Notes under the pieces: model-generated
Seen by the model: only the letters and a program-made list of their open reading frames with translations
Told to the model about the DNA's origin: nothing
Databases searched by the model: none
Virus record (IMG/VR): IMGVR_UViG_3300037991_002149
Coordinates: 1-34,962 of that record
Origin: a virus
Lineage: Duplodnaviria; Caudoviricetes
Direction: 5' to 3' (one strand)
DNA: 34,962 nucleotides
Shown: positions 1 to 34,962 of the stretch, piece by piece
How positions within the stretch are numbered: the first letter of the stretch is position 1
Layout: every line of letters starts with the position of its first letter
Program-made: the position numbers and the translations under genes

Positions 1-1
1 A

Positions 2-1408
2 CAAAATGGTACTTATGTGTTTGAGTTTTCAGAAGATGTATATGAAATAGGATTTTTAGTAGGTGCAGTAAACAATTCATATTCTGTTAAATATTATTAT
101 TCAGATAATACAGATGAAACTATAAACAAATCAGGTCAAGATAACTCTGATTTCTCTACTATGTACGATAGCTTTTATAAATCATTTACTGACTACAACA
201 ATGATGAAGCTAACACAGATAAGTTTATTACTAAGTTTGAAGTTACACTATCTGACATATCTGTATTAGATACATTATACTGGCAGTATGCTGATATACC
301 TGTTACAACAACATCTAGTACGACAACAACTACTACCACCACAACAACGACAACGCTACCTAAGGCGGAAGATGTGGTTGAAGATGGTATCACTACTTAC
401 TTGGCTTGGGATGAAAATGGATGCGAACACCCAAACAATCCACTTTCGTATAAAGAATATCTTACAGCTATTGAAAGCAAAGAGTGGTATGGATTTCAAA
501 ATGGAGATTGCTCAGGTCCTACACAAGAAGAACTTGATGCTATCAAAGCTGAAGAAGAGCGTATCGCAGAGGAAGAACGACTAGCAGAAGAGAAGCGTTT
601 AGAAGAAGAGCGTTTAGCTGAAGAGGAAAGACTTGCTGAAGAGAAGCGTTTAGAAGAAGAGCGTATTGCTGCAGAACTTAAAGCACAAGAGGAAGCTGAG
701 GCGTTAGCTGAATTAGAAGAGATTGATGTTGAATTATCTGAAGAAAAATTAGAAGAGTTTGTAGAGGTAGTTAAGGAAGTAGAAGAGTTTGTAGAAACTA
801 TAATAGTTGAGGAAGAAGTTATAGAAATACCTGATGAAATAGTTTATGAGGTAGAGGAGATAGTAGAAGATGACATTGATGTTGTGGTGGAAACTGAAGA
901 AGTGGTTGAGGAAGTATTGGATGAGCCAATACAGGAAATCATTGAGGAAAAACCTGTAGAAGAATACACAGAAGAAGAAATAGAAGTTGTACAAGAGGTA
1001 GTAGATAACGCTATTAATAATGTGGAAGAACTTACAGAAGAGCAGGTTGAGGTAGTTGCTGAAGTATTACAAGTTGAAACTGAAGATGTTGAAATTATTG
1101 CAGAGGCAGTTAAAACAGATGAGGTAGTTGCAGAGGCAGTAGAAGTATTTGTACAAAAAGCTGTAGAGAATGCTGATGTAGAGGACTATACACTTGCTGA
1201 TGTTGTAACAGAGATACAGTACGAACAGTTTATAGAAAACCCAATAGAAGTTTTTATTGACATAGAAAACATTACTGAAATAAACCTAACAAACATTGGT
1301 GATGACATGACATCTGACCAAAAGGAAAAAGCGCAAGAAGTTGTAGTGCCTGTTATTTTGACTAGAATAGCTACTATGGCATCTTTTATGTTTAGGAAAA
1401 CATTATGA
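2..1408 (+). CDS. Acidic low-complexity/coiled-coil protein with Thr-rich linker and hydrophobic C-terminus (probably 5'-truncated)
   Basis: The frame is open from base 2, upstream of the GTG at 17. It has a poly-T linker, EEERLAEEKRL repeats, an E/V-rich body and a hydrophobic end (VVVPVILTRIATMASFMF). The stop overlaps the next start (ATGA). Confidence 0.75.
   Translation, partial: QNGTYVFEFSEDVYEIGFLVGAVNNSYSVKYYYSDNTDETINKSGQDNSDFSTMYDSFYKSFTDYNNDEANTDKFITKFEVTLSDISVLDTLYWQYADIPVTTTSSTTTTTTTTTTTTLPKAEDVVEDGITTYLAWDENGCEHPNNPLSYKEYLTAIESKEWYGFQNGDCSGPTQEELDAIKAEEERIAEEERLAEEKRLEEERLAEEERLAEEKRLEEERIAAELKAQEEAEALAELEEIDVELSEEKLEEFVEVVKEVEEFVETIIVEEEVIEIPDEIVYEVEEIVEDDIDVVVETEEVVEEVLDEPIQEIIEEKPVEEYTEEEIEVVQEVVDNAINNVEELTEEQVEVVAEVLQVETEDVEIIAEAVKTDEVVAEAVEVFVQKAVENADVEDYTLADVVTEIQYEQFIENPIEVFIDIENITEINLTNIGDDMTSDQKEKAQEVVVPVILTRIATMASFMFRKTL
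551..670 (+). repeat. Coding tandem repeat (EEERLA/EEKRL)n, single-alpha-helix-like
   Basis: gaagagaagcgtttagaagaagagcgt occurs twice, within degenerate 15-18 nt units. Confidence 0.85.
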
Positions 1409-1623
1409 TTAAAAAAATTTGGAATTGGTTTATAGAAATAATTAAAGAAACATTAAACCTTTCGTGGACACTTGTTGGGCTAGTGATTGCGACACTCACT
1501 TTAACAGGAAGCGCACAACAGATTACAGGTTTAGCTACAGTAATAACACTTGGTGTGTGGTTACTAACAATAAGATTTAGAAAAGAAAAACAAGATAAAC
1601 AACCGAAAGGAAGAAGTAAATAA
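1405..1623 (+). CDS. Small two-TM membrane protein (holin/antiholin-like)
   Basis: Two hydrophobic segments and a basic C-terminal tail; translationally coupled to its neighbours; lies next to lysis genes. Confidence 0.7.
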   Translation: MIKKIWNWFIEIIKETLNLSWTLVGLVIATLTLTGSAQQITGLATVITLGVWLLTIRFRKEKQDKQPKGRSK

Positions 1624-1661
1624 TGGATTGTTGTGGTGGTGGCTGCTGTGGCGGTAAATAA
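1623..1661 (+). CDS. Putative 12-aa Cys/Gly peptide MDCCGGGCCGGK
   Basis: TAATG overlap with the upstream gene; hand translation. Confidence 0.35.
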   Translation: MDCCGGGCCGGK

Positions 1662-1752
1662 ATACTGCACATCATACATTGATAATAAAGGAACACATAT
1701 AACTATATGTAATTGTAAGAATGGGGGAATAGGTGAAATTAAATGTAGTTAG
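1648..1752 (+). CDS. Putative 34-aa Cys-rich peptide (MAVNKYCTSYIDNKGTHITICNCKNGGIGEIKCS)
   Basis: GTG start after GGTGG; fills the gap before 1733; hand translation. Confidence 0.35.
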   Translation: MAVNKYCTSYIDNKGTHITICNCKNGGIGEIKCS

Positions 1753-2236
1753 AACGCAATTTGGAGAAGAAGCAACAAATGGTTTGTTGTTTATTGATGG
1801 TGTATTTGAGTGTTATACACTAGAGGACCAATATCAAAAAGTTAAAGTAATGCACGAAACATGTATTCCTGAAGGTACATATCAAATAAAATTAAGAAAT
1901 GAAGGTGGTTTTTCAAGCAGATACCTGCAGAAATATGGAGATGAGTTTCATAAAGGTATGCTTCATATACAAGATGTTCCTGGATTTGAGTGGATTTTGG
2001 TGCATCAGGGGAATACCGACCTCCACACCTCAGGTTGTTTGATTTTGGGCGATACTCAGCAGGATTTAGACAAGAGTAAACGAGGATTTATTGGTAATTC
2101 TAAGGATGCGTACAAGAAAATGTACCCTAAAGTAAGAGATGCTTTGTTAAATGGAGAGAAAGTTACCATAGAATATAGTAAAATTAACTTAAGTAAAAAA
2201 CTGAAACCTAATTTAAAGTGGAGGATATTAAGTTAA
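1733..2236 (+). CDS. DUF5675-like protein (putative cell-wall-acting/lysis enzyme)
   Basis: Motifs T.G.LFIDG.F.CYTLED, CIPEGTY, VPGFEWILVH.GNT..HTSGCLILG, typical of DUF5675; adjacent to a holin. Confidence 0.8.
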   Translation: MKLNVVRTQFGEEATNGLLFIDGVFECYTLEDQYQKVKVMHETCIPEGTYQIKLRNEGGFSSRYLQKYGDEFHKGMLHIQDVPGFEWILVHQGNTDLHTSGCLILGDTQQDLDKSKRGFIGNSKDAYKKMYPKVRDALLNGEKVTIEYSKINLSKKLKPNLKWRILS

Positions 2237-2517
2237 TGTTTGAAAAATTTAAAAGAGCAAGAAATCAAGAGGGGAAGTTTAAGAAAGACTTGTGGTGGAC
2301 ACCTTGGAATGAAGCATGGGAGTACAAAATGAGTGATGACCTTAAAGATATGATTGAGCGTACCGCTTGGACATTCGTAGAGGCGTTCATTGGCGCATTA
2401 ACAGTTGCACCATTAGTTGGTGTAGAAGCTGAAACACTACAGTTAGCTGCATTAGCAGGTGGTGGTGCTGCTTTAGCTGTAATTAAAACATACGCTAAAA
2501 AACAAATTACTAAGTAA
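2236..2517 (+). CDS. r1t-type holin with N-terminal RARN..G.F..D...TP.NEAW extension
   Basis: GGAGG RBS before ATG 2236 (TAATG overlap). DMIERTAWTFVEAFIGAL resembles the r1t holin ERAxxTF motif; two TM segments. Confidence 0.7.
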   Translation: MFEKFKRARNQEGKFKKDLWWTPWNEAWEYKMSDDLKDMIERTAWTFVEAFIGALTVAPLVGVEAETLQLAALAGGGAALAVIKTYAKKQITK

Positions 2518-2576
2518 ATACCTAAGTTGTCATACATCTACTGTAAAATAGATGTTGACAATAAAGGAGGGTATTT

Positions 2577-3758
2577 ATGTCAAAGAAAAAAGGAATACCT
2601 GCAGAAAATAGTAACAATTACTTTAAAGCAGGTTGGAAACCTACAGTAGACTTTGACCACACAACAGGTGTAGGCGAAATTACACATGTAGGTACAGACC
2701 CAAACTACGAAAACAAGACAGATGAGATACTTCGTAGTTGGGGATTTGACCCAAAGCTATACGAAATTGATGGAATACTAAAAGTATCATCATGGAACGC
2801 ACAACTTAAAGGCGGTATAGTTGAAACATTCTACGCATTTAAAGGCAGTGTAAGAAGAAAATCTGCAAATCGTGACAAATACTTTAACTCGCTGTTTAAA
2901 CATGCTGTTAAGAAGCCGCCATTACCTAAGCATAAATTGTTTGGTGGTGATACAGCATTCTTTTTCTTTATGTCTGATTGGCAATTAGGCAAAGATGACT
3001 TCGGTGTAGAGAATACAATTAAAAGATATGACATAGCATTGCAAGATGCACTTGCTTTGTTAAAAAACTACAGGAAGATAGGTTACCAAATAGATGAAAT
3101 ATATCTAGTAGGAATGGGTGACCTTACAGAAAACTGTACAAAATTTTTCTACGACAGCCAACCCTACAATGTTTCGTTAAATCTTATGGAACAATACAGC
3201 CTAGCTAGAGCAATGATGTTTAAAACTGTAGAAACATTCCTACCTCATGCAGACAAAATTGTTTTGACAGGTGTTCCAGGTAACCATGGTGAGATGTCAA
3301 GAAGTGCAAAAGGTCAGGTATCAACAAGCAGGTTAGATAATTCAGACACCATGCACATAGAAATTATGAAAGAAATCTTTGATGCAAATCCTGATAGATT
3401 TAAAAAAGTCGAGGTAATAATTCCTGATGATTATCATCTTACGCTTGTGGTCAAAGAAAAGCAGATGTCTTTTACACATGGACACATGACAGGAGGCGGT
3501 GGAAACGCAGAAGCAAAAATAGAAAAGTGGTGGAAAGGACAGATGTATGGATTTCTTCCTAGTGCCAACTCAAATATACTTGTAACTGCACACTATCATC
3601 ATTTTCGTGCTAAGCAACAAGGCGATAGACAGTGGTTTCAATGCCCAAGTTTAGATAAGAGTTTAGATTTTACAGCTAGGACAGGCTTGTGGTCTCATCC
3701 TGGTGTATTAACACTGCTTGTTAATGACAGGGGTGCATCATTCCCTGTCATTGTTTAA
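2577..3758 (+). CDS. Calcineurin-like metallophosphoesterase (Mre11/SbcD-like)
   Basis: Motifs SDWQLGK, GDLTEN, PGNHGE, THGH, AHYHH; strong AAGGAGG RBS. Confidence 0.88.
   Translation: MSKKKGIPAENSNNYFKAGWKPTVDFDHTTGVGEITHVGTDPNYENKTDEILRSWGFDPKLYEIDGILKVSSWNAQLKGGIVETFYAFKGSVRRKSANRDKYFNSLFKHAVKKPPLPKHKLFGGDTAFFFFMSDWQLGKDDFGVENTIKRYDIALQDALALLKNYRKIGYQIDEIYLVGMGDLTENCTKFFYDSQPYNVSLNLMEQYSLARAMMFKTVETFLPHADKIVLTGVPGNHGEMSRSAKGQVSTSRLDNSDTMHIEIMKEIFDANPDRFKKVEVIIPDDYHLTLVVKEKQMSFTHGHMTGGGGNAEAKIEKWWKGQMYGFLPSANSNILVTAHYHHFRAKQQGDRQWFQCPSLDKSLDFTARTGLWSHPGVLTLLVNDRGASFPVIV
3723..3752. terminator. Hairpin at the convergent gene junction (possible bidirectional terminator)
   Basis: aatgacaggg...ccctgtcatt 10-bp stem where the + and - arms meet; immediately followed by TGTTTAAACA. 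Confidence 0.45.
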
Positions 3759-4127
3759 ACAAGCTGTAGCCAATTCTTCTATAGGTAGTAATATGCCTTT
3801 AGAATTATTGTCATCACCACCGACAACATCTTTGTCTGTGCCTACATACTTTCTACATAGGTCTTTTAATACAGCCACAGGGATAATGTAAGTCATTACA
3901 GGTTCATCATCTCTCACTAACATCAAAGCCCAATACTCTGCTTCGGTTACAGATAAGCCACTCTTTGTACCTTTGTATTCGTATTCTACAAAATGATTAC
4001 CTGTCTTTTCCCACAGGTGTCGCTCACTCTTGACTTCAATCTTAGTGCCTGTAAAAAACTCACTCAATTTTTGTTCCATTTCTAAACCTTTTGCTAGGTC
4101 TAAATCAAACTTTTTATTACTGCTCAT
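3738..4127 (-). CDS. PD-(D/E)XK-like nuclease
   Basis: E..L...KIEVKSE...TGNHFVE...SGL..TEAEYW pattern of a common phage nuclease family; likely start MSSNKKFDLDL. Confidence 0.7.
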   Translation of the reverse strand: MSSNKKFDLDLAKGLEMEQKLSEFFTGTKIEVKSERHLWEKTGNHFVEYEYKGTKSGLSVTEAEYWALMLVRDDEPVMTYIIPVAVLKDLCRKYVGTDKDVVGGDDNNSKGILLPIEELATACLNNDRE

Positions 4128-4533
4128 ACCAACAATCCTTACTGCTATTCCAATGATGAGAACCACTGTTGTAATATAACCAACTTGCAGTTTTAATATT
4201 CACGCTTGGGGTCTTACGATTACCCTCAATGTTTAATTTATTTTTAAGCCAAAGCCATGTGTTATCCCAAAATTGAAACAACCCAACATCAGTTGAGTTA
4301 TCTCTGTTTGTATTAACAGCATTTGGTCTGCCACTGCTTTCACAATAAATAATAAGTAGTGCCTCTCTTACATCTTCTTTTTTAAAATAAAGACTTACGC
4401 TTTCTTCCCATTCAATAACATGCGAAACTTTTTCGTTGTTGTTTAAACAAGAGGCATAAGCCTTTATTTCATCTAGTGTTTCTTGTGTTGGCGTTGCACA
4501 CAGTATCAACGAACTTAATACAACGCCATACAT
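4117..4533 (-). CDS. Lytic transglycosylase (SLT/Rpf-like) with N-terminal signal/anchor
   Basis: Catalytic CESSG, DVGLFQF...TW, and SGSHHW...C motifs. Confidence 0.85.
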   Translation of the reverse strand: MYGVVLSSLILCATPTQETLDEIKAYASCLNNNEKVSHVIEWEESVSLYFKKEDVREALLIIYCESSGRPNAVNTNRDNSTDVGLFQFWDNTWLWLKNKLNIEGNRKTPSVNIKTASWLYYNSGSHHWNSSKDCWYEQ

Positions 4534-4928
4534 TAGAACTCTGTACCGCTACTATCTTCGCTCTTAAATGTTTCTTTAAGTAAATCTCTAAGTCTATTTA
4601 CTTCATTCAATCTCTGTGTTTCAAGTTTCTTCATTATCTCGTGTAACTCACCTAACATAAGTGTAGCCTCAAACTTGTCCTCACTATTAACAAAAGTTAC
4701 ATCTATGTTGTATAAATCACCCCAACTAAGATAGATTTCGCCATAAGCACTAGGCAATGCAAAAGACATACCGCCTCTTTCTTTGTCTAATCTTTTAGCT
4801 AACCAATTACTGCTATCAATTTCTAGTTCAGTAAAGATACGAACTAAACCATTAAAGCCATAATCTGTATCGCTTATCTTAGGTTTACTGTCATCATTAG
4901 AATGGGATTTCATCTTGTTTTCTTCCAT
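4533..4928 (-). CDS. Hypothetical protein
   Basis: ORF track; AGAAAGGA RBS upstream of MEENK (4928); TAATG coupling to the downstream gene. Confidence 0.7.
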   Translation of the reverse strand: MEENKMKSHSNDDSKPKISDTDYGFNGLVRIFTELEIDSSNWLAKRLDKERGGMSFALPSAYGEIYLSWGDLYNIDVTFVNSEDKFEATLMLGELHEIMKKLETQRLNEVNRLRDLLKETFKSEDSSGTEF

Positions 4929-5211
4929 TGTATTTCCTTTCTTCAGCAGTAGTGATAATTGCATTGCACCTCACATCTGCCTTGTAATGTGTCTTTTCAT
5001 CTATCTGTTTAAACAAGTAGACACACATTTCATTATCTTGTGTGTCGATTACCAAAGGTCTTTCACTTTGCTTTGGGCATTGCATACCCTCGACAACTAA
5101 CTTACATCTTCTATCTAAAGGCGCAGGTTTATCAAAATCGTGTTCAGGATAACGCACCTTTAGTTTTTCTTTTAATCTTTCTATGTTGATACTTGTATGC
5201 TCTAAAGCCAT
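4897..5211 (-). CDS. Hypothetical Cys-containing protein with SSB-like acidic tail (DEIPF)
   Basis: ORF track; directly downstream of the Sak-like recombinase. Confidence 0.7.
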   Translation of the reverse strand: MALEHTSINIERLKEKLKVRYPEHDFDKPAPLDRRCKLVVEGMQCPKQSERPLVIDTQDNEMCVYLFKQIDEKTHYKADVRCNAIITTAEERKYNGRKQDEIPF

Positions 5212-6107
5212 GAACTAGGAACTTCTCTTTCACCTTTAGAACCAATGTAGCCTCCCCAACCACAACCATTTGATTGTCCATAGTTGGAACATGTAAAGTC
5301 AGGAATGTTTTTAAACTTAACATCACTTTCTTTTTTCTCTCTATTGTCCTCTATGTAGTCAGTTTTTTTACATTGAGGGCATACCTTTGTGTTGTCCTTA
5401 ACCTCGCCAAAGACATCTTCTACAATTTCTTTGTCGCTAGGTTTTTCTACAACTTCTTGTTGGTCTTGTGCTTGTACTTGATAAAACAAGTCTAAGAATT
5501 TATCTAACTCAAAACTTGACCACTTACCCATGTTTGTTTCATGTGTTTGTTTAAACAAGTTCCATGCCTCTAGCTTGTACTTAGTTCTAAGTTCACTATC
5601 TTTTTCAGCATGTTCTAATTCGTTAGTAATTCTTGCTAGGTAATCCTCTTTAGTAGTTTCCTTAACAACTTCTTTAGAAGAATTATCTAATTGTTTTATA
5701 ACTTCTTTAGCCTCTGCCTCTGCATAATGTTCTTCCTCTGTGCTTTCACCTACCCATAGATGTAGCCCAAGTCCAAACCTCATGCAACATCTTTTAATGC
5801 TGTCGCTAACTGCAAGTTTAAGAACTTCGCTTTCGGTATTGTTTTCAAGTTGATACTTACTTACATCACCAACTTCTTCTACAACACCCAAGCCCTCTAT
5901 TTCAAGTCTGCCTTTAGCACCGACAATGGCATTGTCTTTGCCTCGTACTTCCTCAAAAGTAAAGTTGTATTTGCCTCCAATGACTTCTACTAATCTTTTA
6001 GTGTACAAGTGATGAGGAACATATTCGCCATACTTACCCTTTGGCGCAGGTCTTACATCTTTCTTGTTAAAGTCTTTTATTAATTTCTTGTGTGTTTCTT
6101 TATCCAT
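5202..6107 (-). CDS. Rad52/Sak-like single-strand annealing protein with C-terminal Zn ribbon
   Basis: YV......RL..V.G, K.AVSDSIKRCCMRFGLGLHLW (Rad52/22 signature); CPQC...PDFTC...CGW. Confidence 0.85.
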   Translation of the reverse strand: MDKETHKKLIKDFNKKDVRPAPKGKYGEYVPHHLYTKRLVEVIGGKYNFTFEEVRGKDNAIVGAKGRLEIEGLGVVEEVGDVSKYQLENNTESEVLKLAVSDSIKRCCMRFGLGLHLWVGESTEEEHYAEAEAKEVIKQLDNSSKEVVKETTKEDYLARITNELEHAEKDSELRTKYKLEAWNLFKQTHETNMGKWSSFELDKFLDLFYQVQAQDQQEVVEKPSDKEIVEDVFGEVKDNTKVCPQCKKTDYIEDNREKKESDVKFKNIPDFTCSNYGQSNGCGWGGYIGSKGEREVPSSWL

Positions 6108-6310
6108 TTTTTACTATCCTTTTCTATAATTTTGTATACCCTTTGTCTACTTATATTTAAAACATCTGCAATTTCCTGTACTCTGAACCCGCTGTTTAAA
6201 CAGACAGCAATAGCCTTGCTACGATTTGCAATACAAACATCTAAGTTTGCTTTACTTCTCTCGTACAGTTCTTGTGATTGCTTTAACACTCTAATTTCTT
6301 TGTGCGACAT
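6080..6310 (-). CDS. HTH DNA-binding protein (sigma70 region 4-like)
   Basis: VQEIADVLNISRQRVYKII; GGAGGTG RBS. Confidence 0.85.
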   Translation of the reverse strand: MSHKEIRVLKQSQELYERSKANLDVCIANRSKAIAVCLNSGFRVQEIADVLNISRQRVYKIIEKDSKKWIKKHTRN

Positions 6311-6453
6311 TATTCTTTCACCTCCTCGTATTGTGATGATAAAACTTTATGACCTTTCATATTGTTTATGTACATAATTAAAAAACTTACTGCACCCTCG
6401 CCTTGTCTTACCAAGTTCTTAGTGTCAATCTCTATGCCCAAAGTTAATTTCAT
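6310..6453 (-). CDS. Hypothetical 47-aa protein (MKLTLGIEIDTKNLVRQGEG...)
   Basis: Hand-translated; fills the gap, with TAATG coupling. Confidence 0.65.
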   Translation of the reverse strand: MKLTLGIEIDTKNLVRQGEGAVSFLIMYINNMKGHKVLSSQYEEVKE

Positions 6454-6454
6454 C

Positions 6455-6748
6455 TTAGGCAATGTTTATCCTTTCTTGATGTACTTCTACAGGCAATGAT
6501 GTTTCGTATGCCGAAACTTGTATGCTAGGCAATACTTTCTTGTAGGTAATAAGTTTTGTAGTTGTATTGTTAAAGACTTCTAGTTGTTGAAACTGTGCCT
6601 TTGCAATGTCATTTATTTCTATGAGGATAGGATTTTCATCTATAATCTTATCTTCATCAGCGTTGTACTTATACAAAAACGATATAAGACTTCCTACTTC
6701 TAAATTATGAAACCCTCTTGCGTTCTTGTCTGCTTTTCCTACTGCCAT
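6455..6748 (-). CDS. Hypothetical protein
   Basis: ORF track; GGAGG RBS; TAATG coupling. Confidence 0.75.
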   Translation of the reverse strand: MAVGKADKNARGFHNLEVGSLISFLYKYNADEDKIIDENPILIEINDIAKAQFQQLEVFNNTTTKLITYKKVLPSIQVSAYETSLPVEVHQERINIA

Positions 6749-6900
6749 TATTCCTCCTCCTCTATTGCAATCACTTCTGCACTATCTAATGGATTAGAGT
6801 ATGGATTTTCCTCATAACATTTACTATCTTCAATAGCTTGTTCTTTTGTATCACCAAATCCAACTCTACTAACTTTAAATGTAATTCTATATCTAGCCAT
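6748..6900 (-). CDS. Hypothetical 50-aa protein (MARYRITFKVSRVGFGDTKEQAIED...)
   Basis: Hand-translated; GGAGG RBS; TAATG overlaps at both ends. Confidence 0.75.
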   Translation of the reverse strand: MARYRITFKVSRVGFGDTKEQAIEDSKCYEENPYSNPLDSAEVIAIEEEE

Positions 6901-7103
6901 TATTCCTCCTCGTATAATTCTTTAGCAACTTTTAATATGTTTTCGTTATGGTCTTTAACAAACTCATCTAATAGCTCTCTAATTCTTTGTGAGTTTGTTT
7001 TTTTAAGGTGAATTGTTTTTTGTACTTCTTGTCCACCACAAGCATTAGCTAACTTGATAGCCCATGCTTTAAGTAGCTTTGGCTCATCAAATATATTAGG
7101 CAT
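6900..7103 (-). CDS. Hypothetical protein
   Basis: ORF track; GGGAGG RBS. Confidence 0.75.
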   Translation of the reverse strand: MPNIFDEPKLLKAWAIKLANACGGQEVQKTIHLKKTNSQRIRELLDEFVKDHNENILKVAKELYEEE

Positions 7104-7132
7104 ATTTTTCCTCCCTTTACCTATTGTTGTGT

Positions 7133-7330
7133 TTAACTGTTTATTGGTTCTAATTCGTATAAAGAAACAATAAAGTAGTTAGAACCTGTATCTTTTAACT
7201 CTCTAACTTTTTGCCCTGCCTCCTCTTTGGTTGCGAACCTCCATGAGTAAACACTGCTGTCAAAGATTGATACACTCTTAACTAAGTATTTCATACCCAC
7301 TATGGTAACAGGTATTGAATTATACAACAA
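7133..7330 (-). CDS. Hypothetical protein (start uncertain, perhaps MKYLVKS at about 7294)
   Basis: ORF track; FATKEEA motif common in small phage proteins. Confidence 0.6.
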   Translation of the reverse strand: MLYNSIPVTIVGMKYLVKSVSIFDSSVYSWRFATKEEAGQKVRELKDTGSNYFIVSLYELEPINS

Positions 7331-7356
7331 GTATTTACTACGATTTCACTGCTTGT

Positions 7357-7557
7357 TTAAACAGCCTGTCTTTCTTGTTCTAGTTTTATATACTTATCAA
7401 TTAACTTTATGAAACTTCTTACTGCGCTTAACTCTACATCAAGCTCTTTTGTTTCACTGTCCATTTGATGTTGCTCTTTAGCAACAATCTTTTTAAAACC
7501 AATTAATTCTGCCTCCCATTTTTTTACTGCTATTCGTAAAACTTTTAACATTGTCAT
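7357..7557 (-). CDS. Hypothetical coiled-coil protein
   Basis: ORF track; AGGAGGT RBS; stop codon lies inside TGTTTAAACA. Confidence 0.7.
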   Translation of the reverse strand: MTMLKVLRIAVKKWEAELIGFKKIVAKEQHQMDSETKELDVELSAVRSFIKLIDKYIKLEQERQAV

Positions 7558-7639
7558 CTTTCCACCTCCTATTAATTAATGACCATGAAAGCCCTGTTAG
7601 AATTATCACTAAGATAATCCAATACCACCCATAGTTCAT
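7493..7639 (-). CDS. Possible 48-aa membrane peptide (MNYGWYWIILVIILTGLSWSL...)
   Basis: Hand-translated; one TM segment; weak RBS; overlaps the next gene. Confidence 0.4.
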   Translation of the reverse strand: MNYGWYWIILVIILTGLSWSLINRRWKDDNVKSFTNSSKKMGGRINWF

Positions 7640-7645
7640 TTACAG

Positions 7646-7810
7646 TTAGTCATTCTTTTTACTAACCATAAGTTCCATAGGAATTTTTTTACTTGTACGA
7701 CTTTGCAATAAACCCATATTGCGTTTAGGTGATTGTAATGATTTACTAACCATGTACCTTTTGCCACCTTTTTTAGATTTACTTGCTCTGCGTTGTTGTC
7801 TATTAGCCAT
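7646..7810 (-). CDS. Arg/Lys-rich peptide, 54 aa (MANRQQRRASKSKKGG...)
   Basis: GGAGG RBS upstream of ATG 7810; paralogous to the upstream peptide. Confidence 0.65.
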   Translation of the reverse strand: MANRQQRRASKSKKGGKRYMVSKSLQSPKRNMGLLQSRTSKKIPMELMVSKKND

Positions 7811-7919
7811 AAGTTTTTTTGCCTCCATTCATTCTTCCATTATCAGTAGGTCTTTTTAACCCATAGTAATGTCCACCTTTTTTGCTTTTAGCTTTTCTTC
7901 TTTGGTGTCTGTTCGGCAT
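7803..7919 (-). CDS. Arg/Lys-rich peptide, 38 aa (MPNRHQRRKAKSKKGGHYYGLKRP...)
   Basis: Hand-translated; GAGGAGG RBS; TAATG coupling. Confidence 0.7.
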   Translation of the reverse strand: MPNRHQRRKAKSKKGGHYYGLKRPTDNGRMNGGKKTYG

Positions 7920-8095
7920 TATTCCTCCTCATCTAATGGTTGATACCAAACAACGATACTGTCATCTAGTTCCAACTCGTATTGTGATTTATCTGCTAAT
8001 TCTTCTTTAGAGTATGTGCTTGTATATCCCCAATTAGTATGACCATAATTGTTTTCTACATACTCATCTATGTATTCAGTAATATCTCTACCCAT
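7919..8095 (-). CDS. Hypothetical acidic 58-aa protein (MGRDITEYIDEYVENNYGH...)
   Basis: Hand-translated; AGAAAGGA RBS. Confidence 0.7.
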   Translation of the reverse strand: MGRDITEYIDEYVENNYGHTNWGYTSTYSKEELADKSQYELELDDSIVVWYQPLDEEE

Positions 8096-8218
8096 CAATT
8101 TATCCTTTCTATAAAAGTTGCAATACCCAATAAAATTAGGTTATTGACTATGGGCATTAGTGCCACTCAAATTTTTTGAATGGCTCTAATCGCCTTAAAA
8201 TGCCCTGTTGTTTTTTAA

Positions 8219-8566
8219 TTAAGCTGTATTAGGTGCTAACATGCCTATTTCTTTATAAGCTATGTCGGCTAACGAATAATATATAGCTTGTTGATATTTA
8301 TATTGTTCATAGATTTGATAACCTAATTCCTCCATATAACTATCAAGCTTTTCTTTTATTTCTTCGTTAGTCTTACCAAGTTTCTTTAATCTTTGTGCCT
8401 CTAACACTGCGTTTTCGCCAAAATCCACAATTCTTTGTGTAGCAACAGGTTTGATTACCCTGCCATATTCAGCACGATTTACATTCTCTTTGCTGTAAAT
8501 TATGCCTTGTTCTACTAAATTGCGAAAGGTATTTATTTTTAACCCTTTGATTAAGTTATGCGACAT
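8219..8566 (-). CDS. Hypothetical protein
   Basis: ORF track; GAGGAGG RBS. Confidence 0.8.
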   Translation of the reverse strand: MSHNLIKGLKINTFRNLVEQGIIYSKENVNRAEYGRVIKPVATQRIVDFGENAVLEAQRLKKLGKTNEEIKEKLDSYMEELGYQIYEQYKYQQAIYYSLADIAYKEIGMLAPNTA

Positions 8567-8590
8567 TTGTCCTCCTCTATATTTTTGTGT

Positions 8591-8661
8591 ACAGCTACCA
8601 CTATAGTTGTAGATATTTATTTTATCAATAGATATTTACTATAATGGTAGCTGTTTAAACA
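8591..8661 (-). other. 17-bp stem hairpin abutting a TGTTTAAACA site
   Basis: acagctaccactatagt (8591-8607) / actataatggtagctgt (8638-8654); the one mismatch is G-U on the minus strand. Confidence 0.75.
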
Positions 8662-8810
8662 AAGACCTTTTGATACTTGTCTAGGTATGACACACTTCTG
8701 TCAAGCAGTCGATATGAGTTATAGACTTCGACTAGTCTTGCTATTTACCGATTAGCGTTTCCTTACCCCTACTAATCGTTCAAGGCTCTCTTTAATAAGT
8801 GAGGGCTTTA

Positions 8811-9310
8811 TAGATAGCTTGTAACACACAGTTGGTATAGGCGTAACAGTATTTACCATTATGTTGCAACTGCCTTTGACTATGTATTACAAGCTACCTA
8901 CTTTCAGTCGGTCAGCAACAGGGCTGTATTTAGCTTACCTCCTACTCATAGATAGCTTGTAACACACAGTTAGCGTACCAAACTGGAATTACATTGTTTA
9001 TATGGTAGTTCACGCCTCTAGTTCTAAGCTAGAGTTTCCAACCTTATGCATTCCTATGTGCTACAAGCTACCTACAAAATTAAACGAGATAATGTACTTC
9101 GTGTATGCGCTTGTTGGTTATCATACTTTGAGTACCCTAGCCGAGAGGTACATTAGTTCGTTTTTGTAGATAGCTTGATAGTATCTAGCTTACTTTCCCT
9201 ACCTGCGTATTTTGGGCTTACCTGTCGACAGTTTTTATATCTCTATAAAATACAAGGCATTGTCCGCACCTAAGCTAAGACTTTTCTGCCGATACTATCA
9301 AGCTACCTAC
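8811..9310 (-). ncRNA. Array of three inverted-repeat-flanked cassettes (TAGATAGCTTG...CAAGCTACCTA); putative processed structured RNAs
   Basis: Units 8811-8900, 8949-9074, 9166-9310; 20-22 bp stems; 24-bp direct repeat atagatagcttgtaacacacagtt at 8810 and 8948; no credible ORF. Confidence 0.65.
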
Positions 9311-9314
9311 CTGT

Positions 9315-9482
9315 TTAAACAAGTAGGTCATCACTTCGTGTCAAGTACATGTAATGGCATAAACCTTGTTGACATGTGTACTCAATCTTATTTTTTTCTT
9401 GATTGTATATTTTAATGTAAACATGATTTTTGATTTGCCATTCTGTAATTGTTTGCTCACAAAATGAACATTGTATTTCCAT
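9315..9482 (-). CDS. 55-aa putative Zn-finger protein (MEIQCSFC...TCQQGLCH...)
   Basis: Hand-translated; AGGAGGT RBS; stop lies within TGTTTAAACA. Confidence 0.75.
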   Translation of the reverse strand: MEIQCSFCEQTITEWQIKNHVYIKIYNQEKNKIEYTCQQGLCHYMYLTRSDDLLV

Positions 9483-9495
9483 TTATACCTCCTAA

Positions 9496-9712
9496 TATTT
9501 TTACGAGTAACTTAGTGTTTGATTGCAATTTGCCTTTTCAAGCGCTGTTCTTTGCAGGTAGTTTCGATAAGCTCACTATGGAATGAGGCAGTAGACTATT
9601 GGTAAGTATTCAGTGCCATTGGATAAATACAAACCTCACTAAAGCGTACAACAGGTAGTTTCTTTTGCGATACTATGAACAAGTACGAACCACTAAGCTA
9701 CTCGTAAAAATA
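9496..9712 (-). ncRNA. Stem-enclosed non-coding cassette (22-bp stem, 173-nt insert)
   Basis: tatttttacgagtaacttagtg / cactaagctactcgtaaaaata; insert carries caggtagtttc twice. Confidence 0.55.
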
Positions 9713-9786
9713 CTATTTATGCTCTTTGTTTAAACAAAGCGAAGGGGATAGTCGAGGCAACAACTATCCCAATCGCTATACATTAA

Positions 9787-10002
9787 TTATGTGTTTTGAC
9801 TTTCAGGCACAAAACCATAGAAGAAACCTTCCATGTAGATTTCTTTGTTGTCTTGTAGCCAACTAGCAACATCACTAGGTACTAATTCTAGTAATTGGTT
9901 GAAACTAGCCATGTTAATTACGCCACTATCTCTAACAATAGAGATTGCCTCGTACACATTGTCAGGGATAACTAACTTACCCTCTGTTGTTTTGGTAGCC
10001 AT
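9787..10002 (-). CDS. Hypothetical protein
   Basis: ORF track; AAGGAGG RBS; VRDSG..NM motif resembles DUF5049-like small phage proteins. Confidence 0.75.
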   Translation of the reverse strand: MATKTTEGKLVIPDNVYEAISIVRDSGVINMASFNQLLELVPSDVASWLQDNKEIYMEGFFYGFVPESQNT

Positions 10003-10027
10003 TTGTCCTCCTTTATAGTTACCACAA

Positions 10028-10051
10028 TGCTGTCTGTTTAAACAGACAGCA
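10028..10051. repeat. Perfect 24-bp palindrome centred on TGTTTAAACA
   Basis: tgctgtctgtttaaacagacagca. Confidence 0.95.
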
Positions 10052-10062
10052 CTAGCTAACTA

Positions 10063-10260
10063 CTAATTTTTTTCCTTGTCACTAACAATAGCTTTTAACT
10101 CTTTGTCAATGACATTACAATTAATAGTATGTTGTTTTTCGATTTCTTGATAAGTTTTATTCCAAAGATTATTTAATAATTTATCTTTTAAATCTATTAG
10201 CTCTTCCTCATCAAGTAACTCTGCACTTGCATGTAGAGTTTCTATAATCTTGTTTAACAT
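10063..10260 (-). CDS. Hypothetical protein
   Basis: ORF track; GGGAGG RBS. Confidence 0.75.
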   Translation of the reverse strand: MLNKIIETLHASAELLDEEELIDLKDKLLNNLWNKTYQEIEKQHTINCNVIDKELKAIVSDKEKN

Positions 10261-10270
10261 TTTGCCTCCC

Positions 10271-10414
10271 TTAATAGTCTGTATCTTCTAACCAAAGAAC
10301 TCTTAAAAAATCTTTTCCAAAAGCCTTTGTTAGTTTCTTTCTTACATCATCAATATTAGGATTAAAGTCTTTGCCGACCTCGATACCTATCTTGACAATT
10401 CTTTCTTCAGGCAT
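10271..10414 (-). CDS. Hypothetical 47-aa protein (MPEERIVKIGIEVGKDFNP...)
   Basis: Hand-translated; AAGGAGG RBS. Confidence 0.75.
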   Translation of the reverse strand: MPEERIVKIGIEVGKDFNPNIDDVRKKLTKAFGKDFLRVLWLEDTDY

Positions 10415-10440
10415 GTTGCCTCCTTACCTTTATTGTGTTT

Positions 10441-10663
10441 GATAAGAGTTTATAGAATAGGCTGTTGCCCTCCTTACTTGATAGCAAGACTTACATATTG
10501 CAATCGCTGTACTATCTTCTTGGCAACTTAGTTTATCAATCGCTCTCTCGTTTTGTTCTTCTAACTCTTTCACATTTGCGATACTTACAATCGCTGTTGT
10601 TAGCCATTCCAAAACAAACTCGTTCTTTCGTATCAAAACCTGCCTATTCTATAAACCCTTACC
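10441..10663 (-). ncRNA. Stem-enclosed cassette (22-bp stem, 179-nt insert with 3 x CAATCGCT)
   Basis: gataagagtttatagaataggc / gcctattctataaacccttacc; both mismatches are G-U on the minus strand. Confidence 0.55.
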
Positions 10664-10741
10664 CTACATTAAGTTAGTAATTACCTTGTTGTAACTACTA
10701 TAAACCTCGCTGTTTAAACAACGAGGTCTAACTAATTACAA

Positions 10742-11152
10742 TTAGAATGGCGGTTCGTTTTTACTGTCATACTTACTTGTACTATCAGTATTAACAAACA
10801 ACTCTGCATAATCTAGCTTGGATAGTGTGCGCTTTGCTTCTTCCATAGTTAGAAAGTGCTTGTCTTTTGGATTACCGCAATCGGTATCTTCCATAGACAC
10901 GCCAAAGTTATGATTAGATACAGTTGAACTGTTAGCTAGTCTTATATCTCTAAAGAATAAGTCATCAGTTAACCCTGCTCTATGAACTTTGATACTGTCC
11001 TCTATGTATCTAGTGTCTACATTGATACCTAGTTTGCCATTAAGTGAACGCCATTGCTGTAACGCATGGTCATTACTCTCTGCCGAAACTATATGTACAT
11101 CAATAAACTTACTAAATACACATTTAGCTTGAACTACATATTGTTCTACCAT
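10742..11152 (-). CDS. Hypothetical protein ending in NEPPF
   Basis: ORF track; AAGGAGG RBS. Confidence 0.8.
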   Translation of the reverse strand: MVEQYVVQAKCVFSKFIDVHIVSAESNDHALQQWRSLNGKLGINVDTRYIEDSIKVHRAGLTDDLFFRDIRLANSSTVSNHNFGVSMEDTDCGNPKDKHFLTMEEAKRTLSKLDYAELFVNTDSTSKYDSKNEPPF

Positions 11153-11238
11153 TTAATGCCTCCTTAATATTGTGTGAATATTTATCTGTTGATAAATATC
11201 GTTGAACGCTCATTGTTTAAACAAGCGCTCTACGATAC

Positions 11239-11949
11239 TTATTGGTAATCTTTACGCAATTTAAGCGGTAAGTCTACAACTGTAGAAGAACCACAAGCCA
11301 TGCAACGAAAGTTATCGCCAACTTTCTTGTACACTGCCATAGATACTCGACTAATTAAGCCGAAACCCTGCGCAATAGATTTGTCACTAGCACCGACACA
11401 CGCCTCTGCACCTGTACATTTGACCGCAACTGTAGTTGAACCTGCACCCTCTCGTTGCTTGATAGCATAATGAGGAAGTAAGCCTAACTCCTTGATGAAG
11501 TCCTGTATAAGTAGAGTAAACTGCGCACCTGCAACTGTTGCTGTAGGAATACCCTCCGCACCTAGATAATCCATAATGATTTTCTTAAAGCGGTTGTTAT
11601 GTCCTGTACCAACAGGCAATATTGCATGAGTTACCTCGTGTGCAACAATCTGCGCTGTTTCGATACTGTCGGCAAGTGAAGTGCCTGTACGAGTAGGGCA
11701 TATAAAGATTTCTCTAACATCTCCCTCGCTGTGTTCTTCGTAATGACATACGCCAATAGCTTTGGCATTACCTTTTGGCATAAAGCCCATAGATAATTTG
11801 ATGACATCACGCTTAACTTCGCATACAAACTCTTCTTCGATTTTATCGTAGATAAAGTCTGCAACTTTGTTAAGCCATTCTTCACGATTACCTTTGAAGA
11901 AATGAATTTCTTCTTGTGTATCTGTACTAGATTTCTGTTTAGTTTCCAT
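11239..11949 (-). CDS. SprT-like zinc metalloprotease with C-terminal Zn ribbon
   Basis: AIGVC, EIFI.P, AHEVTHA (HExxH) followed by GH...F; C-terminal C...C...CMAC; AGGAGG RBS. Confidence 0.8.
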   Translation of the reverse strand: METKQKSSTDTQEEIHFFKGNREEWLNKVADFIYDKIEEEFVCEVKRDVIKLSMGFMPKGNAKAIGVCHYEEHSEGDVREIFICPTRTGTSLADSIETAQIVAHEVTHAILPVGTGHNNRFKKIIMDYLGAEGIPTATVAGAQFTLLIQDFIKELGLLPHYAIKQREGAGSTTVAVKCTGAEACVGASDKSIAQGFGLISRVSMAVYKKVGDNFRCMACGSSTVVDLPLKLRKDYQ

Positions 11950-12338
11950 TGTGTTTGCCTCCTATATATTTACTATACACTTACAAAAATTATAAGTGTA
12001 TTTCTTATTGCTCATTGTTTAAACAAGCAATAAAAAATATAAGGCATAAATAGAATATGCGAACAGTGTCTAAGGCGCTTTGTTTCTGTTAGATTAGTGC
12101 AACTGTTGTCTAATGATTTCTGTAACTAATCTTTTTTCGCTAGTGTTGTTGTTTTACGCTTTTCAGCCAATCTTCGCTAGAAGTAGAGTTCTTACCGATT
12201 ACACTCGGTCGTTCTCTATGGGATTTAGCGCCTGTATTTAGTATTTAATTGAACAGCGCCTCATCTGTACTTGCCTCGAACACTTTCTTAGGCTTTTTTA
12301 AGTAGTTGTCTAAGTCCAACTCTATTGTGTTATTAATA

Positions 12339-12366
12339 ACATTACTAGGTCTGTGTTTTATGCCAA
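12339..12366 (-). promoter_or_regulatory. Candidate early promoter TTGGCA-16-TAATGT
   Basis: The minus strand reads TTGGCA taaaacacagacctag TAATGT, upstream of the early arm with an AT-rich region further upstream. Confidence 0.35.
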
Positions 12367-12628
12367 CTTATGTTGACATATTTGATAAAAAATAATTAGG
12401 TGGAAAGCCTATAAACATTGACTATTTCAGGTGCATGAAAAATTATTTATTTTTTTACAAAGAAATCTTCAATTTGCGGTGTCATTTCTTAGGCGTAACT
12501 TTCTGCGCCTAAGATTTTGTTAGGTGTTCCTGTTGGAATTTTAACCGATAATATTTTGCCGATATTAATGTTTGTCTATCCCCTTACTGTTACTGTTTAA
12601 ACAACTGCCAATCTTTACCAAACTGTGT

Positions 12629-12688
12629 ACACAATATGTTGTGGTACTATATATAGTGTGCATACCTACACAACACAAGATGTAGGCT
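12629..12688. promoter_or_regulatory. Three NrdR-box-like palindromes
   Basis: acacaatatgttgtgg (12629), gtactatatatagtgt (12644), acacaagatgtaggct (12673) against the consensus acaCwAtATaTwGtgt. Confidence 0.55.
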
Positions 12689-13120
12689 TGTAGCCTATAA
12701 ACACAAGGGCTTGGGGTAGGGTTTAATGTGGGGGTGGTCGTTATTTATATGTGTGTACTCTTAAAATATGCTGTTAACTAGGCAGTAAAATAGCCCTCTA
12801 AAGTGCTTGTTTAAACACTTATAGTGATTATCTTAAATAAGTAGAAACTTAATACAACTAACCCTGTGTCATCCCTCCCAACCGATAACAAATCTGTTTA
12901 TGACTTATTGTAAATATATGAAGTAATAGCCTCTAACGCTAGTTACTATGGTCAGGCAAGTCCACTTTATTGAAGTTCTTATCTGATAAATCTTTTCTAG
13001 TGCCTGAAATCTATCATGTTTGTTTTTCTACTATACCATAAAATTATTTTATGTGGGGATTTCCTTACAAAGTAAAGGAGGAAATCTAAGTAAAAAAATC
13101 CCTATCTTATTTTACAGGTA

Positions 13121-13129
13121 TGTTATAGT
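13121..13129 (+). promoter_or_regulatory. Extended -10 promoter TGtTATAGT
   Basis: Same element recurs at 13263 and 13516. Confidence 0.5.
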
Positions 13130-13262
13130 GGATGTTAGGAATATTCATTTTCCTTTCAAGGACATGTTTAGCCCTTTCTATTGTGTATACGAAATGGGTG
13201 TGACAGGCAACTGCTACACCCATTAGTATTATCAAAAAAAAATTTTTTTTACACCTACATTC

Positions 13263-13271
13263 TGTTATAAT
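13263..13271 (+). promoter_or_regulatory. Extended -10 promoter TGtTATAAT
   Basis: Consensus match, with an A-tract/T-tract palindrome upstream (13234-13250). Confidence 0.6.
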
Positions 13272-13276
13272 AAATA

Positions 13277-13514
13277 TGCTTTTAGAAAGTCTAAAAGTAT
13301 CGTGTATGAGGATATGCGATTAGAAAAGAAAGAAATTGCTTTTCATCATATAGCACTTGTGATTATGTGATTGCTGAAAGTAAATTTATTTTTTCTTTTT
13401 CTTTCACAGAGTAGTGAAGGTGCGAGGACCTTTAATTGAGGACACAACTGCCTTTATACTCGCAAACAGTATTGGACATGCTGTACGAACAGAACTCCAC
13501 TTCGGTGGAGTTTT
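13277..13514 (+). ncRNA. Candidate ~240-nt small RNA
   Basis: Bounded by an extended -10 and a UUCG terminator; internal hairpins; no credible ORF. Confidence 0.45.
13491..13514 (+). terminator. Rho-independent terminator
   Basis: agaactccac-TTCG-gtggagtttt, a cUUCGg tetraloop with a T tract. Confidence 0.8.
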
Positions 13515-13515
13515 G

Positions 13516-13524
13516 TGTTATAGT
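13516..13524 (+). promoter_or_regulatory. Extended -10 promoter for the late/packaging operon
   Basis: TGtTATAGT upstream of the AGGAG RBS and ATG 13551. Confidence 0.55.
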
Positions 13525-13550
13525 GATAAGAAGCAACCACAGGAGTTAAA

Positions 13551-13622
13551 ATGCCAATGAGCAAAAAAGGTAAAAAGAAAAGATACTCTAGCAAACGCAA
13601 GAGTAAATCAATGGGTTACTAA
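13551..13622 (+). CDS. 23-aa basic peptide MPMSKKGKKKRYSSKRKSKSMGY
   Basis: AGGAG RBS; TAATG coupling. Confidence 0.65.
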   Translation: MPMSKKGKKKRYSSKRKSKSMGY

Positions 13623-13879
13623 TGGCTACATACCAAGGTAAATCTGTAACTTTAAATTCGCCTCGTGCAATTAAAAAAGGTGAACCTGGTTATGGTCGTA
13701 AAAAATCTATGGTTTATGTTAAGGATGGCGACAAAGTTAAAAAAGTAATGTTTGGCGACCCTAACATGAAAATTAGAAAAGGTAACAAAGAAGCAAGAGC
13801 ATCCTTTCGTGCTAGACACAAATGTGATACTGCAACAGACAAAACTACAGCTAGGTATTGGAGTTGTAAAGCATGGTAA
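13622..13879 (+). CDS. Conserved basic phage protein (DUF6321-like)
   Basis: KKVMFGDPNM...RASFRARHKC...ARYWSC..W motif. Confidence 0.75.
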   Translation: MATYQGKSVTLNSPRAIKKGEPGYGRKKSMVYVKDGDKVKKVMFGDPNMKIRKGNKEARASFRARHKCDTATDKTTARYWSCKAW

Positions 13880-14049
13880 AAGTAAAAGGTGTTGATGTAT
13901 CTAAGTTAACTAAAAGTCAACAGAATGCTATGAAAAAACATTCTAAGCACCATACAAAAAAACATATACAATATATGACAAACTCTATAAAAAGAGGTAG
14001 TACTTTTACTAAAGCACATAAAAATGCTCAGAAGAAAGTAGGTAAATAA
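13873..14049 (+). CDS. 58-aa His/Lys-rich protein (…MKKHSKHHTKKHIQYM…)
   Basis: Hand-translated; coupled to both neighbours. Confidence 0.7.
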   Translation: MVKVKGVDVSKLTKSQQNAMKKHSKHHTKKHIQYMTNSIKRGSTFTKAHKNAQKKVGK

Positions 14050-14192
14050 TGGCAGGTAGAAAAGTAAGTTGGAAGTGGGGAGGCAAAACTTATAGTGGAA
14101 CACTCATACCTAGTATGGAAACTAAGACACATAGGTTTGCAAGAACACACAATGGCAAAATTAAAAAATTACCTAAACGAAAAAAGAAATAG
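14049..14192 (+). CDS. 47-aa basic protein (MAGRKVSWKWGGKTYSG...)
   Basis: Hand-translated; TAATG coupling; the KVSWKWG pattern resembles small Tudor/SH3-like domains. Confidence 0.65.
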   Translation: MAGRKVSWKWGGKTYSGTLIPSMETKTHRFARTHNGKIKKLPKRKKK

Positions 14193-14291
14193 TTGAATAT
14201 AGCCTGTCCTGTTTGTCAGGAATATTTGCAGGTGGTTAAACTTAAATTAAAGTGCAAAAATAAGAAATGCAAAAAATATGACAAAAACTAA
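14193..14291 (+). CDS. Possible 32-aa Zn-finger peptide (CPVC...CKNKKC)
   Basis: TTG start directly after, and in frame with, the upstream TAG; four Cys. Confidence 0.4.
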   Translation: MNIACPVCQEYLQVVKLKLKCKNKKCKKYDKN

Positions 14292-16194
14292 ATTATGTTT
14301 CGCTAAAGGATGTCATAATATATTACGACCACCTAAGAAAAAATTTTGTTCATCTACTTGTTCTAAAAGCTATCACAACGCTGTATATCACGCTAAACAA
14401 AAAGGTGCTGTTTATGAAATTGACCATGATGGCAAACCTGTAGCAGAAGGTAATGTACAAAAACGCAGAGGCAAAGTTTACGAACAGTTAGTAGAAAAAA
14501 ATCTAGGACCTTTAATTTTAAAAGGTGACATGCTTAAACAAGATGCAGCAGAGTTACTAGGTTGTACAAAAGCTGCACTTAGTTACGCATACGCTGCTTG
14601 GGTAGAAGATATGGAAACAAAGTCTAAAGCAGAAAATTGGACTATACCTGCTAAAGCAGAAAAATCATTAAAAGACTTTAAACAATTTAGAGATAGATAT
14701 TTTCAAACAGAAACAGGCGACCCATACGAAACACCTGAATTTCACATTAGGTGGATAAAATCTATTTTAGAAGCTATAGAACATGGTGACCAACAGATGA
14801 TATTGTCACCACCTAGACATGGCAAAACAGATTTGCTTATACATTTTGCAGTATGGTTGATTGTGCAAAATCCTAATGTTAGAATTTTGTGGGTAGGAGG
14901 TAATGAAGAAATTGCTAAGAATGCAGTATCTTCTGTAATTGACCAACTAGAGAATAATGAGAAATTAATTGAAGAACTCTGTCCTCCTGGAAAAACTTTT
15001 AAGCCAACATCACGAACTGGAAAAGCGTGGTCGCAGAATGGGTTTACTGTTGGCACTCGTACTGTTACTGGTATTAAGTCACCTACCATGGTTGGTATTG
15101 GTCGTGGAGGAAAAATCTTATCAAGAGATTGTGACATCATTATCGGAGATGACTTGGAGGACCACTCATCAACTATGCAACCTGCTTCAAGAGAAAACAC
15201 TAGAAACTGGTGGACTACAACATTGTCAAGTCGTAAAGAGGAACATACAGCAATAATCGTAATTGGTTCTAGGCAACATTATGATGACCTGTATTCTCAT
15301 TTGTTAGATAACGAAAGTTGGAAAACATTAGTCGAAGAAGCACATGACACATCATGCAACATTGCAGATTGGGATGAAGAAGCACATACAGAGTGTATGT
15401 TGTGGACAGGTAAGCGTACTTACAAATGGTTAATGGACAGAAAACGAGCAGCAGAAACTACTGGAGGTAGAGCAATATACGAAATGGTATATCTTAATGT
15501 AGCTATGCCTGATGGACTTGCTTTATTTGAGCGTGAAGAAATAGAACAATGTCGTGACCAAAGTAGAGCGATAGGTGACATACCAATCAATGTAAGACTT
15601 ATAGCAGGACTTGACCCTGCATCTACAGGTTATCAAGCTGCAGTGTTATGGGGTTACAATACTGAAACAGGTACTTTGTTTTTAATAGATATAGAAAACA
15701 ATTTAGGTGGTGGAATACCACAAGCATTAGAGATAATTAAAAAATGGTGGACAGAGTACAACTGTAGTCATTGGGTTATAGAAGAAAATGGATTTCAAAA
15801 AGCTATACGACAAGATGTATCTATAAAAGATTTTGCTAATAGGCATGGCGTATTTTTAGAAGGACACGAAACACGAAATCAAAAGTTTGACCCATTGTTT
15901 GGTGTAACAGCTATGCGACCAATGTTTGCTGATAAACTAATTAATTTACCTTATAGTGGATTTGAAGCACAAGAAAAGATAAACTTATATACAAGTCAGT
16001 TAGTGTATTTTAGTTCTGCTAGAAACAAAAGCAAAAGTGTGGGAACTAAAACAGACATTGTTATGGCTAGTTGGTTTCCAATGAGAGCAATTAGGCGTAT
16101 GCAAAAAGAACGATTTGCAGAACTAGGATATGACTACAATCCTAGTTTTTCTGACTATAATCCTAGTAATATAGATTATGATAATTGGAGATAG
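14278..16194 (+). CDS. terL: Terminase large subunit with N-terminal Zn-finger/HTH extension
   Basis: Walker A SPPRHGKT, Walker B IIIGDD, GSRQHYDD coupling motif, RNase H-like AGLDPA...IEENGFQ...TDIVMA. Confidence 0.93.
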   Translation: MTKTKLCFAKGCHNILRPPKKKFCSSTCSKSYHNAVYHAKQKGAVYEIDHDGKPVAEGNVQKRRGKVYEQLVEKNLGPLILKGDMLKQDAAELLGCTKAALSYAYAAWVEDMETKSKAENWTIPAKAEKSLKDFKQFRDRYFQTETGDPYETPEFHIRWIKSILEAIEHGDQQMILSPPRHGKTDLLIHFAVWLIVQNPNVRILWVGGNEEIAKNAVSSVIDQLENNEKLIEELCPPGKTFKPTSRTGKAWSQNGFTVGTRTVTGIKSPTMVGIGRGGKILSRDCDIIIGDDLEDHSSTMQPASRENTRNWWTTTLSSRKEEHTAIIVIGSRQHYDDLYSHLLDNESWKTLVEEAHDTSCNIADWDEEAHTECMLWTGKRTYKWLMDRKRAAETTGGRAIYEMVYLNVAMPDGLALFEREEIEQCRDQSRAIGDIPINVRLIAGLDPASTGYQAAVLWGYNTETGTLFLIDIENNLGGGIPQALEIIKKWWTEYNCSHWVIEENGFQKAIRQDVSIKDFANRHGVFLEGHETRNQKFDPLFGVTAMRPMFADKLINLPYSGFEAQEKINLYTSQLVYFSSARNKSKSVGTKTDIVMASWFPMRAIRRMQKERFAELGYDYNPSFSDYNPSNIDYDNWR

Positions 16195-17961
16195 ATGCCT
16201 TTAAATAGCGAACAGTTGTACGACCAAATAGATTACCTTAGAGTAATTAATCAAGACCAAATGATTGATAGAAGTCGTATTCGTGACATTATGAATGGTG
16301 GAGAAGCAGCAGTAAAAGCATTGCTTGGTAATCAAGTAAATGTAGAATACCACGAACTTCCTGCACCTAATTTATTTTTAACAGCGCTAGAAAGATTTGC
16401 ACAAAAGTTAGGCAGAAGCCCTGACATAAAAGTAGATATAATTAATGAAAAAGATAGTGAACGAGCAAGAAAAAAATCTGAAAAATTAGAACGCATAGTT
16501 GTAAGCTATGACAAATATCAAAAGCTACATAAACAATTACCACAAGTTGGTAGATGGCTACCTGGATATGGTTTTGTTGCTTGGACAATAGGACACAAAA
16601 GAGATAAAGATGGAAATCCATATCCTTATGCAGAACTTCGTGACCCATTTACTTGTTACCCTGGAATTTTCGGCAATGACCAACAACCTAAAGAATTAGC
16701 AATAATTAGTCGTGTACCACACACTGTATTAGCTGAACAATATCCTGAAGCAAAACAATATATATTTGCACAAGAAGAAAATGACAATGGTTTTCAAAAT
16801 CCATATTCTGCTTTACTAGATAGCACAGATAGAGCAGGTAGTTGGGCTAACTCAACAGGACATGGAAAAGTAGTTGTTGAATATAGAGATAAAGAAGGTA
16901 CATACATTTTCTTGCCTGAAAATAAAAAAATAATAGATTTTATGCCAAACATACTCAAATCAGGTCCTTGTTTTGTTGTTGCAAAAAGATATTCATTTGA
17001 CCAAATGCAATCACAATTCCAACACATTACAGGTCTTATGGCAAATATGGCAAAGATTAACATACTTGGAACTATTGCTATGGAAGATGCAGTATTTACA
17101 GAAACAAATATTGTTGGTGAAATAGAAAGCGGTAAGTATCGTAAAGGTAGATTTGCAGTTAACTATTTGACACCTGGTTCACAAGTATCAAAACCTGTAA
17201 ACAATTTACCTTATCAATTATTTCAACAAGTAGATAGATTAGAAAGACACCTTAGACTTGGTGCAGCTTATCCTGTATCTGATGATGGACAATCGCCTAA
17301 TGCTTTTGTTACAGGTAGAGGATTAGAAGAACTAGGTCAATCTGCATCACTGCATGTAAGAGAATATCAAACTGTATTAGGTGATGCTTTAGAAGAACTA
17401 GATGCTAAAAGACTTGAATATGATGAAGCAATGTTTGGAAGTACAAGAAAACCATTAGCAGGATTTCACAAAGGAACATCTTACAAAGAAAATTACACAC
17501 CTAACTCTGATATATCTGAAGTGTATACAACACGCAGAGTGTATGGTGTTATGGCAGGATTTGATGAGCCACAAAAAATTATTACAGGTTTACAACTTTA
17601 CCAACAGGGAATTATCGACAAGCAAACATTGCAAGAAAATATGGATGGATTAGAAAACATAACTAAGATACAAAATCGTGTTAATAAAGAAAGAGCCGAA
17701 ACTGTATTGTTTGAAACTCTTATGGCACAGGCAGCACAAGGCGACCAAAAAGCATTAGTTGCTGCTATAGAGATAAGAAAAAATCCGCAGAGAATGTCTG
17801 AAATATTAGACAAATACTATACTGCAGAAGGTGAAGAACCTAGTGAAGAAGAACTAGCTTTACTAAATGCACAAGCGCAACAAGCAGGTGCTGTACCGCA
17901 AGGACCGCCACCTGGATTAGCACAAGTGTTATCACAAGTAGCACAACAGGGAGGACAATAA
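16195..17961 (+). CDS. Portal protein
   Basis: 588 aa immediately after terL, with a Q/P-rich C-terminal tail as in podoviral portals. Confidence 0.8.
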   Translation: MPLNSEQLYDQIDYLRVINQDQMIDRSRIRDIMNGGEAAVKALLGNQVNVEYHELPAPNLFLTALERFAQKLGRSPDIKVDIINEKDSERARKKSEKLERIVVSYDKYQKLHKQLPQVGRWLPGYGFVAWTIGHKRDKDGNPYPYAELRDPFTCYPGIFGNDQQPKELAIISRVPHTVLAEQYPEAKQYIFAQEENDNGFQNPYSALLDSTDRAGSWANSTGHGKVVVEYRDKEGTYIFLPENKKIIDFMPNILKSGPCFVVAKRYSFDQMQSQFQHITGLMANMAKINILGTIAMEDAVFTETNIVGEIESGKYRKGRFAVNYLTPGSQVSKPVNNLPYQLFQQVDRLERHLRLGAAYPVSDDGQSPNAFVTGRGLEELGQSASLHVREYQTVLGDALEELDAKRLEYDEAMFGSTRKPLAGFHKGTSYKENYTPNSDISEVYTTRRVYGVMAGFDEPQKIITGLQLYQQGIIDKQTLQENMDGLENITKIQNRVNKERAETVLFETLMAQAAQGDQKALVAAIEIRKNPQRMSEILDKYYTAEGEEPSEEELALLNAQAQQAGAVPQGPPPGLAQVLSQVAQQGGQ

Positions 17962-18233
17962 TGCCTGAACCATCAGACAAAATGCGTGAAACTAATGTTA
18001 AGTTTTATGACATCATTAATTCAGAAGATTGGGATTTAGACAATATAGAAGAACAACCAAAAATAGATGATAGTTTTACACCTCCAATTATGCAGTATTG
18101 GATGCCTACACCACATCCTAAAGTATTTATTCGTGTAGATTTTACTATTGAAGATGCTGCAGAAAACGAGAAACTAAGAGATTTTTTAGGAGGTCTTGAT
18201 GACTTCTTTAATGATGAGGGATATTATGGTTAG
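17961..18233 (+). CDS. Hypothetical protein
   Basis: GGAGG RBS; TAATG coupling. Confidence 0.7.
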   Translation: MPEPSDKMRETNVKFYDIINSEDWDLDNIEEQPKIDDSFTPPIMQYWMPTPHPKVFIRVDFTIEDAAENEKLRDFLGGLDDFFNDEGYYG

Positions 18234-18651
18234 AAAACCAAAAGCATTAAAACAAGTAACTGATGGAAAACCTGACCCTGCGTTTCAAGATTTATATATA
18301 CCAAGACAAAAAGGCGACCCAACAGGACAATCACAAATAATAAACGACCAAGAAGATGCGCTTAATTATGAACTACCTACAGTAGCAGGAGAGCAAGTTG
18401 CACAAAATGCAACTAGAACAGCTAGTCCTATATCATTAGGACAACCTACTAGGTTTCAAAGTGAGCCAAACACAGCAGGAATATCACAAGGACCTGGCGT
18501 AGGAAGGATAGGCGCTAGTCCTATGGCAACTGATATAGATGCTTATTTACAAGGATTATTTAGTAGATTTAATGACCCTGTAATTTTAGAGTTAATAGAA
18601 CAAAAAAATGCTGTGCCTGTACAGGAGAAGCCACAAACTAGGTTTAGATAA
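18226..18651 (+). CDS. Hypothetical virion-associated protein
   Basis: Likely start MVRKPK after GAGGGG; PT....EP.TAG...GPG motif seen in genes downstream of portals in actinophage-like genomes. Confidence 0.7.
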   Translation: MVRKPKALKQVTDGKPDPAFQDLYIPRQKGDPTGQSQIINDQEDALNYELPTVAGEQVAQNATRTASPISLGQPTRFQSEPNTAGISQGPGVGRIGASPMATDIDAYLQGLFSRFNDPVILELIEQKNAVPVQEKPQTRFR

Positions 18652-21600
18652 TGCGTAGATATTCTTTGCGTTATTCTTTAGATGATTTAAAAAGACAAGC
18701 AGCACAAGAAACATATAATCGTGCAAGTTCTTTTGATAAAGGTGTAAGAGAAACAAATCCTGACTTAGTACAAAATATTGCTAACATTACAAAAGCATAT
18801 CCTACAATTCCTAAAGAAGTTTTACCTTATATGGCATTAAGCGGAACTACTGCAGAAGATGAAATTGCTTTGCAGGTAGCAAATAGAGCAGCATCTATTA
18901 TAGCAAAAAAGAACACAGAAAACCTTGTTACAGATGTCAACTTTTTAAAAAGAGGTGTACAAATGGGTTTCTTAGGACTAGATGCTGTATTCCAAAATGT
19001 ATCAAGAGGTTTTAAATCTGCAGTTGTAGCTGCACAAGAAACAGGCAAATGGTTGCCTGGAGTTGTAGCTAATGCAACATTAGGTGGATTGTATGAAACA
19101 TTTAGACCACAAGCAGAAGGCGAGGAAGGTAGTTCTACAGCTAGATACTTAAATAACATATATGGCGGTGGTGTAGGGGATGTGTTTAAACAGACACGAG
19201 ATAAATATGGAAAGAATGAGTTTCGTTTAGCTTTAGAACAAACTAGAGATGGTAAACCATTAAATTTAGGTACAGGATTTTTACCTAAGTCATTAGACCC
19301 TAAAGAAACACAAGTGTACTTAGATATGCGTAGAGCAGGTAGAAGTGAAAGAGAGGCATTAAGTAGAGCTGTAGAAGTTTATGGACTTCCTGTTACACAG
19401 TTGTACGACAAAAGAGAAGATGCTTTTAAATACGAAGCAAAAGATGGAACAAAAGTAAATATATCGCCAGGTCGAATAGCGGCAGTACAGATATTTGAAC
19501 CAGGTTCTACAGGATTTAGTGTTGTATCAGGTGTTATTGATGGTGTATTTAGACTTGCAGGTGACCCAACGAACTTAGCGTTGATGTATGGTGCAGGTGT
19601 AAAGACAGCAATGAGAACTATGGTACAAGCTAATAAACAATCTAAAAATGCTGCAACATTGTTTAAATCTTTTGTACCTGGAAAAACAGGTAAATTTAAT
19701 CGTGCTGCTTTTTATGGTAGAACAGTAGATGATGTAAGAAGCACAGGTTGGGGTCAAAAGTTTGGTGAAGCTATTGCAAAATTAAAAGGTGATGAAGGTA
19801 GAGCATTTTTAGATGACATTAAAGAATTTGACAATGTTCCTGCATCTGTAAAAGAAGTATTGTTACATGTTGATGATGCTGATGATGTATGGAACATATT
19901 AGACATAGTTGCTAAGAATGGTAACTTAACAGGCAAAGAGTTTGACAACATGTTTAATTTAATTAAAAAATATGTGTCTGATGATGTTGGTAAAAACTTA
20001 GACAGAGTTAGAGAAGCAAGTGTAGAAAACATTGCTTTTGGTTTAAATAACATTCCTGCAAGACCTACAGCTATGGGCGAACTATTTAATTATGCTAACA
20101 AACTTATGACAGGTAAAAGTACAGATGTTGCACCTATGAGAAAGTTTGCAGGTTTATTACTATCTAAAGACGACCCTGCTAGAGGATTGCTAGGTACAGG
20201 AACACAGTTAGCTAGAACTAAATTATTTCCTAGACATGTAAAAAGAGCAATGCAACTTAGACCTGAAACAATGATGGTTATAGATGATTTAGAAGCAGCA
20301 TCAAGAAATGCTAACGATATGTTAAAACTATCCTTTGCTAGTGCAAAAGAAAGAGGTTATTACTCACGATTAGTTTTAACTGCTACATCTCAAAAAGAAT
20401 TAGAAGAAATAGCGTATCAAATAAATCAAGCAATAGCTAAAAATGTTTCAGATTACAACCCTAATTTAAAAATAGATGTTGAAGATATAATGAAGCAACA
20501 AGAAAGTTACAACGCACAAATGAATGAATTAAGAGATTTTTTTGGAAACTCTGCAGGTGGTTCTATAGCTTTTAATGGAACACAAATTAAAAAAAGATAC
20601 AAAAAACTTATTAAAGATGTCGAAGAACATTTTAAAGCAACAGGTATAGAAGTTAATCCTGATGATGTAGAAAAATATATATTTGAAGCAGTGCCGAGTA
20701 TGCACTTATTATCACAAGCATCTAAATCTTACATGGCACAACTTATAGACCCAAGAGATATAGTACAAGCTACAAGAGCGCATCAAACATTAATTGCACC
20801 TACAGAAAAAAGACTTACTACATTGTTTGATAATTTAAATATATTTAACGAAAATGCTGCGGACATGAAATGGGCAGATAGATTAAAAATACCTAGAAAA
20901 GCATTTGTTGGAGGTTATTCATCAAATCGATTGACATTAAAACCAAAAACAATGTTAGATACAATACTTGATGAAACACAGAATAAAATATTAAAACCTG
21001 CGTGGATGTTTAGATTAGCACTACTTATGCGTATTGCACCTGAAGAAGCAGCTAGAGCGGCATTTGGCGGATATGTCAATGCGTGGTCACATCCTTTACA
21101 AAGATTAGCTATGGTATCTAATAAATATTTAAACTTTGTTGGTGATGTAAAGCGTGAAGATAAGATATTCCAATTACGCAACAATTTAGGTCACATTGTA
21201 TTTACAGGTCACATGGGTACTGATGACTACAAAAAATTAGCAGAGTTAATAGATGAAAAAACACTTAAAAACTTTTTAGCTATTGAATACCCACAGATAG
21301 AAAAATTAGTTAAATCTTATATGTTAGAAACAAGTTATACAGGTCAAGTATCTGATTACATGATTAACGCTGCAATAAACAATCAAAGTTTAAAAACATT
21401 TGTTAGAGAAGCAGTACAAGAAAGTAAGTTGTCTATAGGCAGTAAACAAATAAATGCTAAAGCAAAAGGAACAGTAGTTGGATTTGATAATAAAACAGAG
21501 TACGCATCTATGGGTGAAGCGTTAGTAGAGGGTGGAGGTTTTAGCATTGATTTAGATGCAGCAAAATTCCTAGACATGAAAAAAAGAGTGCCTTCTGATG

Positions 21601-24600
21601 CAGAGGTATTTGTTTCTCCATACAAAGAATTTGAGTTTCCTTTAGGAACTGCTGCTGAAGTACAAGAAAAAGCAGCTAAAGTAAACATGACACCAATAGA
21701 GTGGGTAGATAGTCAAATAGACAATTTATTTTTTACAGATGAAACTGTAGGTTTACTAAGCAAAGATGGTCATGTATTAGGTGCATACATAGATGATGAT
21801 GGTATTTTGATGTTAGATGTGTCTGTAGGATTAAGCGGAGAAAACGCTATAGACAATGCAGTATTTATGGGTATTAATGCTTTTCAAGAAAGTATTTATG
21901 TAGGTCAATCAGGCAGACAAGCTGCTGTACAAGCAGGATATGGCAATGTAATGACATCTGATGGTTTTATAAGCCTCTATAGAAAAAAAGCAAAAGATGG
22001 AGAAATACTTAAAGGTGGTGCTGCTGCAATAAATTATGACAGTGTTATAGCAAAAGAAGTATTAGAAGTTTTGTATAAAAACAATTTTGATGCTTTATCG
22101 CTAACAATAGATGATGTCAAAGGTGCAGGTAGAGGTTTGCCTAATGGTAGTTTGTTTAGTGCTGATGAGGGATATAGAGCTGCAATGGGTGAACAAAATA
22201 TTACAGAGGGTTTAATAGGCACTAGAAAAGATTTAGTAGAAAACTTGTTTATTAGAACAGATAAAAGATTAGCTAATGGCAATATAAATCCTTATTATTG
22301 GGAAGGATTGTGGACAGAGATTGGAGAACTTCTTGCACCTGACCCTATAACAGTAAGGTTGTTAAATCTAGGAATTGATGACATGATGGAGTATTTACGC
22401 ACTAATCCTACAGGTAAAAATTTAATTAAAGAATTTGTAGAAAGAAGTCACAATGCAGATGATATAGCATTTTTAACTGATGATGCAGCACTAAGAAATT
22501 ATTTAGAAAGTATAGAATACAGAGTAGGTATTGCAGTTGGTAATCCTACAGCTAAAATGCGACATCCTATTGCAGGATATGAACTAAGTCCTGAAAACAC
22601 AAGTCAAGTGTATTGGGTAAATAAACAAAAAGTATATCCTAAATTTGAAGTAGATTTATCTGTTACTGCTAATACTAAACTGTTTCAATTTATTAAAAGC
22701 GGTGGTTTCTTAGAAGGTAAAGATTGGGTTCGTTGGAAAAGCCACATTAACACACTTAGCAGAAAAAAAAGAGGTAAAGCTAATCAAGATTTTTATGAAG
22801 AATTTATAAAAGTATTTACAAAAGAAGTAGATGGTGCAGATTTAGGTCCTCAAACTATACCAAGAAGATTTGATTTAAAAAACAGAATTAATAATGATGG
22901 AACAATAATTGCAGGAGAAGAAATTGTTGCTGCAGGTGCTATGGATGATTTAGCATTTTCAGAGGGTATGGCAAGTTATGATAGATTATTAGAAACAGGT
23001 TATAACACATTAATATCAAAACCATCTAATTGGCTTAATCGTGACCCATTGTTTAGGCGTTCTTTTTATACAACTGCAGTAGAAGTTATGGCATATATGG
23101 ATGATGCAACTACAGCAGAGTTTATGAAAGGTGCAAAAGTTTGGATAGAAGGTACAGATATGTGGGATGATTTACTTAAAGCATCTAAACAACCAAAAAT
23201 AGAAAATACTATAACTAGCTTAGAACAAGCAGAAACATTACTTAAACATAAAGCAATGGAAGATGTTAAGAATTTGTTTTACTCAACTTCACAACGCCAT
23301 GTAGCATCAGACTTGTTTTCTAAATACATACCATTTCCTGAAATATGGGCAGAGGTATTTAAAACATGGGGTGGATTAATTGTAGACAATCCACATAAGT
23401 TTAACGCTACAAGAATAGCTGTAGATAATGGTGCAGGTGCTACACCATGGAATGATGAAAATGGTTTTCTATCAGAAGACCCAAGAACAGGCAAATTAAT
23501 GTTTAATTATGTAGATGCTTTTAATGTCATAACATTTGGTGCTTTTAAAGGTTTAGGTAAAGTTGCAGAAATGTCAGGATTAAGAGATGCGTTGCCTGAT
23601 ATTGTAACATCACCATATCAAACAACAGTATTTGGTGAAGATTTACAAGATGAAGGTGTAAGAGTTGCTGCACCTGGATTTGCTGCAGGTCTTAACCTAG
23701 TTGCACAAAATGGTTTTGCACCTGGTTTCGGTCCTGCTGTACAAATACCTATGAAATTTTTTATAGACAAGTTTGGTAGCACAAAAGCATTTCGTAAATT
23801 CTTTTTAGGTGAGTATGAAAGTTCAGGACAACTTAAAGACATTGCACAACCTGCATGGTTAAAAAAGTTTAGATTATTTTTATCAGGAGAAAACATTGCA
23901 GACAAAGATATGCAGAGAACATTTGCATCTACTGCTATGGATATATATACAGCTTATGTACTTGCAGGTATTGTAGACCAATCAGACCCACAAAGCGTAA
24001 GAGAAGGTGTAGAAAGAGCGACAGAACAAGCTAGAGCAGTATTTGGTTTTAGAGCAGCAGCACAGTTTGCATTGCCTACTGCTGTACAACCAAGAATAGA
24101 AGTAGAAGATAAAGATGGTCAATGGTGGGGTGTACAAACATTAGTCAATAAATATCAAGAAATGTTAATTAAGAATGGTTATGACCACTTTACAACTCAA
24201 CAAGAATTTATAACTAAATTTGGTGTCAATCCTATACCGCTAAAGCAACCTGGAAGTTATAGAGTTGGTAAACAACCTATTAAAGAAAATTCTTTTATAT
24301 GGTGGCAAAAAGATGAAAACAAAGAGTTGTTAAGACAAAACAATTTACCTAATACTGCATATTACATTTATCCTGACAAAATAGAAGATGAGTTGTTTTA
24401 TCCTGCTTACTACGAAACAAGAGCGCAGAATATAACTACAGGAGAGTTTGCATCATTTATGCGACATACACAAGCTATATTTGAATACGAAAAAGGTAAA
24501 GCAGATATACGAGATAATGGTAAAACCACAACAGAACAAAACAAAGAAATATCAGATTTAAAAAATCAAATAAATGATGAATATCAAATTGATATGTTTA

Positions 24601-25055
24601 ACTTTCAAGGCAAACCTAATGCTGTTACTACTACAGAATTAATGTACGAATTGCGAAGATGGAATGATTTTGAGCAAACAAAAAATAGTCCTGAAAACAA
24701 ATATGTACAAGAGTATTTAGATAAGCGTGATGAGTTAATAGATGTGATACTTAATGGCGGAACATTTACATTTAATGATTTGACTATAGAAGTTGAAAAC
24801 AGAGATGGTAAAATTTACTATACTTATGATGAAGTAGATGAGTTTGGTATAACAAAATCAGTTACTAAAAGAAGTCAGAAAAAAGCAAGAACTTTAAATG
24901 GTACTTCGCAAATAATGATTGATGCAAGAGTAATTATGAAAGCAATTTGGGATGATATGATAATTAAAGGTAAAGACACTAACTTTCCACAATTAGCTAA
25001 TGAAGTTTTATTTTATGAAATAAGCCCAACAAATAGTCAGAATGAGAGTGGTTAA
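18651..25055 (+). CDS. Very large putative internal virion/DNA-ejection protein (2134 aa)
   Basis: Size, predicted helical composition, position in the head operon; C-terminal PGFGP.VQIP segment typical of such proteins. Confidence 0.6.
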   Translation: MRRYSLRYSLDDLKRQAAQETYNRASSFDKGVRETNPDLVQNIANITKAYPTIPKEVLPYMALSGTTAEDEIALQVANRAASIIAKKNTENLVTDVNFLKRGVQMGFLGLDAVFQNVSRGFKSAVVAAQETGKWLPGVVANATLGGLYETFRPQAEGEEGSSTARYLNNIYGGGVGDVFKQTRDKYGKNEFRLALEQTRDGKPLNLGTGFLPKSLDPKETQVYLDMRRAGRSEREALSRAVEVYGLPVTQLYDKREDAFKYEAKDGTKVNISPGRIAAVQIFEPGSTGFSVVSGVIDGVFRLAGDPTNLALMYGAGVKTAMRTMVQANKQSKNAATLFKSFVPGKTGKFNRAAFYGRTVDDVRSTGWGQKFGEAIAKLKGDEGRAFLDDIKEFDNVPASVKEVLLHVDDADDVWNILDIVAKNGNLTGKEFDNMFNLIKKYVSDDVGKNLDRVREASVENIAFGLNNIPARPTAMGELFNYANKLMTGKSTDVAPMRKFAGLLLSKDDPARGLLGTGTQLARTKLFPRHVKRAMQLRPETMMVIDDLEAASRNANDMLKLSFASAKERGYYSRLVLTATSQKELEEIAYQINQAIAKNVSDYNPNLKIDVEDIMKQQESYNAQMNELRDFFGNSAGGSIAFNGTQIKKRYKKLIKDVEEHFKATGIEVNPDDVEKYIFEAVPSMHLLSQASKSYMAQLIDPRDIVQATRAHQTLIAPTEKRLTTLFDNLNIFNENAADMKWADRLKIPRKAFVGGYSSNRLTLKPKTMLDTILDETQNKILKPAWMFRLALLMRIAPEEAARAAFGGYVNAWSHPLQRLAMVSNKYLNFVGDVKREDKIFQLRNNLGHIVFTGHMGTDDYKKLAELIDEKTLKNFLAIEYPQIEKLVKSYMLETSYTGQVSDYMINAAINNQSLKTFVREAVQESKLSIGSKQINAKAKGTVVGFDNKTEYASMGEALVEGGGFSIDLDAAKFLDMKKRVPSDAEVFVSPYKEFEFPLGTAAEVQEKAAKVNMTPIEWVDSQIDNLFFTDETVGLLSKDGHVLGAYIDDDGILMLDVSVGLSGENAIDNAVFMGINAFQESIYVGQSGRQAAVQAGYGNVMTSDGFISLYRKKAKDGEILKGGAAAINYDSVIAKEVLEVLYKNNFDALSLTIDDVKGAGRGLPNGSLFSADEGYRAAMGEQNITEGLIGTRKDLVENLFIRTDKRLANGNINPYYWEGLWTEIGELLAPDPITVRLLNLGIDDMMEYLRTNPTGKNLIKEFVERSHNADDIAFLTDDAALRNYLESIEYRVGIAVGNPTAKMRHPIAGYELSPENTSQVYWVNKQKVYPKFEVDLSVTANTKLFQFIKSGGFLEGKDWVRWKSHINTLSRKKRGKANQDFYEEFIKVFTKEVDGADLGPQTIPRRFDLKNRINNDGTIIAGEEIVAAGAMDDLAFSEGMASYDRLLETGYNTLISKPSNWLNRDPLFRRSFYTTAVEVMAYMDDATTAEFMKGAKVWIEGTDMWDDLLKASKQPKIENTITSLEQAETLLKHKAMEDVKNLFYSTSQRHVASDLFSKYIPFPEIWAEVFKTWGGLIVDNPHKFNATRIAVDNGAGATPWNDENGFLSEDPRTGKLMFNYVDAFNVITFGAFKGLGKVAEMSGLRDALPDIVTSPYQTTVFGEDLQDEGVRVAAPGFAAGLNLVAQNGFAPGFGPAVQIPMKFFIDKFGSTKAFRKFFLGEYESSGQLKDIAQPAWLKKFRLFLSGENIADKDMQRTFASTAMDIYTAYVLAGIVDQSDPQSVREGVERATEQARAVFGFRAAAQFALPTAVQPRIEVEDKDGQWWGVQTLVNKYQEMLIKNGYDHFTTQQEFITKFGVNPIPLKQPGSYRVGKQPIKENSFIWWQKDENKELLRQNNLPNTAYYIYPDKIEDELFYPAYYETRAQNITTGEFASFMRHTQAIFEYEKGKADIRDNGKTTTEQNKEISDLKNQINDEYQIDMFNFQGKPNAVTTTELMYELRRWNDFEQTKNSPENKYVQEYLDKRDELIDVILNGGTFTFNDLTIEVENRDGKIYYTYDEVDEFGITKSVTKRSQKKARTLNGTSQIMIDARVIMKAIWDDMIIKGKDTNFPQLANEVLFYEISPTNSQNESG

Positions 25056-26569
25056 TGAGTGACCCTATAGATGAGTTAATAGAAGAAGAAGAAGTTGTAG
25101 AAGAAACAGAAGATGTTTCTGAAAAAGAAGTAGGGCGACTTGTTGCTAATAGCGTATATGGCTATGTAGAAAACATGGTTAATATGCCTGTTTTCTATTT
25201 TGATTTTGGTGAACCTACTGTATCTGCAGGTGCAAGAGGTATGGCAATAGAAGGCTATATACCATCAGAAGATAGTGGTTATTTTTCATTAAAACAATTA
25301 ATGACTAAACCTGAATTTTTACAAATACTGCCTAGACAGTTTGAAAGTAGGTATAGAAATATTACAAATTTTGGATTGTCAGAAGAAGATTTAGAAAAAG
25401 AATTACAAGATTTATTTACTGATATAGATACATATTTTACAGCAAATGAAGAAACAAAAGTTGGTAATGAGATTGTTGCTTATGACAAAGAACTTACAGA
25501 TAGAGGTAGCGCTGTAACAACAATTAATTTATATGGTGAAGATACAAATCAACCAACATCATTTAAAGATTTTGTGGATACTATTGATGGTACAAATGTA
25601 CCAACAATAAAAGAACAATCAGCACAAATAGTAAAGGAAATTGAAGAACAAGCAGAACTTGCCACTGCACAACAAATACAAAATAATGCAGATAGTTACT
25701 CTACATCAGGTAATGCGTGGGGTATAACTACCACACAAGAAGGTTATATAGCTAATCCTGAAAAACCTACTGAATTTATGATTGCACCTTTTATTAAAGG
25801 TGATGAGTATAGAGATTTTGTTGATATGAGTGAAGCAGAGATATTTAATTTACAAAAACAAATGGTAAATGCAGGTATGTCGCCACCATCAATAGATGAA
25901 TATGGACAGTGGACAGCAAGAGAAGCAAACTTTATGGTTGGGATATTTGTTGAAGCTACAGATAGTGGCACATGGTTTCAAGATAGTCAAAATAAAGTGC
26001 CAATGTGGACAACTGCTTTGGCAAATGTTACAACAAGTTTTAAAGAAAGAGAAGATTTTACTAACTTACTTAGGTCAGATGGTTATGGTGTACCTGCGCC
26101 AAACCTTTCAACATCACAAATAAAATCTTTATTAGATGGCGCTGCAGCAGCAAATGGCGTTGTTCTTAGCGATAGTGACTATGTAAATTTTGCAAATGTT
26201 GTTATAAAAGCAAGTCAACAATCTGCACAATCACAAATTGATAATGAAAACGCAACAGTTACAGATAGAGATTTAATTTTAAATACAAGATATGGTTCTG
26301 AAAGAAGCTTACAACCAGGAGAATATGCTAGATTTTTAGAAGGTAATCCACTACCGCTTATATTACCTAGTTATGAATTTTTAACACAACAAGCAGGTTA
26401 TCAACCGCCTGTATTGTCTACTGAGGAAATACTAAATGATGAAATTAAAAAATTAAAAAGTAGACAAATAGAAGGTAATCAAGATTTAACAGCTATTAAA
26501 TACGCCACTAATATGTTTGAAACTGCAATGGGCAAATTAACTTATGGTGGCGCAGAAAAGGAAGCGTAA
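25055..26569 (+). CDS. Putative internal virion protein with PG-binding-like motif
   Basis: IFNLQKQMVNAG......YGQW resembles PG_binding_1; TAATG coupling. Confidence 0.55.
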   Translation: MSDPIDELIEEEEVVEETEDVSEKEVGRLVANSVYGYVENMVNMPVFYFDFGEPTVSAGARGMAIEGYIPSEDSGYFSLKQLMTKPEFLQILPRQFESRYRNITNFGLSEEDLEKELQDLFTDIDTYFTANEETKVGNEIVAYDKELTDRGSAVTTINLYGEDTNQPTSFKDFVDTIDGTNVPTIKEQSAQIVKEIEEQAELATAQQIQNNADSYSTSGNAWGITTTQEGYIANPEKPTEFMIAPFIKGDEYRDFVDMSEAEIFNLQKQMVNAGMSPPSIDEYGQWTAREANFMVGIFVEATDSGTWFQDSQNKVPMWTTALANVTTSFKEREDFTNLLRSDGYGVPAPNLSTSQIKSLLDGAAAANGVVLSDSDYVNFANVVIKASQQSAQSQIDNENATVTDRDLILNTRYGSERSLQPGEYARFLEGNPLPLILPSYEFLTQQAGYQPPVLSTEEILNDEIKKLKSRQIEGNQDLTAIKYATNMFETAMGKLTYGGAEKEA

Positions 26570-27507
26570 TGGAAGAAGATAACAACACAGATGTATTTGG
26601 AGGGCTAGATTGGTATAGAGCCAAAACAGTTGAAGAAATGCGTAATGACCTTATAACTATGGCTAATGGTAATTACTTTAATGATGAAGCATCCTATGTG
26701 TTTATGGCAGGTGGAGATGTTGTTATTAGAAGCGGTTTTGAACTTAATGACCAAGCACCTGAAGGACCTGGTGCTGAAGAATATCAACAAATGAGTGATG
26801 AACAAATAGTTCAACAGTATGTATCAAGAATTAAAATGTACCCACCATTAGTATCTATTGCAGACCAACAAGGATTTGCTGAAGCGTATTTACCTGCACT
26901 AGACAATATGAATAATGTTGCATCTGTATTTGGCAATGATGTTCAATATGGTGATGGCATGACTATGGCTAGTGAGATACAAACAGGTGCTATTGGTGAT
27001 TATATACAAACAGGCTTTAAAGATACTAAAGAGTTTTATCAATGGTATTTAAGTGATGTTGCACCTCATCAAGCAGTAATGCAACCAGGTCAAAAACAAG
27101 CAGAGGATTTTAGTATTGTTGATGAAGATTTTTATGAAGAAACAACACCTCCACCAAACACTAGATTTCCTAGAAAACCGCAAACACAACCTCAAAGCAC
27201 AGTGTTTAAACAAGAAGAAGATAGGCAATCAATAGCTGATAGATTTGGCGAAGCAGTTGATAATATACCTGTAGGACCTGTTACAGAAAAAATTAGAGAA
27301 GGTGGTAAACAATTAGAAGAAAGTATTTCAAGAAGTTATTATGGTTTGCTTGAAAAATTAACAAAAGTAGGAGATGGAATTAAAGCAAAAAATAATGAAT
27401 TAATTGATAGAGATAATCAGTTCTTTTTAGAAACACAAACAAACAATGTACCTTTAAAAGATATAATCGCAAGATTGCAAGATTTTAGAGATAACAATGA
27501 TAATTAA
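26569..27507 (+). CDS. Hypothetical acidic virion protein
   Basis: ORF track; coupled. Confidence 0.6.
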   Translation: MEEDNNTDVFGGLDWYRAKTVEEMRNDLITMANGNYFNDEASYVFMAGGDVVIRSGFELNDQAPEGPGAEEYQQMSDEQIVQQYVSRIKMYPPLVSIADQQGFAEAYLPALDNMNNVASVFGNDVQYGDGMTMASEIQTGAIGDYIQTGFKDTKEFYQWYLSDVAPHQAVMQPGQKQAEDFSIVDEDFYEETTPPPNTRFPRKPQTQPQSTVFKQEEDRQSIADRFGEAVDNIPVGPVTEKIREGGKQLEESISRSYYGLLEKLTKVGDGIKAKNNELIDRDNQFFLETQTNNVPLKDIIARLQDFRDNNDN

Positions 27508-27622
27508 AGTTCCTGTTGGAGATTACAGTGAATTACCTGAAGATTTACAAAAATCTTTTAAAGAAGCAAGAGAACAAATAGATAAAACATTTAATGAGCA
27601 AATAGCAACAGACAGGAAATAA
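27497..27622 (+). CDS. Hypothetical 41-aa protein (MIIKVPVGDYSELPEDLQK...)
   Basis: Hand-translated; fills the gap. Confidence 0.55.
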   Translation: MIIKVPVGDYSELPEDLQKSFKEAREQIDKTFNEQIATDRK

Positions 27623-27625
27623 AAC

Positions 27626-30600
27626 ATGGGTTATTCTCCTGAAAGTTCAAAAAAATTAGCAAAACTTCATAGCGAATTAATACAAAAAATGTTACAAAGT
27701 TTTGAAAATGAAGCAATTTCTATTCTTAAATTTAGAAGGCAAGTATTTTTTGATTTGCTACAAAATGATAAAAATGTATATCGTACACATACAGGAGTAT
27801 TTAATGATTTAGTAGATGAGGGTTTAGCGCCTAGAAAACTTAATCCGCTAAAACTAACAGATATAACAAGTTATTTAAAAACTACTCTAAACATGTATTT
27901 AGATAATTCTGGAGAAAGACCAGGGTTAGTAATGTATGACTTAATACATGATAGTGATGATAGTGTGCTTGAATTTGCACACAATGTATTACTTCCTCTT
28001 ATGGAAGAACTTGGAATAGAAAATTTACCTGAAAGAGAACCTATGGTTGATTTCGGTGATGGAAGTCCTCTTGAATTTCCTATCGCTGAAAGAATAAGAG
28101 TTGAAGGCAATGTTAAATTTGGTACTGAAACTGAAACAGAAAGAGCATTGTTAAGAAGAATATACGACAAATTTGATGAGTTTGCAAAAGCAAATCCTGA
28201 TATGACCATAAATGATTTGAAATATTTAAGCAGTATGGATTTTTATACAAACTTAACAAGTTTTTTAGATAGAGAAATTAAAATGCTTGAATTTGGCAAT
28301 ATGTATACTGCTGTGCCAGGAACAGAAGGTGTACGACCTGCATTACATATTATACAGAGTATGTTAGATAGCATTGATGAAATAGCACCTTCTTTGTCCA
28401 AAAATCAACTAGATGAATTAGTTGATTTAATTGATGAATTTGATATGCAAGATTTTATTGGATTTTCAGATGAATTAGAACAAGATTATGGAAAAACAAA
28501 ATTAAATATATCAGATTATGTAGATGTCACAGACACACCTGCTGTTGATAAAACTAAGCGTATACAATTTATAAAAGACAAACTTGCACAATATATGGAT
28601 GATTTTGTTGAACAAGCAAATGCTTACCTTACTAGCAGTGATGATTTAATAACAAATGGATTTTCGTATGTAACTTACAAAAGAGGTCAAGATGCAAAAC
28701 GATTTAGAGAAACTTTTAAAGTAGGATTTATTGAAAGTGGTATTGTAGATTTAGAAATATTATTAAAAAACTCTGCAGACCCTGTGGGTTTTTTACATTC
28801 TTTACATGATGCCCATGCAGCAGGAAATGTAACTGAAAGTTTTCCTCCTTATGTTTCAGAAAAATTATTAGCATCATTAAACCAAAAATATGGGTTAAAT
28901 ACCGCAGGTATGTTAAATACAAGTAGGTTTTTAGGACAAATGTTTGAGGGTGTAACCATTGGAGAACTAGCTGCAGAAGTATTTAATTATCCAAACAGAC
29001 CTGATTTTTATGATATAACACCGATTATTACTAAATTAGAAAAGTATGATAATTACATTGATGACACAGGAAGCGTAGAATTACAAGTTAATCCTGATAG
29101 TCCACAGAATTTAATATTTGAAGATGATGTAGTTGTTTATCATTCAAGACCTGCTGAAACAGGTCCTCTACCTTCTGATGCTAATTTTCATGCAGGTACA
29201 TATCAAGCTGCTATGGATAGAGCATCTTATTTTTACGAAGGTCAAAGTATGCACGAAATGTTAGGTGAAACACTTGTAGAGTTAGATGAAAACCTAAATG
29301 CTGTATTAAATGACATTAATCCATTAGAAGATTACGATACAACATTTGCTGCAGATTATGGCACAACCAACAACAGAACAGAAATTATAGGTCATTTAGA
29401 ATATACCGCAGATGAAGGTCATTTAGAAATTCGTTATTCAATAGATGGAGAATGGGTAGATGGGAATGGTTATCCAATTATTGATGAGTATTATGATGTT
29501 GAGGATATTTCTACATTAAAAGAAATAAGTGGAGATTTAAGCACAGCAGATTATATAGATGCAGAAACTATATTTGAAAAATTACCTTTAGGACCTGGTT
29601 CTGAATTTCAATGGGCTAAAGGTTACGACATATATGAAATATCAATACCTAAAGATGCTACAGTTTTAAATCTTGATGCGCCTATTTCTGTAGTACAGAG
29701 AAGGCAAGAAATAACTATTAGTGGCGATATGCTACAAGAAGCTATAGAAAATGGTTTAAATACAGGATTAGACCCAACTTATGATGATATAACAGAGATA
29801 ACTATAGGCAATAAAACAGTGTCCATAGATGACAGACTTACACCAAAAGCAATAGAAGAATTAGTATTTGGTAGTTATGATGTCGTAGCTTATCAAAACA
29901 ATATAGAAGATGTAGGTAGCACTTCTTATATTATCAAACCAAATTCAAGAGCTACAGTTAGAGCCTTAACAGGACCTAAGCGTAGATTATTTAATAACAG
30001 AGTTATAAGAGCTTTTGTGAGTAACAATCCATTTTTCTTTGGAGAAAGTTTTTTTGATAACAAAAGAAAAATAGAAACAATATTAGGTTTAGTTGAAGAT
30101 GATAGAAAACAAGATGTACAAACAATACTAGAGTTTTATAAAAAAGTAGCAAATGGTGAAGAAGGTTTAGAAACATCTGTCGAAAAAGCAAACCTCGATA
30201 AATTATTTGTAGATGATTTTGACACACCTACAAATGTAGCAGATGATTTTTATGTTGTTACACCTGAACAATTATCAAATGCTATTGAAGAAATAAGAAA
30301 AAGTTTTGGAGATACGCTGCCTGAAATTCAATTTGAAAGCCATCTTGATTTTATAAATCAATTAGAACAAACATTAATGACACAAGGATTTCAAGAAAAA
30401 GTTGGTGGAGAATTAGATGATTTAAGAGTAGTGTTAGATGATTGGCTAACAGGTGGTGGTACATTTGAAGATACAAAATTTTTTAATAACTTTCCTAAAC
30501 TTGAAAACTTACCTGACCCTCAAAACATAAGAGGATTTGTAGCAGCAGCAGGTGGACCTGAAGAAATTAAAGAAGGATATGTAATACCACAATATTTTAA

Positions 30601-31504
30601 AGACAAACCAAATGTACCTTATGTAGACACACCTACAAATGTAGATGGGAATTTAACTGAATATGCTGTAGATGATGTAACTAGAAAACAAGATTTGCAA
30701 GTGCCTGAAGAAGCACTGAAAAGGAAAGGTTTTAAAACTGTAGATGTACCAGGACCAAAAAAAGTGGCAACTTTAGAAATAGATGGCATCTTACATGCAA
30801 GACCTACAAGTAGATTAGGAATGATATTACAAAATTCACCTGAAGAATTGTATTTAATGACACCTGATGGATTAGTAGAAGCAAATACATTAAATGTTTT
30901 AAAATTAGGCAGAGGACCTTTTGAAGTTTTTACTTACGACCAAGCTGATGCACCAACAGCATTTCAATATTTAGAAGAAAATGCAGGTCTGTTTTACAAA
31001 GATGATGTAGCTTTAGATGAAGTTAGTTTTAGCGTTAAAAAACCTGTTAATCCTAGAGGTGTAGAATTTGGTCCTGTTGATGAATTAGATAAAGCTATTG
31101 CAAGTTCAGATGGTGTAGAAAACTTAAACAAAGCAAAAGCTGTAATAAGAAACAACCCTGGTGTATTTAGAAAAGTATTAAATGTTGTAGAAAAACTAGA
31201 TATAGGTGACCAAGTAATACAACAGGTATTGAAACGAGCATTTCCTAGAATAGGTTTATCTGCACTTGCAGGACCTGTCGGTATAGCTTATGCTTTGTAT
31301 GAAACAGCTTTGTTGCTATCTGATGTAGGTAATGCTGCTTATCAAGCACAAACAACAGATGAAAGTTTTTGGGATAATTTTGGTGAGGTATCAGACAAAT
31401 ACTCTATAGCTTACAAAATATCTAAACCTGTTTATGATACATTATTTGAGGCAGTAAAAGCTGACTTAGAAGATGATGATACGCTATACTTGTTAGGAAG
31501 ATAA
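27626..31504 (+). CDS. Large acidic polyvalent protein with ADP-ribosyltransferase-like (ART-PolyVal) domain
   Basis: VVYH...FHAGTYQAA..RA...IYEISI...YDVVAYQN..EDVGSTSYII. Confidence 0.6.
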   Translation: MGYSPESSKKLAKLHSELIQKMLQSFENEAISILKFRRQVFFDLLQNDKNVYRTHTGVFNDLVDEGLAPRKLNPLKLTDITSYLKTTLNMYLDNSGERPGLVMYDLIHDSDDSVLEFAHNVLLPLMEELGIENLPEREPMVDFGDGSPLEFPIAERIRVEGNVKFGTETETERALLRRIYDKFDEFAKANPDMTINDLKYLSSMDFYTNLTSFLDREIKMLEFGNMYTAVPGTEGVRPALHIIQSMLDSIDEIAPSLSKNQLDELVDLIDEFDMQDFIGFSDELEQDYGKTKLNISDYVDVTDTPAVDKTKRIQFIKDKLAQYMDDFVEQANAYLTSSDDLITNGFSYVTYKRGQDAKRFRETFKVGFIESGIVDLEILLKNSADPVGFLHSLHDAHAAGNVTESFPPYVSEKLLASLNQKYGLNTAGMLNTSRFLGQMFEGVTIGELAAEVFNYPNRPDFYDITPIITKLEKYDNYIDDTGSVELQVNPDSPQNLIFEDDVVVYHSRPAETGPLPSDANFHAGTYQAAMDRASYFYEGQSMHEMLGETLVELDENLNAVLNDINPLEDYDTTFAADYGTTNNRTEIIGHLEYTADEGHLEIRYSIDGEWVDGNGYPIIDEYYDVEDISTLKEISGDLSTADYIDAETIFEKLPLGPGSEFQWAKGYDIYEISIPKDATVLNLDAPISVVQRRQEITISGDMLQEAIENGLNTGLDPTYDDITEITIGNKTVSIDDRLTPKAIEELVFGSYDVVAYQNNIEDVGSTSYIIKPNSRATVRALTGPKRRLFNNRVIRAFVSNNPFFFGESFFDNKRKIETILGLVEDDRKQDVQTILEFYKKVANGEEGLETSVEKANLDKLFVDDFDTPTNVADDFYVVTPEQLSNAIEEIRKSFGDTLPEIQFESHLDFINQLEQTLMTQGFQEKVGGELDDLRVVLDDWLTGGGTFEDTKFFNNFPKLENLPDPQNIRGFVAAAGGPEEIKEGYVIPQYFKDKPNVPYVDTPTNVDGNLTEYAVDDVTRKQDLQVPEEALKRKGFKTVDVPGPKKVATLEIDGILHARPTSRLGMILQNSPEELYLMTPDGLVEANTLNVLKLGRGPFEVFTYDQADAPTAFQYLEENAGLFYKDDVALDEVSFSVKKPVNPRGVEFGPVDELDKAIASSDGVENLNKAKAVIRNNPGVFRKVLNVVEKLDIGDQVIQQVLKRAFPRIGLSALAGPVGIAYALYETALLLSDVGNAAYQAQTTDESFWDNFGEVSDKYSIAYKISKPVYDTLFEAVKADLEDDDTLYLLGR

Positions 31505-32688
31505 TGCTTACAGACCAATTTCAATTTCAACCTGAGGAGTTCATCACACTAGATGGCAAGACCTACGCTGTGTTTTTTGACACAGAAACAGGTGGAGATT
31601 TTCCAATACTTGCATTAGTAGATAGTGATAATTTTATGAAAGCAGGAACAACTGTTATAACTTTAGAAGATGAACAAGCATTTGCTGATAGATATGGATA
31701 TATATTTAGAGGACACGAAGATTTACTTGTATCAGACATTCTTACAATTACAGAAGGTAAAGATGCAAAAGATTATCGAACAGTTATGGATATAGAAGAA
31801 GATGCGATAGAAAAAAGAGCAAAAGAAGATGGCATGAAATGGTTGCTAGATAGAGATGTACAAACAGTATTTTTGTCTGCAATACTTACAGGACAACCTG
31901 TTTCAATAGATGATTTGGCAGGTACAGATTGGTTTGATAGTTCTACTCCTGAACAAAGAAATTTTATGGCTGAATATTATGGCGACCCAAATGCTGTAGA
32001 AAACAAAGTAGCAACAAACATAAAAGACATTAGAACCAAAATGTTTGAAATGGGATTTAAAGGTGACATAACTAGACTATCTGAAGTATTAGCGTATGGT
32101 GTGGTGTCAAATCAATACACACCTGAACAAGTAGATAGTTATCTTAGTTACATTGGTGATGAAACTTACATGAATATTGCAGGAGGAATACAAGTTTTAC
32201 CTGAAGAACTACAACAATTTGCAGACCAATTTGAAACTACAGAAGGAATGACAGGTCAGTTTTCTGCTACTTCTTATGTTAAAGATTATCTTGGACCTAA
32301 TGTTCTAGCAGCATACGAAAAAGATGGAACATTACTTCGTTATGCAGGAATGATAAGAAATGGTCAAACACAAAAAGTATTAGATGAACTACAAACATCA
32401 CATGATATTATGTACCCTGCGTTTCAAGGTGCAAAATACAACACATGGAATACACATTTTTCGGATAGGGCATCTAAAACTATAAATGGAACATTAGGAA
32501 TACGAGCAGTAGACTTAACAAAAAATCAACAAGCTACAATAAATGATTTAATTGTAGAAGCTAAAGGTGACTACCAAGAGTTTGACAAGTTAGTAAGAAA
32601 AAATTACAAAAACTCACCTGGTGTTAAAAACACTATAAAAAGTGAAATGTTAAATCTTATACCACAAGCAGTGTCAGGAGTATTTTAA
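31504..32688 (+). CDS. Putative internal virion protein
   Basis: ORF track; coupled; TDWF motif; position in the operon. Confidence 0.6.
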   Translation: MLTDQFQFQPEEFITLDGKTYAVFFDTETGGDFPILALVDSDNFMKAGTTVITLEDEQAFADRYGYIFRGHEDLLVSDILTITEGKDAKDYRTVMDIEEDAIEKRAKEDGMKWLLDRDVQTVFLSAILTGQPVSIDDLAGTDWFDSSTPEQRNFMAEYYGDPNAVENKVATNIKDIRTKMFEMGFKGDITRLSEVLAYGVVSNQYTPEQVDSYLSYIGDETYMNIAGGIQVLPEELQQFADQFETTEGMTGQFSATSYVKDYLGPNVLAAYEKDGTLLRYAGMIRNGQTQKVLDELQTSHDIMYPAFQGAKYNTWNTHFSDRASKTINGTLGIRAVDLTKNQQATINDLIVEAKGDYQEFDKLVRKNYKNSPGVKNTIKSEMLNLIPQAVSGVF

Positions 32689-33842
32689 TGGCTATATCAT
32701 CAGAAGTATTATCAGAATTTTCTATATCTAAAGGCATAACAAATGTAGATGAAGATGGTGTGGTGCAATCTGTATATGTATTTGATACTGAAACAAACAG
32801 TTATGATGAAATATCAAGCGAAGAAGATTTAAGAACATACTTTTCTAACAATCCAACAGGTCGTGCTATTTCTTCGGAACTATATAGTAATCAATCGTAT
32901 GGTTTAGATACACAAAGCGCTATGGCAGAACTAAGAACTGCAGAATTAGGCGCACAAAATTTAGTTAATGAGTTTCTTAGACAATCAAAAGATATGGGTT
33001 TATATAGCCCACCAACAGCTACAGAAGTATTTGATGAAGAAGAAGTAGAAGAAGTGCCTACATCACAAGAACTAAAAGCATTATATCCATGGATGACAGA
33101 TGGTATGTTAAACATATTGCTTGATGGTGAAGGTGGATATGTAGAAACAGGCAAGATGAATGTAGCATTAGCAAGTATGAGAGCATCAGAAGAATACGCC
33201 AAGACATTTCCTGGCATTGCAAGAGAAGATGGAACTTTGAGAATGACAGAAAGTCAATACTACGAAACAGTGGATGTTATGAAAGATACTTTAAGAGATT
33301 ACAATCTAAATCCTGAAATATTCCAAAACGATATAGCTTCTGCTATAGCAGGAGATGTAAGCGCAAAAGAGTTTGCAGAAAGATTAGAGTTTGGTTATTC
33401 GCAAGTTATAAATAACATACCGCAAGTTAAAGAAGTTTATTTTAGAGAGTATGGTTTAGATTTATCAGATGAAGCATTGTTTGCAATGTTTGTATCACCT
33501 GACATAGCAGATAGTGTGTTAGAAAATCAAATACTTGTTAGTTCAATTATTGCAGAGGCAGAAACAGCAGGTGCATCAATTACAAAACAAGGTGCAATGT
33601 CTTTTGCACAAGCAGGAATAACACAAGCACAGGCAAGAGAAGTGTTTGGTCAAGCAGTAAGCATAGCACCTGGATTATCAGACATGACTACAACAGCAAT
33701 AGCAAGAGGTATAGCAGGTTTAGACCCTGAAGCATTAGCAAATATTCGTAGAGGACAAGCTATTAGAGCCTCTGCATCATCACCTACAACAGGTGCAGCA
33801 CAATCACAAACAGGAGAAGTAGTAGGTTTAACCGAAGGATAA
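32688..33842 (+). CDS. Putative internal virion/pilot protein
   Basis: Y...FPG...MTESQY...IAGDVSAKEFAERL pattern; Ala/Gln-rich C-terminus. Confidence 0.6.
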   Translation: MAISSEVLSEFSISKGITNVDEDGVVQSVYVFDTETNSYDEISSEEDLRTYFSNNPTGRAISSELYSNQSYGLDTQSAMAELRTAELGAQNLVNEFLRQSKDMGLYSPPTATEVFDEEEVEEVPTSQELKALYPWMTDGMLNILLDGEGGYVETGKMNVALASMRASEEYAKTFPGIAREDGTLRMTESQYYETVDVMKDTLRDYNLNPEIFQNDIASAIAGDVSAKEFAERLEFGYSQVINNIPQVKEVYFREYGLDLSDEALFAMFVSPDIADSVLENQILVSSIIAEAETAGASITKQGAMSFAQAGITQAQAREVFGQAVSIAPGLSDMTTTAIARGIAGLDPEALANIRRGQAIRASASSPTTGAAQSQTGEVVGLTEG

Positions 33843-33860
33843 ACTGCTTGTTTAAACAAC

Positions 33861-33887
33861 TTGCACATTAAAAATATATGATATAAT
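33861..33887 (+). promoter_or_regulatory. Promoter for scaffold/capsid (TTGCAC...TGaTATAAT)
   Basis: Extended -10 consensus; TGTTTAAACA lies just upstream (33849-33858). Confidence 0.65.
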
Positions 33888-34063
33888 AACCTTAGCTATT
33901 TTGTACTAAGGTCCGAAATAAAAACTAGACCTAGATTTTGTAATCGGTCTTGATGCCTACTGACAAGACCTGTCAAATAAAAACAGTAGTGTAAGAATAA
34001 AATGCAGTGGTTACTCATACACCACTTGTAAAAATATCGTGTGAAGTAAAGGACAATTAAATA

Positions 34064-34513
34064 ATGACAGAAGAACAAAACAATTCTGACACAGGCGATA
34101 AGAATTGGAAAGAGATGCGAGAAAAACTCGAACTCTACGAAGGAAAAATCGCAGAATACGAAGCTAAAGAAAGAAGCACTGTTTTTAACCAAGCAGGACT
34201 TGATACTTCTAAAGGTGTCGGAAAAGCAGTTGAGATGATGTTTGAAGGTGAACTTACTGTAGACAATATCAGACAATATGCTACTGAAGAATTTGGTGTT
34301 GATTTTGGGCAAGAAGGCGGATTACAAGATACTGTACAAGAAGCAGAGAAAAGTCAAGAACGCTTAAATAATATTCAAAATAATTCAGTTGTAGATTTAT
34401 ATAATACAGATGTTGTTTCACAAGTTCGTGAGATTGAAAAATCAGGAAATGTCAGGAACTCAATCGCTGCTAAGTTATCTGTTATAGAGGAAGCAAAGAA
34501 AAACTCTAAGTAG
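34064..34513 (+). CDS. Capsid scaffolding protein
   Basis: Acidic coiled coil directly before the major capsid gene. Confidence 0.7.
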   Translation: MTEEQNNSDTGDKNWKEMREKLELYEGKIAEYEAKERSTVFNQAGLDTSKGVGKAVEMMFEGELTVDNIRQYATEEFGVDFGQEGGLQDTVQEAEKSQERLNNIQNNSVVDLYNTDVVSQVREIEKSGNVRNSIAAKLSVIEEAKKNSK

Positions 34514-34570
34514 ATTTCTAAACTTCTTCAAAAGACAATTAAAACAATTAACTTATAGGAGAAGATAAAA

Positions 34571-34962
34571 ATGGCAGACATATCGTTAACTAACAATACG
34601 ATTTATGCACAAAATATTAACAACTTTAGTGGTGAATTGTTTAAAGTTGGTGGTCAAAGAACACCTTTATTGTCAGCAGTTGGTGGTTTGAATGGTGGTA
34701 AAGTATTAAATTCTACATATTGGCAAGTCCAAGTAGAAGATAATGCAACCATTTCTTCAGAGCCAACAAAAGGACAAGAAGGTTCTACACCTACAGAATA
34801 TCTTGGTAGAGATAGAGCAGCATATACTTATGTAACTCAAATCTTCCATAAAGGTGTACAAATGACTTACACAGCTTTAGCATCAACAGGCAATCAAAAT
34901 CCTTTTGACTTGTCAGCTAATATTGCTAACGCATCAGATGGTGATGGAACAGTAACAGCAGC
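34571..34962 (+). CDS. Major capsid protein (DUF5309/SU10-like), 3'-truncated
   Basis: AGGAG RBS. Hand translation MADISLTNNTIYAQNINNFSGELFKVGGQRTPLLSAVG...EG...VTQIFHKGVQMTYT shows the TP.LS and TQIF.K.V motifs. Confidence 0.8.
   Translation, partial: MADISLTNNTIYAQNINNFSGELFKVGGQRTPLLSAVGGLNGGKVLNSTYWQVQVEDNATISSEPTKGQEGSTPTEYLGRDRAAYTYVTQIFHKGVQMTYTALASTGNQNPFDLSANIANASDGDGTVTA

What the first reader, a model, noticed from the sequence alone, without database searches (positions are those of the whole stretch)
2893..12817. TGTTTAAACA palindrome tiled about every 0.6 kb across the early arm
Seen: 16 exact copies between 2893 and 12817 (gaps 214-1298 bp, most 500-860), but only 3 in the 22 kb of late genes. 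A rough expectation at about 33% GC is 0.15 copies per window. Copies fall inside genes in different frames (LFKQ/H, CLN, V-stop) and between genes, so codon use does not explain them. Inference: sites for a dimeric DNA-binding protein. Possibilities are stoperator-like silencing as in mycobacteriophage L5, a host nucleoid/partition protein coating or pulling the first-entering DNA, or a methylation/decoy motif (the core is the PmeI site GTTTAAAC).
Basis: partly seen in the sequence, partly recalled or inferred. Interest (0 to 1): 0.85.

Follow-up and report, generated by a model that had tools for sequence, protein, structure and literature searches.

The report
Phage DNA word, zinc-ribbon reader
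This marine phage writes one 10-letter palindrome 19 times into its genome, even into protein-coding sequence, and the word is likely the docking site of its first-made protein, a protease-like protein with a zinc-ribbon tail, because across unrelated phages the word comes and goes with that gene and changes its spelling where the tail changes.

Summary
Confirmed: 19 exact TGTTTAAACA (0.3 expected), 16 evenly spaced in the early arm, written into codons by selection. Four of 4 near-complete relatives with the gene have 14-20 copies; 6 of 6 without it have 0-1. The core GTTTAAAC, or GTGTAAAC, is enriched in 7 of 9 cultured phages and 67 of 81 viral loci chosen by the protein alone. The scan has noted this pairing in at least 13 other genomes; my paper searches did not find it. 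Added here: where the tail's Q-x-x-R arginine is replaced, four phages tile CTTTAAAG or ATTTAAAT instead (one clade); this window's clade has Thr there and a stricter 10-mer (111 of 118 against 31 of 74); the protein is predicted to dimerise (0.47, best control 0.00). Intergenic copies also sit in the loops of RNA stems that exist without the word in sister phages. Best reading: a self-limiting repressor or roadblock array, working like stoperators but not a member. Binding and function are untested.

The parts
2893..12817 (.). 16 exact TGTTTAAACA sites at 2893, 3752, 4440, 5006, 5548, 6193, 7354, 8652, 9312, 9727, 10035, 10711, 11214, 12016, 12594, 12808
19183..33858 (.). three late-arm sites: 19183 and 27203 inside genes, 33849 upstream of the scaffold/capsid genes
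11239..11949 (-). first early gene, 236 aa: SprT-like HEXXH metalloprotease domain (about residues 17-160) plus four-cysteine zinc-ribbon tail (about 170-236); likely reader of the sites
   Evidence: co-occurrence
12016..12025 (.). site 67 bp upstream of the SprT-like start codon; the matching site lies 61-96 bp upstream in most of the clade
11191..11246 (-). site 11214 in the loop of a long RNA stem, 16 bp after the SprT-like stop codon (-24.8 kcal/mol sense, -15.0 antisense)
10688..10743 (-). intergenic RNA stem (about 21 pairs, one mismatch, one bulge) with site 10711 as its loop (-26.2 sense, -15.1 antisense)
10012..10067 (-). intergenic RNA stem of the same shape with site 10035 as its loop (-27.7 sense, -18.6 antisense)
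6080..6310 (-).
12880..12883 (.). probable physical genome end: contigs of 4 of 4 runs stop here; the first site (12808-12817) is about 65 bp inside
   Evidence: contigs only, a hint

Best explanation
The 19 palindromes are kept by selection on the DNA and are likely binding sites for the phage's own first early protein, an SprT-like protease with a zinc-ribbon tail, which is predicted to pair up and would clamp the early arm about once per gene and turn early transcription down, its own gene included. Shown: the sites, their excess, their even spacing, their cost to codons, their co-occurrence with the gene, and the change of spelling with the tail. Predicted: the homodimer. Inferred: direct binding to double-stranded DNA by the tail's beta-hairpin (about 0.85 on its own); entry of the early arm first; repression or roadblock as the outcome. 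In temperate relatives (Arthrobacter cluster AZ, Microbacterium cluster EH) the same pair would be the immunity repressor that has not been found; in this phage, with no integrase found, it would be an early-to-late switch or a holding state. The RNA stems around the intergenic copies are a separate, older layer, likely RNase III processing stems, whose loops house the site at no cost.
For: Near-complete relatives: 4 of 4 with the gene have 14-20 copies, 6 of 6 without it have 0-1. 26 of 26 loci fetched with the protein carry sites. A scan with the DNA word alone gave 100 loci at 29-52% GC; 51 of the 80 listed ones show an SprT-like gene (some loci overlap). Cultured phages picked only for the gene: 7 of 9 enriched (Venkman 34 vs 2.2 expected, Pan1 7 vs 0.11, R26L 8 vs 0.22, ECO1230-10 5 vs 0.7; GTGTAAAC in Floof 9 vs 0.19, Maureen 17 vs 0.52, Crosby 38 vs 1.6); the 2 without (LK3, Dismas) have lost both Q-x-T-R and the second-strand R. 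Loci picked by protein only: 67 of 81 enriched at p<0.001, reversed control word 0 of 81; at 70% identity 21 of 26 with Q-x-T-R against 1 of 8 without, p=0.001. Of 5 of these with no Arg at that place, 3 tile CTTTAAAG (18, 28, 25 copies; under 0.4 expected), 1 with Asn tiles ATTTAAAT (6 vs 0.03), 1 shows no related word. A site lies within about 80 bp of the likely start of the gene in 6 of 7 motif-bearing cultured phages. 6 of 40 representative homologues lack HEXXH yet sit among 15-33 cores, so the tail suffices for the array. Homodimer: score 0.47, best of 3 controls 0.00; this mark was reached by 20 of 30 solved pairs and 1 of 23 single chains; runs agree in at least 93% of contacts, pLDDT at least 83; own alignment used; interface includes tail residues 198-223. 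Maureen (intact gene) forms turbid and Liebe (truncated gene) clear plaques, and no AZ repressor is known (bioRxiv 10.1101/2025.05.26.655371, section 14 read); Floof is turbid with an integrase and no repressor found (PMC7302621, passages).
Against: No binding or repression was measured. This window's own clade breaks the simple code: it has Thr where others have the Arg (alignment) yet keeps the outer G. The four changed-word phages are one clade (58-70% identical), so they count as one or two events, and the strict 10-mer clade is a single event too. 5 of 26 Q-x-T-R representatives show no enrichment in the DNA held. In the protein-picked set only 6 of 22 enriched loci have a site within 250 bp upstream of the gene (2.4 expected). 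Few early sites overlap a recognisable promoter, and sigma-70 matches are no more than chance (30 vs 41.5). No tyrosine or large serine integrase in 5 of 5 records, so immunity is not the obvious use here. The catalytic residues H104, E105, H108, H117 are invariant among 99 homologues, which a plain repressor would not need; the Liebe lesion is in the protease domain, not the tail. Even spacing may partly reflect gene length.
Confidence: 0.52

Rival explanations
1. Same reader, different job: the sites tether the SprT-like protease along the entering DNA so that it cuts host proteins that land there (silencers, restriction or other defence proteins, cross-linked proteins).
For: HEXXH and the third His are invariant in 99 homologues; best fold match is human SPRTN, Z 8.0, rmsd 3.4, 100 aligned; even spacing and in-gene sites suit coverage better than promoter control; Crosby has 38 sites over the whole 50 kb read; the window has no GATC, ACGT or GGCC at all, a sign of strong defence pressure.
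Against: Homologues without HEXXH keep some of the densest arrays (6 of 40 representatives, 5 of them one clade); a site just upstream of the gene itself points to feedback control.
Confidence: 0.27
2. A conserved host protein (nucleoid, partition, GntR-type regulator, methylase or restriction enzyme) reads the word, and the SprT-like gene only travels with it or acts on the recruited protein.
For: TGT-N-TA-N-ACA resembles GntR/HutC operators and the core is the PmeI site (both recalled, not tested); no host genome could be reached.
Against: Hosts span four or more bacterial groups with one core; sisters without the gene have none; the spelling follows the phage protein.
Confidence: 0.07
3. 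The word is read as an RNA hairpin top (UGU-UUAA-ACA) by a translational repressor or nuclease.
For: Four intergenic copies cap stems that fold much better on the sense strand; 14 of 21 pairs change on both sides and the pair next to the site is U-G in 13 of 19; several copies lie between ribosome-binding site and start codon.
Against: The same stems occur with unrelated loops in motif-free G005 and G007; 4 of 10 window copies folded on the sense strand do not stand out from shuffles (z -0.3 to -1.2); the non-palindromic GTGTAAAC lies in both orientations in Crosby, 21 to 17.
Confidence: 0.05
4. The sites are recombination joints for swapping early gene cassettes by the Rad52-like Sak protein.
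For: Some relatives share one flank of a site and differ at once on the other (window 9727 against L118:11538 and L121:11788); contig joints skip cassettes near 9727.
Against: Copies inside core genes and in the late arm cannot be cassette joints; Sak is in motif-free sisters. More likely a by-product.
Confidence: 0.04

Closest known systems
Operators and stoperators of Cluster A mycobacteriophages (L5 gp71, TipsytheTRex repressor; PMC9283540, abstract and introduction read)
   Same: About 20 short exact sites spread over a phage genome, many at gene junctions, proposed to be read by one phage protein that also controls its own region.
   Different: Those sites are 13-bp, asymmetric and oriented with transcription, read by a monomer with two HTH-type domains in temperate phages. 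Here the site is a palindrome, 8 of 19 copies lie inside genes, the likely reader is a predicted dimer of a protease plus zinc ribbon, and no integrase was found.
SPRTN / Wss1 / SprT DNA-dependent metalloproteases (PDB 6mdx)
   Same: HEXXH plus third His, zincin fold (Z 8.0), followed by a small zinc-binding domain.
   Different: Those bind DNA by structure, not sequence (recalled); here the tail is tied to an exact word whose spelling changes with it.
SprT-like protease of Arthrobacter cluster AZ phages (Lizalica gp46, Maureen gp49; bioRxiv 10.1101/2025.05.26.655371, section 14 read)
   Same: [quoted passage not shown]
   Different: They name no binding site (their repeats are 'data not shown'; supplements closed) and expect SPRTN-like repair; Maureen has 17 GTGTAAAC, one 39 bp before gene 49.
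RNase III processing stems between early genes (T7-type, recalled; general features in PMC5389636, passages)
   Same: Long intergenic stems with an internal mismatch or bulge on the sense strand of a polycistronic early transcript.
   Different: Here some loops carry a fixed DNA word; cleavage was not tested.

Membership tests
Cluster A stoperator system | asymmetric 13-bp sites oriented with transcription | tested here: not met
   10-bp palindrome; the non-palindromic variant lies both ways in Crosby, 21 to 17
Cluster A stoperator system | reader is an HTH-plus-stoperator-domain monomer | tested here: not met
   the window's HTH gene does not track the motif; the tracking protein is a protease plus zinc ribbon, predicted dimer
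Cluster A stoperator system | about 20 or more sites in promoters and short intergenic gaps | tested here: inconclusive
   19 sites, 9 intergenic, 2 on stop codons only, 8 inside genes
Cluster A stoperator system | temperate phage with integrase and immunity | tested here: not met
   no PF00589 or PF07508 match in 5 of 5 related records, controls rang in 14 and 2 of 14 genomes; AZ and EH relatives do have integrases
Cluster A stoperator system | bound sites block initiation or elongation | not testable with these tools
   needs in vitro transcription or a reporter
SprT / SPRTN / Wss1 proteases | HEXXH plus third zinc ligand | tested here: met
   H104, E105, H108, H117 invariant in 99 homologues
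SprT / SPRTN / Wss1 proteases | SprT protease fold | tested here: met
   6mdx Z 8.0, rmsd 3.4, 100 aligned, tied with archaeal minigluzincins at Z 7.4-7.8; Pfam SprT-like below cut-off for the window protein, E 0.005
SprT / SPRTN / Wss1 proteases | zinc-binding domain homologous to the SPRTN ZBD | tested here: inconclusive
   tail folds as hairpin, helix and zinc ribbon; no listed match above Z 3.1
SprT / SPRTN / Wss1 proteases | DNA-activated cleavage of DNA-bound proteins | not testable with these tools
   needs an assay
RNase III processing stems | stem of about two helical turns on the transcribed strand, kept by compensatory change | tested here: met
   81.6% of cells paired, 14 of 21 pairs changed on both sides, above slid controls (the 19 rows were hand-picked as hairpin-like); sense strand 4-11 kcal/mol more stable in 4 of 4
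RNase III processing stems | staggered cleavage leaving 2-nt 3' overhangs | not testable with these tools
Host-read signals (parS, HIP1, GntR operators, restriction sites) | word enriched in the host chromosome | not testable with these tools
   no host genome reached
Host-read signals (parS, HIP1, GntR operators, restriction sites) | presence and spelling independent of any phage gene | tested here: not met

The most novel reading that the evidence does not exclude
SprT-like phage proteins are a widespread, undescribed class of sequence-specific DNA readers with a one-residue recognition code (Arg reads the outer G, Asn an A, small residues a C), built as a protease dimer clamped to self-marked DNA; they silence the phage genome, are the missing immunity repressor of several temperate actinophage clusters, and use the protease as the switch or as a guard against host proteins.
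Probability: 0.35. Interest if true: 0.88.

Novelty: new variant of a known kind. Interest (0 to 1): 0.72.

Why it matters
It gives a testable function to a common 'SprT-like protease' of phages (164 records in the cultured collection) and a named site for it, in phages that can be grown (Venkman, Maureen and Liebe, Crosby, ECO1230-10). It offers a candidate for the repressor that has not been found in clusters AZ and EH. The change of word with one tail residue makes direct recognition testable with a single gel shift, and would add a small zinc-ribbon DNA-binding module with predictable specificity.

Tried and rejected
HTH gene, PD-(D/E)XK-like nuclease 3738-4166 and transglycosylase 4117-4533 as readers: each occurs in motif-free phages, and the last two are missing from motif-bearing L042. 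Depletion of one-mismatch neighbours: 1 seen against 5.2 expected, but motif-free G005 (2 vs 5.8) and G009 (1 vs 3.6) look the same, so it is not specific. Host genome: two scans of bacterial genomes found no relative; Actinomarina as host is a guess from weak terminase hits to Streptomyces phages (23-25%), low GC and marine runs; PMC7771536 (passages) describes other phages. Promoter scan gave fewer matches than shuffles. No tRNA and no Rfam family near threshold in 7500-14300. The tail alone found no fold match: Foldseek none at E<=0.001, VIA best Z 3.1, sequence search of solved structures best E 0.07; this does not show the fold is new. NCBIfam named none of 8 proteins, the 2134-aa virion protein included. 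Polarity of the outer bases in relaxed clades (more x..A than T..x) may be strand composition; not pursued. Paper searches for the word or the pairing (listings only) found no description; the Venkman preprint has no mention of motif, palindrome or SprT and PMC7302621 none of SprT or the word in its main text; figures and supplements were not seen, and most subscription papers are not in the library.
Full report
The window is the whole record: about 35 kb of a roughly 40-kb podovirus-like phage found in marine metagenomes. Late genes run rightwards from 13.6 kb; a string of small early genes runs leftwards from 11949. Contigs from 4 of 4 runs stop at 12880-12883, which hints at the physical genome end there (contigs cannot prove an end). 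The host is unknown.

Observation. It is as described: 19 exact TGTTTAAACA, 16 in 2893-12817, against 0.14-0.96 expected under orders 0-5 and 0.33 with sites masked. Every GTTTAAAC core is flanked T..A. Spacing is more even than random (CV 0.42 against 0.91, p=0.00045), as in 7 of 8 related loci tested, which are not independent. Selection acts on the DNA: 7 of 7 compatible peptide words are spelled with the site (0.74 expected), the words are 20-fold in excess, and orthologous HTH and transglycosylase genes keep C-L-N as TGT TTA AAC A while the flanks drift. This happens in a genome with no GATC, ACGT or GGCC.

Which gene goes with it. Among near-complete relatives, G001-G004 have 19, 20, 14 and 17 copies and carry the first early gene; G005-G008, G014 and G015 have 0-1 and lack it. 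G009 (78% complete) has 2 copies and no match to the gene; G010 (72%) has 0 copies and was not searched whole for the gene. The HTH, nuclease, transglycosylase and Sak genes do not track the word; the small gene 10742-11152 tracks it inside this clade only. The first gene encodes an SprT-like HEXXH protease with a four-cysteine tail.

The link holds far outside the clade, from both sides. A scan with the DNA word alone returned 100 loci of 29-52% GC; 51 of the 80 listed show an SprT-like gene. Nine cultured phages taken for the gene alone gave 7 enriched, for GTTTAAAC (Venkman, Pan1, R26L, ECO1230-10) or GTGTAAAC (Floof, Maureen, Crosby); for Pan1, R26L, Floof, Crosby and LK3 I read 26-50 kb, not the whole record. 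The two without (LK3, Dismas) have lost the conserved tail residues. Of 81 IMG/VR loci taken for the protein alone (80 of 378 found, plus one), 67 are enriched and none for the reversed control word; after merging at 70% identity, 21 of 26 with Q-x-T-R and 1 of 8 without (p=0.001; an earlier count had six mistranslated rows and is superseded). I reached this pairing; the scan's notes, read, show it in at least 13 other genomes. They are not independent evidence.

The spelling follows the tail. In the 8 representatives without Q-x-T-R, L312 (K-K-T-Y), L347 (Q-A-T-S) and L349 (Q-K-T-A) tile CTTTAAAG 18, 28 and 25 times (under 0.4 expected), L361 (Q-R-T-N) tiles ATTTAAAT (6 against 0.03), L308 (Q-N-N-R) GTGTACAC (6 against 0.11), L343 (Q-K-N-R) GTGTAAAC, and L301 and L333 show no related word. 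Arg with G and Asn with A are the classic base contacts (established knowledge). The four changed-word phages share under 1% of 15-mers but their proteins are 58-70% identical and group together, so this is one or two events. A look-up in the scan's notes for such a code returned nothing. The window's clade is its own variant: Thr stands where the Arg is, the second-strand R201 is invariant, and the word is a strict 10-mer in 111 of 118 cores, against 31 of 74 in the Q-x-T-R sister clade, both picked by protein; one origin on the tree. It keeps the outer G, so the simple code does not hold here; another residue must read it, if the model is right. A few Q-x-T-R proteins have Tyr for the second-strand Arg and keep dense arrays; the word was lost only where both were lost (2 of 2).

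The protein is predicted to form a symmetric dimer: score 0.47, best of 3 controls 0.00, a mark reached by 20 of 30 solved pairs and 1 of 23 single chains; contacts agree at 93% or more, pLDDT at least 83, own alignment used; the closest contacts join the two tails. That suits a palindrome but shows no binding.

A second layer. Four intergenic copies (10035, 10711, 11214, 12016) cap long stems that fold better on the transcribed strand. Over 19 hand-picked stems, 14 of 21 pairs change on both sides and the pair beside the site is U-G in 13. Motif-free G005 and G007 have stems of the same family with other loops. So the stems are likely RNA-processing signals of the RNase III type (inferred), and the DNA word has taken their loops, where a palindrome costs nothing.

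How it likely works. The early arm would enter first and the SprT-like gene is first in it. Its product would dimerise and occupy a site about every 0.66 kb, from 65 bp inside the end, including 67 bp before and 16 bp after its own gene. I put repression or roadblock at 0.52, because protease-dead homologues keep the array, the gene is flanked by sites, and in cluster AZ a truncated gene goes with clear plaques. A tethered protease that clears host proteins is the main rival (0.27): the active site is invariant, sites sit inside genes, and this phage has no integrase found. The two can be combined. In the protein-picked set the upstream site is less general (6 of 22, 2.4 expected).

Comparison. 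It works like the stoperator arrays of Cluster A mycobacteriophages but fails their defining features (asymmetric oriented site, HTH monomer, temperate). The protein is a member of the SprT family by its catalytic domain. The AZ preprint predicts a DNA-binding tail but names no site. My searches found no description of the pairing; supplements and subscription papers were not seen. Verdict: real, selected, and likely part of an undescribed phage protein-DNA system; new variant of a known kind; interest 0.72.

Noticed in passing
window 8580-9340, - strand: 760 nt without long ORFs that folds into nested 20-26 bp stems closing inserts of about 100-120 nt (z -7.5); no Rfam family near threshold. 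Looks like small RNAs cut out by RNase III; the same stem word recurs five times in motif-free G007 near 16.3-17.0 kb.
   Followed up: partly
window 12880-12883: Contigs of four runs stop here with little or no overlap: probable physical genome ends with a very short overlap.
   Followed up: partly
whole window and G001, G003-G009: Complete absence of several 4-base palindromes (GATC 0 against 97 expected, ACGT 0, GGCC 0 in the window); the set avoided differs between relatives.
   Followed up: no
window 18651-25055, 25055-26569, 27626-31504 (+): Three large proteins (2134, 504, 1292 aa) with no PHROG, Pfam or NCBIfam name, probably ejected virion proteins; the 2134-aa one is shared full-length only with motif-bearing G003 and G004 among the distant records.
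   Followed up: no
L242:4142-4711 and kin (L182, L183, L220, L236, L239, L254): Freshwater-type actinophages with a WhiB-like gene carry an SprT-like homologue without HEXXH and 25-33 cores; L200 and L231 appear to hold only the 76-aa tail.
   Followed up: partly
L168:6600-12000: 13 cores in a record whose two halves look like different phages (IMG/VR: inverted terminal repeats); no SprT-like gene in the 12 kb held.
   Followed up: no
L017 and L018; L020, L027, L033: Motif-free relatives have other repeated words (CATATGCATA 5 times; GGTTAATCAA 4-6 times).
   Followed up: no
L301 and L303: SprT-like loci without the TTTAAA word have other enriched 8-mers (AATGTGGG 7 vs 0.12; GTCCACAC 8 vs 0.24), possibly further spellings.
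   Followed up: no
window 9727 against L118:11538, L121:11788, L120:3743: Relatives share the left flank and differ right after the site: cassette exchange at the word.
   Followed up: no

Follow-up and report, generated by a model that had tools for sequence, protein, structure and literature searches.

Tandem arrays of exchangeable, folded non-coding RNAs framed by candidate RNase III sites in a group of uncultured phages

Introduction

The small RNAs known from phages are mostly single, fixed molecules. Structured RNAs are freed by enzymes of the RNase III family at the processing stalks of rRNA, a housekeeping arrangement of fixed content. In T4-type phages swappable early-region modules are bounded by short repeats, the promoter stem-loops (PeSLs), which flank protein genes and are themselves promoters.

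At the R1.1-type sites of phage T7 a 22-bp helix with A-U in the proximal box and U-G in the distal box is recognised by the host RNase III within the phage early transcript (PMC1540722, PMC3867540); these sites are short hairpins between protein genes. DicF, from the dicBF operon of the E. coli Qin prophage, is described as a phage-derived small RNA freed from a polycistronic transcript with the help of RNase III (10.1101/2023.04.14.536235). In that account it is a single, invariant antisense RNA that depends on RNase E for its mature end, its ends do not come from one helix, and there is no repeated frame or library. The TLD-only tmRNA described in mycobacteriophage DS6A sets a precedent, a phage RNA that by mimicry blocks an RNA-protein system of the host, since TLD-only RNA is cited as inhibiting tmRNA, perhaps by titrating SmpB (PMC4131195, PMC11915505); it is a single RNA that is not framed by a stem. 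Polycistronic snoRNA clusters yield several structured RNAs from one precursor via an RNase III homologue (PMC12045711); they are eukaryotic, their content is fixed, their products are C/D- or H/ACA-box guides and they have no interchangeable slots. TIGR arrays, of the dual-repeat and the stem-loop type, are phage tandem arrays that are processed to small RNAs and are described as having two spacers of 8-12 nt set between a CCA box C and a UG box D, units of about 36 nt, an adjacent Nop protein and no long duplexes (PMC12045711).

Here we describe an array found in a stretch of 34,962 bases from an uncultured tailed phage, which is called the window below. It shares with the T7 sites a candidate RNase III helix; unlike them, it splits each helix into two distant arms that form a reusable frame, and such frames stand back to back around non-coding cargos, of which about 161 swapped families occur in the relatives. 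Unlike TIGR arrays it combines long duplexes with long folded cargos, and no Nop protein was found with it; unlike PeSL cassettes its modules are non-coding RNAs within RNase III-type frames. By analogy, its arms and the TGTTTAAACA boxes that bound it may act like PeSLs in module shuffling. A counterpart of the TLD-only tmRNA is one of many module types in relatives and is absent from the window. In all, this is a real, widespread and apparently undescribed modular RNA system. Its ingredients (RNase III sites, DicF, TLD-only tmRNA) are known, and neither a description of such arrays nor a library of this kind was found in the open-access literature. The accessible part of a 2025 review of phage small RNAs (PMC12197685) contains no such array, and the arm words are absent from the readable supplements of PMC10690425, in which single modules may already be catalogued.

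Results and discussion

Layout of the array

An exact search of the window placed the starts of TAGATAGCTTG at 8811, 8949 and 9167 and the ends of CAAGCTACCTA at 8900, 9074 and 9309, with no further exact copy of either in the 34,962 bases. This bears out the six repeats in strictly alternating orientation that a preliminary description of this DNA had reported. On the minus strand the repeats close three units: unit 1 (8810-8901) with a contiguous stem of 23 bp around a 46-nt insert, unit 2 (8945-9078) with a stem of 25 bp (22-bp core) around an 84-nt insert, and unit 3 (9166-9310) with a stem of 20 bp around a 105-nt insert, so that the insert lengths first given are correct and the stems measure 23, 22-25 and 20 bp. 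All non-Watson-Crick stem pairs are G-U on the minus strand; there are seven of them counted from 8811, as had been noted, and nine if the terminal G-U at the outside of units 1 and 2 is counted too. When folded, as the preliminary description had recommended, each unit reached a z between -5.6 and -5.8 on the minus strand, compared with -4.0 to -4.6 for the plus strand, and none of 200 shuffles did as well. The minus strand thus folds better, and the small genes nearby are encoded on it too. Units 1 and 2 also allow a nested alternative fold, which under central cuts would give the same products.

The span 8811..9310 that was delimited originally stands as the core of a longer array (8662-9311), in which the linkers and two downstream segments are conserved modules and cargos as well. 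Its seven modules comprise three inserts, the two linkers and a pair of downstream segments, and each of them has 2-22 distinct homologues in other phages. The array is bounded by two copies of a palindrome, the TGTTTAAACA box, of which the window has 19 copies compared with 0.11 expected from shuffles.

Followed along the minus strand, the array comes directly after a 55-aa ORF (9315..9482, minus strand) that has a ribosome-binding site and a CxxC word, and therefore sits within an early polycistronic region. Its upstream edge is a TGTTTAAACA box (9312..9321, no strand assigned); in seven of the nine box-bearing relatives checked the array begins 12-15 nt past such a box. In unit 3, the 5' arm (9291..9310) and the 3' arm (9166..9185) carry predicted RNase III cuts at 9300/9299 and 9175/9174, which would release an RNA of 125 nt (9175-9299). 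Its cargo (9186..9290, 105 nt) contains a covarying hairpin and a self-complementary 10-mer with variants, and has 9 distinct homologues at 14 loci. The linker A module (9079..9162) has a self-complementary 8-mer, a fold z of -5.98 and 22 distinct homologues at 37 loci; it fills a linker slot in some phages and an insert slot in others, and its predicted RNA (9065-9174, 110 nt) would be closed by outer half-stems. The 5' arm of unit 2 (9054..9075, predicted cut 9065/9064) is the consensus arm of the family and faces a 3' arm at 8948..8969 (predicted cut 8957/8956). The 84-nt cargo between them (8970..9053), with a T-loop-like GGAAAC word, a covarying hairpin and 12 distinct homologues at 31 loci, would leave as an RNA of 108 nt (8957-9064). 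Linker B (8902..8947), the commonest module, has an AGUA/GAA S-turn-like motif, a covarying stem and an invariant CCCUGU loop, and its predicted RNA has 66 nt (8891-8956). Unit 1 consists of a 5' arm (8879..8901, predicted cut 8891/8890), a 46-nt cargo (8833..8878) with 2 distinct homologues at 3 loci, and a 3' arm (8810..8832, predicted cut 8819/8818), giving a predicted RNA of 72 nt (8819-8890). Module 6 (8745..8809), a linker-type RNA, contains a hairpin with a 14-15-nt loop of the form AGG...GGAAAC and has 14 distinct homologues at 20 loci; in relatives it is flanked by full arms. Module 7 (8662..8744) is a degenerate fourth unit with 11 distinct homologues at 14 loci, and relatives have the same cargo with a variant closing stem. 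All these features lie on the minus strand. The downstream TGTTTAAACA box (8652..8661, no strand assigned) closes the array, and the alignment blocks with the related loci L121, L122 and L124 stop at 8661-8668.

Two neighbouring elements lie on the same strand. A sigma-70-type promoter-like site within a 17-bp hairpin (8600..8628), proposed on its consensus match alone (10 of 12), would serve the next gene downstream of the array. Upstream, a separate RNA module of 223 nt (9493..9715) has a 25-bp closing stem, whose sequences are unrelated among relatives, two GAAACU-containing repeats and a variable middle.

A family of arrays in related phages

The preliminary description had suggested searching related phages for the same stem with different inserts, and this is what such a search found: 606 units in 315 of 331 sequences, compared with one unit in the reversed-sequence control. 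The fuzzy finder allowed up to 3 mismatches in the arms and demanded at least 18 of 19 pairs. Loci came from pattern scans, from about 120 plus 65 viral stretches and from 118 of about 180 metagenome stretches, and a protein-based search added 26. Before counting we discarded sub-loci of the window itself, an E. coli operon, six MAG hits that were not from phages and four handle loci present in duplicate, and the counted loci still partly overlap or repeat one contig. Inserts range from 18 to 151 nt and stems from 19 to 27 bp, with a mode of 22-24 bp (317 units). The 335 distinct inserts and 131 distinct linkers fall into about 161 BLAST families, an approximate figure since several types are chained together in the largest of them; 74 families are singletons and 17 occur in both insert and linker slots. 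Rarefaction of the cargo families is still climbing, with a Chao2 estimate of about 194.

The phage group is abundant, with 906 terminase relatives at E <= 1e-50. Array carriers were found at 52-100% terminase identity (27 of 29 records), in addition to two phages of 65-72 kb without that terminase. The sense of the array equals the direction of the genes for the two commonest neighbouring protein families (53/53 and 58/58). Same-strand ORFs are near the array in 211 of 245 loci, and some same-strand open frame lies within 800 nt in all 177 loci scored; the 0 of 177 given by a stand-alone-operon test says nothing either way. No protein family is common to all array loci (the best reaches 58 of 153), and a dedicated promoter upstream of the array is not a rule (12 of 315 loci, compared with 18 on the other strand). 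Since stem strength decided the orientation, the excess of G-U over A-C in the stems (852 versus 22) is in part circular. A blastn search with 8560-10800 against 50,697 cultured phages gave no match, and 185,579 species genomes gave seven, of which only one is a real unit, on a 3-kb phage-like contig.

Stems as candidate RNase III sites

The idealised RNase III substrate has been described as a two-fold symmetric helix of 22 bp from distal box to distal box (PMC3867540). According to PMC1540722, position 2 of the proximal box, the third pair from the cut, excludes G-C, the distal box needs U-G, and one half-site is enough. The same preferences are reported for the B. subtilis enzyme (10.1101/2023.03.12.532304), and box rules are said to differ by species, the distal box being dispensable for Aquifex RNase III (PMC3074117). 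We placed the cut centrally, after GGUAGCUU, and derived the box positions from the numbering in the text of PMC1540722 and PMC3867540.

The stems are regular helices of about 22 bp. Pair 3 is A-U or U-A in 92 of the 94 distinct inner half-stems and in 42 of the 43 distinct outer ones, counts that are inflated because the genome has 34% GC and the half-stems share descent. Pair 9 is U-G in 63 of 94 inner and 24 of 43 outer half-stems and never G-U. Both U-G positions are symmetry mates and lie outside the search seed, while at the outer positions -3 to 6 conservation is built into the search patterns. In the 40 divergent inner halves (at least 4 of 9 positions off the consensus), pair 3 is A-U in 38 and pair 9 is U-G in 25; pairs 7 and 8 are A-U in 31-32 of the 40. 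Unit 3 of the window has C-G instead of U-G at its inner pair 9. The E. coli enzyme prefers A-U beside the scissile bond, yet pair 1 proved to be G-C or C-G in 81 of the 94 inner halves and in 41 of the 43 outer ones; the enzyme at work here may have other preferences. It would be an enzyme of the host, since none of the 29 records encodes an RNase III. In all, the proposal that the stems are RNase III-type handles is well supported by a two-fold symmetric site, the proximal and distal box pattern of which is retained in divergent stems.

Pairing is kept in relatives. In the ten homologues of unit 3, 99.3% of the cells are paired compared with 28-44% when the partners are slid, and 5 of 20 closing pairs as well as 7 of 10 pairs inside the cargo are changed on both sides, which confirms and extends the covariation first noticed within the window. 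Linker ends also pair, at 9/9 positions in 17 and at 8/9 in 4 of the 21 distinct closures.

From these features we infer that a host RNase III dimer would cut the middle of each 22-bp helix and leave 2-nt 3' overhangs. An insert would then stay closed by a 9-11-bp inner half-stem with its 2-nt overhang, and a linker would close as the outer half of a 3' arm pairs with that of the following 5' arm. In the window the predicted RNAs are 125, 110, 108, 66 and 72 nt long. That linkers would also close after cutting would account for the near constancy of the outer half, for the freedom of the inner half to covary and for the presence of cargos in both slots.

Exchange of cargos between phages

Close relatives with flanks that are 92-98% identical hold different cargos at the same site. 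L121 is 93.9% identical to the window up to 8668 and 92.8% from 9299 on, with different inserts between, and the flanks of L121 and L122 are 92.8-95% identical to those of the window while their cargos differ. L122, L124, L125, L230 and L306 each carry another cargo set. In DNA contigs of runs X2-X4 an insert is replaced exactly between the arms. The order of segments is also variable, with 120 orders among the 175 loci that have at least three segments. None of 466 segments carries its cargo in inverted orientation and none of the 29 records encodes a tyrosine recombinase (PF00589), which leads us to propose homologous recombination at arms and boxes as the route. The repeated arms and the flanking boxes would supply the homology through which cargos are gained, lost and reordered. 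Taking release and exchange jointly, we think it likely that the stems serve as RNase III release sites and the arms and boxes as recombination homology.

Nature of the cargos

The cargos are non-coding, folded RNAs that lack the features of guides. A ribosome-binding site followed by an ORF is present in none of the 161 cargo families, and the word GGAG is depleted (5 families compared with 13.8 shuffled). In 116 families, T-loop-like words were found in 13 (4.0 shuffled), CCTTTC in 9 (0.5 shuffled) and ACACGA in 7 (1.6 shuffled). The opposite-strand control for CCTTTC gave 154 loci, which says nothing because ribosome-binding sites create that word. Linker B exists in 65 distinct versions at 115 of 315 loci and in none on the opposite strand, and the stem of its S-turn is paired in 46-53 of 54 sequences per position compared with 75/216 for slid partners. 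The hairpin of module 6 with the AGG...GGAAAC loop recurs at 40 of the 315 loci. A CAU anticodon-like hairpin, 5 of 9 pairs of which covary, is found in one family of 20 sequences; over all families CAU loops show no enrichment (3 of 116 compared with 2.1 shuffled). T-loop, S-turn and anticodon-like are names of general motifs that we presume to fit these words, as distinct from Rfam assignments. Folding of the cargos alone is modest (median z -0.9).

Comparison with known RNAs gave few matches. Rfam returned only chance microRNA matches for positions 3700-14300 of the window and nothing at gathering level for sets of 18, 20 and 20 array loci; L081 has a sub-threshold match to the 3' end of tmRNA. 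ARAGORN reported no gene in the window. Matches of the cargos to E. coli rRNA (rrnH operon) or tRNA were no longer than 11-17 nt, and the CCCUGUU loop and its complement are both absent from the rrnH operon. In 5 of the 29 records we found message-less tmRNA ends of 75-83 nt with the alanine identity pair G3-U70. There are seven distinct sequences plus two more, which have G1-C72, G2-C71, G3-U70, A73 and the T-arm, and three kinds sit 17-114 nt from an arm; no tmRNA-like end is present in the window itself. We take the tmRNA end as the best pointer to function and read most cargos as likely shape mimics of host RNAs.

The preliminary description had offered guides, antisense RNAs or decoys as roles. 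Its suggestion to look for targets gave no support for guide or antisense pairing: with 161 representatives against 1.1 Mb of flanking phage DNA, 3 minus-strand matches reached a score of at least 16 compared with 1-5 for shuffles, and none reached 18. Guides are disfavoured by this result and by the lack of a partner protein common to the loci, whereas decoys or mimics fit best for most cargos and base-pairing fits for a minority. The consensus ribosome-binding site of related phages is AGAAAGGA, and the word AGAAAGG, which is complementary to the CCTTTC loops, precedes 140 of 990 phage starts; the complement of the CCCUGUU loop precedes none of the 990. Most cargos would use their shape to attach to proteins or complexes of the host (T-loop, S-turn, CAU hairpin, tmRNA end beside the array) and a minority might pair with ribosome-binding sites through an anti-Shine-Dalgarno loop. 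This is the weakest step of the scheme; together the cargos would bend host translation and RNA metabolism towards the phage.

Palindromic words covary in two window cargos (unit 3 and linker A). Across families, palindromic 8-mers were found in 38 of 116 compared with 24.1 expected, but 6-mers in 69 compared with 67.3, and we do not claim homodimerisation of cargos. Palindromes that are conserved yet variable occur in 9 of 54 families, the same as in the mirror-repeat control (9 of 54).

RNA contigs of relatives

Contigs of relatives from a single metatranscriptome run (X1) of one study provide the RNA evidence. They cover 8745-8812, 8968-9042 and 9189-9310 as well as pieces of early genes. 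They agree at every base with 1229-1373 and with 1758-2033 of L296, which has several modules in common with the window; the depth figures there, 291 and 637, cannot rank genes. They also cover the L296 homologue of the 9493..9715 module. One contig spans 276 nt across L296 modules that are joined by degenerate arms. Three adapter-bearing contig ends agree in having the first mate opposite to the predicted RNA, as in a stranded library (strandedness is not on record). The contig ends on L296 (1209, 1373-1381, 1758 and 2033) do not fall at predicted cuts. X1 has no contig over the L296 protein genes and none identical on its two full units, and such contig gaps prove nothing. We regard these contigs as a faint, single-study hint of transcription in the predicted sense. 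The earlier view that variable small RNAs would be freed from an early transcript is supported by wide conservation, cargo exchange and RNA contigs.

Alternative explanations

Release by RNase III could be as we propose and most cargos could still be trans-acting antisense RNAs that pair with host mRNAs or rRNA, a shut-off library on the lines of DicF, itself a prophage RNA that RNase III and RNase E release and that is reported to pair with ftsZ and manXYZ mRNA (10.1101/2023.04.14.536235). The CCTTTC loops, with their complement in a ribosome-binding word, speak for this, as does the invariant single-stranded CCCUGU loop of the commonest module, which resembles a seed. Against it, what most cargos show is internal helices that covary, together with words of tertiary motifs, and not long stretches of unpaired seed; the search of 1.1 Mb of phage DNA did not exceed shuffles, and the complement of the CCCUGUU loop is missing upstream of phage starts; we consider this account unlikely. 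A simpler explanation, that the stems are processing or stability signals of the early mRNA as in T7, where five such signals are described in the early RNA (PMC3867540), and that they enclose cis elements or neutral filler, would suit a polycistronic early region with same-strand ORFs nearby in most loci. It leaves unexplained that several sites stand back to back with no ORF between them, that cargo families show compensatory changes, that 17 families switch slots and cargos cross between phages of 52-100% terminase identity, and that in L296 the long flanking ORFs are on the strand opposite to the array, and we find it improbable. Slightly more improbable still is that RNase III or another dsRNA-binding protein binds the helices without cutting them, so that the array is a long scaffold or sponge with the cargos as loops or as elements that multimerise via self-complementary words. 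G-C beside the scissile bond, the commonest state here, slows the E. coli enzyme 7-14-fold and keeps binding, and so is a catalytic antideterminant (PMC1540722); the 276-nt RNA contig across degenerate arms and the palindromic words that covary in two window cargos also fit a scaffold. Closure of linkers by outer halves and the interchange of slots make sense mainly after cutting, however, and the palindrome test did not differ from its mirror-repeat control.

Two further readings were already disfavoured. Cargos could be guides for a phage RNA-guided effector of CRISPR or TIGR type, as a tandem constant handle with a variable interior might suggest, and some CRISPR guides are matured by host RNase III (PMC12045711). 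Inserts of 18-151 nt in recurring folded families are not unique spacers, however, the target search was negative, and no protein family is common to the loci. As the preliminary description held, the array is not a CRISPR array: the arms are inverted, there is no Rfam CRISPR repeat, and 11 neighbouring ORFs gave only a weak Csn2 match (E 0.006). It is not TIGR-like either, the predicted units being 66-125 nt long with folded interiors, and the Nop domain (PF01798) being found in 0 of 29 records, although the Pfam model may miss divergent Tas proteins. We regard guides as very improbable. Least of all do we expect an element that acts at the DNA level, whether invertible segments, a MITE- or REP-like repeat or attC-like single-strand hairpins. 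Alternating inverted repeats and exchange of cargos at the arms are what such elements would show, yet inverted segments and tyrosine recombinases were not found, the stems have no extrahelical bases and their fixed U-G pairs exist only in the gene-sense strand. A shufflon or integron attC array is also rejected by the absence of ORFs from the 161 cargo families. The match to a known REP or MITE family that would have spoken against an RNA array was not found; MITE, REP and ERIC elements are rejected since the interiors are unrelated, Rfam has no match and the seven hits in 185,579 species genomes contain one real unit, on a phage-like contig.

Proposed model and its meaning

Taken as a whole, the model we favour, to which we give somewhat better than even credence, is that RNase III releases swappable RNAs which are mainly mimics or decoys of host RNAs, probably in an actinobacterial host. 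In an abundant group of uncultured phages, a host nuclease site would then have become a frame into which many folded RNAs can be plugged and exchanged, and the frame is a ready design for obtaining a set of stable small RNAs from a single transcript. Should the cargos be mimics, every family marks a host RNA-protein interaction that is worth blocking, and more than 100 natural RNA inhibitors are at hand. A bolder version, which we hold only tentatively, sees an open-ended phage library of natural RNA aptamers in a universal RNase III frame that would accept any folded RNA and have it matured and stabilised by the host enzyme. At least about 160-190 such effector RNAs would then circulate in this one group of phages and, by resembling parts of tRNA, tmRNA and rRNA, block or divert the translation of a marine actinobacterium with a streamlined genome. 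If true, the library would be the RNA counterpart of early host-takeover proteins.

Genome and probable host

The record of 34,962 bases is about 85% complete with 34% GC, and encodes a terminase, a single-strand annealing protein, an HTH protein, a transglycosylase, an exonuclease and very large probable virion proteins. A retron was considered and rejected, there being no reverse transcriptase among the 41 window ORFs (PHROGs, Pfam). The AGAAAGGA consensus presumably fits a 16S tail of the Gram-positive type. WhiB is absent from 27 relatives, and no direct host link was found, the MAG matches being chance or a misbinned phage contig. The best cultured matches of the terminase are Streptomyces phages (24-25%) and those of the exonuclease are Gordonia, Arthrobacter and Streptomyces phages (27-31%), with most of its 765 matches in actinophages. 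Phages of Actinomarinales are reported to have 33.6-36.5% GC (PMC7771536). Actinophage matches, AGAAAGGA and this GC range together point to a host that is probably a marine actinobacterium. The accessible part of 10.64898/2026.04.03.716425 adds nothing further on defence systems of Actinomarinales, which reportedly have neither toxin-antitoxin nor CRISPR systems (PMC7771536); if the host is right, takeover of the host is therefore likelier than counter-defence.

The TGTTTAAACA box

The TGTTTAAACA box was observed 19 times in the window against an expectation of 0.11 copies. Sixteen of these 19 copies lie within 2.9-12.9 kb (positions 2893, 3752, 4440, 5006, 5548, 6193, 7354, 8652, 9312, 9727, 10035, 10711, 11214, 12016, 12594 and 12808) and the others are at 19183, 27203 and 33849. 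Part of the copies are intragenic, for instance within the HTH gene at 6080-6310, several are located at hairpin tips, and the boxes are frequent endpoints of the blocks in which the window aligns with close relatives. It may serve as an operator or as a site where modules are exchanged. At least two copies are carried by 23 out of 112 long loci, so the box is clade-specific. An 18-bp stem enclosing 53 nt (window 4383-4471, minus strand), inside the transglycosylase gene, also surrounds a TGTTTAAACA box.

Stem-closed RNAs and hairpins outside the array

An RNA of about 220 nt is encoded at window 9493-9715 on the minus strand and has homologues in eight loci of other phages (L010, L071, L124, L230, L245, L272, L296 and L306). 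Its closing stem of 21-25 bp is unrelated in sequence from phage to phage, and its interior has a variable middle as well as two GAAACU hairpin-like repeats, whose order is swapped in L124. RNA contigs provide coverage of the homologue in L296, and searching Rfam gave no match for this RNA. Also on the minus strand, a 22-bp stem around 179 nt (window 10441-10663) overlaps a 68-aa ORF (10430-10636); it has no homologue among the fetched loci, and the block is absent from close relatives. Two related promoter-like hairpins on the same strand (8591-8654 and 7297-7340) precede small early genes, the former containing a sigma-70-type site at 8628-8600.

RNA arrays and tmRNA-like ends in other phages

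The RNA array at L296:1179-2070 has a promoter-like site upstream, a U-rich terminator-like end and long flanking ORFs on the opposite strand; it is possibly a stand-alone non-coding operon. A sister clade (L137, L138, L140, L141 and L145) employs a variant outer arm in single units that lie immediately 5' of a ribosome-binding site. The same arrays occur in a second phage lineage (e.g. L022 and L005), where a gene labelled AAA ATPase-like from its P-loop motif, present in 58 loci, replaces the annealing-protein/HTH pair. Array-bearing phages also carry tmRNA-like ends without message domain (L226:1501-1581, L227:1501-1582 and L228:1501-1583, as well as L348, L349, L350, L027, L017 and L204). 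These are 75-83 nt long, have the alanine identity pair G3-U70, do not encode CCA and differ in their inner hairpins.

A possibly conserved non-coding stretch

Window 12860-12970 is a non-coding stretch between the divergent gene blocks. In X2-X4, the runs with DNA contigs, high-depth contigs from other phages match this stretch, which is perhaps a conserved region for packaging or at the genome end.
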